DNA from: Bacteroidia bacterium | GTDB lineage: Bacteria > Bacteroidota > Bacteroidia > Cytophagales > JAAEPT01 | Direction: 5' to 3' | Assembly (NCBI GenBank): GCA_030431525.1 | Contig: JAUIJC010000027.1 | Coordinates: forward strand, 4,132 to 68,131 | Length of the DNA stretch: 64,000 nt | Shown here: piece by piece, positions 1 through 64,000 of the stretch | How positions within the stretch are numbered: position 1 is the stretch's first letter | Layout of the letters: every line of letters starts with the position of its first letter | Position numbers and translations under genes: made by a program | The notes under the pieces: generated by a model | Databases searched by the model: none | What the model saw: only the letters and a program-made list of their open reading frames with translations | Told to the model about the DNA's origin: nothing

Positions 1-3000
1 ATTACTACAGAGCATAGAGTCGGACTCAAATTCAATCACTGTACTCGGAAGCATGATATGCTCAACTAACACTCTTGCCTCTAGCGGATTTGCACAGCCT
101 GCATCCTTAGAAAGCTTAAGCATAGTCTCCGATGAGCTCGTAAAGTCAGCACCACTCACCGTTCCATTAGTTACCGTACCACTCGGCTCCCACGTCCAGG
201 TGTTGACTCCAACAACATCTCCTTCCTCTGTCAGAACTACAGTCTCATCGCCACATATACGCTGAACATAAATCAACGGAGTCGAAGACAGCTCCTCAAA
301 CCTATCCATACCCATATCCGAGCTTGACACAAGAATTGTAGGTGCCTTCGCTGTAAAGTCAAGCTCGAACTCATCAAATGTGCCTGCAGTACACTGCACA
401 TCAGAAGCCAACTCGCCAACCACCTTCACCTTGTGGAGAGCTCCATCCATAAAGGTGTACAAGAACGGGTTGGAGGTAGACGCTGAAAGGCCGTCAACAA
501 ACCACTCAAGCTTGAACACCGAAGCATTTGCATTGGCAGTAAAGGTCACTTCCTCATCCTTACAGCCGGCAGGCAAACTAAAGTCTACAGAAGGCGCAGG
601 AACAACGTTCATCGTATAAGGAGCAGAATTTTTGCTTAGACCACAGGCATTGCGAGCATGTACTGTGATTGTCTCCGTCGGGTCACTGGTGAAAGTATGG
701 CTCTCACTGTCGCTGTTACCAGCAATGCCGCTGGACCAAACATAGTCCACCACGCGGGCTGGGAATGGTGTCGCTACAGACAGGTTTACCGTCTCTCCGA
801 CACAAACGTCGGTCACACCACCCGCTGCAATAATTGCTGTTGGATCCTCTGGTACGTCAGTCACGTTGAACACAACCGTACGCTCGCTGGCTGGACAGCC
901 GCTGGCCGCAGTCTTGGCAATTGACCAAGTCACCTCGGTCTTGCCTATTCCCGTTAGCGTTACCCCTGACTGGGAAGCTGTGTTCGAGCCGTTGACCAAG
1001 GCAACGCTCGTGCCTGAAACAACCGTCCAGGTACCTTGCTCGCCACTGGCGGCTGAGGAGCCATTAAAATTGATAGTTCCATCATCAAGACAAACATCTA
1101 CCTCCTCGTCTTGCACAAGGATATCGGTGCCATAAGTAATCTCGGCTACTGTGATGTCTGAAAGCTTATTAAGCGTCACATCCACAGAGGAGTGATCCAC
1201 ACATGTACCATTAGACACCGTCCAGCGGAACACCGACTGACTGCCATTCACCAAGTTCTCCACCTGGGCAGCAGGATTGTTCTCCTGTCCAGAAACAATA
1301 TTACCTGGACCGCTTATCAAGGTCCATGCACCTGTAGCAGTGGTGCCACCAGATGCCAGGCTCGCTGCCTCGGCATCAAGGTTGGTTGGGTCCGCACAGG
1401 TTGGCACAGTCGTCATGATTGGGTCAGCCAAGGCAGCCGTTTCAGGTGCTTCGTCAACGCTGATGGTCACTGTCGCTGCCTGAGGGGCACAAGGGCTGCT
1501 GGCGTCAGCCACCTCCCACTGCAACACGTTGTCACCAAACGGAAGGTTCGATACCGTTGCGTCATGGGCGTTCAAATCACTGAAAGAAACAGAAGTTCCA
1601 GCATCACCGTTGCTGTTGGAAACAAAGCTCCAAGTACCAGTTTCGGTTGCTTTTAGGCTTGCATTTGCGCCCAACTGATGGGAAGTACCCTCACAGATGG
1701 TGGTCGCGCTGCCAGCATCAGGAGGGGTAATGCTACCTACACGGGTAATGGTAATATCATCCGTCTGGGCAGTACATACGCCATTCGGACTAGTCACGGT
1801 GTAGGTCACCGTCACTGACTCGCCTTCGTTGTTGATGGTCAATGCTCCAGTAGAGCTAATGCTACCCTTGGTCGCATCATCAACACTCCAGGCACCAGTA
1901 CCAACCGTAATAGCGTCAGCTGTCAAGGTGAGGCCAGTCGTACAAATGTTCGTTCCACCTGTAGGTGATTGGATCACTGCATCACTTGGAACAGCGTCAA
2001 CAGATAAAGTAATTTCGTCAACATTTGAATCCTTAGGGTCCGCACAAGAAAGGTCGGAAGTCATCTGAACTCCGATTTTCTTACCTGAAAGGGACTTCAC
2101 TTCGGCAGCAGTCAAGTCGAGGAAATCATCCTTGACAGAAGACTGAGCCACACCATCAAGGGTCCAGACAAAGTCAGGGCTTGTCCCGCCATTCTCAGAC
2201 TTCGAAAGGGTCAAAGTCAGTGCAGCATCCTCACAAACCGTCCCAGGATCCGAAATTGCAACCGCAGGAATAACCTTGGCAGTATAATTCACCGTCACAC
2301 TGGTTTCCTCCGTACCACAATCGCCAGCGGCTACAACCTTGATCTCACCAGCACCAGTATTGAACGTCACCTCGGCAAAGAGGTCCGTGGAACCTCCGCC
2401 AGACACCAAAGTGGCTCCCGAAGGAATCGTCCATGTATAAGTAACATTCGAGCCGTCAACCGCACTAATCGAATAGGTCTCCGTCTGACCTTGGCAAACA
2501 GTAGTAGAGCCGGAAATCGCACCTACGGCAGCCGTCTTCTTCCTAACCGTCAGGTTCGCCGAAGTAGTCAACGTAGCGGGGCATTTTGAGTTGCCCACCT
2601 CAACCTCTACGGCAAAGGTGCTGCCTCCCAAACCTGTAAACGCAGGAATCGTGAGCTTGGAGGAGGTCTCGGCTGAAGCCGTACCGTCAACCGTCCACGT
2701 ATAGCTCTCAGCGTTGCTCACGCCTGTAACCTCATAGGCCTTATTCGTCGCGTCCTCACATACCGTCAGGTCGCCAGTGATTGTAGGCGTTCCGGTTACG
2801 ACTGCGTTGACCACAACCTTGATCTCAGCACGCGGGCTTTCACAACCATTTACCGACTGGCTTACATAATAGGAAGTCGTACCGGCAGCGGTAGTTGACG
2901 GAGTCGGTGCTGATGGGATTACAGCACCTCCTGAAGGTGAATCATACCAGGTAAGCGTCGCCCCTGTGCTGGCGTTCGCTGACAAGCTAGAGGCAGCATC

Positions 3001-5931
3001 ACCGACGCAGTACTCTACTGGGGTGTTTACTGTTGGGGCACTTGGAATAGCATAAACCGTCACATCTACCTTAGCACGAGAGCTTTCACAACCATTCTCC
3101 GTCTTACTTACATAATAGGAAGTCGTACCGGCAGTTGTGGTAGCTGGAGTAACACTTGGAGCTCCCGTTCCTCCAGTAGCTACAGTGTACCAAGTCAATC
3201 CAGTTCCTGTAGGACTCAAGTCTGAGGCTGTCTCTTTCTCACAGTATTCTACTGGAGAGGTTACTGTTGGGGCACTTGGAACAGCATAAACCGTCACATC
3301 CAACTTACTACGAGAGCTTTCACAACCATTCTCCGTCTTACTTACATAATAGGAAATCGTACCGGCAGCTGTGGTAGCTGGAGTAACACTTGGACTTCCT
3401 GAACCTCCAGTGGCTACAGTGTACCAAGTCAATCCAGTTCCTGTAGGACTCAAGTCTGAGGCTGCATCACCAACGCAGTATTCGACTGGAGAGGTTACTG
3501 ATGGGGCACCTGGAGTTGCATTTACAGTAACAGAAATCTTATTACTCTCAGGTGATTCTCCCGTACAAGATCCAGAATTTGTAACCGTCACCCAATAATC
3601 CTTAGCTGCTGCAGCGGATGTTGTAGGAACTGTATAATCTTGGGAGGTAGCCCCAGAAATAGCGCCATCGTCATTATACCACTGATATGTAAATGGACCA
3701 ACCACCAACGGGTCAGAATTTGGGTTAGGATCAGCCGTCAAAACCAAGGTTTCACCTTGACAAATGGTTGCAGTTCCAGTTTTTACGGAAGCTTCTGGAG
3801 CCTCCTGAGTACAACAGGCAGGAATCGTTACTGCAGCTCCATAGGAACAACCAGCTGGAGAATCTTCTTCAGAATAAGTAATTGAAGTCTTTACAATATT
3901 ATAAGTCTTAAAACTTATAGGTCCATCAGTAAAATCGTTTTGTACAGATCGTGCGATATTAATACCAGTCGGCGCTTGGAACGATACTTTATAATCTCCA
4001 GCACCTACATTCCAATCAGAAGGTGTTAAAGTTTCAGTCCAAGCAGTCCCACTCGTTCCACTAGCAATATTTATTGGAACTGTGATTGGGGTACCTATTA
4101 CAGTTCCACTAGAATTTTCTAGTGTAATAACTACATCACCAACAATTGCTGCACTAGCCCATCCATGGTGAAGGTTCAGCTCAAAGGAATTTATACTAGC
4201 AGATACAGCTGGATTAGAGACTGTCAATTCAAAATCATTAGGGAGATTAAAGTTATCCCACTTATTAAAATTGTCTTGAACAGAAGTTGAAGTCAAACTA
4301 CCTGCTGGATGAACCCAAATAGAACCTCCCACAAATGCCGAAGCATCAAAAGTTGACCCTGCACCGACAATGACTCCACCACTTGCAGGATCCTTATCAT
4401 ACCAAAGGTATTCACCAGATGAGGAACCAGTACCAGTAGCAATTCGAGGACATGTCGAAGAAACAGTAGCTGAAGCATATTGCTCTGGCAATACCTCAAC
4501 ATTAAATTTCAGTGTTCTACTTCTACTACAATCATCAACAACATCCACCTGAATTGAGGTAGTGCCAGCATTAGTCATATCAACCGTAAAGGATGATTTA
4601 TTCGCATCTGAATCTGTATTTGCCCCTGTCGCAGTCCATACAACACCAGGAGTTTCCGAGCCCTCAATTTCTATTGAGAACGTAACTGTCTCCCCTTGAC
4701 AAACCGTAGAATTAGCTAAATCTTTACCGTTAACTTTAAGAGTGGCAATACTTGAAACCAAAGATTTCAAGAAAGTGGGCATATCCATATTTACCCATTG
4801 TTGATCTGCTGTAGTAGCAGTATAGAAATTATTATCAAGAGTACCTCCCCCATCAACATTAGTGATTCGACCTATTTTTCCTTTACCAGCATTAGCATAC
4901 GCTTCGGGAATAGCGTAATAAATATTTCCATCTGGAGCCATCTGCAAATGTCCACCCCGCATGCCACCCGTCGTACCTAAAGAGGTAAGTGCTCCTAACC
5001 CAGAACCAGTTACTGGTATTGAATAAATTTCACCAGGATTATTATTATCCTGTCCTCTTAACACATATACGTATTTTCCATCTGAAGAAAATTCAACCCC
5101 ATATGGTTGAACTATATTGTCAATAGAGTTCACAAAAGTCAATTGACCGCTTTGTGCATTAAAATTATAAAGCTGAACCTTTCCACCAATAGCATACACC
5201 ATCTGGGTATAGCAGTTATTAAACTTCATAATCCCGATGTCATCAATAGTCTCAGGCCAAGAAGAAGTACAAACTAAACTTGGTCCTTCTGCTTGAGTTG
5301 TTGACAGAGAAATCCCTGAAGATGTAACAGAATAAACTTTAAAATTATTGTTACACTTCTCATGAGTCACCAACCAATATTCATCAGACACAGAAAAATC
5401 TGGGTTAACTTTTGGGACACCAGCCTGTGCCTCAGTCAAATTAGCAGCTAAATTATTTGCAGAGCCAACAGAGATATTCCCAGCACCACTTCCATTCACC
5501 GTTACTTTGTAATAAGAAGCCGCTGGTTTAGTCGCAGCTGTTGGACCAAACCTCATTATCGACAGATAATACTCATTGTCAACCCCTGGTACAGGAAAGA
5601 CTATGGAGCCTTGGGCAACATTCCAAGTATTTGATGGCAAATTAAACACTGCGTTGCCTCCCCCATCATAAACATCATCCCCTACTACGGCAAAAAGCAA
5701 ATCACCATTTTGATCTGAAATTGCAGTGGAGTTTTCAGTAAGATCGTTTCCACTAGGAAGACCTTTAGATACAGTTGGATTACCACCTCCTGAGAAATCC
5801 ATTTTTATGTTATTTCCCACATACCAGATATCCGCTTGCCCAAACGATAAATGGACAGAGAACAACCCGAAGAGAACCAAGAGCGCTAACCGCAGCCTAC
5901 TCATCATCGATGAATTATAAAGGTTGGACAT
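1..5931 (-). CDS. Giant secreted cell-surface (adhesin-like) protein. The N-terminus is complete and the C-terminus lies beyond the left edge (~1977 codons in window). It has a signal peptide, an N-terminal globular domain and many Ig-like domains of the 'CHU_C-associated' kind typical of gliding/T9SS type-B cargo.
   Basis: It is absent from the ORF track only because it has no stop in the window. Reverse translation from ATG (cat 5929-5931; in-frame alternatives at 5907/5904) reads MSNLYNSSMMSRLRLALLVLFGLFSVHLSFGQADIWYVGNN.... No minus ORF in this frame terminates between 1 and 5931, and only short + ORFs are listed there. Repeating ~78-aa units read PVEYC.GD.AS.L...GTGLTWYTVATGG.G.PSVTPATT.AGT.SYYVSKTENGCESSR..VDVTVYA. 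Confidence 0.8.
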   Translation of the reverse strand, partial: MSNLYNSSMMSRLRLALLVLFGLFSVHLSFGQADIWYVGNNIKMDFSGGGNPTVSKGLPSGNDLTENSTAISDQNGDLLFAVVGDDVYDGGGNAVFNLPSNTWNVAQGSIVFPVPGVDNEYYLSIMRFGPTAATKPAASYYKVTVNGSGAGNISVGSANNLAANLTEAQAGVPKVNPDFSVSDEYWLVTHEKCNNNFKVYSVTSSGISLSTTQAEGPSLVCTSSWPETIDDIGIMKFNNCYTQMVYAIGGKVQLYNFNAQSGQLTFVNSIDNIVQPYGVEFSSDGKYVYVLRGQDNNNPGEIYSIPVTGSGLGALTSLGTTGGMRGGHLQMAPDGNIYYAIPEAYANAGKGKIGRITNVDGGGTLDNNFYTATTADQQWVNMDMPTFLKSLVSSIATLKVNGKDLANSTVCQGETVTFSIEIEGSETPGVVWTATGANTDSDANKSSFTVDMTNAGTTSIQVDVVDDCSRSRTLKFNVEVLPEQYASATVSSTCPRIATGTGSSSGEYLWYDKDPASGGVIVGAGSTFDASAFVGGSIWVHPAGSLTSTSVQDNFNKWDNFNLPNDFELTVSNPAVSASINSFELNLHHGWASAAIVGDVVITLENSSGTVIGTPITVPINIASGTSGTAWTETLTPSDWNVGAGDYKVSFQAPTGINIARSVQNDFTDGPISFKTYNIVKTSITYSEEDSPAGCSYGAAVTIPACCTQEAPEASVKTGTATICQGETLVLTADPNPNSDPLVVGPFTYQWYNDDGAISGATSQDYTVPTTSAAAAKDYWVTVTNSGSCTGESPESNKISVTVNATPGAPSVTSPVEYCVGDAASDLSPTGTGLTWYTVATGGSGSPSVTPATTAAGTISYYVSKTENGCESSRSKLDVTVYAVPSAPTVTSPVEYCEKETASDLSPTGTGLTWYTVATGGTGAPSVTPATTTAGTTSYYVSKTENGCESSRAKVDVTVYAIPSAPTVNTPVEYCVGDAASSLSANASTGATLTWYDSPSGGAVIPSAPTPSTTAAGTTSYYVSQSVNGCESPRAEIKVVVNAVVTGTPTITGDLTVCEDATNKAYEVTGVSNAESYTWTVDGTASAETSSKLTIPAFTGLGGSTFAVEVEVGNSKCPATLTTSANLTVRKKTAAVGAISGSTTVCQGQTETYSISAVDGSNVTYTWTIPSGATLVSGGGSTDLFAEVTFNTGAGEIKVVAAGDCGTEETSVTVNYTAKVIPAVAISDPGTVCEDAALTLTLSKSENGGTSPDFVWTLDGVAQSSVKDDFLDLTAAEVKSLSGKKIGVQMTSDLSCADPKDSNVDEITLSVDAVPSDAVIQSPTGGTNICTTGLTLTADAITVGTGAWSVDDATKGSISSTGALTINNEGESVTVTYTVTSPNGVCTAQTDDITITRVGSITPPDAGSATTICEGTSHQLGANASLKATETGTWSFVSNSNGDAGTSVSFSDLNAHDATVSNLPFGDNVLQWEVADASSPCAPQAATVTISVDEAPETAALADPIMTTVPTCADPTNLDAEAASLASGGTTATGAWTLISGPGNIVSGQENNPAAQVENLVNGSQSVFRWTVSNGTCVDHSSVDVTLNKLSDITVAEITYGTDILVQDEEVDVCLDDGTINFNGSSAASGEQGTWTVVSGTSVALVNGSNTASQSGVTLTGIGKTEVTWSIAKTAASGCPASERTVVFNVTDVPEDPTAIIAAGGVTDVCVGETVNLSVATPFPARVVDYVWSSGIAGNSDSESHTFTSDPTETITVHARNACGLSKNSAPYTMNVVPAPSVDFSLPAGCKDEEVTFTANANASVFKLEWFVDGLSASTSNPFLYTFMDGALHKVKVVGELASDVQCTAGTFDEFELDFTAKAPTILVSSSDMGMDRFEELSSTPLIYVQRICGDETVVLTEEGDVVGVNTWTWEPSGTVTNGTVSGADFTSSSETMLKLSKDAGCANPLEARVLVEHIMLPSTVIEFESDSMLCSN
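2797..3500 (-). repeat. Three tandem 234-bp (78-codon) coding repeats inside the giant adhesin gene. The two central copies are near-identical.
   Basis: The marker tgttggggcacttggaa(t/c)agcataaaccgtcacatc recurs at 3031 and 3265, and a related tgatggggcacc at 3499, exactly 234 bp apart. A more diverged unit lies at 2797-3030. Confidence 0.85.
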
Positions 5932-6113
5932 ATTATTACGTCAACATTAAACAAGACTTAAAGATAGGGAAATTCCCTGTTTCTTATGTTAATATGATGA
6001 TTCCCGTCAAAGTAACCATATATCTGGCTTTTCTTCAGGGAGAACTATGCAACACAACGGAGAACCCGAACTGGAATCAAATCGTTCCAACGATTCCACT
6101 AATGCATGCAATA

Positions 6114-6494
6114 TTATAAAAGTGACTTAATATCAGGTTTAAAGTACTCAGGACCTTTCATCACCTTCCCATCCTCTCGATAGATAGGCTTCCCATCAGC
6201 TCCCAGCTTGGACATGTTGGAGCGATGAATCTCCTCAAACACCTCAACAATTTTATCTTGGAGCCCATGCTTAAGGATTGTTCCGCAAAGGATATAGAGT
6301 TGGTCCCCTAAGGCATCAGCGATTTCAACAAGATTTCCTTCCTTGCAGGCTTCCAAATATTCGTCGTTCTCCTCAGCCATAAGACGATGACGCAATTCTG
6401 CCTCCTTCAGTGGAAGTTTAGCCGAGGGCTTTTCATTGTTTTCGATGCCAAAGGCATCATGAAACTGTCTGACGGCTTCAAGTTTTTTATCCAT
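6114..6494 (-). CDS. MazG-like all-alpha nucleoside triphosphate pyrophosphohydrolase family protein
   Basis: 126-aa ORF with an ATG start. The acidic helices 'MAEENDEYLEA' and 'EIADALGDQLYILCGT' resemble the E-x2-E / D-x2-D metal-binding motifs of MazG/PRA-PH-type NTP-PPases. Confidence 0.65.
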   Translation of the reverse strand: MDKKLEAVRQFHDAFGIENNEKPSAKLPLKEAELRHRLMAEENDEYLEACKEGNLVEIADALGDQLYILCGTILKHGLQDKIVEVFEEIHRSNMSKLGADGKPIYREDGKVMKGPEYFKPDIKSLL

Positions 6495-6619
6495 TATTCT
6501 AGAAATAATCGCCCTTCCAATCTTTAGAAGGATTTTCGACGGACATCAAATTTACACAGAATAAATGGTGTAGGTTTTTTATGTATATTGTAAACTATTG
6601 CTTTAGCAAAAGAGCAATA

Positions 6620-6752
6620 ATAAACTGGCCCAGCCGGCTTGTTCTTTTGCTTGCTGTTCGTAGCAACTTGATTTGCGATAGCTACGGCTATCCCTTCATC
6701 AACTCGCTACGAACAGCAAGCAAAATAACTGTGCCTTGATGGACCAGTTTAT
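6620..6752 (+). repeat. 133-bp MITE-like long-hairpin element, copy 1
   Basis: ataaactggccc...gttcttttgcttgctgttcgtagc-[41-nt core containing a gatagc-tacg-gctatc hairpin]-gctacgaacagcaagcaaaataac...ggaccagtttat. The 24-bp stem has one mismatch. It ends 37 nt upstream of the sensor gene start. Confidence 0.85.
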
Positions 6753-6789
6753 CATTTCACTTTCGCTTCAACCAATCCCATAGATTATT

Positions 6790-8796
6790 GTGCTGCAAAA
6801 GTTTCGGATTGACCTTCGTCTAAGCCTTTACCTTTCTTTCTTGCTGGCAGGAGCCCTTAGCCTGATTAGCTTCCTTGTATTTCAGGAAAGTCAGAAGCTT
6901 GTGCATCGACAGGAGGCTGAAAGATTGCACATTATCAACGGCCTGAAAAAGGAGAAAATCAGCTCCCATATCCGGAAGGTTCAGTCTAATATTGACCAAA
7001 TCAACCATCATCAAGACTTATCGGATGCGTTGAATTTTTTGGCATTAAATTATCAAAGCAGAGACACCGCTGTTCAACAACATGTTAGTGTTGTCCGAGA
7101 GTTTTTGAAAGGTCAATTTCATTCTATCAAGGAGGCCTATTCATTTAATAAGATTCTACTTCTCAACACGGAAGGGAAGGTTTTCTTTTCCACCACTAAT
7201 ACCCTGAACCTCAGTCTTCAGGAAAAAAACCTTTTTAATGAGAAGGAGGCCACCTTCCTCAAGGCTCGTCATGACTTGACCTTCACCCCGCCCTTCCCCA
7301 CTAAAGGAACTCATGGGGCTTACCATGTAATGGCCCTTGCCCCGATTTTCAACCGTGACCTTCAGGGCAAAAAGAAGACAACTTTGATTGTGGCCTATGA
7401 GATTCCGATGGAGCCCATTTTTGAGAGTGTGAATGACACTACAGGACTTGGATTCACGGGGGAGACGATTCTGACACAATACATTGACAACAAAGCTTGT
7501 TTCCTAAACCCAACCAGAAGACATCTGGTGGGTGATGAAGAAGTACCTATTCCTCTTGGATCTGAAAAAGGGATACCCGCACAGCGCAGTGTAACCAGTT
7601 CAAAAGGAGGGTTTTCCGAAAACCTTATTGATTACAGAGGAGTTCCTGTCAATGCTGCATGGAGTCAAATCCCAGAGCTTGGCTGGGGCATTGTTACCAA
7701 AATGGATCACAAGGAGTGTTTCATGCTCCTAAACAAACTCCGGCAGAAGGTCATCTTTGTATCTGGAATCGCCATTATCATTGCCATCTTCATTGCAACT
7801 CTTTATGCCCGAAACTTCCTCAAGCCATTGATTCAAATTGAGGATACGATTTCGGCTTTGGCGCAAGGCTCCTTCCCAAAAGAAGTGCCGTCTGATAGAA
7901 ATGATAAGTTCCGCAACATTTCTATGGCCCTTAACACCCTTATCAATCACCTAAAGCAGTCAACTTTGTTTGCACAGCGCATTGGTCAGGGAAAACTTGA
8001 TGTCTCGATTGACACTTCTGTTCATTCCGATGTATTGAGCAAAAGTTTGGCAGCTATGCAAAAAAGCCTGTCACGCGAAAAGGACCATGAATTGGAGCGT
8101 AAATGGTTGACAGAAGGTATTGCCATCCACAGTGAAATTCTTCAGTCCAATGTGGATAGTATTCAATCCCTTGGCGAAGCCATTCTTTCAAGCCTTGTAA
8201 GTTACTTGGGTGTGCAACGCGGTGGATTTTACTCTGTACTTTACACACCAATAAATAACGAAAATGGTGACGAGGTTTGCTTTGAGTTATCCGCCACCTA
8301 TGCCTATGAGGATCAAGAGGATCGTTCGAGAAAATTCAAACTTGGTGAGGGCATTATAGGCCAAGCAGCCCAGGACTGCCAGACTATTTATCAGAAAAAT
8401 GTGCCTTTAGAAAGTCCTGAGGTCTCCACCGCTTTTGGAAAAGCCAAAGCAACCAATATTCTTATTGTGCCTATTAAGGTCAATGAAGAGGTGCTCGGCC
8501 TGTTGGAATTTGCTGCTTTTGAGGAAATCAATGAGTATAAAATCGACTTAGTGGAACGTATTGCTGACAACATGGCTTCGGCTATCCTGTCTGTAAAATC
8601 CAGCGAGCGCATGAAACGCTTGCTTTCTGACTCACAGCGCTTTGCTCAAGAACTCCAGAAAAAAGAGGAAGAGCATCTTCAAAACCAAAAGGAGATGGAA
8701 CTCCGCTTTAAAGCCCTTCAAAAAGAGCTCCTTGAGGCTAAAAAAGACAGCCAACGTCTTCGGAATAAGCTTAGGGCACTTTTAGATAATCTCTAA
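6790..8796 (+). CDS. Membrane sensor protein with an N-terminal TM, periplasmic Cache-like domain, second TM, HAMP, GAF and a C-terminal coiled coil. No kinase, cyclase or other output domain is visible.
   Basis: 668 aa with a GTG start. TM segments are LSLYLSFLLAGALSLISFLVF and VIFVSGIAIIIAIFIATLYA. The HAMP-like stretch is FLKPLIQIEDTISALAQG...ISMALNTLINHLKQ. The GAF-like stretch is LVSYLGVQRGGFY...GEGIIGQAAQ...VPIKVNEEVLGLLEFAAF. The K/E/L-rich tail is predicted coiled coil. Confidence 0.75.
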   Translation: MLQKFRIDLRLSLYLSFLLAGALSLISFLVFQESQKLVHRQEAERLHIINGLKKEKISSHIRKVQSNIDQINHHQDLSDALNFLALNYQSRDTAVQQHVSVVREFLKGQFHSIKEAYSFNKILLLNTEGKVFFSTTNTLNLSLQEKNLFNEKEATFLKARHDLTFTPPFPTKGTHGAYHVMALAPIFNRDLQGKKKTTLIVAYEIPMEPIFESVNDTTGLGFTGETILTQYIDNKACFLNPTRRHLVGDEEVPIPLGSEKGIPAQRSVTSSKGGFSENLIDYRGVPVNAAWSQIPELGWGIVTKMDHKECFMLLNKLRQKVIFVSGIAIIIAIFIATLYARNFLKPLIQIEDTISALAQGSFPKEVPSDRNDKFRNISMALNTLINHLKQSTLFAQRIGQGKLDVSIDTSVHSDVLSKSLAAMQKSLSREKDHELERKWLTEGIAIHSEILQSNVDSIQSLGEAILSSLVSYLGVQRGGFYSVLYTPINNENGDEVCFELSATYAYEDQEDRSRKFKLGEGIIGQAAQDCQTIYQKNVPLESPEVSTAFGKAKATNILIVPIKVNEEVLGLLEFAAFEEINEYKIDLVERIADNMASAILSVKSSERMKRLLSDSQRFAQELQKKEEEHLQNQKEMELRFKALQKELLEAKKDSQRLRNKLRALLDNL

Positions 8797-9041
8797 AGAA
8801 CAAAAATTGCTTTTCTCTTACGTGAAGTTATATTCCCACTACTCCTTGTGAAAAGCAATATTTTGACGAGACATTCCAATTTTCAGGCGATTTTTCACTA
8901 TTTTTAGGGAATGTACCAACTGTTGTTCAACACAATATGTATGGACTGAGGGTTTCATGCATCCTTTCGCCTTGAAAACGAGAGGCTGAAAGAACTATTC
9001 TTAGGAAACCGTCCTTTACGTAGAAAATCAAACCTTTCATC

Positions 9042-10373
9042 ATGAACCTACGTTTTACTCGATTGGCTTGGCTGCCATTATTTGCCATCCTGTTTTTAGA
9101 ACTTGGAGCCAATGCAGCTCAAGCGCAATGCAAGGAAATCGTTGGCTACTATGCCTCTTGGAAACAATACCGCAGGAATAGACTATTTGTTCCTGAGAAT
9201 ATTGATTTCAGGAAATATACCATCATCGAATACGCCTTCTATTACCCAGACGAGAATGGTAAAATTCAGATGACTGACCCTTGGGGTGATAGTTTGAACT
9301 TAAAAGTACCAGACAACAACCTTATTAGCCGAGCGCATGCTGTTGGTACTAAAGTAATGCTTTCATTGGGTGGTTGGACGCTTTCGTACACCTTCCCAAC
9401 TGTTGCTGCTGATCCTGCAAAACGTACCGCTTTTGCCCACTCCTGTGTGGATATGATTCGTGAATACGAATTTGACGGGATTGACATTGACTGGGAATTC
9501 CCAGGCGCCTCTCCAGGTAACGGCACTGAAGGCGGCCCTGAAGACACGGAAAACTTTAATCTTATGATTAAAGAAATTCGTGATTCTTTGGATGCTTATA
9601 CCGCCAAAAACGGTGGCAACCACCTCCTTCTAACTGCTGCCTTCCACACCGTTCCTGAACTTGCAGACAAAATTGACTGGAAAGTTGCGAACCAGTACTT
9701 GGACTACATCAACTGTTTTGGTTATGACTTCTACGGTGCTTGGGGTAATGTGACCAACCACAACGCCCCTCTTTGTCCTCCAAAAGTTGGTGCCAAAGGC
9801 GTAAACCAAGCTGAAGGTTTCCTTCTACTAACTGAGGAATACGGCGTCCCCGCCGAAAAAATCATCCTTGGTATTGGCTTCTATGGCCGTTCATTCATCA
9901 CCAAAGGTGAAAATGGACTTCACGTACCAAGTGTACAAGGTGCTGTAGATAAGGCCAACTTCCCAGATGACGAAGGTTCTCCAGGTTACTACCATATCTT
10001 GGCGAAAGCTGGTGAGTACGAAATGCACTGGGATAGCACAGCCAAGGTTCCTTACATGATGAAAGGTAAGTCATTTGTATCCTACGATGATCCACTTTCT
10101 GTAGAGTACAAATGTCGCTTCATCAAGCACACTGGTGCTGCTGGTTGTTTGATTTGGGAGATTGAGCAAGACTTCGTAGAAACTGCTCCTGGGTCAGGTC
10201 AGATTCTGGCTACACCTTTGATTGACAAGATTAACGACGAGTTCCGCTTCAAATGTGATGTTACTGAAGTAGAAGGCGATCCTGATTGTCACTGTGGCGT
10301 TAAAAGCTTCAAGGAAAAACAGGAAGAGTTAGCTGAAAATACTGGAGAGGAAGCCGCTCCTGAGGAGAAGTAA
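9042..10373 (+). CDS. Secreted glycoside hydrolase family 18 (chitinase-like) protein
   Basis: Signal peptide MNLRFTRLAWLPLFAILFLELGANAAQAQ. The GH18 catalytic motif DGIDIDWEFP (DxxDxDxE) is present. The C-terminal tail is acidic and Cys-containing. Confidence 0.85.
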   Translation: MNLRFTRLAWLPLFAILFLELGANAAQAQCKEIVGYYASWKQYRRNRLFVPENIDFRKYTIIEYAFYYPDENGKIQMTDPWGDSLNLKVPDNNLISRAHAVGTKVMLSLGGWTLSYTFPTVAADPAKRTAFAHSCVDMIREYEFDGIDIDWEFPGASPGNGTEGGPEDTENFNLMIKEIRDSLDAYTAKNGGNHLLLTAAFHTVPELADKIDWKVANQYLDYINCFGYDFYGAWGNVTNHNAPLCPPKVGAKGVNQAEGFLLLTEEYGVPAEKIILGIGFYGRSFITKGENGLHVPSVQGAVDKANFPDDEGSPGYYHILAKAGEYEMHWDSTAKVPYMMKGKSFVSYDDPLSVEYKCRFIKHTGAAGCLIWEIEQDFVETAPGSGQILATPLIDKINDEFRFKCDVTEVEGDPDCHCGVKSFKEKQEELAENTGEEAAPEEK

Positions 10374-10398
10374 GCTTCTTGAAATATTACAGATTGAT

Positions 10399-10430
10399 AA
10401 ATCCCCTGCCGATTGGTAGGGGATTTTTTA
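10399..10430 (+). terminator. Intrinsic terminator after the GH18 gene
   Basis: aaatcccct-gccgattgg-taggggattt followed by a T-run. Confidence 0.75.
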
Positions 10431-10494
10431 TTGCGCTAAATATTAGAGAAACCGAGACGGAATTTGAAAAAACTGGAATGGACTCTCTTTGCTA

Positions 10495-10725
10495 AGAAGA
10501 TTTCGCCCTTTCAGGGCTATTGGTGTTCCTAAATTGCACAAAGACAAAGGACTTTGTCCTTTGCTAGTATATTTCGCCCTTACAGGGCTAGTACTCTACC
10601 CTATAATATTTATCAATGATTCAGAACTGGTAGGCTTACTTTATAGCGTGTTGTTTTTGCCATGGATAATGCGATGTACAAAGGACTGAAGTCCTTTGCT
10701 GAGGAGAAACGCCCTTACAGGGCTA
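10495..10725. repeat. Cluster of short modular palindromes: module A (GCCCTTACAGGGC) x3 alternating with module B (CAAAGGAC-N3-GTCCTTTG) x2
   Basis: A at 10505, 10575 and 10710; B at 10546 and 10679. It lies between the terminators of the convergent GH18 and mlaD genes. The listed 66-aa ORF here (…LVYFALTGL…) is built from these repeats. Confidence 0.8.
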
Positions 10726-10810
10726 CCAGTAGAATAATCTATAATAGCTGGTATTCTTAAATTTGAATTACAGCTATTGATATAGGATAGGTTCTTGAAA
10801 TTTCAGGCAA

Positions 10811-10839
10811 TAAAAAAGCTCACCAAAAATGGTGAGCTT
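10811..10839 (-). terminator. Intrinsic terminator after mlaD
   Basis: agctcacc-aaaaat-ggtgagct with a T-run on the minus strand. Confidence 0.7.
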
Positions 10840-10883
10840 GATATTCGTTGGGGTCTAAAACCCAGTATTGATGCTGTAGGAAA

Positions 10884-11942
10884 TTACTTATCCTTTTTGG
10901 CCTCCTTTTTTAGACGCTTAACCTCCTCTTTCTCCAGCTTTTCCTGATATTTTTCCTTTGGAGATTTCTTCTCAAAAACACTGACATCCACATTCACATA
11001 ACGCTCTGGATTGGCCTTCATGTCAGCGAGCAAATCATTAAGCTTGATGGTAGCATCCTCAAGGTTCTGATAAACCGCTTCATCTTTCATTAGCTTGCCA
11101 GCAGTTCCTTCCCCTTTCTCAATGCCTTCTAAGACACTATTAAGGTTTGTCACAGCAACTTTAGCCTCAGCAACTGTCTGAGTCAATTGCATATGGTTTA
11201 GAGTGTCTCCGAAAGCTGTGTATTCCTCAAGCAAAGGATCCATTTTCTCTACCGTACCATTAAGCTTGACAATTAACACATTTAAGTTTTGTGTCATTAA
11301 GTCAATCTTCTTTTGGTTTTGCGCCAAAATCAAATCAACTCGATTTGAAGCTTTTGCAAGTTCAGCCGTCATCAGCTCAACGTTGGAGAGGATTCCGCGA
11401 ATATTCTCACGCGTGGTATCATTAATGGTTGCCAACACGGTATCAACACGCTCCACAACGGGCATTGCCTTAGCTTGAAGCTTCTCAGCAACACCAAGCG
11501 CCGTCGAACCAGAGATTGTTTCACCTCCTTGATAGACCTCAGTATTTTTCCCCATTTCAAGAGCGATTTCCATCCCTCCCAAAAGGCTCGCACTGTTCAA
11601 AATGGCTACAGTAGCATCTCCCACGTCAATGCTCTCGTCCACGGACAAGGTCACCTTCATGTGATAAATACCTGTTTCTGTCATGATAGGTTCGATAGCC
11701 TCAACCCTTCCAACTGACAATCCACTGGTGGTTACAGGATTACCCTCAACCAAGCCACTGACATTGTCATACACCACATAAAATGTATCCTTGGAGGACA
11801 TAAAGTCCCTGCCCTTCAAAAAGTTGAAGCCAACATACAGAATGGTACCACTGATGATAGCCAATAAGGCTACTTTAAATTCCTTTGTCAAAACACTCAG
11901 AAATTGATGAATACGAGCTTCGAAGTTAGCAAAAGGAATCAA
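10884..11942 (-). CDS. MlaD/MCE-family outer-membrane lipid asymmetry protein
   Basis: An N-terminal TM (VALLAIISGTILYVGFNFLKG) is followed by MCE-domain-like sequence (VVYDNVSGLVEGNPVTTSGLSVGRVEAI) and a long helical C-terminus. The start is uncertain: it is a TTG at 11942, with other candidates downstream. Confidence 0.75.
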   Translation of the reverse strand: MIPFANFEARIHQFLSVLTKEFKVALLAIISGTILYVGFNFLKGRDFMSSKDTFYVVYDNVSGLVEGNPVTTSGLSVGRVEAIEPIMTETGIYHMKVTLSVDESIDVGDATVAILNSASLLGGMEIALEMGKNTEVYQGGETISGSTALGVAEKLQAKAMPVVERVDTVLATINDTTRENIRGILSNVELMTAELAKASNRVDLILAQNQKKIDLMTQNLNVLIVKLNGTVEKMDPLLEEYTAFGDTLNHMQLTQTVAEAKVAVTNLNSVLEGIEKGEGTAGKLMKDEAVYQNLEDATIKLNDLLADMKANPERYVNVDVSVFEKKSPKEKYQEKLEKEEVKRLKKEAKKDK

Positions 11943-12030
11943 ATAAATCCCTGTTCCTCCTTACCCTTGTTTGAATCCAAGGGTAAGTTTCCTTGAGTTT
12001 CAGAATACTTCTTACCTCAACTAGCTCAAA

Positions 12031-12076
12031 ACAAAGAAAGCCCTCCATGTTCTATACATAAACACGGAGGGCTTTT
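12031..12076 (-). terminator. Hairpin after the amidase gene
   Basis: aaagccctcc / ggagggcttt, a 10-bp stem with a T-rich tail on the minus strand. Confidence 0.55.
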
Positions 12077-12097
12077 GATGGCTTTATTTTGGGACAA

Positions 12098-12898
12098 TCA
12101 ATCCAACTCTTGCTTGTATCCTTTCACCGCTCGGTAGATCCCCGAAGCCAATAATACCTGATTTGCCTTTTGCTTCAAGTAACTTTCTTCGGTTGAGTTT
12201 GTCAAATAGCCAACTTCAACCAAAACACTAGGCATGTTGGTTTCCCACAACACTAAAAATCCAGCTTGTTTGACCCCACGAGCAGGACGCTTTACGCGAA
12301 CTTTAAAATCCTCATTGATTTTATCAGCCAAGTTAAGGCTCAACTTTGAGGATGCTGTATTAATCTCATTGGCGCGAAGGATATAGCCAATGTCGGAATC
12401 TGGCTCGAAGCCATTGTATTGGGAATGATAATCTTTCTCCTTCCGAATAACACTGTTTTCACGTTTTGCCAATTCCAACTCCTGCTCCTCCTTGTGCATT
12501 CCTTCGGTATAAACCTCGGGACCTTTCACCCAGTTTGGGCCTGCATTGCAGTGAATGGAAATAAACAAATCGGCTTTGGCCTTGTTAGCAATGCTCGCAC
12601 GTTGATGAAGTTCGACAAACTTATCTTCCGTGCGGGTATAGATCACCTTTACGTCCTTAAGATTCTGCTCAATGATACGACCAGTCTCCTTAGCGATGGC
12701 CAAAGCAATCTTTGACTCATGCGTTTTACTCACTCCCAAGCATCCAGGATCCTTCCCTCCGTGCCCTGCATCAATCACTATGGTACGAAGCTTGATATCC
12801 GGCTTCAGGTCCAAAGGCGTGAAGGAGGCCAAAAAAAGGATTAAAGTACTTAAGGCAGTAAACAACACTCCCCGTAATCTTTTCCAAGGCTGTTTCAT
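12098..12898 (-). CDS. N-acetylmuramoyl-L-alanine amidase (Amidase_3 family)
   Basis: TIVIDAGHGGKDPG...DLFISIHCNA...GFLVLWETNMPSVLVEVGYLTN are the canonical Zn-amidase motifs. A signal peptide is present. Confidence 0.9.
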   Translation of the reverse strand: MKQPWKRLRGVLFTALSTLILFLASFTPLDLKPDIKLRTIVIDAGHGGKDPGCLGVSKTHESKIALAIAKETGRIIEQNLKDVKVIYTRTEDKFVELHQRASIANKAKADLFISIHCNAGPNWVKGPEVYTEGMHKEEQELELAKRENSVIRKEKDYHSQYNGFEPDSDIGYILRANEINTASSKLSLNLADKINEDFKVRVKRPARGVKQAGFLVLWETNMPSVLVEVGYLTNSTEESYLKQKANQVLLASGIYRAVKGYKQELD

Positions 12899-12957
12899 GT
12901 TAAAATGTCTTTGACAGATAGCGGTTGATTTTCAAACCCCTTAACAAGAGAAAAACA

Positions 12958-13090
12958 ATAACCAGAACCAGTCAGCTTGTTCTTATGCTCACTGTTTGCA
13001 GCAACTTGTTTTGTGATAGCTACGGCTATCCCTTCATCAACCTGCCACAAACAGCGAACAAAATAACTTCGCTTTGGTGGTTCAGTTTAT
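12958..13090 (+). repeat. 133-bp MITE-like long-hairpin element, copy 2 (stem partly degraded)
   Basis: Collinear with copy 1 (same termini and the same gatagctacggctatcccttcatcaac core). It ends 124 nt upstream of the lptD ATG. Confidence 0.85.
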
Positions 13091-13149
13091 TATTTCTCTC
13101 TTGCTTTTTAAATTTCAACAGAGAATGAGCGGATTTGACGGTATTCCCA

Positions 13150-13157
13150 TAAATTTG
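13150..13157 (+). promoter_or_regulatory. Candidate Bacteroidota -7 box TAAATTTG (TAnnTTTG) upstream of lptD
   Basis: Exact consensus match, 58 nt before ATG 13215. Confidence 0.4.
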
Positions 13158-13214
13158 CCAACACAAAGGTTAAAAATTTTGTTCAAACTGGAAACACGAA
13201 CACCAGCATCCCCC

Positions 13215-15854
13215 ATGGGTTTCACTCCGAAAAGGAGGCTACAGCTTTCACTATTTTCCCTCCTCACGCTGCTCATGCTTTCTCCTTTAACGAAAAGGAG
13301 TTACGCTCAAGTTGCAGACGACACTACCAAAACCGTTCCGAGCTCCCCTTCTACACAGCCTCGAAGCGATATCCAGACCCACATCAACTACGACGCAAGA
13401 GACTCTATACGTTTCAACGTCAAAGAGCAAAAAGTAATTCTCTACAAGGATGCTCACGTTGATTATGGAAACATGTCAATGGATGCCGATTTCATTGCCA
13501 TCGACTGGAACTCACACACTGTTTTGGCTACCTATTCGACTGATTCCACTGGAAAAAAACAGGGAATCCCGCATGTGAAACAGGGTGACCAAGTTTTTGA
13601 GGCGGACACGATTATTTACAACTACGAAACTCAACGTGGCTATATCTCCGGCATTGTCACCCAAGAGGGTGAAGGCTATTTACAGGGAAAGGGCGCGTTA
13701 AAGGATGAGTACAACCAGCTTTACATCAAAAACGGCAAGTACACGACTTGTAACAAAGCTGAACCTCACTATCACTTCCGCCTGAAAAAAACCAAGGTTA
13801 TCCCAGGTGACAAAGTAGTTTCTGGCCCTGTCAACCTTTACATTGACGAAATTCCTACCCCACTGGCCGTCCCTTTCGGCATTTTTCCTTTGGCGGAAGA
13901 ACAACAATCCGGGCTTATCATCCCAGCTTTTGGTGAGCAACGCGACCGAGGCTTTATGCTGACGGGATTGGGCTACTACTGGTATGTAAACGATTATTTG
14001 GGGATTAAGTTTCTGGGAGACATCTACAGCCTTGGCGGAGGTAAAATCAGGGTGGAATCCGATTATAAGAAACGCTACAAATACACCGGAGGCATTGACC
14101 TTCAATATGTACGAAACATCCGCGGAGAAAACCCATTTGGCTTAGAAAGCACCAAGGATTACCTCTTTAAATGGAATCACGCTCCTGTCAGCAAAAGTGG
14201 ACGCTCCTTCTCCTCTGATGTTAACCTCCAGACAACCACTTATAACCTAAATGGAGTGAACCAAGATGTTAATGATTACATAAAAAACAACATCAACTCT
14301 AATATCACCTTTACTACTCCCCTTGGAAAATATTTAAGGACAGCTATCAAGCTTCGACACAACCAAAACAACAAGACAGGCATCTATAACTTCACATTGC
14401 CTGATGCAACCATTTCAATTAATAGAATCAATCCTTTTCAATCTAAAAAACCTTCCGCAAAGAAAAAGACAGCTTTCAAATCCTTCTATGAAAGCATAAA
14501 CTTTTCATACACAGGAAACTTCAAATATCTATTTTCCAATGCCCCTAGCGTTCCTCGTTTCGACTTTGAAGTTGCAAATGAGGAGCTTTTCAAAGATGAT
14601 TCAGACACCATTGATTTTGCTGCCAGAAATTTTGATAGAATTTTTGATCGAGGTCAAGCAGATATGGTTCATAATATTCCCATTTCAGCATCTTTGAAAC
14701 TTTTAAAATACTTTAGTTTTAACCCTTCCTTTAACTATCGTGCATTCATGTACGACAGAAGATATGATTATGTGGCGAATCCTGAGGATTCCACAGTATC
14801 AGTATCACGGACAAATGGGTTTGCATTTGCCCAAGAATATTCAACTAGCGCAACCCTCAATACTACTTTTTATGGGTTTTATGGTTCATCAAAAGGAGCC
14901 CCTTTAATCCGACACCAGATTCAGCCAATAGCAGGTTTCACCTACCGCCCTGACTTTGGAGAAAATGAAAATTATTATCGGCAAATATCTGTAGGAGATT
15001 TTAACAGACGAGTAAGCCGTTTTCAGGGCCAAGGAATATCCACACCTGGTGCAAACAAACAAGCAGCATTAACACTTGAACTGAGAAACAGTTTTGAACT
15101 AAAAGTGCGGGACCGCAGTATTGAAGACTCTGTCGCCTATAAAAAATTAAAGCTCTTAGACCTCAACCTGAAAAACTCCCACAACTTTGCTGTTGACAGC
15201 CTCAGATGGTCTGATCTAAACTTTAATGGAAACTCCAGCATACTTCAAAACGCCATCTCACTTGGGTTTAATGGTTCTTTTGAACCTTATAGTTATCGTT
15301 TAGATTCAACAGGTACTACTCAACAAATTACTAAAGACTTTGAAGGAGGCCTTGGAAATCTTGAAACTGCCAGTATTCGCTTGACCACAGATTTTTTTAA
15401 ACTGGTGAATATCGCAACAAAACGGAAAACGAAGGAAGAGGATGCCGAAGACGAGAATGCCGAGGAGAAAAAAGAAACAGAGGCCAAGCCAAAAGAACCT
15501 TACCCTTACGTAGATTTTGATATGCCTTGGACCCTTAGGGTTGATTATACACTCAATTACAGTCAAGTTGGGGAATTGGAATCAACGGTAACCCAGAACA
15601 TGACTTTTACCGGAGGCATTGATTTGACTAAAAACTGGGAAATTAACGGAAGCGTCCAATATGATATCACCAACAACCGACTAACTCTTCCAAAAATTGG
15701 AATTCAACGTATGTTACATTGTTGGCAAATGTCTCTTGGATGGACACCATTTGGTCCCTACCAGCAATACAATTTTTACATTGGTGTAAATGCTTCCCAG
15801 CTTAAGGATTTGAAATACGACCGCAGAAAGAGTTACACTGGTCAAACCCTATAA
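13215..15854 (+). CDS. lptD: LptD/OstA-like LPS-assembly outer-membrane protein (Bacteroidota type)
   Basis: I moved the start to ATG 13215 (MGFTPKRRLQLSLFSLLTLLMLSPL..., a signal peptide). The track start at 13074 reads through a repeat element. The N-terminus is OstA-like (INYDARDSIRFNVKEQKVILYKDAHVDYGNMSMDADFIAIDW) and is followed by a large beta-barrel-like region. Lying divergent from an amidase gene is the usual Bacteroidota context. Confidence 0.7.
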   Translation: MGFTPKRRLQLSLFSLLTLLMLSPLTKRSYAQVADDTTKTVPSSPSTQPRSDIQTHINYDARDSIRFNVKEQKVILYKDAHVDYGNMSMDADFIAIDWNSHTVLATYSTDSTGKKQGIPHVKQGDQVFEADTIIYNYETQRGYISGIVTQEGEGYLQGKGALKDEYNQLYIKNGKYTTCNKAEPHYHFRLKKTKVIPGDKVVSGPVNLYIDEIPTPLAVPFGIFPLAEEQQSGLIIPAFGEQRDRGFMLTGLGYYWYVNDYLGIKFLGDIYSLGGGKIRVESDYKKRYKYTGGIDLQYVRNIRGENPFGLESTKDYLFKWNHAPVSKSGRSFSSDVNLQTTTYNLNGVNQDVNDYIKNNINSNITFTTPLGKYLRTAIKLRHNQNNKTGIYNFTLPDATISINRINPFQSKKPSAKKKTAFKSFYESINFSYTGNFKYLFSNAPSVPRFDFEVANEELFKDDSDTIDFAARNFDRIFDRGQADMVHNIPISASLKLLKYFSFNPSFNYRAFMYDRRYDYVANPEDSTVSVSRTNGFAFAQEYSTSATLNTTFYGFYGSSKGAPLIRHQIQPIAGFTYRPDFGENENYYRQISVGDFNRRVSRFQGQGISTPGANKQAALTLELRNSFELKVRDRSIEDSVAYKKLKLLDLNLKNSHNFAVDSLRWSDLNFNGNSSILQNAISLGFNGSFEPYSYRLDSTGTTQQITKDFEGGLGNLETASIRLTTDFFKLVNIATKRKTKEEDAEDENAEEKKETEAKPKEPYPYVDFDMPWTLRVDYTLNYSQVGELESTVTQNMTFTGGIDLTKNWEINGSVQYDITNNRLTLPKIGIQRMLHCWQMSLGWTPFGPYQQYNFYIGVNASQLKDLKYDRRKSYTGQTL

Positions 15855-15859
15855 ACCAA

Positions 15860-15895
15860 GAAAGCCTCCACGATGGGAGGCTTTCTTGTGTTTTA
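15860..15895 (+). terminator. Intrinsic terminator after lptD
   Basis: gaaagcctcc-acgatg-ggaggctttc followed by ttgtgtttt. Confidence 0.75.
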
Positions 15896-15969
15896 GAGTG
15901 GACGAGAGCTACCCTACTTAAGAGTAGGGCTGTACGCCCCACTCTGATATATTTCGCCCTTACAGGGCT
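15895..15969. repeat. Palindromic element D (agagtgg..ccctactt/aagagtaggg..cccactct) fused to module A
   Basis: aagagtagggctgtacgccccactctgatatatttcgcccttacagggct has a ~94% identical copy at 42111-42160. Confidence 0.8.
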
Positions 15970-16021
15970 TCTAGGATTAGATTACAGATGGCTCTCTGTA
16001 CTAAGTTGACAATCTTGGATC

Positions 16022-16825
16022 TTACCCCCTTCCAGCCTCTACGGCCTTGCGTACTGAGCCGTACTTGAGCAGCAGTTCATTGGCATCCTCATAGGAAACA
16101 CCCAATTCGGCCTGCACCATTTTTGTTCCTCGATCGACGAGCTTCTCATTGGAAAGCTGCATGTCCACCATTTTGTTTCCTTTCACATGCCCCAAGCGAA
16201 TCATTGCCGATGTTGAAATCATATTGAGCACAAGCTTTTGAGCCGTTCCAGACTTCATTCGTGTACTTCCTGTTACAAACTCAGGACCTACTACCGCTTC
16301 GATCGGGAACTCAGCCTCCTGCGCTACTTTTGAGCCTTCATTGCAAACAACGCAAGCGGTTAACAGTCCCTTAGCTCTGGCTTCCTTCAAGCCACCAATG
16401 ACATAAGGCGTTCGGCCAGAAGCGGCTATGCCTACCAAACTATCTTTCTCTGAAACGCCATAGACCTCCAAATCCCTCCAAGCTTGCTCAGCATCGTCCT
16501 CTGCGCCTTCTACAGCCTTTCTAATCGCTCCATCACCACCAGCAATCAATCCTACCACCAAACTTGGATCAGCTCCATAGGTTGGTGGAATCTCTGAAGC
16601 ATCCAGAACCCCCAATCGCCCACTTGTGCCAGCGCCAATATAAAAAAGCCTTCCTCCCTGCTTCATACGCTCAACCAATCGCTCTACAAAAGCAGAAATT
16701 TGGGGAATCACCTTCTGTACTGCCAAATGGACTTTTGCATCCTCTGCGTTGATGTTTTGCAACAGTTCATCGGTTGACATTTCATCGAGCTTCTCGTAAA
16801 GGGATGAGGATTCGGTTGTGGACAT
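16022..16825 (-). CDS. murQ: N-acetylmuramic acid 6-phosphate etherase
   Basis: 267 aa with SIS-domain signatures: GRLFYIGAGTSGRLGVLDASEIPPTYG and TGSTRMKSGTAQKLVLNMIST. Confidence 0.9.
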   Translation of the reverse strand: MSTTESSSLYEKLDEMSTDELLQNINAEDAKVHLAVQKVIPQISAFVERLVERMKQGGRLFYIGAGTSGRLGVLDASEIPPTYGADPSLVVGLIAGGDGAIRKAVEGAEDDAEQAWRDLEVYGVSEKDSLVGIAASGRTPYVIGGLKEARAKGLLTACVVCNEGSKVAQEAEFPIEAVVGPEFVTGSTRMKSGTAQKLVLNMISTSAMIRLGHVKGNKMVDMQLSNEKLVDRGTKMVQAELGVSYEDANELLLKYGSVRKAVEAGRG

Positions 16826-16889
16826 AGTTGAAAGGAATTTTATTGATTAAAAACTTTTAACGGAAACTGCCATCAGATTAATGGGGACT

Positions 16890-16946
16890 TTGTATCAAGT
16901 ACAATGAACTCAGCCAGTGACATAATACACGATACATTGTACAAAT
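16890..16946. repeat. Period-7 array pair (GTA-phase heptamers), looser copy
   Basis: The left arm is TTGTATC AAGTACA ATGAACT. The right arm is GACATAA TACACGA TACATTG TACAAAT. gtacaatg and cattgtac are complementary. Confidence 0.6.
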
Positions 16947-17051
16947 GTCCAGTAGTCTGAACCGTCTTAACGAAAATAGAACGCCAGCCGATGGCAACAA
17001 AAAAAGCCACCCCGTTTTGGAGTGGCTTATCAAATATTTGTCTGTGACAGC

Positions 17052-20000
17052 TTAACGCTTCACGAATTTTTCGATGCGAATATTACCCGCTTGCTCCATC
17101 TGAACAAAGTAGGTTCCCGCAGGCAGATTAGAAACATCAAACTGACCATTGGAAGAAACAGCAAGCTCCTGTCCAAGTCCGTTCAACAATCGAACATTTA
17201 GACCTTCAGCACCTTCCACAAACAGTTGCTCAGAAGCTGGGTTTGGATACAAGGTCAATGATTCTGAGTTCAACTCATCCTCGACAGAAGTACAAATATC
17301 AATGTCAGTAATGATTGCATCAGAAGTTACCTGAACAGTCTGACAAGTTTCAGCAACTGTCAATTGACAAGTCACCGAAGCACCATCTTTCAAGGAAGAG
17401 CTTGAGAATGTTGTTCCAGAACCTGTAGCCACGCCATCAACCCTCCACACAAAGCTTGGGCTTGTGCCTTCATCCACGGCAGTAGCCTCGAAAGTCAATT
17501 CAGTGTTTTTACAAACAGGGAAGCTTAAACCTGTAGCCAATGCAATGTCAATGGATGGATTTCCTTTGGCAATCACTTCAACCTCTACCTCGGTTGCTCT
17601 TGCCTTGGATTGCGTCACACATTCCAATGAACTTGTCATCTCAACGGTCACCACATCTCCATCTTCCAAAGCACTCGTAGAGAATGCTGTTCCATTCTCC
17701 CATGCAACATTGTTCACCAACCATTGGTAGGATGGAGCGTTACCACCATGAGCTGAAGAAGCCACAGCAAAGGTTACTTGCGATCCCTCACAAGAAGAGG
17801 AAGACGTTGGGGTGATTGCAACGGAAGGAGTTTCTAATGGCGTTACAGCAATTGGCTTCTTACCAGAGGTAGCCTGATTTACTGTCACACAAGTAGAATT
17901 GCTACTCAATACTACATGAACCTCATCACCATCAGCCAAAGAACTTGTTGTGAATGTGTTTCCATTTAATCCACTTTGAAGTAGACCATTAACATACCAT
18001 TTATAACCTGGGTTGGCCCCTGCATCAGAAGGATTTGCTGTAAAGACAACAACCTCGTTAGCACAAATGGAAGTCTTATCTGCATTAATAGAAACTGAAG
18101 GCGTTAAGCTTTGATTTACAAAAATGACTAGCTCATTCGAGGTTGTTGTAGTGGTAGAAGCACACGCCTCATTTGAGGTTACTACACAAGTCACCTCGTC
18201 CCCATTACTAAAGTCTGAAGCACTAAAGCTATTTCCAGTTCCCTGGTTTACCCCATTCACTTTCCACTGATATGTTGGCGCCGAACCCACATATTCTTCA
18301 GAGGAAATCGAGAAGCTTACTGTTTCACCTTGACAGATATCCTGCGAGGTAGCCGCAATAGTTAATGAAGGGACAATGTCTGGATTTTGGCTCACCTGCA
18401 CATAGGCTGACTTTGTTTCAGAATAAGTGCCATCAACCGTCAAGGAAACTGTTTTATTACCAGTAGTGGAATAGGTTACAGTATGAGGTCCAATGCCTGT
18501 TGCGGATTGTGGAATAGCACCAGCACCAAAATCCCACTCGTAAGAAGAAGCATCCCCAGTAACATTTGCTGTAAAGGTTACACCCTGACAGTTGTACAGA
18601 GTAGTCACATCAGCAGCGAAATCAACGGTTGGCTCCACGAATTGCTTGGAGACCTTGAAGTAATCTATTCCCAAATCCCCTTCATTAAAATAGAGTCGTA
18701 AAACGTGCTGACCTTTAGGAAGATCTATACCCTGAATTTCGGTATCTGCATAGGTTTCCCAAGAGTTAGTCTGTGGACATTCAAATGCTGGAATTACCAA
18801 GCTTCCATCTAAATAGACAGAAATTTCGGGTGGATTAGCAGTATATGCACTTGCAGTACGGAAAACAAAATCATACAAGCCGTCTTCCTCAATATCAACG
18901 GTATATTCCAACCACTCACCACCTACAATCCATCCTACACTATAAATACCTCCATCCAAACCGATATCAACTGCACTTCCTTCCTGACGATAGGGGTTTG
19001 TGGCAGGATCCCAAGGATTGTTAATTTCATGAAAGGCAAGCCCTTCACCTCCTTTATCATAATCCTCAACCTCAATCTGACCTGGAATGGCTAATGGTGT
19101 ACCAAAGAATGGCTCTTGAACAGGTCCAGTTACCTCATTGACAACAACCTCCACTGGATCACTCCAAATATCATGGGTTTGTCCAGCGATATAAACTTGG
19201 TATTCTCCTGAATGAGAAACTTCGGCAGGGTCGACTGTAAAAGTGGATGAGGTGGCTCCTGAAATCGCTTGACCATCAAAATACCATTGGTAAGTCAAAT
19301 TAGCTTCAGTGTCGCTGTAAGCCGAAACAGACAATGTAAACTCCTGACCTTCATCTAAGGTTTTATCAAGAGGCTGCTGTGCAATACAAATCTCAGGACA
19401 ACCAACACCAGCAGGTTCCTTTAGATAAACAACACCTTCATGAGGAAAGACATTGAAACTAACGGTGTTTCCACTAATGGTAAAATCAGTAATCGTTTGA
19501 CCTCCTTGGGTAATCTCATCCAAGGCCACCAAATTGGAAATATCCACATTGATGGTAATTGGACACTTAACCACCAACGGCGAAAGGTAATTGGCAATAT
19601 TCAGGGACGGTGTGTTCCAGTCAACAACGATTTGACCGTTTGCTGATTCATAATTTGCAGACGGCACATAGTGGAGTTTCTGGACCTGATAAGTCAGGAT
19701 TTCAGATACTGTTCCAACCCACAAATCCCCACTGGCCATTTTTTGCTTCACATAATCCAAGTGGTCGGCATAAGCCTGAACGGTCACATGTCCCCAACCA
19801 GAACTACCCACATTGTGCAACTCGCGGTTCGCCCATTGGTTGTATGCAATGGCATTATCCACCTCACTGTTCAACACATTCGTTTGTCCAGCATCAGAAA
19901 GATTTGCGTCGTTATTATCAAAAACCTGTACAGATGTACGGAAATAACCATCTATATCAGGACGGAAATTATGAACATCATTCGCTTCATAACCGTCAAA

Positions 20001-20567
20001 CGACATAGTATCTCCCCAAGCCGTTCGGGAACCGATATAACCTTGTTGCTTTAAACGAGCATTGGCACTAAGGTTATGCAAATCATAAGGGAAAATGTAA
20101 TAACGAGGACGAACGCCCGTACCACTCTCAATAGACTCTGTACAATGGTCAATTTCAGTGGCAAAATCTTCTTGACCAGCCTCTGCCCAGCCTTTATCCA
20201 CACACCATTCATTAAATACAGCACAGGTATGCGTATGAGAGTGAGAAATAATCTCATGGCCCCGACCAATCATTTCTTGAGCCTTTGCATAAGGATCGTA
20301 CTGCGTACTTCCAACCCATCGCGGAGACTCACAAGAACTGGTAATTGCACCAAAGGTGAATTTGATTCCTCGGTTACTGGCCATCGTATCAGCGTACTGC
20401 CAAATACCATCCACAACTGGATCACCATAATCGTCATGGATAAGCGTATAAGCTCCCTTGGCGTTATTTTTCCAAGTGGCAATTGAGGCTGAAACTTGCT
20501 GAGCCTTTAGCTGTGTCCCACACAGGGAAAGAACAGCTAACAACAGGGGGGTAAAGACTTTCCTCAT
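17052..20567 (-). CDS. Multidomain T9SS cargo: polysaccharide deacetylase (CE4/NodB-like), Ig-like domain, CBM6-like domain, PKD domain, four ~85-aa Cys-bounded Ig-like repeats and a type-A T9SS sorting domain
   Basis: The signal peptide is followed by YTLIHDDYGD...GHEIISHSHTHT (NodB-like). The CBM6-like region is IEVEDYDKGGEGLAFHE...WLEYTVDIEEDGLYDF...IDYFKV. The PKD region is VTFTANVTGDASSYEWDFGAG...HTVTYSTTGNKTVSLTV. The repeats read P.Y.W.VNG...G..F....L.DGD.V. The C-terminal domain is LTLYPNPASEQLFVEG...GTYFVQMEQAGNIRIEKFVKR. Confidence 0.8.
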   Translation of the reverse strand: MRKVFTPLLLAVLSLCGTQLKAQQVSASIATWKNNAKGAYTLIHDDYGDPVVDGIWQYADTMASNRGIKFTFGAITSSCESPRWVGSTQYDPYAKAQEMIGRGHEIISHSHTHTCAVFNEWCVDKGWAEAGQEDFATEIDHCTESIESGTGVRPRYYIFPYDLHNLSANARLKQQGYIGSRTAWGDTMSFDGYEANDVHNFRPDIDGYFRTSVQVFDNNDANLSDAGQTNVLNSEVDNAIAYNQWANRELHNVGSSGWGHVTVQAYADHLDYVKQKMASGDLWVGTVSEILTYQVQKLHYVPSANYESANGQIVVDWNTPSLNIANYLSPLVVKCPITINVDISNLVALDEITQGGQTITDFTISGNTVSFNVFPHEGVVYLKEPAGVGCPEICIAQQPLDKTLDEGQEFTLSVSAYSDTEANLTYQWYFDGQAISGATSSTFTVDPAEVSHSGEYQVYIAGQTHDIWSDPVEVVVNEVTGPVQEPFFGTPLAIPGQIEVEDYDKGGEGLAFHEINNPWDPATNPYRQEGSAVDIGLDGGIYSVGWIVGGEWLEYTVDIEEDGLYDFVFRTASAYTANPPEISVYLDGSLVIPAFECPQTNSWETYADTEIQGIDLPKGQHVLRLYFNEGDLGIDYFKVSKQFVEPTVDFAADVTTLYNCQGVTFTANVTGDASSYEWDFGAGAIPQSATGIGPHTVTYSTTGNKTVSLTVDGTYSETKSAYVQVSQNPDIVPSLTIAATSQDICQGETVSFSISSEEYVGSAPTYQWKVNGVNQGTGNSFSASDFSNGDEVTCVVTSNEACASTTTTTSNELVIFVNQSLTPSVSINADKTSICANEVVVFTANPSDAGANPGYKWYVNGLLQSGLNGNTFTTSSLADGDEVHVVLSSNSTCVTVNQATSGKKPIAVTPLETPSVAITPTSSSSCEGSQVTFAVASSAHGGNAPSYQWLVNNVAWENGTAFSTSALEDGDVVTVEMTSSLECVTQSKARATEVEVEVIAKGNPSIDIALATGLSFPVCKNTELTFEATAVDEGTSPSFVWRVDGVATGSGTTFSSSSLKDGASVTCQLTVAETCQTVQVTSDAIITDIDICTSVEDELNSESLTLYPNPASEQLFVEGAEGLNVRLLNGLGQELAVSSNGQFDVSNLPAGTYFVQMEQAGNIRIEKFVKR

Positions 20568-20822
20568 TTTATTACATGTCCAATAGGCAGTCGCAATCTA
20601 CACTTACCTTTGGAAAATCCAATTTCAACTTCAAAAATACCACTTTTAACGAGCCCTAAAAACCTTTTCGTCCAAATAGATAAACGATTGATAACCATTC
20701 TTTAACTCTTCCCTATTGCATGGATAAAGAAAGAACCGCAGTTTTGCGCACAGGAAAACCACATCCTCAAGGCGAATAAATCCGTAAACTTTTTTGTGAA
20801 TAAAAAACGAAAAAAGCACCCC

Positions 20823-21140
20823 ATGAGGCAAGACCTACTCATCCACCACTCCACTCAACTACTCGACAAGCATTTTGACCTTGCACTCAGCGAGGAATCA
20901 TTGGCTGAAAGGAAAATCCCAGATCTATCAGCATTGAGGGACGCACTGGCAAAAGTGATTTTTGGTATGCTGGACCGCGAATTCGCACGTCTTCTCAACA
21001 TCATGTACCGCATTGACATCGACGAAAACTCCTTTAAGGAGGCCATCAGTTCCCCCCATCCCGCAGATTCCTTGGCAGATTTAGTGCTGGAAAGAGAACT
21101 CCAGAAGGTTTACACACGAATAAAATATAGTACACCTTAA
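20823..21140 (+). CDS. Hypothetical protein (~105 aa)
   Basis: An ORF with ATG at 23 bp into the listed 20796 ORF. It has no motif I can name, and the coding call rests on length and position only. Confidence 0.45.
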   Translation: MRQDLLIHHSTQLLDKHFDLALSEESLAERKIPDLSALRDALAKVIFGMLDREFARLLNIMYRIDIDENSFKEAISSPHPADSLADLVLERELQKVYTRIKYSTP

Positions 21141-21202
21141 ATGCAGGTAGTCCTTTTCCAGAATCGGGCTAACTTGCATCTCAAACCCGATGTTGGAAAT
21201 TT

Positions 21203-22615
21203 ATGCGCTCAATCCTTTTAACCTGCATTCTCACCCTACTCTACCTTTTTCCCAGCTTTGCCCAAGAGTTCCTCACCCAAAAGGGCAATCAACTTTTTTG
21301 GAACAATCAGCCCCAAGTGCTCAAAAGTGTTGTTTTAACTAAAGACACTTACACCAGCGAGGATTATCAAAAGCTTAAAAGTTTAGGCATAAATACGGTT
21401 TACCTTCCTTTGCCTACCAACAGTAGCATTGAGGACTTCCTTCCTTTTTTGCAAAAACAGCTTGAGTTTGCCAAGACTTTCGAGTTATGGATAATCATCA
21501 GAGATATTTCCATTCCTGAGGCGGCCAATTCCTTATTTGAAAAATTTGCAGATAATCATACGCTGGCTGGTTATGAGTTAATCCCAAACCGTTACCAACA
21601 GCTCAATTTGGACAAGGAACTTAGAAAAATTCGTGCAAAGGACCCAAACCACCTTATCATTGTTCGACTTCCTTCGACGGCACCACTCCTATCTGACCTT
21701 TCCCAAAAAAACGTTGCCCTGTCCATAGACTTTTCTTCTCCTAAGGCTTATACCCAACAGGAAAGCGGGCTTTATACGACCACTTCAAGTGTAAAGTATC
21801 CTTCTAAAAACTTACAGTTCCCTGAGGACCTTACCCCTCTTTCACCTGACACTTCCAACCAAAAACTCCCGTGGGGCACCACGGAATGGAGCTATTTCGA
21901 AGGAAATGCCATGGTTGCCAATGACAGTGCGCTCAGCCTGCGTCCAGTCTTAATCACTAATGAATTGGGACCGGGACGAGCATACCTTGGACCATTCACT
22001 GTCACAGAATACAGCCCAATAGGGAAAGTTACAAGGCAAATCATTTCTGAAAATCCCTATGAATTGGACGGCTGGGAATTGGACAATCCAACTGGAGTAG
22101 GCGCTTTAGAGATGGTGAAATCTCATGGGCTCGCAAACAATAGCGGCTTGCTGGTCCGAAATACAAAGGGAAAAGCCAAAGCCATTAACAACCAACTACG
22201 TTTTGTACCAAGGCCCAACCATCAGTACAGCATTAGCGGCTTTCTAAAAGCCGACGCCCTCCCAAAGGGCTCTGATGTCCGACTTGCTTTGGAAATGGAA
22301 TACAGCCCTTCTAAGGACACCGTAATGAGCTTTGACAAGCAATACTTGGATTACAGGCTGAAACAATGTCAAGCGTTTTCTGAACAGCTTAACAGACCTG
22401 TGATTTTGGAGCTTAGCCTCAGCCCTGCCTGCTTTAAAGGGGGAAGAAATGGAAGAAAGTGGCTAAATGATATGATTGACCTCCTTAATGAGCATCAACT
22501 CAGCTTCAACTACAACAGCTTTGACGGGCAGGAAAATGGATTATTTGGGGGAAAGGTCTCCAACAAAGACCAGAAAAAAATCAGCCAATTCATGGGTCAA
22601 AAACTAATGGAATAG
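21203..22615 (+). CDS. Secreted protein with a divergent GH5-like TIM-barrel N-half (function uncertain)
   Basis: Signal peptide MRSILLTCILTLLYLFPSFAQ. LKSLGINTVYLPL and HTLAGYELIPN resemble GH5 strands, but the canonical NEP acid/base motif is not intact. Confidence 0.5.
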   Translation: MRSILLTCILTLLYLFPSFAQEFLTQKGNQLFWNNQPQVLKSVVLTKDTYTSEDYQKLKSLGINTVYLPLPTNSSIEDFLPFLQKQLEFAKTFELWIIIRDISIPEAANSLFEKFADNHTLAGYELIPNRYQQLNLDKELRKIRAKDPNHLIIVRLPSTAPLLSDLSQKNVALSIDFSSPKAYTQQESGLYTTTSSVKYPSKNLQFPEDLTPLSPDTSNQKLPWGTTEWSYFEGNAMVANDSALSLRPVLITNELGPGRAYLGPFTVTEYSPIGKVTRQIISENPYELDGWELDNPTGVGALEMVKSHGLANNSGLLVRNTKGKAKAINNQLRFVPRPNHQYSISGFLKADALPKGSDVRLALEMEYSPSKDTVMSFDKQYLDYRLKQCQAFSEQLNRPVILELSLSPACFKGGRNGRKWLNDMIDLLNEHQLSFNYNSFDGQENGLFGGKVSNKDQKKISQFMGQKLME

Positions 22616-22646
22616 CACGTTCCAAAACCCACATAGTCAAAAACTA

Positions 22647-22677
22647 AAAAGGTCATTCCAATATGGAATGACCTTTT
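22647..22677. terminator. Bidirectional terminator between convergent genes
   Basis: aaaaggtcattcca-ata-tggaatgacctttt, a 14-bp perfect stem with A- and T-runs on both sides. Confidence 0.85.
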
Positions 22678-22691
22678 CTTTGGTTTAAATC

Positions 22692-22913
22692 TTAATACTC
22701 ATCCTCGTTGAAGAGGAAGTCTTCCTTAGTCGGATAATCCGGCCAAATCTCCTCAATGGTCTCATAAGGTTGACCGTCGTCTTCAAGATCTGACAGGTTT
22801 TCAACAACCTCGTTAGGAGCGCCCGTACGGATTGAGTAGTCAATCAACTCATCCTTGGTGGCTGGCCAAGGGGCATCCTCCAAATATGACGCAAGTTCAA
22901 GTGTCCAATACAT
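22692..22913 (-). CDS. DUF2795-family small acidic protein
   Basis: 73 aa. ...DAPWPATKDELIDYSIRTGAPNEVVENLSDL... matches the DUF2795 signature as I remember it. Confidence 0.7.
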   Translation of the reverse strand: MYWTLELASYLEDAPWPATKDELIDYSIRTGAPNEVVENLSDLEDDGQPYETIEEIWPDYPTKEDFLFNEDEY

Positions 22914-22945
22914 AGCCTTTAATTAGTTTCTACCCTAATAGGGCG

Positions 22946-22953
22946 CAAAAATA
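22946..22953 (-). promoter_or_regulatory. Candidate -7 box (TATTTTTG on the minus strand) upstream of the DUF2795 gene
   Basis: The + strand reads CAAAAATA. It lies 33 nt from the start codon. Confidence 0.4.
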
Positions 22954-23071
22954 ACATTTGATTCTATCTGTACAATAGGTCTTTGTAAAGAAACAAAAAC
23001 CAAGCTCTTTTATTGTAGAGTACGCCCCAGTTACACAATTAGTTCAGGTTTATCCATAAAACCCTTTCCAA

Positions 23072-24334
23072 TTATTCACCGCGAAAGTACTTCAATAAGA
23101 ACTTTTTGGCTTCCAACTTACGTTGCTGGAATCCGAGTCTGTTTCCGAACAAATCTTGTGCCCCACCACCTTTTTGGGTAATGGTCAACTTGGAAATATT
23201 TTCCGCATAACGGCTTACCTCCTCATTATCACGGGAAATCAAGTTGCGAATGGTTTTCACCAAAGCCTCCTTGCGATCCTCTTCAGATTTTTTGTCGAAA
23301 CCAGAAACTTTTGAACGGGTCATGCGCTCGGCAAACTCCCATTCAAAAACAGCATCACACAAAAGGTTAAAGCGGGTTTGGACCTGAGCGATATGCTCCT
23401 TTGCCACAAAACCTGCATTTTTCCACTCCTGTTGCAATTGTTTGGCTTGCTTTACTGCTTCCGCAGGAATAAGCCCCATCAACTTCTCAGCCTCCTCACA
23501 AAGCTCCTGCTTCTTCTTCAAAGCCTCTTCTGCGGATGGGCGATTGCTTCGCTTCTCCTTGAGTTTCTTCTTATAAGTAGAGAAAAACTCATCAGCAACG
23601 CCACGGAATTTTGTCCACAAATCACCAAGCTCTTGGCGTGGCACAGCACCGACTTCCTTCCAATCAGACTGAAGTTCCTTGAAGATGTTCACATCAGCCA
23701 AGTGGTTTCCCTTGGCGAGCAATTCCTCAGCCTTGGTCAACAAATCCTGATACTTGGAAACACGGGCCTCAAACAACTCCTTTTTGGCGCTGTCCTGCGT
23801 CTTACGGCTGGCAAAGTATCCATCGATGAGTTCCTTGAAGTTCCCCTCTATTTCCTCCTCTTTCTCCACGGTAACACGACCAACACGCACCCAACGCTTC
23901 TGAAGCTCTTTCACAAGCTCAAAACGCTCTGGGGTCTCCTCCATTTCCAGAAGCTGATTCAATTCCGCTAACAACACCTCCTTTTGCATCAGGTTGCGCT
24001 CGCGGTTCTGTTCGATGTTCTTCTGGAGATCTTTCTCCACATCGTCCAGCTTGTGGTAGATGGCTTCGAAATCGCCAACTCCTTTGTAGGTTCCCAGCTC
24101 CTCCTTCAGGTGAAGGATTTTCATGAGATAGGAACCCTTGTTTTCCGTCTCGGAAATGGTTTTGAGCAATTCCTCAACTTTCTGCTCGAACAGCTTAAAA
24201 CGCTCTTCAAAATGGGCGATTGTCGCCTCCTCAGTCTCGGTCACCTCGCCAATTTCCCTTTCAGGATAATCCAAGAACGACTTCAAATAAAGCTTGCCGT
24301 CTTGAACGTAGCAGAATTTTACTTCTTGCGTCAT
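23072..24334 (-). CDS. DUF349 repeat protein
   Basis: 420 aa and highly helical, with repeated units LQKRWVRVGRV / LQSDWKEVGAVPR / LQQEWKNAGFV characteristic of DUF349. Confidence 0.75.
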   Translation of the reverse strand: MTQEVKFCYVQDGKLYLKSFLDYPEREIGEVTETEEATIAHFEERFKLFEQKVEELLKTISETENKGSYLMKILHLKEELGTYKGVGDFEAIYHKLDDVEKDLQKNIEQNRERNLMQKEVLLAELNQLLEMEETPERFELVKELQKRWVRVGRVTVEKEEEIEGNFKELIDGYFASRKTQDSAKKELFEARVSKYQDLLTKAEELLAKGNHLADVNIFKELQSDWKEVGAVPRQELGDLWTKFRGVADEFFSTYKKKLKEKRSNRPSAEEALKKKQELCEEAEKLMGLIPAEAVKQAKQLQQEWKNAGFVAKEHIAQVQTRFNLLCDAVFEWEFAERMTRSKVSGFDKKSEEDRKEALVKTIRNLISRDNEEVSRYAENISKLTITQKGGGAQDLFGNRLGFQQRKLEAKKFLLKYFRGE

Positions 24335-24450
24335 CAGTGGTTGATTAGGTACTGGACAGGATGAACTTATCTTGCCAAGTACGAAGAAATTTGTAGTGGA
24401 CAGCGCCCAAAAATTTTAGTCTTTTTCAAGGCCCGTCATTTAACAAGGCG

Positions 24451-24458
24451 CAAAGATA
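24451..24458 (-). promoter_or_regulatory. Candidate -7 box (TATCTTTG) upstream of the DUF349 gene
   Basis: The + strand reads gcgCAAAGATAa. It lies 117 nt from the start. Confidence 0.3.
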
Positions 24459-24532
24459 AACACAGTTCTGTAAAAGGAGCCTCAGCCATGAGATTTATTC
24501 CATTTGGAATAAACTTTAGCTCATTCCGTTCC

Positions 24533-26608
24533 TTAATAACCGCCATTTGCCTTGCGCATAGCCCATTCCATCGTAGCCAACAACAATAGGAAAAAGAAAA
24601 TCCAGCGCAAATGAATTAGCTCCATCCTCGCCTCGGTGGAATGAATTACACCCTGAGGCTTCATGGCCTCAAAACGCTTGTCAAAAGCCTCATAATCATT
24701 TACTGATTCAAAAAAACCTCCTGTTTGCTTAGCCAAAGCACGCAATAAACGGTGATTGGCCGTCAAATCCATTTCCTCAAGATTGGAGGCGGAAATCACA
24801 AAGCTTCCTTTATCCACATATTTTTTCCCTGCAATCGTTGCCGTCGCTACAAAGGTATAAGCCCCTTCCGCCAAGGACTTCAGCTTATAAACATCAGCAC
24901 CCTGAGCAGTAACCATAGAGAACTGCTGGACATTTCCCTTGGCATCCTTGATGGCCACTTTCACCTCAACATTGTAGACAGGCTCAAAAATGTCGTTCAA
25001 GGTTTTCAGGCGGAAACCTACAGGTTGGTAATCCCAAAACTCTTGGGTGGAAGGTTCCGCAATCAAATGGCGCTGGTCGCTTCGAGAGGCTACCAATTGC
25101 AAATATTTGGTCATTAGGCCATCAAAACCACGGGCATCGCCCTTTTCCATAAACTCGAACATCCTCCATCGCCAAAAGCCTTCGCCTACAATGACGCCCA
25201 CTTTTTTCCCACGAATCTCAGAAAAGGCCATCAATGGTTTCTTCGTGGTGACACTGCCCAATTGCTGATAGGCCAACACCTCGGCATTTCCCTTGAGATG
25301 ATAATCGCCAAATGGAACTTTTACGGGCGGAGCCACCTCAAACACTTTCAGCGCCTCCTTATCCATTATAAACTTGTCAAAATTGGCATTGAAGGCAGGC
25401 AACACCTCATCCGTCTGAGAAAGGCGCTGGTCAATCTGCAAAGGCACATCCATTTGCTCTAAGGCGTTCAAATCACTTTGAGAACCTACCATAAAAAGCA
25501 CAGAAGTTTTTCCATTCAAATACTTCTGGACAATCTCCTTTCCTCGACCGCGTGTGGCAGGAAGTTGATGGAAAATGACCAATCCATATTTTTCCTCAGG
25601 CAATTTCTTTGGAGCAGAAAGCAATTGAACCACTAACTCGTATCGGTCAGTGCGCTCAACAATAGAGCGAATCGCCTTGATGTCAGGATGTGGCGCTGGA
25701 GCTACCAATAACACCTGTTCCTTGGACTCCACCACCTTCACATAAGCGCCTCGCTTATTATTTCCTTCGGTCATTTCACCTTCCAATGGCGTCAAAGCCA
25801 CTTCATAGCGGAAAATACCTTTCTCCTTGGCCTCCACCATGAATCGAATCTGCTCCACGCCTCTGGCTCCGTTCAAGACCAAACGATTGTTGGTTAGCAA
25901 CTTGCCATTCTCAAATAGCTTGGCTTCTAATTCCTTACCGCCAAAGCCCACATGACTGACCTCTGCGACAATGGGAAAGGTATTCCCAACGAAGGCCACT
26001 TTGTTGTGTCGTAAGCTTTTGAGGTTGACATCTTTTTGCTCGATGCTATCACCAACTCCCAAGGTGTAAACTGGGTAATTATAGGTAGCAAATGCTGGGG
26101 ACATGCCTTGGTTAAAAATCCCGTCAGAAACCAACACAAGCCCTCCAAGGTTTCGTTGGTCAAAGCTTTCGCCTGTTTCCCTTAAGATGGCAGAAAGGTT
26201 GGAGCTCTGAGATTGAAATGAAAGTGAATCAAAATCTTGAATCGAACCATCCAAGGTTTTCTTTTCTACCGAAAAGCCTTGGTTTTCCAATTTGCTTACA
26301 AAGCTCTCCAACTGGGCACCGAAAGCCCTGACCCTTGCACTGTCTTTCGACAATACCATGGACTCAGAATCATCCACCACAACCACCATGGTTGGCTTCT
26401 CCACTTTGTTTTTGACCTGATTGAAAAACGGCCCCAAAAGGAGGAAACAAATGACAAACACCGCCACAAAGCGCAGTCCTGCCAACAAACCATTCAACAC
26501 CTTGCCCCACGGCCTCTTTGTTTGGTAAAGCAAATACGAATACCCGAGCGCAACCAACAAACAAACGGCAACCAACCAAGGAGAATATTGTAAACTGAGT
26601 TGGGACAT
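24533..26608 (-). CDS. Membrane-anchored von Willebrand factor A (VWA) domain protein
   Basis: Two N-terminal TM helices are followed by the MIDAS-like PTMVVVVDDSESM. There is a C-terminal TM (WIFFFLLLLATMEWAM). Confidence 0.65.
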   Translation of the reverse strand: MSQLSLQYSPWLVAVCLLVALGYSYLLYQTKRPWGKVLNGLLAGLRFVAVFVICFLLLGPFFNQVKNKVEKPTMVVVVDDSESMVLSKDSARVRAFGAQLESFVSKLENQGFSVEKKTLDGSIQDFDSLSFQSQSSNLSAILRETGESFDQRNLGGLVLVSDGIFNQGMSPAFATYNYPVYTLGVGDSIEQKDVNLKSLRHNKVAFVGNTFPIVAEVSHVGFGGKELEAKLFENGKLLTNNRLVLNGARGVEQIRFMVEAKEKGIFRYEVALTPLEGEMTEGNNKRGAYVKVVESKEQVLLVAPAPHPDIKAIRSIVERTDRYELVVQLLSAPKKLPEEKYGLVIFHQLPATRGRGKEIVQKYLNGKTSVLFMVGSQSDLNALEQMDVPLQIDQRLSQTDEVLPAFNANFDKFIMDKEALKVFEVAPPVKVPFGDYHLKGNAEVLAYQQLGSVTTKKPLMAFSEIRGKKVGVIVGEGFWRWRMFEFMEKGDARGFDGLMTKYLQLVASRSDQRHLIAEPSTQEFWDYQPVGFRLKTLNDIFEPVYNVEVKVAIKDAKGNVQQFSMVTAQGADVYKLKSLAEGAYTFVATATIAGKKYVDKGSFVISASNLEEMDLTANHRLLRALAKQTGGFFESVNDYEAFDKRFEAMKPQGVIHSTEARMELIHLRWIFFFLLLLATMEWAMRKANGGY

Positions 26609-26752
26609 TTAGAAGAATCCTAATTGAATTAAAAGTATGCTCCAAGTTATGAAAAATTAGCTCCGTGGATGAGCATCCACAGGGATTTTCGGAATGCACC
26701 TTTGTGACAAAAAAAGGACTGCCCTATTATTCGTTGGACAGCCCTTGATGTT

Positions 26753-26974
26753 TTATGCAGATTTCCTCACTTCCTCCTTCTGATTCCTGTTGTTCCAGAC
26801 CTCATCCGCCTTTTCCTTTCTATTGGGAAGGAGTTTGAAGAGGAACTTTGCGAAGCCATTGGAGAAGGCGTAATTCTTCCCATCAATGGTTTCAAAATGC
26901 TTACAATCTTTCACGCCAAGTTTACCTGTACTCACGGCAAAGGCGCATTGTCCATCGTACTGCAAATTTTCCAT
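26753..26974 (-). CDS. Small YHS-like domain protein (tentative)
   Basis: The start was moved to ATG 26974 (MENLQYDGQCAFAVSTGKLG...IDGKNYAFSNGFAKFLF). The G.CA.A...G / DGK.Y.F pattern is reminiscent of YHS-type domains. Confidence 0.4.
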   Translation of the reverse strand: MENLQYDGQCAFAVSTGKLGVKDCKHFETIDGKNYAFSNGFAKFLFKLLPNRKEKADEVWNNRNQKEEVRKSA

Positions 26975-27054
26975 CAGATTGGATTTAGTTGATAACAATC
27001 AATGGAAGAAACGACGGCAATCAGACTTTGTTTTCAGCACAAAAATACTCCTAC

Positions 27055-27099
27055 CCAAAAACAATAAAGGGGCTGTCCCAAAACTGGAACAGCCCCTTT
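27055..27099 (-). terminator. Intrinsic terminator after fabG
   Basis: aaaggggctgt / acagccccttt stem, with TTATTGTTTTTGG following on the minus strand. Confidence 0.75.
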
Positions 27100-27119
27100 A
27101 AAATGCAATTTATATCAGA

Positions 27120-27866
27120 TTAGGTGAACATACCACCATCTACCTGAAGCACTTGACCAGTGATATACTTGGACATATCTGAACCCAAGAACACACAAGC
27201 GTCAGCGATATCGTTGCCTTCACCCAATGTTTTCATTGGGATTTTAGCTTCGATTTCAGCCTTCACCTTATCGCTCAACTCATCGGTCATATCTGTCTGG
27301 ATGAATCCTGGAGCAATCGCGTTAGAGCGAACACCACGGGAACCAAGCTCGATGGCTACAGACTTTGTGAAGCCGATGATACCAGCCTTAGAAGCGGCAT
27401 AGTTTGCCTGACCAGCATTACCTACAACACCAATCACGGATGACATGTTGATGATAGAACCTGAACGCTGCTTCATCAAGGTGCGCGTAGCCGCCTTCAC
27501 CACGTTGAACACAGACTTCAAGTTCACACGCATGATTTGGTCCCAATCCTCTTCGGACATACGCATCAACAAACCATCACGAGTGATACCCGCATTGTTC
27601 ACGATGATGTCCAATGAGCCGAACTCTTTTACGATGCCATCAACCAACTCTGTGGCAGCAGCAAAATCAGCAGCATCTGAACGGTAACCAACAGCCTTTA
27701 CGCCAAAAGCCTCCAACTCAGCTACCAAAGCCTCGCCTTTCTCAACACTTGACAAATAAGTAAAAGCAACGTTTGCTCCCTGCTCAGCATAACGCAAAGC
27801 GATAGCACGACCAATACCACGGGAAGCACCAGTGACCAAGGCGGTCTTTCCTTCTAAAAGTTTCAT
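27120..27866 (-). CDS. fabG: 3-oxoacyl-[ACP] reductase
   Basis: 248 aa with the SDR motifs TGASRGIGRAIA, NNAG and YAASKAG, and full-length similarity to FabG. Confidence 0.95.
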   Translation of the reverse strand: MKLLEGKTALVTGASRGIGRAIALRYAEQGANVAFTYLSSVEKGEALVAELEAFGVKAVGYRSDAADFAAATELVDGIVKEFGSLDIIVNNAGITRDGLLMRMSEEDWDQIMRVNLKSVFNVVKAATRTLMKQRSGSIINMSSVIGVVGNAGQANYAASKAGIIGFTKSVAIELGSRGVRSNAIAPGFIQTDMTDELSDKVKAEIEAKIPMKTLGEGNDIADACVFLGSDMSKYITGQVLQVDGGMFT

Positions 27867-27878
27867 TGTCTATGATTA

Positions 27879-27961
27879 ATGTATTAAGTACAAAGTATCA
27901 TGTATCATGACCTCAACTGAAATCATATAACATGATACTTAATACTTGATACTTGATACTT
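27879..27961. repeat. Inverted pair of tandem heptamer arrays (unit GATACTT / AAGTATC)
   Basis: The left arm (27879-27906) is ATGTATT AAGTACA AAGTATC ATGTATC. The right arm (27934-27961) is GATACTT AATACTT GATACTT GATACTT. I count 22/28 complementary positions. Confidence 0.85.
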
Positions 27962-29357
27962 AAATGTGAATCACCTCGTCGTAGGCGGCAGCCGCAGCTT
28001 CCATGATTGCCTCAGACATCGTTGGGTGCGGGTGAACAGACTTCACAATCTCGTGGCCTGTAGTCTCCAAGTTACGAGCAACAACCGCTTCAGCAATCAT
28101 CTCAGTAACGTTGGCACCAATCATGTGACAACCCAACCACTCGCCATACTTAGCGTCGAAGATTACTTTAATGAAGCCGTCTTTTGCACCAGCGGCGCTA
28201 GCCTTACCAGATGCCGAGAATGGGAATTTACCCACCTTAAGCTCATAACCTGCTTCCTTCGCCTGCTTCTCAGTCATACCAACAGAAGCAATCTCAGGAG
28301 AACAGTAAGTACATCCAGGGATGTTGTCGTAGTTCAATGGCTGTGGGTTCTCACCAGCGATTTTCTCAACGCAGATGATGCCCTCAGCAGAAGCAACGTG
28401 TGCCAAAGCAGGACCATGAACGATATCACCGATAGCGTAAACGCCAGGGATGTTTGTTTTGTAATAATCGTCAACAACTACTTGACCCCTATCAGTAGCA
28501 ATACCTACATCCTCAAGACCGATGCCTTCGATGTTAGTAGTAACACCAACAGCAGAAAGAACAACGTCACACTCGAGTGTCTCCTCGCCTTTCTTAGTCT
28601 TCACGGTCACAACATTCTTCTTGCCTGAAGTGTCAACTGACTCAACAGCAGAATTTGTCATCACCTTGATACCAGACTTTTTGAAGGATTTCTCCAAAGC
28701 CTTGGACACGTCCTCGTCCTCGTTAGGAACGATGTTCGGCAAGTACTCCACCACGGTCACCTTCGTACCGATGGCATTGTAGAAGTAAGCGAACTCAACA
28801 CCGATGGCACCAGAACCAACGATTACCATAGACTCAGGCTTCTTGTCAAGCACCAAAGCCTCGCGGTAACCAATGATTTTCTTGCCATCCTGAGGCAAGT
28901 TTGGCAACTCACGGGAACGACCGCCTGTAGCTAAAATGATGTGATCTGCTTTATATTCAGTCGTAGTTCCAGCCTCGTCTGTAACGTGAAGCTTTTTGGA
29001 GCCAGCAACCTTACCGAAGCCTTTGATATGGTCAACCTTGTTCTTTTTCAACAAGAACTGGATGCCTTTGCTCATGCCATCAGCAACACCACGGCTACGC
29101 TTCACCATGGCGTCGATATCAGCCTCTGGCTTTTGGGCCAATGTGATGCCGTAGTCCTCGGCATGTTGCATGTACTCGAATACCTGCGCACTTTTCAAAA
29201 GGGCCTTGGTTGGGATACAACCCCAGTTGAGGCAAATGCCACCAAGCTCAGCCTTTTCAACGACAGCCGTTTTCAATCCAAGTTGGGATGCACGGATTGC
29301 AGCCACATATCCGCCAGGTCCAGACCCAACGACAATGACGTCATACTTTGAAGCCAT
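27960..29357 (-). CDS. lpdA: Dihydrolipoyl dehydrogenase (E3)
   Basis: 465 aa with VVGSGPGGYVAA, the redox disulfide GGICLNWGCIPTK and the C-terminal HPHPTMSE motif. Confidence 0.95.
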   Translation of the reverse strand: MASKYDVIVVGSGPGGYVAAIRASQLGLKTAVVEKAELGGICLNWGCIPTKALLKSAQVFEYMQHAEDYGITLAQKPEADIDAMVKRSRGVADGMSKGIQFLLKKNKVDHIKGFGKVAGSKKLHVTDEAGTTTEYKADHIILATGGRSRELPNLPQDGKKIIGYREALVLDKKPESMVIVGSGAIGVEFAYFYNAIGTKVTVVEYLPNIVPNEDEDVSKALEKSFKKSGIKVMTNSAVESVDTSGKKNVVTVKTKKGEETLECDVVLSAVGVTTNIEGIGLEDVGIATDRGQVVVDDYYKTNIPGVYAIGDIVHGPALAHVASAEGIICVEKIAGENPQPLNYDNIPGCTYCSPEIASVGMTEKQAKEAGYELKVGKFPFSASGKASAAGAKDGFIKVIFDAKYGEWLGCHMIGANVTEMIAEAVVARNLETTGHEIVKSVHPHPTMSEAIMEAAAAAYDEVIHI

Positions 29358-29431
29358 AACGCTTTTCAGTTATTGATTATCGGTAAACAGGTATCGAAAC
29401 GATAGCCCAATAATAGTTCAAATTTGCGCGA

Positions 29432-29439
29432 CAAAGTTA
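29432..29439 (-). promoter_or_regulatory. Candidate -7 box (TAACTTTG) upstream of lpdA
   Basis: The + strand reads CAAAGTTA. It lies 75 nt from the start. Confidence 0.35.
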
Positions 29440-29474
29440 CCTAATGTCGCCTCGGGGTTCAAGTGCGGGAGGAG

Positions 29475-29502
29475 TTTAGACCTTAGACTTTAGAGATTAA
29501 CC
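29475..29502. repeat. Tandem heptamer array (NNNTTAG family)
   Basis: TTTAGAC CTTAGAC TTTAGAG ATTAACC, located between the ribE stop and the lpdA promoter box. Confidence 0.65.
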
Positions 29503-29521
29503 CAAAGTAGCGCTCTAAAAA

Positions 29522-30112
29522 TCATCCTTGGTTTTTCATAAATCGCTGGAGATACTTCCCAACAATATCAAACTCCAAATTGACCTCATCCCCCACTTTC
29601 ATCCTTCCCAAATTGGTGTGCTCCAAGGTGAAAGGAATGATGGCCACCTGGAAGGAGGATGCCGTCACATTAAATACTGTGAGGCTAATGCCATTCAAGG
29701 CGATAGACCCTTTCTCCACTACCAAGTTTCCCTCCTCTGGAGAAAACTCGAAAGAGAAAATGGTGCTTCCGTCTTGAGGTTCGATGTTCACGCAAGTTCC
29801 CATCTGGTCCACATGACCATAAACCATATGTCCGTCAAAACGGCCATCAGCGCGCATACAACGCTCAAGGTTGACAACATCACCCGATTTCAAAGAACCC
29901 AGTGCTGTCTTGGAGAGCGTTTCCTCTACTGCAGTCACCCAATAGCCTTCCTCATCGATTTGAGTGACCGTCAAGCAAACACCATTATGAGCAACACTTT
30001 GGTCAACTTTAAGCTCATTCGTGATGGCCGACTTAATCTTGAAATCAATATTTCCACCATTTGGATTCACTTCCTGAACGGTGGCAAGCGTCTCAATAAT
30101 TCCTGTAAACAT
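29522..30112 (-). CDS. ribE: Riboflavin synthase alpha chain
   Basis: 196 aa starting MFTGIIE..., with the duplicated lumazine-binding halves (GVCLTV / GISLTV). Confidence 0.9.
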   Translation of the reverse strand: MFTGIIETLATVQEVNPNGGNIDFKIKSAITNELKVDQSVAHNGVCLTVTQIDEEGYWVTAVEETLSKTALGSLKSGDVVNLERCMRADGRFDGHMVYGHVDQMGTCVNIEPQDGSTIFSFEFSPEEGNLVVEKGSIALNGISLTVFNVTASSFQVAIIPFTLEHTNLGRMKVGDEVNLEFDIVGKYLQRFMKNQG

Positions 30113-30153
30113 GGTCTCAGGTTAAATAGTTTGAGCTCGAATACTCTTTGGGC

Positions 30154-31575
30154 TTATTTGCCTTCACGGTACAATACCGTCTTGATGGTGTAGATGAAAA
30201 TGCGGAAATCCATCGCCAAGGACATATTCTCCAAATAGATGACATCGAACTTTAATCGACGTACCATCTCATCCACATTCTCGGCATAGCCGTACTTAAC
30301 TTGTCCCAAGGAAGTAATCCCAGGACGGACACGAAGCAAATAGCGATAATGCGGGGCGTGCTGAACAATTTGGTCGATGAAGAACTGACGTTCTGGACGT
30401 GGACCAACAATGGACATATCACCCTTCAGCACATTGAAGAACTGAGGAAGTTCATCCAGACGCGTTTGGCGCATCACCTTGCCCCAAGGCGTGATTCGTG
30501 GATCATCATCAGAAGACAGGGCCGGACCCATTTTTTCGGCATCCGTGTACATGCTTCGGAACTTGATGATTTTGAAAGGCTTTTCATGCCGTCCAATCCG
30601 CTCTTGATAAAAGAAAATTGGACCCTTGGACGACATTTTTGTAAGAATGGCAATGACAATCAGGAATGGCCCAGCCAACAGGAAGAATAATAAGGAGAAA
30701 GAAATGTCAAACACCCTTTTCAACACCTTCTGCCATGGCGGAAGCACATGTTGCTTCACCTCAACCAAAGGAATACCCAACAGGTGATTCACCCTGACCC
30801 TTCCCGTAAGAATGTTATAGAGGTCGGAGACGATACCGATTTTCACTCGGTCATCATCAATCATGTTCAAAATGTTAGCGATTCGCTCATGCTCGGAAGG
30901 CTCAATGGCAATAATGACCTGCTCTACATTGCAAAGCTTAATTAAGCGGGAAATATTTCTGTAGTCGCCAAAATGCCTAAGCTCATCGCTTAAAAGGTTC
31001 TTCGTTTTGTCGAACACATGAACGTAGCCAATAAAGCTTAACCCTAACTGTGAGTTAATCTTTTCAAGCTCCTTAATGATTTCCTTCGCCTTGACATTTG
31101 AGCCGACAATCAAGGTATTGAATTTAAGCTTTCCAGTGCGAATAAGCTTTTTGATATAGGAAAGAACAACTGCTTTCTCAAAAAGTAGAAGAAAGATATG
31201 GATACCACTGTAGGCAAAAAAGGTCTTGTAAAGGTCTGTATACTTCCCAACCCCCTCATCATTAATCAAAAGGGTAAAAAAGATAACCACAACTCCAGGA
31301 ACACTCACCCACAAAACCTGCAGCAGTTCCTTTACCCTTGACTTCCTATAAATGTCTTGGTAACAACCTGCCAAAGCATATAGCAGAACCCAAAACACAC
31401 CAACCAAAAGAGAGTTGGTGAGGGACTTGATTTGAAAGCCTACAATCTCCTCTGAAAGTAGATACTTCCGAAAATAAAAAAAGACATTCCATGCCACACA
31501 TGCAGCAAGAAAATCATAAAACAAAACCCACCCTATGTGAAACGCGCGCCTCAAAACAATCTGTTTTTGTCCCAA
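30154..31575 (-). CDS. Polyprenyl-phosphate sugar phosphotransferase (WbaP/EpsL-like initiating exopolysaccharide sugar transferase)
   Basis: Multiple N-terminal TMs and a C-terminal Bac_transf domain (FKIIKFRSM...RLDELPQFFNVLKGDMSIVGPRPE). Confidence 0.85.
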   Translation of the reverse strand: MGQKQIVLRRAFHIGWVLFYDFLAACVAWNVFFYFRKYLLSEEIVGFQIKSLTNSLLVGVFWVLLYALAGCYQDIYRKSRVKELLQVLWVSVPGVVVIFFTLLINDEGVGKYTDLYKTFFAYSGIHIFLLLFEKAVVLSYIKKLIRTGKLKFNTLIVGSNVKAKEIIKELEKINSQLGLSFIGYVHVFDKTKNLLSDELRHFGDYRNISRLIKLCNVEQVIIAIEPSEHERIANILNMIDDDRVKIGIVSDLYNILTGRVRVNHLLGIPLVEVKQHVLPPWQKVLKRVFDISFSLLFFLLAGPFLIVIAILTKMSSKGPIFFYQERIGRHEKPFKIIKFRSMYTDAEKMGPALSSDDDPRITPWGKVMRQTRLDELPQFFNVLKGDMSIVGPRPERQFFIDQIVQHAPHYRYLLRVRPGITSLGQVKYGYAENVDEMVRRLKFDVIYLENMSLAMDFRIFIYTIKTVLYREGK

Positions 31576-31594
31576 TCAAGGAATTAATAATCCG

Positions 31595-31602
31595 CAAAGA
31601 TA
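31595..31602 (-). promoter_or_regulatory. Candidate -7 box (TATCTTTG) upstream of the sugar transferase gene
   Basis: The + strand reads ccgCAAAGATAg. It lies 20 nt from the start. Confidence 0.35.
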
Positions 31603-31695
31603 GAGAACAATTACAGATAGTACACAGCGTAAAAAGACAAGTGATACCTAGGAAGATTGGTTTTAGCCACATAACGCAGTAATTTTACATACGTA

Positions 31696-32346
31696 ATGAT
31701 GGTCGATAACTACAAACATAAAGGGCTCAGAAACAACTTGGTTAAAACCCTAGAAAACAAGGGAATAACAGACCAAAGAGTTTTACAGGCAATTGGAAAT
31801 GTCCCTCGGCATCTTTTCTTTGACGAGGCGCTACTAAAATATGCCTATCAAGATAACGCCTTTCCTATTGGCGAAGGCCAAACTATTTCTCAGCCTTACA
31901 CGGTAGCCTTCCAAAGTCAACATTTGAATGTTCAACCTGGTCATTCGGTCTTAGAAATTGGAACAGGGTCTGGTTACCAGGCCTCGATCTTGTTAGAATT
32001 AGGAGCACGACTGTTTACCATTGAACGCCATGAAGCCCTACATTTGAAGGCATGTGAGTTGCTGGACAACTTGGGATACCATTATAGAGGTTTTTTAGGG
32101 GATGGTTCTCAAGGCCTACCCAACCTTGCCCCATTTGACCGAATTATAGTAACCGCTGGAGCCCCAGTAGTCCCTCATGAATTGCTGGAGCAACTAAATG
32201 TCAATGGTATTCTTCTTATTCCTGTTGGTGATGAGAAGGATCAAACCATGATGAAATTTACAAAAGTGGAACCCAACAAAGTTCTAAGAGAAGAATTGGG
32301 CAACTTTCAATTTGTCCCACTCGTTCGGGAAGATGGGTGGATGTGA
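31696..32346 (+). CDS. pcm: Protein-L-isoaspartate O-methyltransferase
   Basis: 216 aa with QTISQPY and the SAM motif VLEIGTGSGYQA. Confidence 0.9.
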   Translation: MMVDNYKHKGLRNNLVKTLENKGITDQRVLQAIGNVPRHLFFDEALLKYAYQDNAFPIGEGQTISQPYTVAFQSQHLNVQPGHSVLEIGTGSGYQASILLELGARLFTIERHEALHLKACELLDNLGYHYRGFLGDGSQGLPNLAPFDRIIVTAGAPVVPHELLEQLNVNGILLIPVGDEKDQTMMKFTKVEPNKVLREELGNFQFVPLVREDGWM

Positions 32347-32440
32347 TTTTTTCAGTTTAACAGTTTTTAATAAAGGCCATATTTTTCGTAAAGAAATTTA
32401 TTGGTGTAAATTTGAATCGACTTTCATAAAAACTTTGTCA

Positions 32441-33406
32441 ATGGGAACTTTTCTCAACCGCAGATTAAAGATATTCTTGGTTTTGCTACCATTGCTATCC
32501 GTATTGGCCTCCGAATCGATGGCTCAATATGTTAAGGGCCGAAGCACGATTACTGGTCGAAAAACCCGTCTCCACAAAAAAATGAGACGAAAAAAACCAG
32601 TCAACTACATCAATGCAATCAAGTTAGTTGCTGGAGGAGGCACAGCCTCCTATCTCGGAGATTTATGTGATGGTGGTGATTGCATCAGAGTAAGTGCCCA
32701 CGCCTCTTTAGGAATCTCTTATAGAATCTCAGAGAGTGTTTCTGTGAGAGCTGAAGGAATGTGGGTTCGTCTTTCTGGTCTGGATAAAGAGGATAGTCCA
32801 AATGCAGGACGAAATCTATCTTTCCGTGGTGATAATTTTGAATTCAACGCGATCGGGATTTATGACATTTTCGAGCAGCACAAAATGTATCGAAGGAGAC
32901 ACTTCATTAACCCTTATGTCTTTGCTGGTGTTGGTTTACTCCTTTACAATCCAACAGCTGAACTAAATGGGGAAAGGTATAAGCTTAAAGATTTTGATAC
33001 AGAAGGTGTAGATTATAGTGGAGTAACTTTCCTAATCCCTTACGGTGCTGGTTTCCGATTTGCAATTTCACCTCAAGTAAATGTTGGACTAGAGTTTACA
33101 TGGCGAAAAACATTCACTGACTATATTGATGATGTTAGTGACACTTATGACCCCAACTTCCTAGGGCAATCAAAAGAAGGAAACACAAAACTCCTTCTTT
33201 CAGATCGACGAGGCGACAGTCGTCCATATGGTGATAGAAATGACGATGGAGTTGCAGACAAACGAGGCAATCCTGACCGTGATGACAGCTATTTCACAGT
33301 TGGTGTTCGTTTGGACTACACTATTAAGGTGACTCGTCAGCACTACAACATCAACTCACATCGCTCTCGCTTTAGAATTATCAAAAGCTTGAAGACGAAA
33401 CGATAA
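32441..33406 (+). CDS. Outer-membrane beta-barrel protein (OmpA-N-like/DUF6089-like)
   Basis: The start was moved to ATG 32441 (MGTFLNRRLKIFLVLLPLLSVLASESMAQ, a signal peptide). It has alternating aromatic beta-strand patterns and ends near ...RFRIIKSLKTKR. Confidence 0.6.
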   Translation: MGTFLNRRLKIFLVLLPLLSVLASESMAQYVKGRSTITGRKTRLHKKMRRKKPVNYINAIKLVAGGGTASYLGDLCDGGDCIRVSAHASLGISYRISESVSVRAEGMWVRLSGLDKEDSPNAGRNLSFRGDNFEFNAIGIYDIFEQHKMYRRRHFINPYVFAGVGLLLYNPTAELNGERYKLKDFDTEGVDYSGVTFLIPYGAGFRFAISPQVNVGLEFTWRKTFTDYIDDVSDTYDPNFLGQSKEGNTKLLLSDRRGDSRPYGDRNDDGVADKRGNPDRDDSYFTVGVRLDYTIKVTRQHYNINSHRSRFRIIKSLKTKR

Positions 33407-33420
33407 TACTTTCCCTCATT

Positions 33421-33452
33421 AAAAAAAAAGCAGCCTTGAGGCTGCTTTTTTT
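33421..33452 (+). terminator. Intrinsic terminator after the OM beta-barrel gene
   Basis: aaaaaaaaagcagcc-ttga-ggctgcttttttt. Confidence 0.8.
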
Positions 33453-33467
33453 ATATCCAATAAAGTG

Positions 33468-33989
33468 ATGAGTGATAAAAAAAAACCACAGGAATCTTCC
33501 GTTGTCATGACGGAGATGGTACTCCCCAATGACACCAACCCTTTGGACAATCTGATGGGCGGTAGGTTAATGCATTGGATGGACATTGCCACAGCCATTT
33601 GTGCCCAAAGGCATTCCAATTGTGCTGTAGTGACAGCATCAGTAGATAATGTCTCCTTCAAGAACCCGATCCCTCTTGGTAGCATTGTTACCTTCCAAGC
33701 AAAGGTGACAAGAGCTTTCAGGACATCCATGGAAGTCCATCTTGAAGTATTTGCAGAACGTATTCCTGATATCCCGCGTTTTAAGAGCAACTCTGCATTC
33801 TTCACTTTTGTAGCCTTAGACGGAAGCAAGCGCCCTGTTCCAGCACCAGAGGTTGTCCCTTCTACCGAACATGAAAAGGAGTTGTTTGAGGGCGCCCTCA
33901 GAAGAAGAGAACTTCGATTGGTATTAGCAGGAAAAATGAAACCTCAAGATTCCGCTGCATTGAAGGCACTTTTCGGAGAGAATAACTAA
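33468..33989 (+). CDS. Acyl-CoA thioesterase (hotdog fold, YciA-like)
   Basis: VVMTEMVLPNDTNPLDNLMGGRLMHWMDIA...VTASVDNVSFKNPI is typical of acyl-CoA thioester hydrolases. Confidence 0.85.
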   Translation: MSDKKKPQESSVVMTEMVLPNDTNPLDNLMGGRLMHWMDIATAICAQRHSNCAVVTASVDNVSFKNPIPLGSIVTFQAKVTRAFRTSMEVHLEVFAERIPDIPRFKSNSAFFTFVALDGSKRPVPAPEVVPSTEHEKELFEGALRRRELRLVLAGKMKPQDSAALKALFGENN

Positions 33990-33995
33990 ATCATC

Positions 33996-34478
33996 ATGGA
34001 GAAGCTAAGCCAAGAAGCACTTGCCCTAATCTTCAATGAGCCTATTTACGCCTTGGGAAAAAAGAAGAAGGAGACTTCAGAAGCAGAAGACAACAAGGGT
34101 TACTTAGGTGAAAACGGTAAAAAGGTTCTCATTCTCGTCTCCTACCCCAATGCGCTTCATCTTCCAACCAAGGAACTTGCCCTGCTAGAAAACATTTTGA
34201 AAGCCCTTCAGATGGGTTTACAGGATGTAGCAGTCGTCAACCTTGCCAAAAACAAGAAAACCTATCAAGAGCTAGAGGTTGAGTTTCAATTTGAAAAATT
34301 GGTCCTCTTTAATGTAAATGCTTTTGAATTAGGCCTAAAGGACGTCAAGGTAAACCTATACGAACTCAACCTCGCCTCGGGCAAACAAATCCTTTCCAGC
34401 GACTCACTTGAAAAAATAAGCGCTGATTTCAACAAGAAAAAAGCGCTTTGGGCAGGTTTGCAACGGATGTTCTTGTAA
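33996..34478 (+). CDS. Hypothetical protein (160 aa)
   Basis: A clean ORF with an ATG start, lying 7 bp after the preceding gene. I recognise no motif. Confidence 0.5.
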   Translation: MEKLSQEALALIFNEPIYALGKKKKETSEAEDNKGYLGENGKKVLILVSYPNALHLPTKELALLENILKALQMGLQDVAVVNLAKNKKTYQELEVEFQFEKLVLFNVNAFELGLKDVKVNLYELNLASGKQILSSDSLEKISADFNKKKALWAGLQRMFL

Positions 34479-35615
34479 TCAGGAATTTAGCAAACCCACA
34501 ATTTCTTCTACACCATACTTATTAGAAAATGGAGTTAGAAAGTCCTCACGCTTCTTAATCTGTTCTTTTGAGAAGACTTGGCCCCAAGACTTCTCAACTG
34601 CTGATAAAATTTCATCAGCTGTATTAGCGACATTCACGACCTCTCCAAACTCCTCGCCTACCATTTCTCGATTTGCTATACAAAATCGTCCATTGTGAAG
34701 AACCCTCAACATTTTCAACTTCATTCCTGCTGACTGAAAGGAATACAGCACATGAACCTGTGCATTTAGCACAAATGACTGCATTTCTTCCTCAGTAGGA
34801 TTGGCTCGAAGTGATATATTATCATACTTCTCAACAAGAAATTCTATTTTTTTGGACGGATTCCGTCCAGCTATCACGAATGGGACATCGGTCTTTGCAA
34901 AGACCTCATTAACCAAGAAAATCACTGAGCGTTCGTTGTCAGAAACACTCAAATCACCTTGATATAGAGCATATTCCCCCATACCCTCCAAAATCTGGAC
35001 TTCATCACTTGGATGAAAAGCTGGAACCAAATTAACTAACGCTTTGGGATATCGATCCTTAAAGTATTTTTTGTCTTGAGCTGAAATTGCCAATAAGTGA
35101 GTTGCCGAAGCAACGGCCATACCCTCATAACGCATCAATCGCGCACTCTCCAAGGCGAAATACAACTTCTTCCAGACACTTGACTCTGTTTTGGCCAAGT
35201 GGGCATAATACTGCCACTCCACATTATGCATCCGCAGGAACTTCTTACGCCCTCTCAATGAAGGATGCCCCAAAAAATAAGAACAATGGAGCCCCTCAAA
35301 TAAGATTGGGTAATCATCACCTTGAAGACGTTCAAGGAGCTCTTTATTTCTCCTTGTTTTGACAATAAAAGGCAAAACGGATAGCTGATTTAACCAGCCT
35401 GTTTCCCGCTTATAATGGTGTACCTCTTCACAAATCTCCTTTAAAGCTGCAGCCTCTTCCCTACCATATTTGAAACAATGAAGGATTACCTTCACTCCCA
35501 GATCCCTTAAGGCAGAAATTTTGTAAAAGACATCAATGACACCACCATAATCTGCTGGATAAGGAACATTAAAGGATATAAGATGTAAATGCACAATAAT
35601 TGAAAATAAATGCAC
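34479..35615 (-). CDS. Glycosyltransferase (GT4/GT1-like)
   Basis: ISFNVPYPADYGGVIDVFYKISALRDLG is a conserved Bacteroidota GT N-terminus. There are two candidate GTG starts (35615, 35594) inside a perfect 21-bp tandem duplication. The stop codon abuts the stop of the convergent gene. Confidence 0.7.
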   Translation of the reverse strand: MHLFSIIVHLHLISFNVPYPADYGGVIDVFYKISALRDLGVKVILHCFKYGREEAAALKEICEEVHHYKRETGWLNQLSVLPFIVKTRRNKELLERLQGDDYPILFEGLHCSYFLGHPSLRGRKKFLRMHNVEWQYYAHLAKTESSVWKKLYFALESARLMRYEGMAVASATHLLAISAQDKKYFKDRYPKALVNLVPAFHPSDEVQILEGMGEYALYQGDLSVSDNERSVIFLVNEVFAKTDVPFVIAGRNPSKKIEFLVEKYDNISLRANPTEEEMQSFVLNAQVHVLYSFQSAGMKLKMLRVLHNGRFCIANREMVGEEFGEVVNVANTADEILSAVEKSWGQVFSKEQIKKREDFLTPFSNKYGVEEIVGLLNS

Positions 35616-35630
35616 AATAATTGAAAATAA
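35589..35630. repeat. Perfect 21-bp tandem duplication (atgcacaataattgaaaataa x2)
   Basis: Read directly. It covers both candidate GTG starts of the glycosyltransferase gene. Confidence 0.95.
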
Positions 35631-35666
35631 AAAAGCCGACTGGAACCTAATATCTCCCAGCCGGCC
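35627..35666 (-). terminator. Hairpin with a T-run after the TlpA-like gene
   Basis: gccgactgg / ccagccggc (one mismatch), with TTTTTTATTTT following on the minus strand. Confidence 0.55.
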
Positions 35667-35685
35667 AAAATGTTAAATACTTTTC

Positions 35686-36552
35686 TTACTCCCCCAACAA
35701 CTCACGTAACTTTCCCTCCAATTGGGCGCCTCGTAAATTCTTAGCCACGATTTTCCCCTCTGGGTCAAGCAAGTAGGTCATTGGAATACCAGAAACTTGA
35801 TATGGACCACTTGAGACGCCCTCCAAGTCAACCACGTGGATCCAATTCATTTGATTCTCTTCTGTAAACTTCTTCCATTTTGGAAGTGATTGCGCACCAC
35901 GCTCAAGGGCGACACCGTACACCTCAAAACCTTTATTCTTATACTTCTTGTAGGCCTCTACCACATGAGGAATCTCACGACGGCATGGACCACACCAAGT
36001 CGCCCAAAAATCAACCAACACATATTTTCCTCGGAGCGAATACAAGGAAACTGGTTTTCCCTCTTTGTTGGGAAGCTCAATGTTTGGAGGCGTACCACCC
36101 TCGGCCAAAACCTTAGCCGATTCATACATCGTTCGGAAATGCTCCGCGAAGGGGTCTTTGCTTTCCTTAATAGCAACAGAAAAGGAATCCAAGAAAGCCT
36201 TGTTAGCAGATGGGTTCTCCAAAAAGCCCTTTGCTATTTCGATAGCATTGGAGGAAGGGGCATATTTCAACGCAAAGGACTGAGCCTCTTCAACATACTT
36301 CACCTTTAGCTCCTCAATATGCGTCGCCAACTGGTTTGCTTCCTGCGCTTGACCAGACTGATAAAGCATCCGAGCCTTGGCAATTAAACGCTCAATTTCA
36401 GCTTGTTTATTCAAAACCGCCATATACTCCTGACTCTCGGAGGACATGACGTTATCTTCCACTTTAGCTTTATCTGAAGAGGATTTATCCCCCTCTCCTG
36501 ATCCACAGGAAACCAAAAAAGAGGCAATAAGTAATGAATAAAACAGGCGCAT
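35686..36552 (-). CDS. TlpA-like thiol:disulfide oxidoreductase lipoprotein (thioredoxin fold)
   Basis: Lipobox LVSCGSG and the thioredoxin active site VDFWATWCGPCRREIP. Confidence 0.85.
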   Translation of the reverse strand: MRLFYSLLIASFLVSCGSGEGDKSSSDKAKVEDNVMSSESQEYMAVLNKQAEIERLIAKARMLYQSGQAQEANQLATHIEELKVKYVEEAQSFALKYAPSSNAIEIAKGFLENPSANKAFLDSFSVAIKESKDPFAEHFRTMYESAKVLAEGGTPPNIELPNKEGKPVSLYSLRGKYVLVDFWATWCGPCRREIPHVVEAYKKYKNKGFEVYGVALERGAQSLPKWKKFTEENQMNWIHVVDLEGVSSGPYQVSGIPMTYLLDPEGKIVAKNLRGAQLEGKLRELLGE

Positions 36553-36574
36553 AGCGTTTGGTATTTATTTATCG

Positions 36575-36614
36575 AAAAAACGGAGTTCTCCAATTTGAAA
36601 AACTCCGTCTTTTT
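36575..36614 (-). terminator. Intrinsic terminator after gatB
   Basis: aaaaaacggagtt-...-aactccgtcttttt. Confidence 0.75.
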
Positions 36615-36620
36615 CATGCA

Positions 36621-38078
36621 TTAATTCAATTTTTCCTCGAGCAACTTAGAAGCAAGCTTTGGATCCGCCTTCCCCTTACTCTTCTTCATCACCTGACCCA
36701 TAAACATTCCCAACAAGCCTTTCTTACCATTCTTATACTCCTCCACTTTTGCTGGGTTCGAAGCAATCACCTCATCTACGATGGCAGAAATAGCATCTTC
36801 ATCGCCCTCCTGCAACAAGTCAAGCTCCTTAGCCAATGCCTCAACATCCTTTTCAGGCGCATCCAGCAAGGCAGGGAAAAGGCGTTGCTCAGCCACGGAG
36901 TTACTCACCTTTCCATCAGCAATCAAGGCAATCAAATCCGCCAACTTTTCAACGCTAATTGGGAATTGAGCAATGGTCAAAGCACGTTCGTTCACGTATG
37001 ATTTGACTGGGCCCATCACCCAGTTCGAAGCCTGCTTGTACTTGTCAGTCTTCTCACAAAGTGACTCAAAGAACAAGGCCACGTCCTTTTGCTCGGTCAA
37101 TACCTTGGCATCATACTCCGGCAATTTGAACTGCTCAGTGAACTTAGCAATGAGTTGGTGTGGCAAGCTCGGCATATCCGCCTTGACACGGTCAATCCAA
37201 GCTTTATCAACAATTACTGGTTGCAAATCTGGCTCAGGGAAATAACGATAATCGTTAGCATCCTCCTTGGAACGCATCGCGCGAGTTGTACCCGTTTCGG
37301 CATCAAACAACCGAGTCTGTTGCAAAATAGGCTCACCATTTTCTACGAGTTCAATCTGACGGTCAATCTCGAATTCGATGGCGCGTTGTACGTTACGGAT
37401 GGAGTTCATGTTCTTCACCTCGCAACGCTTTCCGAACTCAGTAGCATCCTTGAGCATCACCGAAACGTTGGCATCGCAACGCAATGAACCCTCGTCCATG
37501 TTACCATCTGAAATCTCAAGGTAGCGAACAAACTTTCGGACTTCTGTGACAAATGCACCAGCCTCTTCCGCGGTGCGGATGCATGGCTTGGTTACAATCT
37601 CCAAAAGAGGCGTCCCGGCACGGTTTAGGTCGAGCAATGACTCGTCCTCGCCCTCCAAGTGAAGAGATTTACCCGTATCCTCCTCCATGTGCACTCGCTC
37701 CAGCTCAATGCGCTTTTGCGAACCATCCTTCAATGTGATGTCCACAAAACCACCACGAACAATCGGCGTGGCGTCCTGCGTCACCTGATAGCCCTTCGGA
37801 AGGTCAGGATAAAAGTAGTTCTTGCGGTCATAACGGTTCACCTCAGTGATTTCACCATTGAGGGCCAAACCCAACTTGATCGCATGGTTAAACACCTGCT
37901 TGTTAGAACGCGGAAGTGTACCCGGATGGGCCAAGGTAATTACGCTAACATTGGTGTTTGGCAGACTACCATACTCGTTTGGGTCCGAAGAATATGCCTT
38001 CGTATTGGTCAACAGCTGGACGTGAATCTCCAGACCAATGACCTCCTGATATTTATCCCGAATCTCTGGACTAACCAT
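36621..38078 (-). CDS. gatB: Asp-tRNA(Asn)/Glu-tRNA(Gln) amidotransferase subunit B
   Basis: The start was moved to ATG 38078 (MVSPEIRDKYQEVIGLEIHVQL...). It shows the full-length GatB pattern, including the C-terminal YqeY-like tail. Confidence 0.95.
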   Translation of the reverse strand: MVSPEIRDKYQEVIGLEIHVQLLTNTKAYSSDPNEYGSLPNTNVSVITLAHPGTLPRSNKQVFNHAIKLGLALNGEITEVNRYDRKNYFYPDLPKGYQVTQDATPIVRGGFVDITLKDGSQKRIELERVHMEEDTGKSLHLEGEDESLLDLNRAGTPLLEIVTKPCIRTAEEAGAFVTEVRKFVRYLEISDGNMDEGSLRCDANVSVMLKDATEFGKRCEVKNMNSIRNVQRAIEFEIDRQIELVENGEPILQQTRLFDAETGTTRAMRSKEDANDYRYFPEPDLQPVIVDKAWIDRVKADMPSLPHQLIAKFTEQFKLPEYDAKVLTEQKDVALFFESLCEKTDKYKQASNWVMGPVKSYVNERALTIAQFPISVEKLADLIALIADGKVSNSVAEQRLFPALLDAPEKDVEALAKELDLLQEGDEDAISAIVDEVIASNPAKVEEYKNGKKGLLGMFMGQVMKKSKGKADPKLASKLLEEKLN

Positions 38079-38093
38079 TTCTATATTTTTTTG

Positions 38094-38168
38094 GTAGCAA
38101 GTACCAAGACACAAGTATCATGACTCTTAATGGAATCTTGCTACTTGCGTCCTGCTACTTGATACTTC
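38094..38168. repeat. Inverted pair of tandem heptamer arrays (unit CTTGCTA / TAGCAAG)
   Basis: The left arm is GTAGCAA GTACCAA GACACAA GTATCAT. The right arm is CTTGCTA CTTGCGT CCTGCTA CTTGATA. I count 22/28 complementary positions. Confidence 0.85.
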
Positions 38169-38173
38169 TTTAA

Positions 38174-38554
38174 TCAAACCAATTCGCCAGCTTTGGCCAC
38201 AACAGCATCCAAACCACCAAGGTCCTTACCACCAGCCGTAGCGTAGAAAGCTTGGCCTCCACCGCCACCTTTGATTTCCTTGGCCAACTCACGAACCAAC
38301 TGGCCTGCGTTCAAGCCTTTTTCCTCAACCAAAGAATCGGAAACCATCACCGTGATTTGAGGCTTTCCATCAATATCAGCGGCTAATACCATAAACAGCT
38401 TATCGAACTGCTTGCGGAAGTCAAAGGCGATGTTCTTGATGCCCTCAGCGCTGTCCGTGGAAACTTTCTCAATCAAAACATTGAGGCCGTTTTTCTCGGA
38501 TACTTTGTTCAACAAGTTTTGCTTCAAAGCTTTTGATTGCTCCTTTTGGAAAAC
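38174..38554 (-). CDS. alaS: alaS C-terminal (C-Ala/DHHA1-like) segment, in the same frame as the main ORF and separated from it by one TAG codon
   Basis: The frame continues ...NKLTKQG*VFQKEQSKALKQNLLNKVSEKNGLNVL...ELAKEIKGGGGGQAFYATAGGKD. The GGGG(K/Q)..A.A.G motif is the AlaRS C-terminal signature. Confidence 0.75.
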   Translation of the reverse strand, partial: VFQKEQSKALKQNLLNKVSEKNGLNVLIEKVSTDSAEGIKNIAFDFRKQFDKLFMVLAADIDGKPQITVMVSDSLVEEKGLNAGQLVRELAKEIKGGGGGQAFYATAGGKDLGGLDAVVAKAGELV

Positions 38555-40786
38555 CTAACCCTGCTTTGTCAACTTGTTGCGCTCTTCCAAAAGTTGTCCC
38601 ACCGCCTTAGCGATGTCCTTTGGATTTTTGAGTAACTCATTGAGCTGGGCAATCAATTCCTCATTCTTGGTCACCATGGCCTCAGCCACATCAGCAGTAA
38701 CCGCCTCTATTCGACGAACACCAGCAGCAACAGATGACTCCGAGGTGATTTTGAACAAGCCAATCTCACCAGTGGCCTTCACGTGGGTACCACCACAAAG
38801 CTCACGAGAGTAATTCGGATCAAAGGTAATCATGCGAACATTCTCACCGTATTTTTCACCGAAAAGAGCTGTTGCACCAGCGTCCATGGCTTCCTTAATT
38901 GGAATGCTACGGCGCTCCTCCAATGGAATGTTCTGACGAATTTTCTCATTCACCAATTTCTCCAACTGAGCGATTTCTTCCTCAGTTACTTTTGAGAAGT
39001 GAGAGAAGTCAAAACGCAAAAGCTTGTCGTTCACCAAAGAACCTTTCTGAGCACAGTGGTCACCCAATACCTCACGCAAAGCTGCTTGCAACAAGTGCGT
39101 CGCTGTGTGGTTGTTAGCTGACAACTGACGTTTTTTGCCACTCACTACAGCCTTGAAGGTAGCCTCCAAGTCCGCAGGCAGTTTCGCCAAGAAATGAATA
39201 ATCAAGTCATTCTCTTTCTTGGTATCCACCACGGAGTATTTTTCCCCATTGGCTTCCAAATAACCAGTGTCTCCAACCTGACCACCACCTTCTGGATAGA
39301 AAGGTGTGCGGTTCAATACCACTTGGTAAACCGTTTTCTTTTTCTCCTTAACCTCGCGGTATTTCACGATTTGAGCCGAAGACTCCAATTCGTCATAACC
39401 AACGAATGTCACTTCCTCACCACCATGAACGGAAATCCAGTCACCAGCCTCAGAAGTTTGAGCGGCACGGGAACGCTCCTTTTGAGCGGACATTTCCTGC
39501 TCAAAACCTTTCTCGTCGATGGAAAGACCATTCTCACGAGCGATCAACGCTGTCAAATCGACAGGGAAACCGAAGGTGTCATACAATTCAAAGACTTGCT
39601 TGCCTGAAATCGTATCCCCTTTCAAATCTTTTTGGATTGCCTCCAAACGGGCAATACCAGTAGTCAAAGTCTTCAAGAAAGCGTTCTCCTCTTCCTCAAC
39701 AACTTTTGTAATAAAGTCTTGCTGTGCTTTTGCCTCTGGGAAAACCTCAGCAAACTGCTCAGCCAACAACGCCACCAAATCCTTGATGAATGGCTTCTCG
39801 AATTTGAGGAAGGTATATCCGTAACGGACAGCACGGCGAAGGATTCGGCGAATCACATAACCGGCGCCGTTGTTCGACGGCAACTGGCCATCAGCAATAG
39901 CGAAGGAAATTGCACGGCTGTGGTCGGCAATCACACGTAGTGCGATGTCTACCTTTTCGTCGTCGCCGTATTTCACTCCAGCCTTCTCCGCAATTGAAGT
40001 AATCAATGGCTGGAAAACGTCTGTATCGTAGTTGGACTGTTTGCCCTGCATCGCCATGCAAAGACGCTCGAAGCCCATTCCTGTATCAATGTGTGTAGCA
40101 GGCAATGACTCCAAAGAACCATCCGCCTTGCGGTTGAACTGGATAAATACCAAGTTCCAGATTTCCACCACTTGTGGGTGATCCTCATTCACCAAGCCTT
40201 TACCTCCTTCTTTGGCAATTTCCTCCTCGGAACGAAGGTCGATATGGATTTCAGAACAAGGTCCGCATGGTCCTTGGTCACCCATTTCCCAGAAGTTGTC
40301 CTTCTTGGAAGCCAAGATGATGCGGTCCTCATCAATCCACTCCTTCCAGAAATCCAAGGCTTCCTTGTCGGCCTCCAATCCGTCGCCAGCATCACCCTCG
40401 AAAACCGTAACATAAAGACGGTCTTTCGGAAGTTGGTACACATCCGTCAAAAGCTCCCATGCCCAAGCAATCGCCTCTTTTTTGAAATAATCGCCAAAAG
40501 ACCAGTTGCCCAACATCTCGAACATGGTATGGTGATAGGTGTCCATCCCCACCTCTTCGAGGTCGTTGTGCTTACCAGAAACGCGCAGACATTTTTGGGT
40601 GTCGGCAACACGCGGGGCCTTGGCCTCCTTGTTTCCCAAAAAGATGTCCTTAAACTGGTTCATGCCAGCATTGGTGAACATCAAGGTTGGGTCGTCCTTC
40701 ACCACCATCGGAGCGGAAGGAACAATTTTGTGTTGCTTGGACTCGAAGAACTCGAGAAACTTCTTTCTGATTTCAGCGGATTTCAT
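38555..40786 (-). CDS. alaS: Alanine--tRNA ligase, catalytic, tRNA-binding and editing domains, ending at an in-frame TAG
   Basis: [47 protein letters not shown]..., the editing-domain motifs HTATHLL and CGGTHV. It stops ~120 codons short of a normal AlaRS. Confidence 0.9.
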
Positions 40787-40814
40787 ACGTATCAAAAACA
40801 GAGGCGAATCGTGG

Positions 40815-40904
40815 ATTGAGACATTAGAATTAAGACATTAGAGGTTAGCCCAAATTCACTGACTGAAAGTCATGCGCTAAGACCTAATAACTAAAGTCTC
40901 CTCT
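40815..40904. repeat. Inverted pair of tandem heptamer arrays (NNNTTAG / CTAANNN)
   Basis: The left arm (40815-40849) is ATTGAGA CATTAGA ATTAAGA CATTAGA GGTTAGC. The right arm (40877-40904) is CTAAGAC CTAATAA CTAAAGT CTCCTCT. Confidence 0.8.
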
Positions 40905-40977
40905 CCATAAAGGCCGATATTTCCTATCTTGCCCACGTTTTATAACATGGGATGCTTTAAAGCCGTTAAAGAATCGG

Positions 40978-40985
40978 CAAATTTA
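40978..40985 (-). promoter_or_regulatory. Candidate -7 box (TAAATTTG) upstream of alaS
   Basis: The + strand reads CAAATTTA. It would place the heptamer hairpin 40815-40904 in the alaS 5' leader. Confidence 0.3.
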
Positions 40986-41076
40986 GCATAATTAGAGTAC
41001 AAAGCACGGGGAAAACTACAAAGGCAAAAGCCATGTGAACCTCACCTCTGCTTGGAACCCCTATTTCTTTGGCGTT

Positions 41077-42051
41077 ATGTCAAAAATTAAATACTACTAC
41101 GACACCGAAAAATGTAAGTACGAGCGGATAAGAACCAAGCCGCGGGACATCCTACTCAATATTTTCGGCTTTCTTTCTTTGGCTTTTCTCATGGCCTTGG
41201 CCCTTCTGTTCACCTACAGAAGGCTGTTGAATTTACCCGATCCTGAACTGGCGCAATTGCGTTATGAAAATTCTGAGCTCAAGAGCGAAATCAATTCTAC
41301 CAATAAAGATGTGGTAGTTTTGAAGACCATGCTCAAGGATTTGCAGAACAGGGACGAAGGCATTTACCGCATGGTAACGGGAGCACCGTCCATGCCTGAT
41401 TTCGTGCGGAATCCTAATGTCACCAGCGATTTTGATGACCCGAACATGAGTGGAGATGTGGTAACACGCGTTCGCTTGCTCAAGGGTGAGGTCGAAGGCC
41501 TCTATCGCGCGACCTACAACCAGACAAAATCTTACGACGAAATCATCAAGCTGGCGAAAAACAAGGAAGAGCTTCTTTCTCATATGCCTGCCATCCAACC
41601 GATCGAAAACCAAAACCTCAAACGTCTGGCTTCAGGTTTTGGCTATCGTATCCACCCCATCCTAAAAATCAGGAAACTTCATACGGGACTTGATTTCTCG
41701 GCCGAAAAAGGCACTCCAATTCGAGCTGCTGGAGATGGCGTAGTCCGTAAAGTAAAAACCAACTACGGTGGTTACGGCAAGGAAGTGGAAATCGACCACG
41801 GCTATGGCTATGTCACCAAATACGCACACATGCAGAACTTTAACGTGAAGTATGGACAACGTGTGAAACGTGGTGATATCATTGGATATGTCGGAAACAC
41901 TGGATCCTCCACAGCTCCTCACCTCCATTATGAGGTGATTAGAAATGGCAAAAAGGTCAATCCCGTCCACTACATCCAAAAAGGTCTGACCGAAGAGGAA
42001 TACGAAGAAATCCTTCGTTTGTCTACCATCGAAAACCAATCGCTTGGATAA
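41077..42051 (+). CDS. M23 family metallopeptidase (LytM-like)
   Basis: The start was moved to ATG 41077. It has an N-terminal TM and coiled coil, then HTGLDFSAEKGTPIRAAGDGVV and GNTGSSTAPHLHYEV. Confidence 0.9.
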   Translation: MSKIKYYYDTEKCKYERIRTKPRDILLNIFGFLSLAFLMALALLFTYRRLLNLPDPELAQLRYENSELKSEINSTNKDVVVLKTMLKDLQNRDEGIYRMVTGAPSMPDFVRNPNVTSDFDDPNMSGDVVTRVRLLKGEVEGLYRATYNQTKSYDEIIKLAKNKEELLSHMPAIQPIENQNLKRLASGFGYRIHPILKIRKLHTGLDFSAEKGTPIRAAGDGVVRKVKTNYGGYGKEVEIDHGYGYVTKYAHMQNFNVKYGQRVKRGDIIGYVGNTGSSTAPHLHYEVIRNGKKVNPVHYIQKGLTEEEYEEILRLSTIENQSLG

Positions 42052-42108
42052 GGATTGGGTAGCAAGATCTTTAAGAGACCTGCTATTTGACACCCCAATA
42101 TTGTCAAC

Positions 42109-42161
42109 TTAAGAGTAGGGCTATACGCCCCACTCTGACATATTTCGCCCTTACAGGGCTC
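42109..42161. repeat. Second copy of the D+A element
   Basis: aagagtagggctatacgccccactctgacatatttcgcccttacagggct. Confidence 0.8.
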
Positions 42162-42249
42162 TTATGGATGGGCTACAGACATCACCCTATGTCTAAATCA
42201 ATGATTGAATTCTTTATGTTGACAACATTGAATGATACCCTTTCCCTGT

Positions 42250-42283
42250 GTTAACTGCTCACCGTTAACTGTTAACTGAAAAA
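42250..42283 (+). repeat. Tandem heptamer array (unit GTTAACT) ending at the cysM ATG
   Basis: GTTAACT GCTCACC GTTAACT GTTAACT GAAAAA|ATG. Confidence 0.8.
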
Positions 42284-43162
42284 ATGTCTGTCTTAGATTT
42301 AGTTGGAAATACCCCCCTCGTTGAGCTTCGTCATTTAAACCCGAACCCCAACGTAAAGATTTACGCCAAATTGGAAGGTCAAAATCCTGGTGGAAGTGTG
42401 AAAGACCGCGCCGCTTACAACATGATTAAGTGCGCTATTGATCGAGGTGAACTAAAACCTGGTATGAAGTTGATTGAAGCGACAAGCGGAAATACAGGAA
42501 TCGCCTTGGCCATGATTGCTCGCCTATTCGATATTGAAATTGAATTGGTGATGCCTGAAAATTCTACACGTGAGCGTGTATTGACCATGGAGGCCTTTGG
42601 CGCAAAAGTCATCTTGACTCCTGCTGAAGGATCCATGGAGGCAGCCATTGATTTCGCTCATGAGCAAGTTGCTAAAGGAGGTTACCTGATGCTAAACCAG
42701 TTCGCCAATCCAGACAACTACATGGCCCATTACCACTCCACTGGTCCTGAAATTTGGAGAGATACCAACCATGAAATCACCCATTTTGTGTCGGCCATGG
42801 GCACCACGGGAACAATCATGGGAACGTCCAAATACCTTAAAGAACAGGATGAATCGGTAAGAATTATCGGTTGCCAACCAACCGATGGCTCACGGATTCC
42901 TGGCATTCGCCGTTGGCCAAAAGAATATCTCCCTAAAATTTTCGACCCGAGTCGTGTTGATGAGGTCTTGGACATCGACGAAGCTGATGCACGAATAATG
43001 GCCAAGGCACTCGCCAAAAAGGAAGGAATCTTTTCTGGCATGAGTAGCGGTGGCGCAGCCCATGCAGCCATTGAGGTAGCCAAAACCCTAGACAAAGGTG
43101 TTATTGTCTTCATCGTTTGCGACCGAGGCGACCGATACCTTTCCTCAGACCTTTTTGACTAA
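42284..43162 (+). CDS. cysM: Cysteine synthase B (O-acetylserine sulfhydrylase)
   Basis: 292 aa, collinear with E. coli CysM as I remember it: GNTPLVEL...LEGQNPGGSVKDRAA...EATSGNTGIALA...IPGIRRWP.EYLP.IF...CDRGDRYLS. Confidence 0.9.
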   Translation: MSVLDLVGNTPLVELRHLNPNPNVKIYAKLEGQNPGGSVKDRAAYNMIKCAIDRGELKPGMKLIEATSGNTGIALAMIARLFDIEIELVMPENSTRERVLTMEAFGAKVILTPAEGSMEAAIDFAHEQVAKGGYLMLNQFANPDNYMAHYHSTGPEIWRDTNHEITHFVSAMGTTGTIMGTSKYLKEQDESVRIIGCQPTDGSRIPGIRRWPKEYLPKIFDPSRVDEVLDIDEADARIMAKALAKKEGIFSGMSSGGAAHAAIEVAKTLDKGVIVFIVCDRGDRYLSSDLFD

Positions 43163-43172
43163 GACTTTTTCA

Positions 43173-43208
43173 TCAGCGGGTCAGCTTTTCAAAATGCTGA
43201 CCCGCTGA
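43173..43208 (+). terminator. 13-bp perfect hairpin after cysM (no clear U-tract)
   Basis: tcagcgggtcagc-ttttcaaaat-gctgacccgctga. Confidence 0.5.
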
Positions 43209-43268
43209 GAAATTATACGCCATTCCCAATTTTTTCGTTGAAGGGATTACCACCCTTCCAACAATGGA

Positions 43269-44738
43269 ATGAGCAAATATAAAACCCTGATATTAGCCAC
43301 AGCGGTCGCCTCTCTTGGCGGTTTCCTCTTTGGCTATGACACTGGGGTCATTAACGGCACCCAGCTGTATTTCACTGAATACTTCGAACTTAATCCTACA
43401 GAACACGGATGGGCTGTTAGTAGCGCCCTTCTGGGTTGCTTAATTGGGGCCCTGAGTGCAGGTTATTTCAGCCAAAAACTTGGACGGAAAGTTTCATTGG
43501 TCATTTCGGCCCTGTTGTTCACCCTCTCAGCCCTTGGGTCAGGTGCAGCAACTTCCCTTACCTTTCTTTCTATCTCGCGAATAATTGGCGGTATCGGTGT
43601 GGGTATAGCCTCCCTAACCGCGCCAATGTACATCGCGGAGCTGTCCCCTTCATCCAAACGAGGACAAATGGTTTCCTTCTACCAATTGGCAATTGTCGTA
43701 GGTATCCTCATAGTCTTCTTGGCCACCTATTTCATCGGTGGCGGAGTTTCAAGCAACATCATGGAAGGCAGTGATGTCCACACCTACAATGTGGAAAAAG
43801 GCTGGCGGATGATGTTCTGGTCTGAGTTGATTCCCTGTTTAATGTTCCTTGCCTTGCTGATTCCTGTCCCTAAAAGCCCACGTTGGCTGGTCATGAAAGA
43901 TAGAGGTAAAGAGGCCTTGGAAATCCTTCTGCGGATTGTTCCAGATAAGAAAGAAGCCCATGAAGAGTTCTTGGAAATCAAAAAATCTATTGCCTCTGAA
44001 TTGAGCCAAACCTCCACTTCCATCTGGAGCAAAGGCATGCCCTTCATCGTCTTTATCGGTGTAATGCTATCCATTTTCCAACAGGTCACCGGTATCAATG
44101 CAATCCTCTATTACGGTTCTGAAATCTTCAACAAAGCCTTAGGATATGGACCAGAGGATGCCCTGAAACAGCAAATCCTATTGGGTACCGTGAACTTGAT
44201 ATTCACTTTTGTTGCCATCCTCACCGTGGATAAATGGGGACGAAAACCTTTGCTTATCGTCGGTACGCTGGGGATGACTTTGGGCATCGGCATCATGGGT
44301 TGGACGATTTATACGAACAACCTTGGCGTGCTTTCCCTTGTTGGCCTGTTGGGCTTTATCGCCTCTTTCGCCATGTCTATGGGACCGATTGTTTGGGTAA
44401 TGCTTTCCGAGATTTTCCCGAACCGCATCAGGAGTACAGCCATGGCTATTGCCGTAGGTGCCCAATGGTTGGCCAACATGGTTGTACAATGGCTGTTCCC
44501 AATCGTGAACGAAGGTCAAGTAAACCAAGAAGGATTCAATGGCGCCCTGCCCTATTTCCTCTTTGCGGGAATGGGTGTTCTGACCATCCTCTTTGTCTTG
44601 AAATTCATCCCTGAAACCAAAGGCTACAGCCTTGAGGAGATGGAGGAAATCTTTACGGGTAAAAAAATCGTATCAAAAGATTACAAACTTCCCCCTCCAC
44701 CGCAAGGGTCTGAAGCTTCTCATGATAAGGTTGCATAG
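43269..44738 (+). CDS. MFS sugar porter (XylE/GalP-type sugar:H+ symporter)
   Basis: GGFLFGYDTGVINGT, GRK, PKSPRWL and PETKG are the sugar-porter signatures. There are 12 predicted TMs. Confidence 0.9.
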   Translation: MSKYKTLILATAVASLGGFLFGYDTGVINGTQLYFTEYFELNPTEHGWAVSSALLGCLIGALSAGYFSQKLGRKVSLVISALLFTLSALGSGAATSLTFLSISRIIGGIGVGIASLTAPMYIAELSPSSKRGQMVSFYQLAIVVGILIVFLATYFIGGGVSSNIMEGSDVHTYNVEKGWRMMFWSELIPCLMFLALLIPVPKSPRWLVMKDRGKEALEILLRIVPDKKEAHEEFLEIKKSIASELSQTSTSIWSKGMPFIVFIGVMLSIFQQVTGINAILYYGSEIFNKALGYGPEDALKQQILLGTVNLIFTFVAILTVDKWGRKPLLIVGTLGMTLGIGIMGWTIYTNNLGVLSLVGLLGFIASFAMSMGPIVWVMLSEIFPNRIRSTAMAIAVGAQWLANMVVQWLFPIVNEGQVNQEGFNGALPYFLFAGMGVLTILFVLKFIPETKGYSLEEMEEIFTGKKIVSKDYKLPPPPQGSEASHDKVA

Positions 44739-44753
44739 ACCAAACCAATAAAA

Positions 44754-44798
44754 GAAGCACGCTGGAGCCCAACAAGGAGGCTTCAACGTGCTTTTTTT
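44754..44798 (+). terminator. Hairpin with a T7 run between the sugar porter and the porin gene
   Basis: agcacg...cgtgct with an inner ggagcc/ggcttc, then ttttttt directly followed by the porin ATG. Confidence 0.6.
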
Positions 44799-46238
44799 AT
44801 GAAAAGACTTTTCTTTCTTTTTTGCTCGTTTCTTCTTTTACAAGAAGCCTTTGCACAACAAACCTTTAAGACTGGGGATACCCTCATCACCTCAAATGAA
44901 AATACCGCCACTCTGGGCATCAACAAGTATGTTTCTCTGATTGGTTACGGCAGGATTGGCATAGGTACATCGCTTGAAGATGAACACACAGGGTTTTCAC
45001 TTAACCTTGAGGGACAAGGACGACTTGGTGGTAGATTCGAAGAGACAGATTACATTGAGCAGGGCGCCATCCTTAACCTGAACAACCTACTGAAATTGGA
45101 TACTCAGAAGCCTAAAATATCCCTTCAGTTTCGAGCCCAGATGTTTTCTGGTGACAATTCATTTATTGTCAATAACACGGTCATAAATATGGCCGAGGCA
45201 TTTATTCAGGTGGACAGCCTTTTTGATAGAGATGCCTCAGTTTGGCTGGGGCAACGTTTTTTCCGTGGACCAGACATCCAGATGGCCGACTATTTCAACT
45301 GGAACAACCTCACTGGCCAAGGCTTTGCATTTCGGTATAAACAAAGCACCTTGGCAATGATTGCCACCTTTCCATTTGCCCAAAGCGAAAACAACCCCTA
45401 CGGCGATAATTTTGACCCTTTACGAGAGCGCTACATCTTAAATTTTCAACAAGGCTATTACCTTGATACTGCCCAAAAACACTTGATGACAGGCCTGATG
45501 GAAGTCCACTCAGCGGACAACCTTCAAACTTCCACAAACTTTGAAATCCAAAACACGGGTTGGGTCTTCGGATTAAAACATGAATACACTGGCGAACGGG
45601 GCTTTTACAACGAAGCCACCATTCGCTACGGTACGGGCATCGCCAACGGCCCACGTGATGACGGCTGGAGTTCTCGAACCTTTATCACCCTTGGCTATCC
45701 TGATGTTAACGGGAAATTCAAAGGCGCTTTTAGTTGGCATATCACCGACCAAATAAAAATCCATTCTGGGAAACGCATGGATTGGCAAGCCTACTTTGTT
45801 TATCGTAATCAACGGGGAGCAAAAGACCCAGTCATCAGCCAAATTCAATTCCCTTATGCTGATAGCATCTTTCCTGTTCCAAACCGAAAATGGGACTTTA
45901 GCATTGGGGTAAGGCCAACTATCTTCCTCAATAAATACCTTCATTTAGTATTGGAAAGCCAGTTTCAAATGCGGGAATACATCATTCCACAACTGGACCC
46001 TTCTGGAAATGTCTTTTTCAACGACTTAGGAGTGGCCTCAATGACAAAATTCTCCATTGTTCCCACTTTTGTCCCATCGGCTCAAAAAGATGCTTTTGGT
46101 CGCCCACATATCAGGCTAATCTATTCCCTTGCCTTTTACAACCAAGTAGCCAAGGATAACAAGCTCTCAGAATACTTACAACAGAGTAATAACTTGCTTG
46201 GGCAGTACTTTGGGGTGAGGACGGAATGGTGGTTTTAG
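44799..46238 (+). CDS. Putative carbohydrate-selective outer-membrane porin (LamB/OprB-like)
   Basis: Signal peptide MKRLFFLFCSFLLLQEAFAQ, an aromatic-rich beta-strand pattern and the C-terminal ...FGVRTEWWF. It sits directly downstream of the sugar porter. Confidence 0.55.
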   Translation: MKRLFFLFCSFLLLQEAFAQQTFKTGDTLITSNENTATLGINKYVSLIGYGRIGIGTSLEDEHTGFSLNLEGQGRLGGRFEETDYIEQGAILNLNNLLKLDTQKPKISLQFRAQMFSGDNSFIVNNTVINMAEAFIQVDSLFDRDASVWLGQRFFRGPDIQMADYFNWNNLTGQGFAFRYKQSTLAMIATFPFAQSENNPYGDNFDPLRERYILNFQQGYYLDTAQKHLMTGLMEVHSADNLQTSTNFEIQNTGWVFGLKHEYTGERGFYNEATIRYGTGIANGPRDDGWSSRTFITLGYPDVNGKFKGAFSWHITDQIKIHSGKRMDWQAYFVYRNQRGAKDPVISQIQFPYADSIFPVPNRKWDFSIGVRPTIFLNKYLHLVLESQFQMREYIIPQLDPSGNVFFNDLGVASMTKFSIVPTFVPSAQKDAFGRPHIRLIYSLAFYNQVAKDNKLSEYLQQSNNLLGQYFGVRTEWWF

Positions 46239-46239
46239 A

Positions 46240-46267
46240 CAGTTAGCAGTTAGCAGTTAGCAGTTAG
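46240..46267 (+). repeat. Four perfect tandem copies of CAGTTAG, starting the base after the next one following the porin TAG
   Basis: tag a CAGTTAG CAGTTAG CAGTTAG CAGTTAG caag. Confidence 0.9.
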
Positions 46268-46307
46268 CAAGATAAAATGGGGAGCATTCTAATCAATCAT
46301 TTTTAGG

Positions 46308-46410
46308 CAAAGGACTAAAGTCCTTTGCTATGAAGAACCGCCCTTACAGGGCTAAATTGTGGTAGCCCTGTAAGGGCGGTTCTTCATAGCGATGGATAAA
46401 AATCCATCGA
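46308..46410 (+). repeat. Composite palindromic element B-[gaagaaccGCCCTTACAGGGC-loop-GCCCTGTAAGGGCggttcttc]-C
   Basis: caaaggactaaagtcctttg / 21-bp stem / cgatggataaaaatccatcg. It lies between the convergent porin and menA 3' ends. Confidence 0.85.
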
Positions 46411-46463
46411 CACCCAAAAAAATCAACAACACCAAAACCCCATCTACTACCTCCCTCACCTGC

Positions 46464-46498
46464 GTTAACTGCTAACTGATACCTGTTAACTGAAAACC
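46464..46498 (+). repeat. Tandem heptamer array (GTTAACT/GCTAACT), the inverted partner of 46240-46267. It overlaps the menA stop codon.
   Basis: GTTAACT GCTAACT GATACCT GTTAACT GAAAACC. I count 24/28 positions complementary to the CAGTTAG array. Confidence 0.85.
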
Positions 46499-47382
46499 TG
46501 CCCCAGTCCAAAGGTCAACACAAAAACCAAAGTTGAAAGCGCCATTTGCTTGAGGTACGGATCAAGCTCCATGGCTGTACGTTTCTTTTGGACGGAAACA
46601 CCGTTGTAAATCACAAACGGGAACGAAAGTACCACTAACCATTGCCAGAAACTTCCATCATTCAATAGCAAATAAGCAATGGCACTGACAATACCTGACA
46701 ACAGAATAATCCAGTGATAAACCCTTGCTTTGTCAGGTCCAAGTCGCACAGGAATGGAGCGTTTACCCGCCAATTTATCCGACTCGATATCACGGATATT
46801 ATTCACGTCCAGCACAGCCACAGAAAATAACCCGCAAGAAAGGGCTGGCAATACCATCGCCCATTCAAAACTTTGGGTATGCAGGAAATAAGAGCCCAAT
46901 ACGCCCACTAAGCCAAAAAACACCAACACGGACAAATCACCCAAACCCGCATAACCATAAGGATTCTTGCCTGCCGTGTATTTAATGGACGCCCAAATAC
47001 AAAGGAGTCCCAAAAGGAAAAACCCTCCAATCTTTGGCAAAGCCTCCAAGCCAAAGGCAATTAGCAACAAACCAACACCTGAAACCAAGGAGAGCACCAC
47101 AAACAACACCATTGCTTTCTTCATTGCCTGAGGCGTAATCAGTCCCTCCTGAACAGCCCTTGAAGGCCCTTCCCGATGGACGCTATCCGCACCATTCTGG
47201 GTGTCGCCATAATCATTAGCGAGGTTTGAGAGGATCTGAAGGAAGATGGTCGTCAAGGCGCTTAAGAGCAATATCTCCCAACGGAACTGCCCCACGCTTC
47301 CCGCCAAAAAGGCACCCATGCCGATACTCGCCAAGGCCAATGGAAGAGTGCGTAATCGAAAGGCTTTTATCCAGTGTTTCAT
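46486..47382 (-). CDS. menA: 1,4-dihydroxy-2-naphthoate polyprenyltransferase
   Basis: UbiA-family membrane protein with NDYGDTQNGAD and the second Asp-rich motif DVNNIRDIESD. Confidence 0.9.
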   Translation of the reverse strand: MKHWIKAFRLRTLPLALASIGMGAFLAGSVGQFRWEILLLSALTTIFLQILSNLANDYGDTQNGADSVHREGPSRAVQEGLITPQAMKKAMVLFVVLSLVSGVGLLLIAFGLEALPKIGGFFLLGLLCIWASIKYTAGKNPYGYAGLGDLSVLVFFGLVGVLGSYFLHTQSFEWAMVLPALSCGLFSVAVLDVNNIRDIESDKLAGKRSIPVRLGPDKARVYHWIILLSGIVSAIAYLLLNDGSFWQWLVVLSFPFVIYNGVSVQKKRTAMELDPYLKQMALSTLVFVLTFGLGQVFS

Positions 47383-47393
47383 TTATCTATTGG

Positions 47394-47454
47394 AGTTCAT
47401 CATCCTCAGACCTGACTGGTTTTGGAAACCTGTCAGGTCTGAGGATGATGAACT
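47394..47454 (-). promoter_or_regulatory. Very stable hairpin (23-bp perfect stem plus a 5-bp extension) 12 nt upstream of the menA start codon
   Basis: agttcatcatcctcagacctgac (47394-47416) pairs with gtcaggtctgaggatgatgaact (47432-47454). The loop itself pairs ggttt/aaacc. Confidence 0.6.
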
Positions 47455-47466
47455 TTCTTTTATCCC

Positions 47467-47497
47467 ACAAAAAAAGCGTAGCCAAATGACTACGCTC
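47467..47497 (-). terminator. Intrinsic terminator after T9SS paralogue A
   Basis: agcgtag-ccaaatgac-ctacgct with a T-run on the minus strand. Confidence 0.7.
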
Positions 47498-47745
47498 CTA
47501 CAAAGATAAAACTTGTTCGCCTTAGTTCTTCAAGAACTTACGTGTGATGCGCTCTCCTTTCTCATTCGTCAGATGAACCACATAAAAACCATTAGCCAAA
47601 TCACTTATATTCAAAATAGCCTCATTGGAGATTTTTCCTTCTTGAAGGATTTCCCCGTTTAGGCTCATGAGCTGATAGCTTGATGGACCAAAGGATGCTT
47701 CAAGGGAGATGGTGAGTTGGCCTGAGGTTGGATTTGGATAGAGAG
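47468..47745 (-). repeat. ~280-bp duplicated module (T9SS sorting-domain coding, stop, terminator and CAAAGATA box), copy A
   Basis: It aligns with 48708-48985 with only scattered substitutions. The upstream coding parts of the two genes are much more diverged. Confidence 0.85.
47501..47508 (-). promoter_or_regulatory. Candidate -7 box (TATCTTTG) upstream of menA, inside the duplicated module
   Basis: The + strand reads ctaCAAAGATAa. It would place the 47394-47454 hairpin in the leader. Confidence 0.35.
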
Positions 47746-48685
47746 AAAGAAGTAGTGAAGACTCACCTTCTTCTACGCTAAGCGTATTTTCAATTTCTGA
47801 ATAGTATATGTAACTGACTCCATCGTTTTTCCATTCATCATTTTCAAATGAAAAAAACTGGACACTATCTATTTTATAAAAAAGAAAATTTTCGGGGTCT
47901 TGTTTATTGGGAAATCCAACAATTTCATAATCTGTATCTACATGATAAACAGTTTTACTCTCCTTCTCCCAAGAATCTGAATAACTCCAATTATACTCCT
48001 CCATTGATATCACACCACCTGCCACATCAAACTCATATACCACTCTTGACCTCCAATTTCGAACTTTCCATAAGGAATCTTCAGAACCTTTATCATATAC
48101 TATCTCCTCACTAAGGTTTCCATAAGTATCAAAATAATAATCCCTTCTCTCAGTACTTTCCCAGTCTGATTTGGTTGAATCATAAAATTCTTCGAATACC
48201 GATTCAAGTTGCCCATTATTTCCATATTGGTATCTGTACCTGTATCTAAATTTCCAATTGTCATTTTCTAATCTAAAATGATCTCTTGAAACCAAAAGCC
48301 CATCCTCTGAATAGTGTCTTATTTTATATGCTGCATAAAAATCGCCTTCCCTTGTAGTATCTGCTATGGATCTACCTAAGCTATCATAAGCAAATGACAT
48401 CCTAATTCCACTTGTTTCACTCCATTCCGAAGCATCATATTTTTCATTCCAGTAAACTAACCTATTCAGTGAATCATAGCTATAGTATAGCTTGTGGTCA
48501 ACTTCACCATCACTTTTTTTCCTAACAAGTGAATCAAGTTTGACTTCTGATTGAGCGATCCTACTTGCCTCAAGATACAAATAGTCCTTTCCTTCATTAC
48601 TGGATATATAATTCTGAAAATTAGATTGTCCCATTACCAATCCCATTAAAAGCATGGAAAGACAAATCAGTAAAGACTTTTTCAT
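47522..48685 (-). CDS. T9SS type-A cargo protein with YD-like repeats (paralogue A)
   Basis: After the signal peptide come repeated YxYDxxG/W-rich units (YYSYDSLNRLVYW, FAYDSLGRSI, YYFDTYGNLSEE). The C-terminal domain is LSLYPNPTSGQLTISLE...GFYVVHLTNEKGERITRKFLKN. Confidence 0.75.
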   Translation of the reverse strand: MKKSLLICLSMLLMGLVMGQSNFQNYISSNEGKDYLYLEASRIAQSEVKLDSLVRKKSDGEVDHKLYYSYDSLNRLVYWNEKYDASEWSETSGIRMSFAYDSLGRSIADTTREGDFYAAYKIRHYSEDGLLVSRDHFRLENDNWKFRYRYRYQYGNNGQLESVFEEFYDSTKSDWESTERRDYYFDTYGNLSEEIVYDKGSEDSLWKVRNWRSRVVYEFDVAGGVISMEEYNWSYSDSWEKESKTVYHVDTDYEIVGFPNKQDPENFLFYKIDSVQFFSFENDEWKNDGVSYIYYSEIENTLSVEEGESSLLLSLYPNPTSGQLTISLEASFGPSSYQLMSLNGEILQEGKISNEAILNISDLANGFYVVHLTNEKGERITRKFLKN

Positions 48686-48704
48686 AGTAGTGCTTCAGTT
48701 AAAA

Positions 48705-48733
48705 CAAAAAAGCGTAGCCAAATGACTACGCTC
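48705..48733 (-). terminator. Intrinsic terminator after T9SS paralogue B (identical to 47467-47497)
   Basis: Same sequence: aaaaaagcgtagccaaatgactacgct. Confidence 0.7.
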
Positions 48734-48985
48734 CTACAAAGATAAAACTTGTTCGTCTTAGTTCTTCAAGAACTTATGTGTGATGCGCTCTCCTTTCTCA
48801 TTCGTCAGGTGAACCACATAAAAACCGTTGGCCAGATCACTTACATTCAAATTGGCCTCATTGGAGATTTTTCCCTCTTGAAGGATTTCTCCATTTAGGC
48901 TCATGAGTTGATAGCTTGATGGACCGAAGGACTCTTCAAGGGAAATAGTGAGTTGGCTGGTGGTTGGATTTGGGAAAATTTCTAA
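48708..48985 (-). repeat. ~280-bp duplicated module, copy B
   Basis: See 47468-47745. Confidence 0.85.
48737..48744 (-). promoter_or_regulatory. Candidate -7 box (TATCTTTG) upstream of T9SS paralogue A
   Basis: It has the same sequence context as 47501 and lies 52 nt from the start at 48685. Confidence 0.4.
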
Positions 48986-49873
48986 GGATGAAACGATTGA
49001 ACCATCATTAGAAGTCACCTTCCCTTCTCCTCCTGAATAATAAAATAGAGCTTTCTCAATCTCTTCATTTGACTCTAATTCTAATATTTTACCTGGGATA
49101 GCATCATAGGGTGGAAAGAAATTGAAAATAGAAACTACCTCACTTGTTGGATCAACTACCAAACTAAAACTCTCTACAACCTCCCAAACTCCACTATTCC
49201 GTTCAAAGTAATTCATAGTCACCAACTCCCCATTCTGCTGATACTCAATACCAATCCTTGCATAGCTAATCTCAGACCAAGTAGAATCAATTGGATCAAA
49301 ATCATACTCTTTCTGTAAAGTCCTTCGACCTTGAGTATCAAAAACATGAACAATTTTATTGACAGATAACGAACTATCAATGACATCGAATTCCTGCTTG
49401 GTTATCACTAATGAATCATTCAACTTCTCATAATCAAATTCCACGAATTCAGTAAATACCCAACCATCAACACCATCCCATTCATACCGTTTTTCCTCAT
49501 ATAAATCTCCTTCCTGTGAATAACTATATTGACGAAACATATCGGGTGAACCATTACTACGATAGCTTGTATCGGCAATAGAAACTCCATCATCATCCAA
49601 TACGGTTATAGCCGAATCTCCATCCATAGTGAAATAAATAACTTTATTATCAACACTATAGCTACAACGAATGGAAAGGGTTTCTACACCACCATCTAAC
49701 AAAGTCACGGAATCCAACCGTTCGGAAGACATTGCAACTCGTTGGGCGGAAGAATTTCCTTTTGCCTTAAAACTTGGAGCAGGATTAAACTTTAATTCGG
49801 AACTAAAATTCGACTGACCAAAAACAAAAACACTGGCAAGAAGACCTGCCACTAACAGTAAAGACTTTTTCAT
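48758..49873 (-). CDS. T9SS type-A cargo protein (paralogue B of 47522-48685)
   Basis: The start was moved to ATG 49873 (MKKSLLLVAGLLASVFVFGQ). The C-terminal ~75 aa are nearly identical to paralogue A (EIFPNPTTSQLTISLE...HLTNEKGERITHKFLKN). Confidence 0.75.
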   Translation of the reverse strand: MKKSLLLVAGLLASVFVFGQSNFSSELKFNPAPSFKAKGNSSAQRVAMSSERLDSVTLLDGGVETLSIRCSYSVDNKVIYFTMDGDSAITVLDDDGVSIADTSYRSNGSPDMFRQYSYSQEGDLYEEKRYEWDGVDGWVFTEFVEFDYEKLNDSLVITKQEFDVIDSSLSVNKIVHVFDTQGRRTLQKEYDFDPIDSTWSEISYARIGIEYQQNGELVTMNYFERNSGVWEVVESFSLVVDPTSEVVSIFNFFPPYDAIPGKILELESNEEIEKALFYYSGGEGKVTSNDGSIVSSLEIFPNPTTSQLTISLEESFGPSSYQLMSLNGEILQEGKISNEANLNVSDLANGFYVVHLTNEKGERITHKFLKN

Positions 49874-49917
49874 GTGATTGAAAAACTGGTTAAGAATTAA
49901 AAACAAGAGTAAAGCAA

Positions 49918-49960
49918 ATAAAAAACGGTGAGAACTCCTTGGAGCGCTCACCGTTTTTTA
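49918..49960 (-). terminator. Intrinsic terminator after argS
   Basis: aaaaaacggtgag...ctcaccgtttttt, a 12-bp stem with flanking A- and T-runs. Confidence 0.8.
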
Positions 49961-49979
49961 ATGATTATTTAAGACTGAA

Positions 49980-51890
49980 TTACATCCGCTCTGGCACCTC
50001 AACTCCCAACATATTCATTGCCTTTTCAATGACTTTGGCCACAGCAGATGAAAGCGCCAAACGGAAGGCAATCACCTCTGGCTCTGCCTTGAATACTGGC
50101 AACTCCGCGTAGAAACGACTGAATACCCTTGATAAATCATAGGCATAGCTGGCCACTTCCGATGGTGCATAATTGCGACCAGCATCGGCTACAACTTTTG
50201 GGAAGTTTGACAGCGCAACAATCACATCACGCTCCTGCGCTTCCAAACCGTTGTAAGCAGAGAGGTCGATGTTTTCGAAAGCGACGCCATCTTCCTTGCC
50301 TTTTCTCAAAAGGGCTGAGATACGGGCGAAAGTGTACTGGATGGACGGTCCTGTATCCCCTTGGAAATCCACAGATTCCTCTGGGTTAAAGACCATGCGT
50401 TTTTTCGGGTCAACACGAAGGATGAAGTATTTCAAAGCACCAAGCGCCAACTGGTGGTAAAGCTTCTCGGCTTGCTCTTCAGTGAAACCGTCAATTTTAC
50501 CCAACTCGTCAGTGCGCTGTTTGGCAGTTTGAACCATTTCGTCCACCAAATCATCGGCATCAACCACGGTTCCCTCACGGGATTTCATACGGCCGTGTGG
50601 CAAATCCACCATGCCGTAGGACATGTGGTAAATTCCCTCAGCGTATGGACGCTCCAAGCGCTTCATGATGCGCTTGAGTACATCAAAGTGGTAATCCTGC
50701 TCGTTACCGACCACATAAATGGACTTGTCCAAAGTAAAGTCCTTGTACTTCAAGTCTGCCGTCCCCATATCTTGGGTCATGTACACGGAAGTACCATCGC
50801 CACGTTGAACCAACTTCTCGTCCAAGCCCTCATTGGTCAAATCGCACCAAACTGAGCCATCCTCCTTTTTATAGAAAGCACCTTTTTCAAGGCCTTCCAT
50901 CACCAAATCCTTACCCAAAAGGTAAGTGTCCGACTCGTAGTAATATTTATCGAAGCTAACGCCGATGCGCTTATAAGTGTCCTCAAAACCTGCATACACC
51001 CAGCCATTCATCTTTTTCCAAAGGTCATAAACGGCTGGCTCGCCTGCCTCCCATTTGCGAAGCAAGTCTTGAGCTTCCAAGAAAATTGGAGCTTCCTTCT
51101 CGGCACGGTTAAACAATTCCTTGATAGCGTTCAACTGCTCCCTTTCCTCGGCAGAAAGCTCGTTCTTCTTACCCTTCTTCTCGATTTCCTTCTTGCGAGC
51201 TTTGAGGTCTTCCACACTATCAAGTGCTGGATATTCGTTACGCTTTTCAACAATCAACTCCTCAATTTCGCTCTTGTATTCCTGATCGAAACGCACATAG
51301 AAATCACCCACCATGTGGTCGCCCTTTTTGCCGTATTCCTCAGGTGTTTTATTTCCACCAAAACGGAGGTAGGCAATCATGGACTTACAGATGTGGATAC
51401 CACGGTCATTAATCAAGTTAGCCATCACCACCTTGTAACCGTTGGCCTTCAATACCTGCGAAATGGAGTAACCCAAGAAGTTGTTCCTGAGGTGTCCCAA
51501 GTGCAAGGGCTTGTTGGTGTTTGGCGAGGAGTATTCCACCATCACCGTTTGGCCATTGGAAGGATGAGAACCGAACTGCTCGTCTTTCAAGATACTGTTG
51601 AATGTCTTCAACCAAACACTATCGGCAATCACGATGTTCAAAAAGCCTTTGACCACATTGTAGTCCTCCACCTCATCGACATTTTCCTTAAGGAAATCGC
51701 CGAGTTCCTGCGCCAATTCATCTGGACGTTTCTTCACTCTGCCAGCAAACTGGAAGGTGGTAAAGGTGAAACTACCCTCGAACTCCTTGCGGGTTTCCTG
51801 AAGAGCGACTTCCGCGGATGCGAGCTCAAATGAATATAAGGATGCGAAGGCTTTTGAAATTCCTTCTCTTATGGCGAGATCCAATGACAT
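49980..51890 (-). CDS. argS: Arginine--tRNA ligase
   Basis: The start was moved to ATG 51890 (MSLDLAIREGISKAF...). The track start at 52076 reads through a repeat element. It has the class-I motifs SSPNTNKPLHLGHLRN and HGRMKSREG (KMSKS-like). Confidence 0.95.
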   Translation of the reverse strand: MSLDLAIREGISKAFASLYSFELASAEVALQETRKEFEGSFTFTTFQFAGRVKKRPDELAQELGDFLKENVDEVEDYNVVKGFLNIVIADSVWLKTFNSILKDEQFGSHPSNGQTVMVEYSSPNTNKPLHLGHLRNNFLGYSISQVLKANGYKVVMANLINDRGIHICKSMIAYLRFGGNKTPEEYGKKGDHMVGDFYVRFDQEYKSEIEELIVEKRNEYPALDSVEDLKARKKEIEKKGKKNELSAEEREQLNAIKELFNRAEKEAPIFLEAQDLLRKWEAGEPAVYDLWKKMNGWVYAGFEDTYKRIGVSFDKYYYESDTYLLGKDLVMEGLEKGAFYKKEDGSVWCDLTNEGLDEKLVQRGDGTSVYMTQDMGTADLKYKDFTLDKSIYVVGNEQDYHFDVLKRIMKRLERPYAEGIYHMSYGMVDLPHGRMKSREGTVVDADDLVDEMVQTAKQRTDELGKIDGFTEEQAEKLYHQLALGALKYFILRVDPKKRMVFNPEESVDFQGDTGPSIQYTFARISALLRKGKEDGVAFENIDLSAYNGLEAQERDVIVALSNFPKVVADAGRNYAPSEVASYAYDLSRVFSRFYAELPVFKAEPEVIAFRLALSSAVAKVIEKAMNMLGVEVPERM

Positions 51891-51940
51891 GGGTAAAGCT
51901 TTTCGTTGTATTTTTGCGCATCTAAAATTTACGACGGTCG

Positions 51941-51948
51941 CAAAGATA
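51941..51948 (-). promoter_or_regulatory. Candidate -7 box (TATCTTTG) upstream of argS
   Basis: The + strand reads tcgCAAAGATAa. It lies 51 nt from ATG 51890. Confidence 0.4.
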
Positions 51949-51963
51949 AGCGAAAGAGAAATA

Positions 51964-52095
51964 ATAAGCGGAACCACCAAGACGCAGTTATTTTGGTCAG
52001 GGTTCGTGGTAACTTGATGCGGGGATAGCATAGCTATCGCAAAACAAATTGCTACGAACCATGACCAAAAGAACAAGTCAACTGGTTTTGGTTAT
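51964..52095 (-). repeat. 132-bp MITE-like long-hairpin element, copy 3 (inverted)
   Basis: The reverse complement aligns with copies 1 and 2. The stem sequence differs from copy 1 on both arms in a compensatory way. It starts 73 nt upstream of the argS ATG. Confidence 0.85.
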
Positions 52096-52124
52096 TGTTT
52101 TTCTTTCGGAAACCCTACATTGCC

Positions 52125-52222
52125 CCAAGTACCAAGTAAGGATTCAGTACAATGTATCACGTATCAGGTATAATGATTTCTCAGATGGACATCGTTGTAC
52201 ATAATACCTTGTACATAACAGG
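52125..52222. repeat. Period-7/14 arrays in the divergent argS-speA intergenic region
   Basis: CCAAGTA CCAAGTA ... TGTATCA CGTATCA GGTATAA on the left, and TTGTACATAATACC TTGTACATAACAGG on the right. Confidence 0.7.
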
Positions 52223-52228
52223 CTTCAA

Positions 52229-53617
52229 GTGACCAAGTACCTTGATTTCATTAAACAGCAGTTCTATTTCCCTAATGAGGCCTTCACCCTGAAGGACAAC
52301 GAACTGCACTTCAACGGTGTCCCATTGATGGACATCATTGAGCGCCACGGCACCCCGCTAAAACTTACCTACCTGCCTAAGATTGGTCAGCAGATCAACA
52401 AGGCCCGTGAGTTATTCAACAATGCCATTAAGGAGAAAGACTACCAAGGCAATTACATCTATTGTTATTGCACCAAGTCTTCGCATTTCCATTTCGTGGT
52501 GGAAGAGGCCCTGAAGCACAAAGTGCAACTGGAAACCTCCTCGGCCTATGATATGGCCATTGTAAAGAAGCTTTACGAGAAGGGAAAAATCGCCAAGGAT
52601 ATTACCGTGGTGTGCAACGGTTACAAACGTCCGCTTTACACGGAATACATCAGTAACCTGATCAACGAGGATTGGACGAACGTCATTCCTGTGCTGGACA
52701 ACCTCAACGAGATTGAGCATTACAGGGAAATGGTGACCAAGCCATGCCAAGTGGGTATGCGTTTGGCCGTGGACGAGGACCCGACCTTCGGATTCTACAC
52801 CTCTCGTTTGGGCATTCGCTACAAGGATGTGGTGGACCATTACAAGGAAAAAATTGAGAATGACGACCGCTTTACGCTCAAGCTTCTCCACTTCTTTGTA
52901 AACACGGGCATCCGCGACACACCGTATTATTGGAACGAATTCACACGCTTTATTGAAAAATACTGCGAGCTGAAGAAAATCTGCCCGACACTGGACACGA
53001 TTGACATCGGTGGTGGATTCCCGATCCAGACTTCCCTCCTCTTTGAGTTTGACTACCAAGAGGTGGTGAACTTGATGGTGGAAAACATCCAGCGCATTTG
53101 TGGGGACCACGGCGTGCCTACTCCGCACATTCTTTCGGAGTTCGGTTCCTTCACCGTTGGAGAGAGTGGCGCGGTGCTTTACAGTATCCTCGACCGCAAA
53201 CTCCAAAACGACAAGGAGCTTTGGTACATGATTGACGGCTCGTTCATCACGAACCTGCCTGACACTTGGGCCTTGAACCAGCGTTTCATTCTGTTGGCCA
53301 TCAACAACTGGAACAAGGAACTCCAAAAGGTGAACCTCGGGGGGCTGACCTGCGACTCCATGGATTATTATAACTCCGAGGCGCACCACGCTGAGATTTA
53401 CTTGCCAGCGAATACGGACAACCAGACCCAATACATCGGGTATTTCCACTGTGGCGCCTATCAGGAGTCAATTGGTGGATACGGTGGCATCCAGCACTGC
53501 TTGGTGCCAAGCCCGAAACACTTGGTGCTGGACCGCGACGAGGATGGAAACCTCACTGAATGGGTGTTCTCAGAAGAGCAAAAAGAAGAAGATGTAATCC
53601 GAATTTTAGGCTATTAA
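52229..53617 (+). CDS. speA: Arginine decarboxylase (short Bacteroidota-type, PLP fold-III)
   Basis: 462 aa with a GTG start. It shows the Orn/DAP/Arg decarboxylase pattern (YCTKSSHF..., IDIGGGFP, GGLTCDSMD..., CGAYQES). Confidence 0.8.
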   Translation: MTKYLDFIKQQFYFPNEAFTLKDNELHFNGVPLMDIIERHGTPLKLTYLPKIGQQINKARELFNNAIKEKDYQGNYIYCYCTKSSHFHFVVEEALKHKVQLETSSAYDMAIVKKLYEKGKIAKDITVVCNGYKRPLYTEYISNLINEDWTNVIPVLDNLNEIEHYREMVTKPCQVGMRLAVDEDPTFGFYTSRLGIRYKDVVDHYKEKIENDDRFTLKLLHFFVNTGIRDTPYYWNEFTRFIEKYCELKKICPTLDTIDIGGGFPIQTSLLFEFDYQEVVNLMVENIQRICGDHGVPTPHILSEFGSFTVGESGAVLYSILDRKLQNDKELWYMIDGSFITNLPDTWALNQRFILLAINNWNKELQKVNLGGLTCDSMDYYNSEAHHAEIYLPANTDNQTQYIGYFHCGAYQESIGGYGGIQHCLVPSPKHLVLDRDEDGNLTEWVFSEEQKEEDVIRILGY

Positions 53618-53818
53618 ATGTTTACATCTGCCCAGACTTCTTTATAACTGAACGAAAAGCTTAGAACTATTACGCCTGAACCAGCGTTGGTTACCTGAAT
53701 TACAAGCTCACAGGTTGATTTTATCTGCGTTATTGAACTTTTCTCCAAAAAAATTCAGACGCATTAAAAAAAACCTTACCTTGTAAAGGTCTGTACAGAA
53801 CAAAAATTTCTTGGAAAA

Positions 53819-53968
53819 ATGAAGAAACTAATCCTTTCCATGATGGCTGTTAGCTTTGGCATCGCCCTTAGCTCTTGTTACCGTCACACGACTTGCGCTA
53901 CTTACACCAAAGTAGACAAGAAGATTGAGATTCAAGAGAAGGGACTCGAACAAGACGAGAACCTCTAA
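53819..53968 (+). CDS. Small lipoprotein, 49 aa (paralogue 1 of 3)
   Basis: Found manually because it is below the track cutoff. The sequence is MKKLILSMMAVSFGIALSSCYRHTTCATYTKVDKKIEIQEKGLEQDENL*. It has a lipobox (L-S-S-C) and its own downstream hairpin with a T-run. Confidence 0.65.
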   Translation: MKKLILSMMAVSFGIALSSCYRHTTCATYTKVDKKIEIQEKGLEQDENL

Positions 53969-53992
53969 TAGCAGACTCATGACGTCATGTAA

Positions 53993-54021
53993 AGCACCTT
54001 CCGGCCGGAGGTGCTTTTTTT
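53993..54021 (+). terminator. Intrinsic terminator after small lipoprotein 1
   Basis: agcacct-tccggccgg-aggtgct followed by ttttttt. Confidence 0.8.
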
Positions 54022-54237
54022 GTGCCTATGGATTTTAGTCCTATCGGCCAATTCCATTCAGCTGATGAAATAAAATACAACGGATTGGAACTTTTTCTCC
54101 TCCCCACTTGTCTTAGACACTCATAAGACGTCCATAACCAACTGCCACACAATTAGGAATGATGAAATAAAATTTCACATTCCGAAAAAAAGCCGTATTT
54201 TAAAATTCATGGTATAGGACAATTAATTCTTTACAAA

Positions 54238-54387
54238 ATGAAAAAACTACTACTTTCCTTGATGGCCGTTAGTTTTGGCATTGCTCTAAGCTCCTGCTAC
54301 CGCGCGACAACCTGCTCGACCTACGTGAAGGCAGACCAAAAAATTGAAATGCAGAAAAAAGGCCTTGAGGAAAACAAGGACCTCTGA
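54238..54387 (+). CDS. Small lipoprotein, 49 aa (paralogue 2 of 3)
   Basis: MKKLLLSLMAVSFGIALSSCYRATTCSTYVKADQKIEMQKKGLEENKDL*. Nucleotide differences from copy 1 include many synonymous and conservative changes, which fits purifying selection. It has its own terminator. Confidence 0.65.
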   Translation: MKKLLLSLMAVSFGIALSSCYRATTCSTYVKADQKIEMQKKGLEENKDL

Positions 54388-54412
54388 TTCCATCCACCCC
54401 ATAAATTTTGAA

Positions 54413-54440
54413 GGCGCCCCATTCTGGAGGCGCTTTTTTT
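54413..54440 (+). terminator. Intrinsic terminator after small lipoprotein 2
   Basis: gcgcccca-ttc-tggaggcgc followed by ttttttt. Confidence 0.75.
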
Positions 54441-54588
54441 ATGCCCCAAAGGCAATTCCAAAAGCAGGAATAAACCTCATAAAAACAACCTAAGAACCTG
54501 AATTCAAGTTTTTTAACATATAAACCCGTTAGACCACAACGAAAAGGAGTACATTGGTCCGTACTCTTTTGAAAATCTTTTAGTAAAA

Positions 54589-54738
54589 ATGAAAAAGCTC
54601 CTTCTTTCAATGATGGCTATCAGCTTTGGCATTGCCATAAGCTCCTGCTCAAACCGCACCACTTGCAACACCTACGGAAAAGTGGACAAGAAAATCGAGA
54701 TGCAGAAAAAAGGTCTCGAACAAGACGAGAACCTCTAA
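54589..54738 (+). CDS. Small lipoprotein, 49 aa (paralogue 3 of 3)
   Basis: MKKLLLSMMAISFGIAISSCSNRTTCNTYGKVDKKIEMQKKGLEQDENL*. It is the same length as the others and keeps the lipobox, the TTC.TY core and the KGLE..(E/K)(N/D)L tail. Confidence 0.65.
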   Translation: MKKLLLSMMAISFGIAISSCSNRTTCNTYGKVDKKIEMQKKGLEQDENL

Positions 54739-54766
54739 AAAATAAAAACAACACTTCCCGCAAGTG

Positions 54767-54879
54767 TCGATGGATTCCCATCCATCGCTAAGAAGAACCG
54801 CCCTTACAGGGCTCTGCGGAATTATTACTGCAGAGCCCTGTAAGGGCGGTTCTCTTTAGCAAAGGACGCGAGTCCTTTG
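54767..54879 (-). repeat. Second copy of the B-A-A'-C composite element, in opposite orientation
   Basis: tcgatggattcccatccatcg / gaagaaccgcccttacagggc...gccctgtaagggcggttctc / caaaggacgcgagtcctttg. It lies between the convergent lipoprotein-3 and gmhB 3' ends. Confidence 0.85.
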
Positions 54880-54900
54880 GTTATTCAATTTTATATATAA

Positions 54901-55422
54901 TCAAACAGCCTCCGCCTTCTCCTCCACCAACTTCTCAGCCAAATCAATCAAGCCATCCACGCGAATATCCGCCTCTGGGCAAGTCTCCTCTGCAATCAGG
55001 CAAGTCTGCAAACCCAATTTCTTTCCGGGAATCAAATCACGTTGCTTGTCGCCCACCATCCACGATTGGCTGATGTCCACATTGTACTTAGCAATGGCGC
55101 GCTCCAACATCAAGGAATCTGGCTTCCTTGTCAAGGAATTCGTCCACTTCTCATGATAAGGAGCGATGTAAATGTCATCCAACGCATTGTCCGTATGCTT
55201 CTGCACATGGTCGTGCACCAACATCACATCCTCGGCCTTGAACGTGCCCTTCACAATCCCAGACTGATTGGTAATCACAATCAACAAATAGCCCGCCTCC
55301 TTCAACTTCCTTAAGGCCTCTGGTACACGATCCAAAAACTGGAACTTTTCAATGGTGTACACATAATCCACGTAGTCCTTATTGATGACCCCGTCACGGT
55401 CAAGAAAGATGCACTTGTTCAT
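54901..55422 (-). CDS. gmhB: HAD-IIIA phosphatase, D,D-heptose 1,7-bisphosphate phosphatase-like
   Basis: 173 aa with IFLDRDGVIN (DxDx motif), VITNQSGI and MVGDKQRDL. Confidence 0.7.
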   Translation of the reverse strand: MNKCIFLDRDGVINKDYVDYVYTIEKFQFLDRVPEALRKLKEAGYLLIVITNQSGIVKGTFKAEDVMLVHDHVQKHTDNALDDIYIAPYHEKWTNSLTRKPDSLMLERAIAKYNVDISQSWMVGDKQRDLIPGKKLGLQTCLIAEETCPEADIRVDGLIDLAEKLVEEKAEAV

Positions 55423-55569
55423 CGCTGTTCAAGAATGTTTTTTGGAACTGTCCGACAGTCAAACACCACAGACCCCACAAAGTTCTGCTTTCCTGCACTT
55501 AACACCAAAAACTTACCCGTTTGTTTCTGTTGTGTTATCATTTCTGAAACTCCAGTCTGAACCCTCTGG

Positions 55570-55843
55570 CTGTCATCCTGAGCGTTAGCGAAGGAACTGA
55601 CTAAAAACTCTTCTCTTTCAGATGCTTCATTCCTCAGCATGACAGTGCGTTGTTTAACCCCCTATTGCCAGCCATAGGGGCAGACCTGTGTGTCTGCCCA
55701 AACTCTGGGGCAACCCCACCTCTGTCCTCCCCTTATCTAAGGGGAGGAAAAACCACCATCCTACAGCCTGACAACTATAATTGGCAAATATTCTCTGTAA
55801 CATTCTCCTCCCCTTGGATAAGGGGAGGACAGAGGTGGGGTTG
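55570..55843. repeat. Cluster of unrelated palindromic repeats in the gmhB/hemY divergent intergenic region
   Basis: It contains ctgtcatcctgag...cctcagcatgacag (55570-55645), gggcagac-ctgtgt-gtctgccc (55678-55699), and two inverted copies of a ~35-bp unit ccccacctctg+tcctcccctt-N4-aaggggagga (55714-55748 and 55806-55840). Confidence 0.8.
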
Positions 55844-55897
55844 AATCCTCAGTCTTTAGGCAATAGCATAAATACCCAAAAATCCTCCCCACCTCAC

Positions 55898-55905
55898 TAT
55901 CTTTG
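55898..55905 (+). promoter_or_regulatory. Candidate -7 box TATCTTTG upstream of hemY
   Basis: Exact consensus match, 25 nt before ATG 55930. Confidence 0.45.
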
Positions 55906-55929
55906 ACAAAAGGGAAAACAACGGGAACA

Positions 55930-57246
55930 ATGAGCGCGCAACACACCTCCATCGCCATCATCGGCGCAGGCATCTCAGGCCTAAGCCTCGCCTACGAGCT
56001 TCAAAAAAAGAACATTCCTTACATGCTTTTCGAGAGCTCCGATCGTGTGGGTGGCTACATCCAAACCCAAACCATGGACGGTTGCATATTGGAGGAAGGC
56101 CCCAACTCCCTGCTTTGCGACCAAACCATGAACGCCTTTTTGGAGGAATTGGGACTTACCGAAGACATCATCGAAGCCTCAACAGTCGCCAATGACCGCT
56201 TCATCATCAAAAACGGGAAGCTCGCAAAAGTACCCGCCCATCCCGCAAAGCTCCTATTTGGAAATTTCCTCAGCTGGAAAACCAAATGGAAAATCATTCG
56301 CGAGCTGTTCAGCAAGCCACAAAGCCCTTCTGAAAACGAAACCCTCAGTGCCTTTTTCACCCGTCATTTTGGCCAAGAAGTCACCGACTACCTTGTCCGT
56401 CCATTTGTGGGAGGCATTTACGCCGGCAACCCCGACGAACTGCTCACTTCATTGAGCTTCCCCAAATTATTGGAAATGGAAGCCCAGTACGGCTCCATTC
56501 TAAAAGGCTTCGCCAAAAACAAAAGCTTGGAGCGCAGGCGCACCATCTACCTCAAAAACGGATTGCACAGCCTGCCACAGCGCATGGCCGACAAACTGGA
56601 GCACCTCCAGCTGAACTGCCCCATCCAAAAAATCACCAAGGAGGAAAACGGCTATGCGCTTGAAACAGCCGAGGGCACATTCCATTGCGAAAAAGTCGTG
56701 TTGGCCACTCCAGCCAGCACCACGGCAAAACTCCTCCCCGAGGCCTTGGAAAGCCTAAGCAGGACCTTGGAAAGCATCCCCAACCCGCCGATGGTCATTG
56801 TCCATAACCTGTACAAAGCCTCAGCGGAAACCGAAGCCCTCCAAGGCTTTGGCGCCCTGTTCCCACCCATCGAAAAACGCTTCGCCTCCGGCACCATTTG
56901 GGCCAGCTCCGTATTCTCAGGGAAATGCCCCGACGACAAATTCCTGCTAACAAGTTTTGTGGGAGGTCGCGCCAATGAAGAAAAAGCGCTACTTTCGGAA
57001 GCCGAAATCTCCGAGCGGGTGAGCAAGGAAAACTCCGAGCTCTTGGGACTTCCCGCCCCCGAAAAACAAATCCTCTTCACCTACAAGCAAACCATCCCTC
57101 AGTACACGAAGGAGGCAAAACTTGCGCAAGAAAATTTGAAAACCTTGGAGAAGGAAGGCATCTTTATCTGCTCAAACTGGAAGGGAGGCATCTCCGTTCC
57201 AGATTGTATTGCCAAGGGAAGAGCGTTGGCCAATAGCTTTTTATAG
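55930..57246 (+). CDS. hemY: Protoporphyrinogen oxidase (oxygen-dependent, FAD)
   Basis: The start was moved to ATG 55930 (MSAQHTSIAIIGAGISGLSLAYEL, a dinucleotide fold). It has HemY-like length and a C-terminal GGISVPDCI motif. A TATCTTTG -7 box lies 25 bp upstream. Confidence 0.8.
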   Translation: MSAQHTSIAIIGAGISGLSLAYELQKKNIPYMLFESSDRVGGYIQTQTMDGCILEEGPNSLLCDQTMNAFLEELGLTEDIIEASTVANDRFIIKNGKLAKVPAHPAKLLFGNFLSWKTKWKIIRELFSKPQSPSENETLSAFFTRHFGQEVTDYLVRPFVGGIYAGNPDELLTSLSFPKLLEMEAQYGSILKGFAKNKSLERRRTIYLKNGLHSLPQRMADKLEHLQLNCPIQKITKEENGYALETAEGTFHCEKVVLATPASTTAKLLPEALESLSRTLESIPNPPMVIVHNLYKASAETEALQGFGALFPPIEKRFASGTIWASSVFSGKCPDDKFLLTSFVGGRANEEKALLSEAEISERVSKENSELLGLPAPEKQILFTYKQTIPQYTKEAKLAQENLKTLEKEGIFICSNWKGGISVPDCIAKGRALANSFL

Positions 57247-57375
57247 TTCATGGTTGATAGATCATAGGTCATGGTTACAGCCCGCAACTATAAGCCATAA
57301 CGACAAAAATGTTTTTAGTTCATCCTTGAAACCACGGCTCGAACCATGAACCATCAACGATGAACCATGAACCCC
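57247..57375. repeat. Inverted pair of tandem heptamer arrays (unit GAACCAT / ATGGTTC)
   Basis: The left arm (57247-57274) is TTCATGG TTGATAG ATCATAG GTCATGG. The right arm (57341-57375) is GAACCAT GAACCAT CAACGAT GAACCAT GAACCCC. I count 22/28 complementary positions. Confidence 0.9.
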
Positions 57376-57380
57376 ATAAA

Positions 57381-58112
57381 ATGAACAACTGCCTTGTAAT
57401 CATACCGACCTACAACGAGAAGGAAAATGCGGAGCGCATCATCAGAAAAACCTTGTCGGTCGATGCCCATTTGCATATTCTCATCGTAGATGACGGGTCG
57501 CCAGACGGTACGGCTGATATCGTCAAAGCCCTACAGGCAGAATTCCCAGAGCGCCTTTTCCTGATTGAGCGAAGCGGAAAACTCGGGCTCGGAACGGCCT
57601 ACATCACCGGCTTCAAGTATGGCCTGAAAAACGGCTACGACTACATCATCGAGATGGACGCCGACTTTTCCCACAACCCCGAGGACCTGCCAAAGCTCTA
57701 CAACGCCTGTAAAAACGGCGCCGATGTGGCTGTTGGCTCACGCTATAAGGATGGCGTAAACGTCATCAACTGGCCAATGAACCGCGTGCTGATGTCCTTC
57801 TTCGCCAGCCAATACGTGCAGTTCATCACCTCCATGCCCATCAACGACGCCACCGCCGGCTTCGTCTGCTACACCAGAAAGGTATTGGAGTCACTCAACC
57901 TCGACAAAATCCGCTTTGTCGGCTACGCCTTCCAGATCGAGATGAAATTCAAATCTTGGAAAAAGGGCTTCGACGTGCAGGAGGTTCCCATCATTTTCAC
58001 AGACCGCACCGAGGGCGTTTCCAAAATGGATGTGAAAATCTTTAAGGAGGCTTTCTTTGGGGTGATTTATATGAAGATTCGGAGTTTGTTTAAGAGTCCT
58101 TCGAAGTATTGA
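57381..58112 (+). CDS. GT2 polyprenol-phosphate mannosyltransferase (Dpm1/Ppm1-like)
   Basis: MNNCLVIIPTYNEKEN...ILIVDDGSPDGT...IEMDADFSHNPEDL. I prefer the start at 57381, because the listed 57360 start lies inside a heptamer array. Confidence 0.9.
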   Translation: MNNCLVIIPTYNEKENAERIIRKTLSVDAHLHILIVDDGSPDGTADIVKALQAEFPERLFLIERSGKLGLGTAYITGFKYGLKNGYDYIIEMDADFSHNPEDLPKLYNACKNGADVAVGSRYKDGVNVINWPMNRVLMSFFASQYVQFITSMPINDATAGFVCYTRKVLESLNLDKIRFVGYAFQIEMKFKSWKKGFDVQEVPIIFTDRTEGVSKMDVKIFKEAFFGVIYMKIRSLFKSPSKY

Positions 58113-58146
58113 TTATTGCAACAATACCTTTACTTGAAACATCAAT

Positions 58147-61100
58147 ATGAAAAATCAAATTATGAACATTCTAAAAAACCTGACTTTCATTCTCCTAACA
58201 TTTAGTGTTAATCTGTCATATGCTCAATACATTCAATTTGAGCATGTACCTCCATTACAGCCATCTCCATTAAAAATCCCTGTATTTGAAGGAGTATATT
58301 CATCTTCAATAGCCTTTGCTGATATAGATGGTGATAACGATCAAGATGTTTTGATAACTGGATACAATCCTTACACAGATCAAAACATTGCGAAACTTTA
58401 CAAAAATGATGGATTGGGAGAATATTCTGAAATAGAAGAGACTCCTTTTGAGGGAGTTTTTGTCTCATCTATCGCATTTGCTGATATAGACGGAGATAAT
58501 GATCAAGACGTTCTGATAACTGGAGCAACTGGAAGTAATGATTCAGAACATATTGGGAAATTATATTCGAATGATGGATCAGGAAATTTTACTGAAATTA
58601 AAAACACTCCCTTTGAGGGAGTTTATTCCTCATCAATTGCCTTTGCTGATATAGATGGTGATAACGACCAAGATGTTCTAATTACAGGAGAAAAATCTTC
58701 AAAAGAAATCGGTTATAGAAAACGAATTACCAAACTTTATAGTAACGATGGCAAGGGAAACTATACTGAAGTTCAAAACACTCCTTTTGAAGGGGTTGCT
58801 GGCTCATCCATTGCTTTTGCTGATATAGATGGTGATAACGACCAAGATGTTCTAATTACAGGGCAAAATATCACAGGAGATAATATTGCTCAACTTTTCA
58901 GAAATAATGGAAGTGGAGACTTCTCCCTTCAGAGTAACACTCCTTTTGAAGGGGTTGCTGGCTCATCGATTGCCTTTGCTGATATAGATGGTGATAACGA
59001 CCAAGATGTTTTAATTACAGGGCTTTTTAACGCATACAGATACAACGCAAAAATTTACATCAACGATGGAACTGGGAATTATTCCCTAAAAAATGACAAT
59101 TTTTTTGAAGGTGTTCACTTTTCATCCATTGCCTTTGCTGATATAGATGGTGATAACGACCAAGATGTTCTAATTACAGGAGCTACCAAGTCAGGCGAAC
59201 GAACTTCAAAGCTCTATACCAATGATGGAACGGGCAATTTTTCCCTTGTCAGTAACACTCCCTTTGATGGCGTTGAAAAAGGATCTATTGGCTTTGCAGA
59301 TATAGATGGTGATAACGACCAAGATGTCCTAATCACGGGATATTTAGGAAAGGATGGTTCAGTTCCAGGGATTGCTCGACTTTACATTAACAATGGAATT
59401 GGTGATTATAATCTGGTGAAAGAGACTCCATTTGAAGGTACAGAAGGGGCTTCTTTTGTTTTTGCAGATATAGATGGAGATAACGACCAAGATGTATTAG
59501 TTGCAGGATTAAATTATTCGAATAAGCGGGCAACGAAACTTTATACAAACGATGGTGATGGTCACTATAATGAAGTAATAGGGACTCCTTTTGATGGAGT
59601 ATCTGGATCAATTGCTTTTGCTGATATAGATGGAGACAATGATCAGGATGTTTTAATAACTGGATTTTTGGGATATGGCGGTTCAGTTCGAGGCATTGCG
59701 AAACTTTACACCAATGATGGAACAGGTAATTTCACCATAGTAAATGGAACTCCTTTTGAGGGAGTTGCTGGGTCATCAATTGCTTTTGCTGATATCGATG
59801 GGGACAACGACCAAGATGTTTTAATCACGGGAATTAATAATTCAAATCAACGCATTGCAAAACTTTACATCAACGATGGCACTGGCACCTTTACTCTTAA
59901 AAACAACACTCCTTTTGACGGGGTAGTTGATTCATCAATTGGTTTTGCTGACATAGATGGAGATAATGATCAAGATGTTTTAATAACAGGATTTAATAAT
60001 TCATGGAAACGCACAGCAAAACTGTACACCAATGATGGAATTGGCAATTTTTCCCTTGTTAGTAACACTCCATTTGAAGGAGTTTTTTATTCATCAATTG
60101 CCTTTGCTGATATAGATGGAGACAATGACCAGGATGTTTTAATAACTGGCCAAAATGAATTAAAAGAAGAAATTGCAAATCTATACTCCAACGATGGAAC
60201 TGGTAAATACACCCTAATAAACAACACTCCTTTTGAAGAGCTTAATCTTTCATCTGTCACTTTTTCAGATATAGATAGAGATAACGACCAGGATGTTTTA
60301 ATTACGGGCTATAACCTTTCAGATCAGAGATTCTCAGGACTTTACCTCAATGATGGAAGTGGGAATTATTCCTTATTTAGGAACTCACCTTTTGATGAGT
60401 TTCCTTTTTCATCGATTGCTCTAACAGATATTGATGGAGACATGGATCAAGACATATTAATTACAGGACAAATTAGTTCACAAGTCATTTCAAGGGTTTA
60501 TAGAAACACACCTTGCTTCCCTTCTATACCATTACCAGATTTAGCTCTTTTATCAGCTATCAGTGGAGAATGTTCTGTAAATGCACCAACTGCCCCAACC
60601 GCTAATAATGGTTGTGGCATTACTATTACAGCCACAACTAATGCTACATTTCCTATCACCATTCAAGATACTACAACAATCACTTGGACTTATGATGATG
60701 GCAATGGAAATATTAACACACAAGACCAAGAGGTAATAGTTAACGATATAGTTAACCCCGTTCCAAATGTAGCTTCCTTGCCAACAATAATAAGTAAAGA
60801 AGTAGTTACACATCTAGAGCCACCCACTGCCATAGATAATTGCACTGGGACAATTACTGCAACTACCGATGCAACTTTCCCTATAACCACACAAGGGACT
60901 ACAACAGTCACTTGGAATTACAATGACGGAAATGGTAATGTATTCTCCCAAAATCAAGATGTAGTTATTGAAGGAATAACTGGTGAAATTAAAGAACAAA
61001 ATATAGGAATAACCACATACCCTAACCCAACAAATAAAAGTATTATCATTTCCTTTGAACAAGAGGAAAATGAAATTGAACTAGTACTGACCACTATTAA

Positions 61101-61236
61101 CGGTCAAGAGATTTACAAAGAACATTACAACTCTCTATCAAACACAGAAATACCTATTAATGGAGAAAGAGGTATTTATTTCTTGTTCATTAAAAGTGAT
61201 CAAGGTCAACGTATCGTGAAAATATTAAAGAACTAG
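58147..61236 (+). CDS. T9SS cargo: 14 FG-GAP/VCBS-type repeats, two HYR-like Ig domains and a type-A sorting domain
   Basis: After the signal peptide there are 14 copies of ...TPFEGV..SSIAFADIDGDNDQDVLITG...KLY.NDG.GN.... Two units then read C....AP.A.(N/D).C(G/T).IT.TT.ATFPIT.Q.TTT(I/V)TW.Y.DGNGN. The C-terminal domain is ITTYPNPTNKSIIISFE...GIYFLFIKSDQGQRIVKILKN. Confidence 0.85.
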   Translation: MKNQIMNILKNLTFILLTFSVNLSYAQYIQFEHVPPLQPSPLKIPVFEGVYSSSIAFADIDGDNDQDVLITGYNPYTDQNIAKLYKNDGLGEYSEIEETPFEGVFVSSIAFADIDGDNDQDVLITGATGSNDSEHIGKLYSNDGSGNFTEIKNTPFEGVYSSSIAFADIDGDNDQDVLITGEKSSKEIGYRKRITKLYSNDGKGNYTEVQNTPFEGVAGSSIAFADIDGDNDQDVLITGQNITGDNIAQLFRNNGSGDFSLQSNTPFEGVAGSSIAFADIDGDNDQDVLITGLFNAYRYNAKIYINDGTGNYSLKNDNFFEGVHFSSIAFADIDGDNDQDVLITGATKSGERTSKLYTNDGTGNFSLVSNTPFDGVEKGSIGFADIDGDNDQDVLITGYLGKDGSVPGIARLYINNGIGDYNLVKETPFEGTEGASFVFADIDGDNDQDVLVAGLNYSNKRATKLYTNDGDGHYNEVIGTPFDGVSGSIAFADIDGDNDQDVLITGFLGYGGSVRGIAKLYTNDGTGNFTIVNGTPFEGVAGSSIAFADIDGDNDQDVLITGINNSNQRIAKLYINDGTGTFTLKNNTPFDGVVDSSIGFADIDGDNDQDVLITGFNNSWKRTAKLYTNDGIGNFSLVSNTPFEGVFYSSIAFADIDGDNDQDVLITGQNELKEEIANLYSNDGTGKYTLINNTPFEELNLSSVTFSDIDRDNDQDVLITGYNLSDQRFSGLYLNDGSGNYSLFRNSPFDEFPFSSIALTDIDGDMDQDILITGQISSQVISRVYRNTPCFPSIPLPDLALLSAISGECSVNAPTAPTANNGCGITITATTNATFPITIQDTTTITWTYDDGNGNINTQDQEVIVNDIVNPVPNVASLPTIISKEVVTHLEPPTAIDNCTGTITATTDATFPITTQGTTTVTWNYNDGNGNVFSQNQDVVIEGITGEIKEQNIGITTYPNPTNKSIIISFEQEENEIELVLTTINGQEIYKEHYNSLSNTEIPINGERGIYFLFIKSDQGQRIVKILKN

Positions 61237-61286
61237 AGCTTAATAAAAACCTACTTGATATCTACATTTTTTCCATCTCATACCCC

Positions 61287-61326
61287 AAAGCCACAACACC
61301 TCCCCTGTTGTGGCTTTTCTTTTTTC
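61287..61326 (+). terminator. Intrinsic terminator after the FG-GAP gene
   Basis: aaagccacaaca-cctcccc-tgttgtggcttt followed by a T-rich run. Confidence 0.8.
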
Positions 61327-61381
61327 CCTAAAAAACAAGGGGTAACTTACATCAACATTCTTTTACACGCCTTTTACGCTC

Positions 61382-63052
61382 ATGTCTTTTTCAGCGAAGA
61401 AATTCACGCCTCAGAAACCTGTGGATTGGTATGACCCTCGGCAATTGGCCAAAACAGGGCTTCAGACGGTCATCTCCTCCATTTTCGGGAACTTCAACGA
61501 CAAGCGGGAAACGCAGGGTTTGATGGATCCTGAGGGGAAACCCTATGATTACAGTGAAGGGAAAGAGGAGCTTTGGTTCGATTACATTTCCGATACGGGC
61601 GACGGCTTTGACAGCACTTTTTCCATGGCCAAGCTTTTGACCTCCAAGGATATTGAGGTGGATGGAAAACGGCTTCCGCGCGGTGAGCTGTTGATTATGG
61701 GGGGCGATCAGGTGTATCCAGTCGCCAGTCGGGATGAATATGACAACCGCTTGATTGGGCCCTATGCCACGGCCTTCCCAAAGGATGAAACGGATGCCAA
61801 GGCGCCTCATATTTTCGCCATTCCCGGCAACCATGACTGGTACGATGGGCTGACGAATTTCCTGAAGGTTTTTTGCCAGAAACGGAACATTGGCAATTGG
61901 CGCAGTCAGCAACGCCGAAGTTATTTCGCGCTGAAGCTCCCACATAAGGTTTGGGTGTTCGGCGTGGATGTCCAGCTGAATTCGGACATCGACTACAACC
62001 AAGTGCAGTATTTCAAGGGGCTCTTGCAAAATGAGGTGGCGCCCGACAGCCATATCATTCTGTGCACCGCCGAGCCGTCGTGGGTATTTGCCACCGCCAA
62101 AAAGAATGCTTCGTTCCGAAACCTTCGGTATTTGGAAAAGCTGATTGCTGGAAAGGTAGAAATTCCGAATGAATCACCCCTTCCAAAACAGCATCAGGTG
62201 CTGACACTTTCTGGCGACTTGCATCATTATTCGCGGTATTCCTCGGAAACGCACGGCCAGTACATCACCTCGGGCGGTGGCGGGGCGTTCCTGCATCCCA
62301 CGCATACTTTGCCAGACAATATTTCATTGGAATCGGGTGCCAGTCTGAAACAGGAAAAGGTGTGGCCCGAAAAGGATACCTCCAAAAAACTGTTGGCGGG
62401 CAACTTGTTGTTTCCCTTTACCAGCTGGAAAATGACGGCGCTTTTTGGAGTGATTCACCTGATTGTGGGCTGGATGCTCTACCTAAAAACCAAGGTGGAG
62501 CTTGACGGCTTTGGCGAGGCGCTATTCCATAGCCCTACAAGCATGCTTTATCTTGGATTGGTGCTGTTCGGTATTATTGCCTTCACGGACACTCGGCCTT
62601 ATGGCAACAAGGTGAAAGGCCCGTGGTTTTATAAATGCTTTGGAGGGATTCATGCGGTCCTTCAGGCTGGGCTGATTCTGCTGACCGCTTGGGCAACGCT
62701 TGACCTTTGTCCCTTGCTCAGAGGGGAACATGTATGGTGGGAAGTGGTGCTTTCTGGCTTGGTGCTTTTGATTGGCGGAGGGTTGCTATCCAGTTTTGTT
62801 TTTGGCGTTTACTTGGCCTTATCCAATCTGATTTTGGGCAATCACAACACGGAGGCGTTTTCCTCGCTTCGCATCAAAGGCTACAAGAATTTCTTGCGGA
62901 TTCACCTTTCCAAAAAGGGTATTCGCATTTATCCGATTGGAGTGAAGAATGTGCCGGATTATGATCATGGTGCATCGGGGGAGGCATTGAGGAATGAGGT
63001 TTTACCTGTGTGTGAATTGATTGAGGAGGTTGGGGTGATTGGTTTGAGGTAA
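61382..63052 (+). CDS. Calcineurin-like metallophosphoesterase fused to a C-terminal polytopic membrane domain
   Basis: SDTGDG..., MGGDQVYP, IPGNHDWYDGL, GDLHHYSRY and GGGGAFLHPTH are metallophosphoesterase motifs. They are followed by ~5 hydrophobic helices (LFGVIHLIVGWMLYL, YLGLVLFGIIAF, GGIHAVLQAGLILLTAWA, VVLSGLVLLIGGGLLSSFVFGVYLAL). Confidence 0.75.
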   Translation: MSFSAKKFTPQKPVDWYDPRQLAKTGLQTVISSIFGNFNDKRETQGLMDPEGKPYDYSEGKEELWFDYISDTGDGFDSTFSMAKLLTSKDIEVDGKRLPRGELLIMGGDQVYPVASRDEYDNRLIGPYATAFPKDETDAKAPHIFAIPGNHDWYDGLTNFLKVFCQKRNIGNWRSQQRRSYFALKLPHKVWVFGVDVQLNSDIDYNQVQYFKGLLQNEVAPDSHIILCTAEPSWVFATAKKNASFRNLRYLEKLIAGKVEIPNESPLPKQHQVLTLSGDLHHYSRYSSETHGQYITSGGGGAFLHPTHTLPDNISLESGASLKQEKVWPEKDTSKKLLAGNLLFPFTSWKMTALFGVIHLIVGWMLYLKTKVELDGFGEALFHSPTSMLYLGLVLFGIIAFTDTRPYGNKVKGPWFYKCFGGIHAVLQAGLILLTAWATLDLCPLLRGEHVWWEVVLSGLVLLIGGGLLSSFVFGVYLALSNLILGNHNTEAFSSLRIKGYKNFLRIHLSKKGIRIYPIGVKNVPDYDHGASGEALRNEVLPVCELIEEVGVIGLR

Positions 63053-63077
63053 TAGTTAGGTCTGAATAATGGACTGC

Positions 63078-63203
63078 GTAGCGACGCTTTGAAAGCGTCG
63101 ACACTAATTTGCCTTTGGCAAATTACATTCACCCTATCACCATATAATCAGTTTTCAATCCGACTTCGTCGTATTGGTTTCGACGCTTTCAAAGCGTCGC
63201 TAC
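63078..63203. repeat. Inverted pair of self-palindromic 24-mers (gtagcgacgctttgaaagcgtcga) flanking a spacer with an aatttgcc/ggcaaatt hairpin
   Basis: 63078-63101 and 63180-63203 are reverse complements. The inner hairpin is at 63106-63124. Confidence 0.85.
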
Positions 63204-63243
63204 ACAGCCAGTAGTTTGGCCAATTGAATTGAAAAAATTGCTT

Positions 63244-63303
63244 GTAGGGGCAGATCTGTGTGTCCACCCGTTGCATTAGGGCAGACACACAGGTCTGCCC
63301 CTA
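63244..63303. repeat. 21-bp inverted repeat gtaggggcagatctgtgtgtc / gacacacaggtctgcccctac
   Basis: One mismatch. It is related to the gggcagacctgtgtgtctgccc palindrome at 55678 and ends 20 nt before the GNAT ATG. Confidence 0.85.
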
Positions 63304-63322
63304 CCACATAACTTTTAAAACC

Positions 63323-63769
63323 ATGATTACCATCAAACCAGCTGAATTGAATGATTTGGACGCACTGGCAATACTTTTTGACGGCTACCGCGTCTTTTAT
63401 GAACAAAAATCCGATGTGTCAGCAGGCAAAGAATTCCTTCAGGAGCGCCTGAAAAATGGAGAGTCTAAGATTTTTGTTGCGCTTAACGGAGCAGGAAAAA
63501 TGACTGGCTTTGTCCAGCTCTACCCAATTTTTTCCAGCACCCGAATGAAAAGGCTTTGGTTGTTGAATGACCTTTTTGTGGACCCCGATTTCCGTGGGCA
63601 AGGCATTTCAAAAGCCTTAATTGAAGAGGCCAAAAAACTGTGCGTTGATTCGGAAAGTTGCGGGATGATTCTGGAAACGGCTAAAAGCAATGAAGTCGGG
63701 AATTCCTTATACCCAAGAACTTCCTTTGTTCTGGACAAGGAGCACAACTATTACTTTTGGGATAACTGA
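63323..63769 (+). CDS. GNAT family N-acetyltransferase
   Basis: The start was moved to ATG 63323 (MITIKPAELNDLDAL...). It has the acetyl-CoA motif FVDPDFRGQGISKALIEEA. The track start at 63260 reads through a palindromic repeat. Confidence 0.85.
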   Translation: MITIKPAELNDLDALAILFDGYRVFYEQKSDVSAGKEFLQERLKNGESKIFVALNGAGKMTGFVQLYPIFSSTRMKRLWLLNDLFVDPDFRGQGISKALIEEAKKLCVDSESCGMILETAKSNEVGNSLYPRTSFVLDKEHNYYFWDN

Positions 63770-63802
63770 GTTAATCCCACATGATTGGAATTACATGGGC
63801 TG

Positions 63803-63933
63803 TCACCTGCCAACCTGCCTGCCGGTAGGCGGGCAGTCGGAGGCTTTGGCAGTGTGAACCACAAAAAAAGAGCTGTTATTTATACCACACTGCCAAAGTT
63901 TTCAACGGTTGGCAGGTGATATAAATAACAGCT
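63803..63933. repeat. Three perfect 13-14-bp complementary pairs arranged in interleaved (pseudoknot-like) order
   Basis: P is 63803-15/63907-19, Q is 63844-56/63886-98 and R is 63871-84/63920-33. Confidence 0.85.
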
Positions 63934-64000
63934 TTTCATTTCTTATGCATATCGCTCTAAATGTGCTAAAATGTGTGGATAAACATCCACCACAGCATTT

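Follow-up and report, generated by a model that had tools for sequence, protein, structure and literature searches.

By sequence, the three small genes at this locus are divergent members of a large, uncurated and unnamed family of tiny lipoproteins of the Bacteroidota. It is fairly likely that they represent three anciently duplicated paralogues, the products of which would be periplasm-facing lipopeptides that dock on an outer-membrane β-barrel in a manner similar to LptM, a function that we infer from the gene neighbourhoods of their relatives. In the window, i.e., the whole 64-kb stretch of DNA analysed here, the genes lie between a speA-like gene and a convergent HAD-family phosphatase gene:

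52229 to 53617, plus strand: speA-like Orn/Arg decarboxylase of 462 aa, the upstream neighbour (Pfam Orn_Arg_deC_N).
53819 to 53968, plus strand: copy 1, 49-aa prelipoprotein, MKKLILSMMAVSFGIALSSC followed by YRHTTCATYTKVDKKIEIQEKGLEQDENL (ORF, lipobox rule, purifying selection, public gene call).
53991 to 54024, plus strand: intrinsic terminator of copy 1, an 11-bp stem formed by AAAGCACCTTC and GGAGGTGCTTT, then a T-run (terminator scan and fold).
54238 to 54387, plus strand: copy 2, 49-aa prelipoprotein, ...SSC followed by YRATTCSTYVKADQKIEMQKKGLEENKDL (ORF, lipobox rule, selection, public call P0002).
54269 to 54610, minus strand: antisense ORF of 113 aa, not a gene (GC3, strain SNPs, public annotation).
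54410 to 54440, plus strand: intrinsic terminator of copy 2, a GC-rich hairpin, then U7 (fold).
54589 to 54738, plus strand: copy 3, 49-aa prelipoprotein, ...SSC followed by SNRTTCNTYGKVDKKIEMQKKGLEQDENL (ORF, lipobox rule, selection).
54739 to 54885, no strand assigned: composite palindromic element separating copy 3 from the convergent HAD gene (fold and Rfam).
54901 to 55422, minus strand: HAD-family phosphatase of 173 aa, the downstream convergent neighbour (Pfam HAD_2/PNK3P).

The original prediction described three ORFs of 49 codons each, and both their coordinates and their translations were reproduced from the sequence: every precursor reads MKKL(I/L)LS(M/L)MA(V/I)SFGIA(L/I)SSC followed by 29 residues. 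The mature peptides consist of 30 aa, counting the lipidated Cys, and carry a net charge of -1 in copy 1 and of +1 in copies 2 and 3. As had been noted, the equal length, the lipobox Cys and a second Cys are kept in all three copies; Cys20 and Cys26 are among the 34 of 49 columns that are invariant. The 3'-most 24 nt of copy 3 are the same as those of copy 1. It was also correctly observed that the genes are absent from the ORF track, because the default of this track lists ORFs from 60 aa. Gene calls for this contig in a public assembly give 49 aa for copies 1 and 2 and 42 aa for copy 3, the latter counted from the internal ATG at position 54610; the start chosen for copy 3 is the wrong ATG. 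AlphaFold2, run with an alignment of 29 sequences, did not fold the peptide with confidence (pLDDT 57), and a helix is weakly predicted for residues 34 to 46. No RNA runs containing the window sequence were found; all matches came from metagenomic DNA of biofloc and aquatic samples.

The three copies are real genes under strong purifying selection, because silent sites are saturated, pN is low and SNPs in related strains are mostly silent. Nucleotide identity between the copies is 72-75% and the differences concentrate at codon position 3 (e.g., 11/3/27). According to the method of Nei and Gojobori, pS is 0.73-0.83, i.e., saturated, as opposed to a pN of 0.11-0.15, which bears out the earlier claim of mostly synonymous differences and, as the outcome of the substitution-rate check proposed along with it, is far from a near-neutral ratio. 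All three copies are retained in related strains, in which seven of eight coding SNPs are silent (six of seven within copy 3), and the GC3 of the copies (0.56-0.62) is in the range of real genes. The similarity among the copies ends at the ORF boundaries, and no alignment of the flanks was obtained beyond AAAATG in front of the start codon and the terminator hairpins. The 113-aa ORF on the opposite strand, which had been regarded as an artefact, proved to be one: its GC3 is 0.33, compared to 0.66-0.68 in the neighbouring genes, four of its six strain SNPs are non-synonymous, the strain SNP 54505 C>A introduces a stop codon, and the ORF is uncalled in the public assembly.

Copies 1 and 2 possess their own hairpin terminators, as predicted. 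The hairpin of copy 1 (54017 being its last position, 53991 its first) folds with -18.6 kcal/mol and is followed by the T-run; the hairpin of copy 2 reaches -18.8 kcal/mol (z = -4.1; none of 200 shuffles folds as well) in front of the U7 and was missed by a simple scan because of a bulge. The 3' arm and the T-run of the first terminator align with the second, with an A-T to G-C change in both arms. The composite palindrome that had been described downstream of copy 3 is present as well and folds with -85.4 kcal/mol (z = -13). It is composed of small hairpins and a perfect palindrome with a 20-bp stem (54800-54847), overlaps a pair of inverted matches to Acido-Lenti-1 of Rfam (RF01687; 38.6 and 36.1 bits), and probably acts as a bidirectional terminator. 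The element is a multi-copy repeat: further copies are located in the window at positions 10545, 10679 and 46308, and the contig depth over the element is about 93 compared to 8.4 in its flanks. No recognisable match to the Bacteroidota -7 box TAnnTTTG was found upstream of any of the three copies, and the one sigma-70-like match upstream of copy 2 is not above chance expectation. No terminator was detected between the speA-like gene and copy 1, so that copy 1 may be co-transcribed with the speA-like gene.

All three precursors pass a lipobox rule of the PROSITE PS51257 type, which demands a positively charged n-region, an h-region without D, E, R or K, the motif [LVI][ASTVI][GAS]C and a Cys at positions 15-35; they contain AVSFGIALSSC or AISFGIAISSC, with Cys20 and an N-terminal MKK, and thus a signal peptide of the Sec/SPase II type with the lipobox (L/I)SSC, in agreement with the lipoprotein signal that had been proposed. 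Pfam LPAM_1 and NCBIfam lipoprotein models match the signal peptides of relatives weakly. Based on established lipoprotein biogenesis, the precursor would be processed at Cys20 by Lgt, LspA and an N-acyltransferase to yield a 30-residue lipopeptide. In Bacteroidota, the signal for export to the cell surface is of the type K-(D/E)2, Q-A-(D/E)2 or S-D-D-D-D at positions +2 to +6 (PMC5080379). Such an acidic motif is absent from these positions in all three copies (YRHTT, YRATT and SNRTT), and the lipopeptides should therefore stay on the periplasmic side; most likely, they sit in the inner leaflet of the outer membrane.

The peptides were originally thought to lack similarity to any family; however, relatives exist throughout the Bacteroidota. 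The family came to light only via its synteny to the speA-like gene. When copy 1 alone served as the query, a word-indexed protein search returned just copy 1 itself, and the back-translated patterns of the three copies were too specific and gave zero matches in scans of GTDB genomes and JGI metagenomes. An HMM derived solely from the window copies matches the ORFs in syntenic position (L013, 1.4e-8; L025, 2.8e-7; L008, 1.6e-6; and about 15 more), and a search with the family profile yielded 225 matches, all hypothetical, including copy 1 (P0001), copy 2 and the 42-aa call of copy 3 (P0135). Conservation of the ORFs in related genomes, set as a test beforehand, is thus seen with both the HMM and the profile. 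At E <= 1e-3, the family comprises 783 representative clusters (50% identity), nearly all of which are precursors of 38-60 aa and all of which are annotated as hypothetical. A bona fide ORF is present in 79 of 120 sampled GTDB pattern-scan loci, all from Bacteroidota except for one contig. This contig is binned to a Janthinobacterium MAG and is probably mis-binned.

Members of the family share the lipid-Cys, a spacer of three to five mostly basic residues, the motif Cys-Pro-[Ala/Thr/Val]-Tyr and a hydrophilic tail that varies between members. Of 259 database hits with the two-Cys motif, 253 contain exactly two Cys in the mature part and 195 have R, K or N at the penultimate position; Pro directly follows the second Cys (Cys2) in 97% of 340 unique mature regions, in which the spacer is basic. 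With their 49 aa, five-residue spacers, two mature Cys and a Thr-Tyr located two to three residues behind the second Cys, the window copies fit this pattern, but the residue following Cys2 is Ala, Ser or Asn instead of Pro. Members without this Pro make up seven of the 259 hits, three of which are the window's own, and about 3% of the 340 mature regions. Given the absence of Pro, the window genes are grouped with P0202, P0203 and the L025 ORF, the nearest relatives bearing CATY, in a divergent sub-clade, and with the loss of Pro their function may have diverged. The motif TTC.TY...KIE.Q.KGLE, which had been suggested for searches, held in part: the Cys/Tyr core is found family-wide, whereas the tail KIE.Q.KGLE is specific to the window's lineage and only the core Cys-x3-5-Cys-(Pro)-[A/T/V]-Tyr is conserved in the whole family.

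Hypothetical proteins of Spirosomataceae, Hymenobacteraceae and other Bacteroidota, such as Fibrisoma limi BN8_05971 and Rhodocytophaga aerolata Q0590_12940, are true homologues, which resemble the window copies in length class and lipobox, in a second Cys three to five residues further on and in the [A/T/V]-Tyr; homologues from Cytophagales additionally share the genomic slot at the speA-like gene and the HAD phosphatase gene. They differ from the window copies in being single-copy genes with Cys-Pro and with Pro/Ala/Thr/Gln-rich tails, which as a rule terminate in R/K and one small residue, whereas the window contains three copies without Pro and with Lys/Glu-rich tails ending in (D/E)(N/D)L. 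Tandem pairs of family genes were found in other genomes (L126, L167, L179 and L189), but most genomes are single-copy. An orthologue from rumen Bacteroidales is covered by contigs in four metatranscriptomes; such contigs can contain DNA, and the RNA may be the 3' end of the mRNA of the upstream gene.

None of the Pfam and NCBIfam models scores above its cut-off with the window copies, and PG1828, LptM, BamK, entericidin and Lpp were rejected as the identity of the family on these grounds. Among curated models, NF050142 scores best with the three copies and with most relatives; it represents PG1828, an outer-membrane triacylated lipoprotein and TLR2 agonist of Porphyromonas gingivalis (PMC13466725, PMC10126205). 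PG1828 is likewise a small Bacteroidota lipoprotein (~59 positions) of unknown physiological role; however, the scores range from 16.7 to 24.8 bits against a cut-off of 50, and those of the three copies (16.7, 17.1 and 21.2 bits) derive from residues 1-28 only, i.e., the signal peptide and a few further residues. A sequence search of the PDB gave signal-peptide matches only, and a full-text literature search for the CPAY motif returned nothing relevant. A metal or haem site formed by His, Cys and Tyr was considered and rejected, as a spacer His is present in just 70 of 340 members.

A single small lipoprotein gene is located 100-250 nt downstream of the speA-like gene in 32 of 80 Cytophagales loci anchored on speA. 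The HAD gene follows the small gene directly and convergently in 36 related loci, with a median distance of 3.5 nt, and also adjoins the small gene of the closest relative, P0202. The order speA-like gene, small gene, convergent HAD gene is found with a single copy in Spirosomataceae and Hymenobacteraceae; the window keeps this Cytophagales order with three copies instead of one. The neighbourhoods of the small gene differ from lineage to lineage, and a functional tie to polyamine synthesis via the speA-like gene was rejected because relatives sit in neighbourhoods unrelated to it.

In about half of the sampled Bacteroidota loci, the small gene is located just upstream of a gene for an uncharacterised protein of ~260 aa, and docking on this protein is proposed on the basis of this arrangement. 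The partner gene lies directly downstream on the same strand in 41 loci, and 70 of 80 loci anchored on the partner have the small gene upstream; the adjacency occurs in Bacteroidales, Flavobacteriales and Saprospiraceae. Searches of Pfam and NCBIfam assigned the partner to no family. Its AlphaFold2 model (pLDDT 81.6) is all-beta, with OmpA-TM, Ail, NspA and OmpW as best fold matches, and the protein is predicted to be an 8-10-stranded OmpA/OmpX-like outer-membrane β-barrel. The partner HMM had no match in the window nor in the Cytophagales and Sphingobacteriales loci examined, and a motif scan for the barrel gave matches solely from orders other than Cytophagales; the docking model thus rests on these other orders.

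The closest parallel is LptM (YifL, PF13627) of the E. coli LPS translocon. Both are tiny lipoproteins of ~6 kDa or less, in which only the lipobox and a short post-Cys stretch ending in Pro-x-Tyr are conserved and the tail is poorly conserved; this stretch is GxKGPLY in LptM and CPAY in the family described here, for which an outer-membrane β-barrel is proposed as partner as well. In docking on LptD, LptM places its acyl chains and its short, conserved N-terminal stretch at the barrel, and its tail shows little conservation (PMC10567701). In contrast to the present family, LptM lacks a second Cys, is proteobacterial and has LptD as its partner, whereas the barrel linked here, a small uncharacterised OmpA/OmpX-like protein, did not turn up in the window's lineage. 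Homology at the sequence level was not detected: PF13627 and NF047847 (cut-offs 27.3 and 27.7 bits) give zero matches to the window copies and sub-threshold scores of 14.9-17.4 bits with relatives, which cover the signal peptide only. By analogy, the functional part would be the membrane-proximal lipid-Cys, the short basic spacer and Cys-(Pro)-Ala/Thr-Tyr, while the hydrophilic tail would be free to vary; the lipopeptide would dock on or stabilise the barrel protein in the manner of LptM and LptD, leaving a single unblocked Cys for dimerisation or other thiol chemistry. In the window's lineage, the gene would have been triplicated, Pro replaced by Ala, Ser or Asn and a Lys/Glu-rich tail evolved, giving rise to three isoforms. 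A more far-reaching and speculative version, which is possible but hardly the likeliest outcome, is that the tiny lipoprotein and the adjacent barrel form an unrecognised two-component outer-membrane module across the Bacteroidota. The lipopeptide would then be an obligate subunit or assembly factor, a counterpart of LptM-LptD or RcsF-OmpA, and the Cytophagales would have uncoupled and multiplied the gene, so that the isoforms may serve several barrels.

The partner has no conserved Cys, and Cys2 is therefore not explained by a disulfide bond to it. This speaks for disulfide-linked, lipid-anchored homo- or heterodimers with a structural or abundance role, such as a filler or tether resembling Braun's lipoprotein, in which the isoforms would allow mixed dimers. 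Such a role is consistent with the one lipid-free Cys that nearly all motif-bearing hits possess, with the frequent R, K or N at the penultimate position and with the good representation of the rumen orthologue in metatranscriptomes. It appears unlikely, however, since there is no similarity to Lpp, the last residue of the window copies is Leu rather than Lys and a defined tether would require longer and less variable tails.

A stress module similar to entericidin A/B (ecnAB) or OsmB, in which the lipopeptides act directly on the membrane as toxin and antidote or as envelope-stress effectors and need no protein partner, is quite improbable. The layout is similar, as these systems also consist of 41-49-aa precursors encoded by tandem paralogous genes with separate expression signals, and both the missing fixed partner gene in Cytophagales and the tandem pairs elsewhere would fit. 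However, neither the Pfam Entericidin model (PF08085, even at E <= 10) nor other small-lipoprotein models match. The mature copies have a helical hydrophobic moment of only 0.35-0.37 and a negative mean hydrophobicity, and their tails are strongly hydrophilic, unlike membrane-active amphipathic helices; the family conserves the Cys-Pro-Ala-Tyr core, which is absent from entericidins, rather than the tail, and is mostly single-copy.

Precursors of secreted peptides (signalling peptides, bacteriocins or RiPPs) would likewise be short, occur in several variants and combine conserved Cys with hypervariable tails, but this origin is very improbable given the canonical lipobox conserved across the phylum and the lack of a consistent modification enzyme, transporter or immunity neighbour. 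Finally, the notion that the similarity reflects a repeated non-coding DNA or RNA element, or that the longer antisense ORF is the real gene, might be suggested by the shortness of the ORFs in a region full of hairpins and repeats, but is refuted by the ORF-bounded similarity, the three-base periodicity of the variation with its saturated silent sites, the protein-level conservation of orthologues across the phylum, and the inverted GC3 and strain stop codon of the antisense ORF.

Docking of the lipopeptide on an outer-membrane barrel thus remains the preferred reading. Genes of fewer than 50 codons are routinely dropped or mis-started in annotation, of which the mis-start of copy 3 is an example, and here a family of hundreds of clusters across the Bacteroidota is represented neither by a Pfam or NCBIfam model nor by a solved structure or a paper in the literature searched. 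The outer membrane of Bacteroidota is built with non-canonical BAM, Lol and lipoprotein-export machinery, and it has recently emerged that essential outer-membrane machines contain small lipoproteins, e.g., LptM, as hidden subunits. With its one free Cys and a gene linked to that of an uncharacterised barrel, the conserved lipopeptide is a concrete candidate for another such subunit, and the window, with three old paralogues that lack the hallmark Pro, would provide a natural experiment.

Three ATG-initiated ORFs, which had been proposed to be real, selected lipoprotein genes, lie in tandem on the + strand; a 113-aa ORF is present on the opposite strand.

53819-53968, +: copy 1, 49 codons
54238-54387, +: copy 2, 49 codons
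54589-54738, +: copy 3, 49 codons
54269-54610, -: 113-aa antisense ORF, artefact

A gap-free alignment of the products shows 34 invariant columns out of 49, Cys20 and Cys26 among them. The copies share only 72-75% DNA identity, and their differences are strongly periodic (e.g. 11/3/27 at codon positions 1/2/3), with saturated pS values of 0.73-0.83 and pN values of 0.11-0.15 according to Nei-Gojobori. The likeness ends at the ORF boundaries, except for the AAAATG that immediately precedes the start and for the terminator hairpins, and GC3 (0.56-0.62) tracks that of the neighbouring genes (0.66-0.68). An identical contig is present in biofloc and aquatic metagenomes, in which related strains have kept all three copies and seven of the eight coding differences are silent. 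The copies are coding sequences under purifying selection, as predicted, and the duplications are old. One exception to this old divergence is the last 24 nt, stop included, which are identical between copy 1 (53945-53968) and copy 3 (54715-54738) whereas synonymous sites are saturated elsewhere, which points to a short gene-conversion tract or to constraint on the 3' end at the nucleotide level. Their absence from the ORF track is due solely to their length, which falls short of the 60 aa normally required for listing. The public assembly has correct calls for copies 1 and 2 but starts copy 3 at an internal ATG: the call on the same contig (P0135, 42 aa) begins at the Met at 54610, thereby removing the n-region of the signal peptide, and is an instance of the wrong starts assigned to small genes. 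The antisense ORF was rejected as a gene, in line with its earlier dismissal, since its GC3 is inverted (0.33), a strain SNP breaks it with a stop codon and the public assembly does not list it as a gene.

All three products pass the PROSITE-type prokaryotic lipoprotein rule, with MKK at the N-terminus, an uncharged h-region and the lipobox (L/I)SSC ending in Cys20, and are very probably lipoproteins, as originally proposed. The mature peptides comprise 30 residues and are hydrophilic, with net charges of -1, +1 and +1 for copies 1, 2 and 3 and a low helical hydrophobic moment; AlphaFold2 gave no confident fold for the small peptide. Lipoprotein export in Bacteroidota is signalled by K-(D/E)2 or SDDDD (PMC5080379). 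Residues +2 to +6 read YRHTT, YRATT and SNRTT in copies 1, 2 and 3 and contain no acidic residue; because the export signal is absent at these positions, the predicted orientation of the peptides is towards the periplasm. By the general lipoprotein pathway, they would be acylated and cleaved at Cys20 and anchored in the outer membrane, facing the periplasm.

Pfam and NCBIfam scans of the copies yielded no model at its cut-off; the best curated model, the PG1828 family lipoprotein, reached 17-21 bits, with a cut-off of 50, over the signal peptide. Direct searches with the copies did not reach relatives, which were instead reached via synteny with the upstream speA-like Orn/Arg decarboxylase gene, whose closest homologues are found in Cytophagales (60-66% identity). 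Downstream of the speA-like gene, 32 of 80 such loci have one lipoprotein ORF of 40-60 aa, which lies in the same orientation at a distance of 100-250 nt and is recognised by an HMM made from the window copies. Examples come from Dyadobacter, Spirosoma, Telluribacter, Rufibacter, Pontibacter, Rhodocytophaga and two Cytophagales MAGs, and a convergent HAD phosphatase gene follows the small gene in the Cytophagales relatives as it does in the window. Among the speA-anchored loci (L001-L080, compared with 52229-55422 of the window), the HAD phosphatase gene directly abuts the speA-like gene in Fulvivirga, Imperialibacter and some Roseivirgaceae, leaving no room, so the small gene was gained in or lost from this slot during Cytophagales evolution. 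A profile of the syntenic sequences matched 225 proteins, all named 'hypothetical protein' or 'Lipoprotein' and devoid of Pfam domains, and 783 clusters (50% identity), nearly all of 38-60 aa. GTDB species representatives were scanned at the DNA level with a degenerate pattern, and 79 of the 120 loci sampled contain bona fide small ORFs; all of these belong to Bacteroidota (Bacteroidales, Flavobacteriales, Sphingobacteriales, Cytophagales) except for one contig binned to a Janthinobacterium MAG, probably by mistake. The remaining non-Bacteroidota matches lack an ORF and were discarded as chance. Thus, the genes are conserved in related genomes, and the original finding of no similarity to any known family needs correcting: they are not without relatives. 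No PDB entry contains a member, and a literature search for the family motif found no mention.

The family signature consists of the lipid-Cys, three to five mostly basic or polar residues, Cys-Pro (97%), [Ala/Thr/Val], Tyr, [Gly/Ser/Asn] and a variable hydrophilic tail. The window copies are atypical in carrying Ala, Ser or Asn at the position of Pro, and their nearest relatives, the database proteins P0202 and P0203 and the ORF at locus L025, all contain CATY. The KIE.Q.KGLE motif noted earlier is common to the copies, but it is specific to the lineage of the window rather than family-wide. Tandem pairs occur in other genomes (loci L126, L167, L179 and L189), and three copies were seen in the window only, among the loci looked at. 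The copies are almost certainly real genes of this tiny-lipoprotein family, and the locus is a lineage-specific triplication in an uncurated family spread across Bacteroidota. Some family members, P0163 and P0230 (51 and 73 aa), each contain two Cys-Pro-Ala-Tyr motifs, which suggests from sequence that the short motif may be the functional unit. The metagenomic protein P0132 (743 aa) has six or more tandem copies of a ...RTRTQCPAYDSTQKHTELS... unit matching the mature-peptide motif but lacks a signal peptide; the probable explanation is a spurious ORF running through tandemly repeated DNA.

Folding and alignment agree with the proposed hairpin and T-run after copies 1 and 2 and the composite palindrome after copy 3.

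53991-54024, +: copy 1 terminator, 11-bp stem followed by a T-run
about 54410-54440, +: copy 2 terminator, GC-rich hairpin followed by U7 (-18.8 kcal/mol, z = -4.1)
54739-54885, no strand: composite palindrome after copy 3, fold of -85 kcal/mol
10545-10589, 10679-10724, 46308-46353, 54768-54813 and 54834-54879, intergenic: Acido-Lenti-1-type repeat (Rfam RF01687)
42147-42164: related core of this repeat

The 3' arms and T-runs of the first two terminators align, with an A-T to G-C change on both arms. No terminator was found in the stretch from the stop of the speA-like gene at 53617 to copy 1, which may therefore be co-transcribed with that gene, and no Bacteroidota-type -7 box was found upstream of any copy. 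The sole expression evidence comes from a relative: a rumen Bacteroidales orthologue is covered by contigs of four bovine metatranscriptomes, and coverage stops about 100-150 nt past the stop codon. The composite palindrome overlaps two inverted Acido-Lenti-1 matches, part of a multi-copy element, and these units overlap a perfect palindrome with a 20-bp stem. The RF01687 matches score at or slightly under the gathering score. Metagenome contig depth over the repeat is about 11 times that of its flanks, and the repeat behaves like a multi-copy REP or MITE element; its presence in a Cytophagales genome lies outside the phyla that gave the family its name.

As neighbourhoods vary by lineage, the link to the speA-like gene is positional. 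At 41 pattern-scan loci, the gene next downstream of the small gene, in the same orientation and at a median distance of 79 nt, encodes a protein of about 250-270 aa (e.g. L205:607-1404, L092:5471-6274 and L101:5492-6250; proteins P0267-P0386). This partner directly follows the small gene in Bacteroidales, Flavobacteriales and Saprospiraceae (these examples and about 40 other loci), and a search anchored on it recovered the small gene upstream in 70 of 80 Flavobacteriales loci. It possesses a type-I signal peptide and a C-terminal aromatic beta-signal (…SYRFGKKWF), belongs to no Pfam or NCBIfam family, and has 2151 database hits, all hypothetical among the matches listed. Its AlphaFold2 model is an all-beta barrel (pLDDT 81.6, pTM 0.74) with the OmpA transmembrane domain, Ail/OmpX, NspA, OmpW and OprF-N as best PDB fold matches, and the prediction of a small OmpA/OmpX/OmpW-like outer-membrane beta-barrel for the partner carries good confidence. 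In one Flavobacteriales lineage (L209:985-1392, -, and 12 other loci), a 135-aa gene on the opposite strand, OsmC/Ohr-like as judged by eye, lies between the two genes.

In LptM of E. coli, a motif over the lipobox and a few mature residues is conserved, the tail is poorly so, and the protein binds at the LptD barrel (PMC10567701). The architecture of the family described here is alike, with a conserved membrane-proximal motif, a variable tail and a proposed barrel partner, but there is no homology. LptM, entericidins, OsmB, Lpp and PG1828 are likewise small outer-membrane lipoproteins, and membership tests failed for each of these families. Based on the conservation pattern and the gene linkage in other orders, the lipid and the short Cys-(Pro)-Ala/Thr-Tyr motif might be the working part, docking on an outer-membrane barrel, and the tail might be dispensable or adaptive. 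Such a barrel-accessory role is tentative; its main weaknesses are that neither the window nor any Cytophagales locus examined yielded the barrel gene and that the hallmark Pro is lost in the window copies. Exactly two Cys are present in the mature part of 253 of 259 motif-bearing database hits, and the barrel partner has no conserved Cys; the leading alternative is that the lone free Cys would serve dimerisation. The family and its barrel module are of more interest than the three genes of the window and are directly testable in model Bacteroidota.

Follow-up and report, generated by a model that had tools for sequence, protein, structure and literature searches.

The stretch of DNA analysed here (64 kb in length, hereafter the window) comes from a member of the Bacteroidota, as judged from its GatB, which shares 62% identity with the GatB of a Cyclobacteriaceae MAG, its GT2 protein, which is 73-75% identical to Cytophagales proteins, and its T9SS sorting domains. 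The spacer between hemY and the GT2 gene, both of them housekeeping genes, is filled by an inverted pair of tandem heptamer arrays, with four TTCATGG-type units in the left arm and five GAACCAT-type units in the right (Table 1). The pair begins at the first base past the hemY stop and ends 5 nt ahead of the GT2 ATG. This stop is the native end of the hemY product, which aligns at its C-terminus with the final residues of its homologue from L086, a syntenic Cytophagales MAG, and the GT2 product of 243 aa agrees with the database gene call and with homologues of 243-246 aa over 100% of the length.

From the alignment of the two arms in register, it is clear that they are reverse complements at 22 of 28 positions, as an earlier sequence-only reading had found, along with the sequence and coordinates of both arrays; the match extends further, to 29 of 37 positions (78%) over 57246-57282 and 57336-57372. 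The two arms differ in composition, with a G+T content of 0.64 in the left against 0.26 in the right. TRF detects the right arm at 57341-57373 with period 7 and 4.7 copies; this arm also includes ATG and TGA triplets, among them an in-frame ATG at 57360, and is followed by CCCCATAAAATG without a U-tract. Within the loop lies GTTTTTAGTTCATCCTTGA (57311-57329), a degenerate third copy that runs in the same direction as the left arm and could alternatively pair with 57354-57372 (79% over 19 nt). When the spacer was folded as RNA, a check that the sequence-only reading had proposed, it was more stable than 200 out of 200 dinucleotide shuffles on both strands (z -4.6 for the plus and -4.0 for the minus strand), and the base of the predicted stem takes in the hemY stop region and the GT2 bases -1 to -8. 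Rfam 15 contains no family that reaches its gathering score over this element, and a permissive search of 57150-57480 returned chance-level matches only (E ≥5).

We have also checked whether the arrays could be artefacts of assembly or sequencing, a concern raised by the short-read unitigs that break inside two of them. An independent Logan contig of run ERR3420974 reproduces the whole hemY-GT2 spacer base for base, and others of the same run reproduce parts of two other arrays and agree with the window up to their break points. Dozens of isolate genomes, some of them complete and some from cultured Mucilaginibacter, also carry homologous elements with near-identical arms. The arrays are thus not an assembly artefact, and the probability left to such an explanation is practically negligible. 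Searches for exact matches to the proteins yielded nothing beyond Logan contigs from a single run, which were identical to the window, and two metagenome scans with exact flanks gave no strain variants of the source organism.

The closest relatives available for comparing this spacer are about 73-75% identical in GT2, and their spacers are short and free of arrays. The closest syntenic one, L086, has a hemY-GT2 spacer of 36 nt without arrays, and the genomes L086-L090 show no real period-7 arrays, apart from a few borderline A/T-rich stretches (14/21 self-matches) in L087-L090. The presence of the element here and its absence from the orthologous spacers of the nearest relatives suggest that it was gained in this lineage.

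Table 1. Coordinates of the hemY-GT2 element and of the other period-7 arrays in the window (fold z-scores of loci A, F and G, here and in the text, are from mononucleotide shuffles)
Feature	Coordinates	Strand	Remarks
hemY (protoporphyrinogen oxidase family) stop codon TAG	57244-57246	+	ORF 55903-57246
Left (5′) arm TTCATGG TTGATAG ATCATAG GTCATGG	57247-57274		G+T-rich
Loop between the hemY-GT2 arms	57283-57335		
Right (3′) arm GAACCAT GAACCAT CAACGAT GAACCAT GAACCCC	57341-57375		A+C-rich; TRF period 7
GT2 (polyprenol monophosphomannose synthase family) start codon	57381-57383	+	5 nt past right arm
Locus A, inverted pair, AAGTATC/GATACTT family	27875-27965 (arms 27875-27909 and 27931-27965)		35-nt arms, 80%; z -6.8
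Locus B, single TTAGACC-type array	29467-29503		18 nt from stop of upstream minus-strand ORF
Locus C, inverted pair, AAGTAGC/AAGTATC family	38100-38167		between AlaRS C-terminal fragment stop (38174) and gatB start (about 38072)
Locus D, inverted pair NNNTTAG/CTAANNN	40812-40905		between divergent alaS and M23-peptidase genes
Locus E, TAACTGN array, forward orientation	42250-42278	+	ends 5 nt ahead of ATG (42284) of PALP/cysK-like gene
Locus F, inverted pair CAGTTAG x5 (46235-46269) and CTAACTG-type x4.5 (46466-46497)	46235-46497		27-nt arms, 89%; z -17
Locus G, weak inverted pair, GTATCAN/TACNTTG type	52144-52222		between divergent argS and decarboxylase gene; 17-nt arms, 82%

Period-7 arrays in other spacers of the window

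The sequence-only reading had described the same geometry at other gene boundaries. A period scan of the window bears this out, showing it to be real and non-random: among periods 3-14, only period 7 reaches at least 16/21 self-matches, at 44 positions against 0-1 for the others (the harmonic 14 excepted). A threshold of at least 14/21 gives 126 positions, 120 of them centred between genes; intergenic DNA accounts for 11.7% of the window. These arrays occupy eight spacers, of which six hold inverted pairs, and the 'eight or more' other boundaries of the sequence-only reading come down to seven. Two of the units which that reading listed as separate, GATACTT and CTTGCTA, belong to one family (AAGTATC/AAGTAGC), so that with TTCATGG included the total is four unit families, namely TTCATGG, AAGTATC, TAACTGN and TTAGANN. 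No unit in any of these arrays has a run of three G.

Several loci are related to one another beyond their units. Loci A and C have the junction GTCATGATAC in common, locus B and the left arm of locus D are homologues, flank TTTGGGYTAAYCTCTAA included, as are locus E and the right arm of locus F. Like the hemY-GT2 element, locus A fills its spacer, which measures 93 nt from an lpdA-like stop (27960-27962, minus strand) to a fabG-like start (27866). Locus F overlaps the stops of convergent LamB-like and UbiA-like genes. The opposing arm of locus B amounts to about one unit only (29511-29519), no partner arm was found for locus E, and the fold of locus G is not significant (z -0.9). Two side observations concern these last loci: a palindrome of another kind, with an Acido-Lenti-1 match at 46308-46353, lies between the arms of locus F, and the sequence CCAAGTA CCAAGTA is found at 52122, just upstream of locus G.

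The unit families thus look like dispersed homologous copies sharing junctions or flanks. This runs counter to the earlier proposal that different sequences in one geometry point to a generating mechanism or selected structure rather than a single mobile element.

A Bacteroidota family, and heptamer arrays in other phyla

The same proposal is also weakened by the order of variant units in the left arm of the hemY-GT2 element. This order, GTTCATGG-TTNATAG-ATNATAG-NTCAT, was found in 90 other stretches, all from Bacteroidota and mostly from Mucilaginibacter, M. lappiensis among them, and many unrelated loci of Mucilaginibacter, Chitinophagaceae and other Bacteroidota carry arms nearly identical to these. 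The copy of M. lappiensis ATCC BAA-1855 lies on NZ_FTMG01000020.1 (L094 333-420). Since these 90 copies were picked by the left-arm pattern, the conservation of that arm is partly a selection effect. A partner arm lies within 140 nt in 66 of the 89 copies scored, with a median loop of 35 nt, and each arm comprises some four degenerate heptamers (roughly 29 bp), with a freely varying loop in between. The flanks GCTTTTTAG and CATAAAATG, which the hemY-GT2 element appears to share with M. lappiensis, were considered as a general feature and rejected, as they do not hold across copies.

The closeness of the arrays to stop codons, noted before for the window, is a trait of this wider family. In the 64 copies examined, the stop-facing arm edges lie at a median of 5 nt from the stop, and 41 out of 47 are within 12 nt. 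The element occupies about 77% of its spacer, and copies often sit just ahead of start codons or promoter boxes. Among 58 copies with assigned gene context, 31 are between co-directional, 19 between divergent and 8 between convergent genes. At orthologous Mucilaginibacter loci, the arms and the number of units per arm are constant, the loops are replaced in both sequence and length, and no 7-nt indels were seen in the arms (3-7 genomes per group). The suggestion that slippage of the arrays could change leader lengths or reading frames thus finds no counterpart at these loci. Covariation at the variable arm positions of the family copies was essentially null.

GTDB species genomes from many phyla contain more than 120 stretches with three consecutive TTCATGG units, against about 0.3 expected by chance, and 47 of 120 such stretches are accompanied by a partner array in the opposing orientation. 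Filamentous cyanobacteria commonly carry TTCATGG arrays and pairs. In IMG/VR, the same triple unit was found in 26 stretches, compared with 3, 13 and 1 for shuffled units. TAACTGA behaves likewise, both units recurring across phyla more often than shuffled ones. Period 7 holds regardless of unit sequence in many phyla, with dozens of units across genomes.

We have assembled 72 pairs from many phyla, a convenience sample; in 54 of them the 5′ arm is the G-richer one, against 2 in which it is C-richer, and their overall picture is similar to the geometry of the Bacteroidota family. Start-codon context was ruled out as the cause of this polarity, since it also holds between convergent genes, 9 to 0. 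Fold stability shows no preference for the sense over the antisense strand (15 against 14, p = 0.53), and when the arms were compared for a mirrored order of their variant units, the excess over shuffled controls was weak (mean z 0.67). The arms of Nostocaceae pairs show a systematic difference at one position in each unit (GTTAATG against CCATGAA), which favours sequence recognition over pairing.

Candidate roles and origins of the element

Could the hemY-GT2 stem be a selected RNA structure with a job in this operon? Such a stem would couple GT2 to hemY translation, or act as an RNase III-type processing or stabilising site, and we consider this rather unlikely. Arms ending 0 and 5 nt from the stop and start codons, a predicted stem base that covers the hemY stop region and the bases just ahead of GT2, and orthologues that keep their arms while their loops diverge are all in its favour, as are stems of 28-37 bp, which would be long enough for a dsRNA-specific nuclease such as RNase III. 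Set against this, the sense strand folds no more stably than the antisense, there is hardly any compensatory change, hemY and GT2 have no functional link, and the nearest relative lacks the element in its orthologous spacer. A fold that brings stop and start together, as envisaged by the sequence-only reading, does fit the three co-directional spacers, but it cannot be the general role, because 19 of the 58 family copies lie between divergent and 8 between convergent genes. Comparable hypotheses have been stated for cyanobacteria, in which STRR hairpins are located between hupS and hupL and upstream of hoxW, and transcript stability or translational coupling was proposed (PMC2670836). A Rho-independent terminator between hemY and GT2 is far less probable still. 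The stable hairpin directly past the stop codon, and the position of locus F between convergent genes, would suit a terminator; however, no T-run follows any heptamer arm, the stems are A/T-rich and imperfect, and the family is common between divergent genes. The arms are also absent from a terminator-like scan of 40000-58500, whereas canonical terminators with a GC stem and T-run were found elsewhere in the window.

A different kind of reading takes the heptamers as putative protein-binding arrays (iterons), acting in DNA or RNA, that would be read by a nucleoid protein or global regulator, or by an RNA-binder of the S1, Csp or CsrA-like type, with the inverted layout reflecting dimeric or bidirectional binding. 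Its appeal is that sequence rather than pairing seems conserved: the variant-unit order is kept across genera, there is little covariation, the Nostocaceae arms are systematically non-complementary at one position, and two units recur across phyla above their shuffled versions. Similar proposals exist in the literature, for IHF/HU or a global regulator (PMC2700814) and for an RNA-binding protein (PMC4679880). Nevertheless, with four or more unrelated units inside 30 kb of a single genome, and dozens across genomes, many proteins or a sequence-blind reader would be needed, and no candidate gene linked to the arrays was found in the window; we therefore regard this reading as doubtful. The arrays might alternatively be plain microsatellites, neutral products of slippage with 7 nt as the favoured slip, in which pairing would arise from slippage on pre-existing hairpin arms and length could vary from cell to cell. 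That period 7 appears whatever the sequence, that Cyanothece strains differ by 7-nt indels (PMC4679880), and the polymerase-footprint idea of Mrazek 2007, in the form in which later papers quote it, are consistent with such an origin. So is locus F, where a perfect left arm faces a degenerate right one, meaning that the arms can be homogenised independently. Neutral slippage is improbable all the same, given a constant unit number at orthologous Mucilaginibacter loci, one variant-unit order common to 90 copies in different genera, the non-repeat junctions and flanks that window copies have in common, and a 54-to-2 polarity that simple local slippage does not predict.

A broader possibility is that paired heptamer arrays form one cross-phylum class of elements with rules beyond simple slippage, pointing to a common directional process or machinery. 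We put this forward as speculative, and hold its proposed rules, namely about four units per arm, stop-proximal arms and near-absolute G polarity (54 versus 2), just as tentatively. As the G-rich version of the unit forms the 5′ arm on both strands, the G-rich strands run 5′ to 3′ toward the centre, as if two telomere-like tracts had been fused head to head. If the class is real, one option would be reiterative 3′-end synthesis at breaks or stalled forks followed by joining, and another a shared nuclease or processing module recognising stems of about 30 bp. The hemY-GT2 hairpin would then be the footprint of a directional process, and the presence of TAACTGA and TTCATGG in cyanobacteria, Bacteroidota, Gammaproteobacteria and viral-classed contigs would reflect horizontal spread.

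The reading we prefer, to which we give about an even chance, is that the hemY-GT2 spacer is occupied by one member of a dispersed, REP-like repeat family that forms hairpins and whose transcript stem is predicted to be an intercistronic insulator. The 7-nt units may go back to slippage-type duplication at an early stage of each family, the copies now spreading through some copy mechanism and being kept by concerted evolution or mild selection. We infer the copy mechanism outright, because a gene search over the 64-kb window gave no mobilising enzyme, and the copies show no target-site duplication and, apart from the arms, no conserved terminus. A transcript crossing the element would fold into a stem of about 30 bp, which could protect or process the 3′ end of the upstream mRNA and mask the first bases ahead of the downstream start; between hemY and GT2, this stem would be opened at its base by ribosomes that terminate on hemY. 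The element is neither a canonical intrinsic terminator nor a contingency (phase-variation) locus, and in annotation, heptamer-pair spacers should not be called by either name.

Comparison with known repeat systems

REP, BIME and REPIN elements of Proteobacteria are short dispersed intergenic imperfect palindromes, often near stops and variable in presence between relatives, and REPs are thought to act as mRNA stabilisers or insulators. They lack an internal 7-nt periodicity, have GTAG or CGTC heads and are associated with a RAYT (Y1 transposase). The hemY-GT2 element resembles REP/BIME in being a dispersed intergenic imperfect palindrome near a stop with variable presence among relatives, while no GTAG or CGTC head was seen and the 64-kb window contains no RAYT or other mobile-element gene. 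With regard to MITEs, inverted arms are present, and the flanks of 53 TTCATGG pairs and of the 90 family copies show no common terminus or target-site duplication, the empty sites being too diverged to align. Its tandem 7-nt units also place it among long SSRs (5-11-nt units, in the sense of Mrazek 2007), apart from the lack of unit gain or loss in Mucilaginibacter orthologues.

The link to STRR sequences drawn by the sequence-only reading is apt. Both consist of tandem 7-bp units, intergenic and able to form a hairpin between two co-directional genes, and the dispersal typical of STRR is seen in the eight spacers per 64 kb with 120 of 126 positions intergenic. The first report of STRR, around 1990, is said to have described tandem heptamer arrays in cyanobacteria, and work by Elhai and colleagues in 2008 reportedly linked small dispersed Nostoc repeats to heptamer repeats. 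The STRR1-3 units are CCCCAGT, TTGGTCA and CAACAGT. The units of the window are different from these, its host belongs to the Bacteroidota and not to the (heterocystous) cyanobacteria, and, unlike STRR, the Bacteroidota family keeps to about four units, fixed in number and in the order of the variants.

A second comparison is with the GGGAATC repeats of Xanthomonas (Rehm et al. 2015), with 70-75 'convergent' inverted pairs per genome, 89-93% of arrays intergenic, a mean distance of 28 nt to the upstream ORF and a modal array of four units; the pair-or-single state of each site is conserved between species, housekeeping genes adjoin, and no function was found (PMC4692102). In the hemY-GT2 element, too, one unit forms two nearby arrays, one on each strand, with convergent polarity. 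The G-rich orientation in Xanthomonas would agree with the polarity here if 'convergent' means that the G-rich version comes first, the paper giving no order. The Xanthomonas units are capable of forming G-quadruplexes, whereas those of the window, from a different phylum, have no G-tracts; the same preference for four units here suggests that it is not about quadruplexes and argues against a quadruplex role. Geobacter metallireducens (Aklujkar et al. 2009) has eight pairs of arrays, each array with five MTYCTGA heptamers in tandem, the two members of a pair being on opposite strands and variably spaced; one pair lies between proB and proA. The sister species lacks these sites, which were read as IHF/HU or global-regulator sites (PMC2700814). 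The units differ, and period-8 and period-9 classes occur there too, but the pairing and the absence from relatives are as in the hemY-GT2 element.

TAACTGA repeats (MacGregor 2015) lie ahead of start codons in 'Maribeggiatoa' and Flexibacter litoralis, almost only as direct repeats with one indirect case in BOGUAY, and are found across cyanobacteria, Gammaproteobacteria and Bacteroidetes (PMC4679880), a distribution similar to that of TTCATGG here. Loci E and F carry TAACTGN units, and locus E also shows the TAACTGA geometry, being forward and 5 nt ahead of its ATG (42284). The hemY-GT2 element differs from these repeats in its unit (GAACCAT/TTCATGG) and in being paired.

The window adds a Bacteroidota lineage with heptamer arrays in about one spacer in five, and the presence of the family in many cultured Mucilaginibacter strains makes the question open to experiment. 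The lack of a sense-strand preference, together with near-absent covariation, argues against a classical structured RNA, and a 5′ arm that is almost always G-richer raises the question of how the pairs are made. On the preferred reading, the hemY-GT2 element is of one kind with the STRR hairpins of cyanobacteria, the GGGAATC pairs of Xanthomonas and the paired heptamers of Geobacter, and REP-like in behaviour. Paired, boundary-flush heptamer arrays, of which the sequence-only reading knew no description in Bacteroidota, are known in kind from Xanthomonas (PMC4692102), Geobacter metallireducens (PMC2700814) and cyanobacteria (PMC2670836), and TAACTGA arrays beside start codons from Bacteroidetes themselves (PMC4679880). 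What is new is the Bacteroidota family, with its fixed variant-unit order, stop-proximal arms, constant unit number and diverging loops, and the G polarity of the 5′ arm.

The hemY-GT2 spacer and the heptamer arrays of the window

On re-reading the sequence, the two arrays between hemY (protoporphyrinogen oxidase family) and GT2 (polyprenol monophosphomannose synthase family), the hemY stop and the GT2 start all lie exactly where the sequence-only reading had placed them, and it is clear that the feature is real and non-random. The GT2 start is supported by an independent gene call that gives the same 243-aa product and by the full-length alignment of homologues of 243-246 aa, while the hemY stop is native, since alignment with the homologue from a syntenic Cytophagales MAG continues to that homologue's final residues. 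The in-register arm complementarity of 22/28 was reproduced and extends to 29/37 (57246-57282 with 57336-57372). The proposed folding of the spacer also stood up: as RNA, it folds better than 200/200 dinucleotide shuffles on either strand (z -4.6 and -4.0). In the independently built Logan contigs of run ERR3420974 this spacer is identical, and arrays A and F match as far as the contig break points; the arrays are thus not an artefact of this assembly, and that reading was rejected.

Heptamer-array spacers A-H of the window, and details of spacer H
Feature	Position	Arrangement	Unit family or sequence	Strand; basis
Spacer A	27875-27965	inverted pair	AAGTATC/AAGTAGC
Spacer B	29467-29503	about one unit of opposing arm only	TTAGANN
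Spacer C	38100-38167	inverted pair	AAGTATC/AAGTAGC
Spacer D	40812-40905	inverted pair	TTAGANN
Spacer E	42250-42278	no opposing arm	TAACTGN
Spacer F	46235-46497	inverted pair	TAACTGN
Spacer G	52144-52222	inverted pair	AAGTATC/AAGTAGC
Spacer H	hemY-GT2	inverted pair	TTCATGG
H: hemY-family ORF stop	57244-57246		TAG	+; sequence
H: left (5') arm	57247-57274		TTCATGG TTGATAG ATCATAG GTCATGG	first base after hemY TAG
H: right (3') arm	57341-57375		GAACCAT GAACCAT CAACGAT GAACCAT GAACCCC	sequence
H: GT2 start	57381		ATG	+; sequence, gene call, homologues

Period 7 is, apart from its harmonic 14, the sole strong short period in the window. At 16/21 or more self-matches it accounts for 44 positions, against 0-1 at each remaining period in the range 3-13, and at 14/21 or more, 120 of 126 period-7 positions are centred in intergenic DNA, which makes up 11.7% of the window by the longest-ORF map. 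The arrays do recur, as had been noticed, in eight spacers in total with H included rather than at eight or more others; six of the eight are paired, in keeping with "mostly as inverted pairs". Four unit families are indeed present when TTCATGG is counted, GATACTT and CTTGCTA being one and the same (AAGTATC/AAGTAGC). The claimed proximity to stop and start codons was borne out, arm edges lying 0-8 nt away in 9 of about 14 cases in the window, and the stops of the LamB-like, UbiA-like and lpdA-like genes fall within arrays. All eight spacers belong to the window's second half (27800-57400); none of the approximately 13 spacers before 27.8 kb carries a heptamer array, and several contain other hairpins.

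The DNA is chromosomal and from a member of the Bacteroidota; the window's genes include housekeeping genes and others for T9SS-sorted proteins, and no mobile-element genes were found in its 64 kb. Its spacers are hairpin-rich in general, about half having a fold z of -4 or below, most of these without 7-nt periodicity. Non-periodic, near-perfect hairpins with arms of 29-41 nt (83-97% complementary) occur at 6641-6729, 47394-47454, 51987-52074, 55711-55843 and 63074-63207, and intergenic palindromes of various kinds are unusually abundant in this genome. Besides the heptamer arrays, a second palindromic element with core GAACCGCCCTTACAGGGC is dispersed over the window, at 10545-10589, 10679-10724, 46308-46353 (with an inverted partner to 46396) and 54772-54875, with a partial copy at about 42140-42170; it scores 38-40 bits for the Rfam Acido-Lenti-1 RNA motif, just over the gathering threshold of 37, and in spacer F it sits inside the heptamer-pair loop, as if inserted.

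Among the genes, that for alanyl-tRNA synthetase (38174-40795, minus) has one in-frame TAG at about 38555-38557 (…KLTKQG*VFQKEQ…), past which the C-terminal DHHA1 part goes on without a frame change; a sequencing error, a genuine gene split or readthrough could each account for it, and TAG is a normal stop at hemY and the LamB-like gene. The longest argS ORF (49980-52076, minus; 698 aa) exceeds its homologues (593-631 aa) by 67-105 aa and its N-terminal domain begins at residue 69, so the true start is probably near 51890, which would widen the argS-decarboxylase spacer to about 340 nt and place the hairpin at 51987-52074 within it. Tandem repeats of 234 nt (2990-3514) in a very large ORF running off the window start (1-5931, minus), and of 159-165 nt with a DGDNDQD-like motif (58285-60308) in a 1029-aa ORF (58147-61236, plus), are within protein-coding sequence and unrelated to the heptamer arrays.

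Dispersed copies and the orthologous site

Window copies within one family have sequence in common beyond the repeat unit: the junction GTCATGATAC is found in both A and C, which can be aligned over about 100 nt, CCTGYGTTAACTGCT in E and in the right arm of F, and TTTGGGYTAAYCTCTAA in B and in the left arm of D. H matches a Mucilaginibacter lappiensis element in the unit order of its left arm, GTTCATGG-TT(G/C)ATAG-AT(C/A)ATAG-(G/T)TCAT; that element begins just past a stop codon, ends just short of an ATG and folds with z -3.7. A scan for GTTCATGGTTNATAGATNATAGNTCAT returned 90 stretches, 90/90 in Bacteroidota, mostly Mucilaginibacter species (complete genomes included), the others being Chitinophagaceae and MAGs. 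On these common flanks and the shared unit order, each unit family looks like a set of homologous copies dispersed over the genome, and the earlier preference for a generating mechanism or selected structure "rather than a single mobile element" is not supported.

In this Bacteroidota family, whose counts are not independent and whose left-arm conservation is partly a selection effect because the set was picked by the left-arm pattern and includes orthologues, a partner arm (at least 18/25 positions, within 140 nt) accompanies 66 of 89 copies, with a median loop of 35 nt. The arm edge lies a median 5 nt from the stop on stop-facing sides (12 nt or less in 41/47) and 16 nt from the start codon on start-facing sides, and the pair fills about 77% of the spacer; gene contexts are co-directional in 31 cases, divergent in 19 and convergent in 8. 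At orthologous loci of several Mucilaginibacter species the arms and unit number are constant, without any 7-nt indels, and the loops have diverged or been replaced. The suggested array slippage thus gets no support there, and a labile microsatellite was rejected on the constant unit number. Directly 3' of the right arm in several Mucilaginibacter orthologous groups (L385/L391/L396/L429/L431 and L377/L403) stands TATCTTTG, with an ATG about 10-30 nt beyond. TATCTTTG fits TAnnTTTG, the consensus of the Bacteroidota -7 promoter motif, so that a likely promoter directly follows some Mucilaginibacter copies.

In the nearest genomes reached, GT2 is only about 73-75% identical. The syntenic Cytophagales MAG locus keeps the order UbiA - argS - decarboxylase - ... 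- hemY - GT2 with a hemY-GT2 spacer of 36 nt; no real period-7 arrays occur in it (L086) or in the relatives L087-L090, the latter having borderline 14/21 A/T-rich stretches only. This absence at the orthologous site in the nearest relatives suggests that the H element was gained in this lineage and is not an old regulatory site of the operon.

Candidate roles of the pair

We consider the chances about even that H is a dispersed, REP-like element that forms a hairpin from heptamer units, probably acquired in this lineage to judge from its absence at the orthologous site; the steps from its presence to a function are ones we infer. The element occupies the whole hemY-GT2 spacer, and a transcript across it would have an intercistronic stem about 30 bp long. 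A translational coupling or processing role specific to the hemY-GT2 operon would use such a stem, and the 7-bp STRR hairpins between hupS and hupL of several cyanobacteria may likewise act by stabilising transcripts or coupling translation (Devine et al. 2009, PMC2670836); we keep such a role as an unlikely rival here, and the RNA tests give it no positive support. Among 29 pairs flanked by co-directional genes there was no sense-strand preference (sense folds better in 15, antisense in 14, p = 0.53). The mirror order of unit variants was weakly above unit-shuffled controls (mean z 0.67; positive in 51/70 pairs), and of the four positions that vary in the Bacteroidota family, one alone had more Watson-Crick pairs than independence predicts (37 observed vs 28.6 expected), the others being at or below it. 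In Nostocaceae, each unit has one position at which the two arms disagree (GTTAATG vs CCATGAA), so that the hairpin would carry a regular A-G mismatch. Since these tests came out null, weak or against, arm complementarity, as judged from sequence, is mainly attributable to the common unit consensus, not to compensatory evolution.

A protein-binding iteron role of the arrays is somewhat less probable again; in Geobacter metallireducens, eight paired sets of five heptamers, the two sets of a pair lying on opposite strands, e.g. between proB and proA, were interpreted as sites bound by a regulator or by IHF/HU (Aklujkar et al. 2009, PMC2700814). A terminator was rejected, since no arm in the window has a T-run 3' of it; canonical terminators (GC stem plus T-run) are present elsewhere in the window.

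Arm polarity and comparison with known heptamer arrays

A generic detector gave 72 adjacent inverted pairs from the window and fetched loci (L006-L332), a convenience sample with related copies that indicates a strong tendency, not a calibrated probability. The median distance of the arm edge from the stop codon next to it is -1 nt (within 10 nt in 42/61). The G+T-richer arm is 5' in 50 pairs and 3' in 8 (27 vs 5 per unit family), and G-C skew is higher in the 5' arm in 54, in the 3' arm in 2 and equal in 16. This polarity holds on both strands and in all gene contexts; start-codon context is excluded as its cause, because pairs lying between convergent (9 to 0) or divergent genes (5 to 0) show it too. 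Of the window's own pairs, H, D, F and G conform; C goes the other way, and A is neutral.

GTDB species genomes contain TTCATGG x3 in more than 120 stretches, vs about 0.3 expected by chance, with hosts including filamentous cyanobacteria, Bacteroidota, Gammaproteobacteria, Acidobacteriota and Planctomycetota; 47 of the 120 stretches listed have an opposing same-unit array within 400 nt. In IMG/VR it gave 26 stretches, vs 3, 13 and 1 for three shuffled units, and TAACTGN x3 gave more than 120, on contigs classed as viral (phage or misclassified host DNA), several with multiple inverted pairs (e.g. IMGVR_UViG_2265129009_000001). GatB loci, fetched for an unrelated reason, show the paired geometry with other units in Chloroflexota, Acidimicrobiia, Moraniibacteriota and Micavibrio. 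In Nostocaceae and other cyanobacterial MAGs (L102, L105, L154, L159, L165, L205, L210), (GTTAATG)n abuts (CCATGAA)n at a conserved junction TAATAGCCATG with almost no loop.

Within a literature search of limited coverage, we found no description of the GTTCATGG-TTNATAG-ATNATAG Bacteroidota family and no statement of the G-rich 5'-arm rule as a general one; a further notable point, subject to that coverage, is that four units are preferred here in the absence of quadruplex-forming potential. The supposed novelty of paired, boundary-flush heptamer arrays did not survive: besides the Geobacter and hupS-hupL cases, Xanthomonas genomes each carry 70-75 convergent inverted GGGAATC array pairs, 89-93% intergenic, a mean 28 nt from the upstream ORF, modally of four units and beside housekeeping genes, with no function found (Rehm et al. 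2015, PMC4692102). TAACTGA arrays lie a few bases 5' of starts in Beggiatoaceae, cyanobacteria and five Bacteroidetes, some of their spacers holding other heptamers as well (MacGregor 2015, PMC4679880); the viral-classed contigs, if real phages, would provide a way for arrays to spread between phyla, which had puzzled MacGregor. Between them, these reports already cover this kind of element, the geometry it takes and the hypotheses proposed for it, and H is a member, in a new host lineage, of this known, still unexplained kind.
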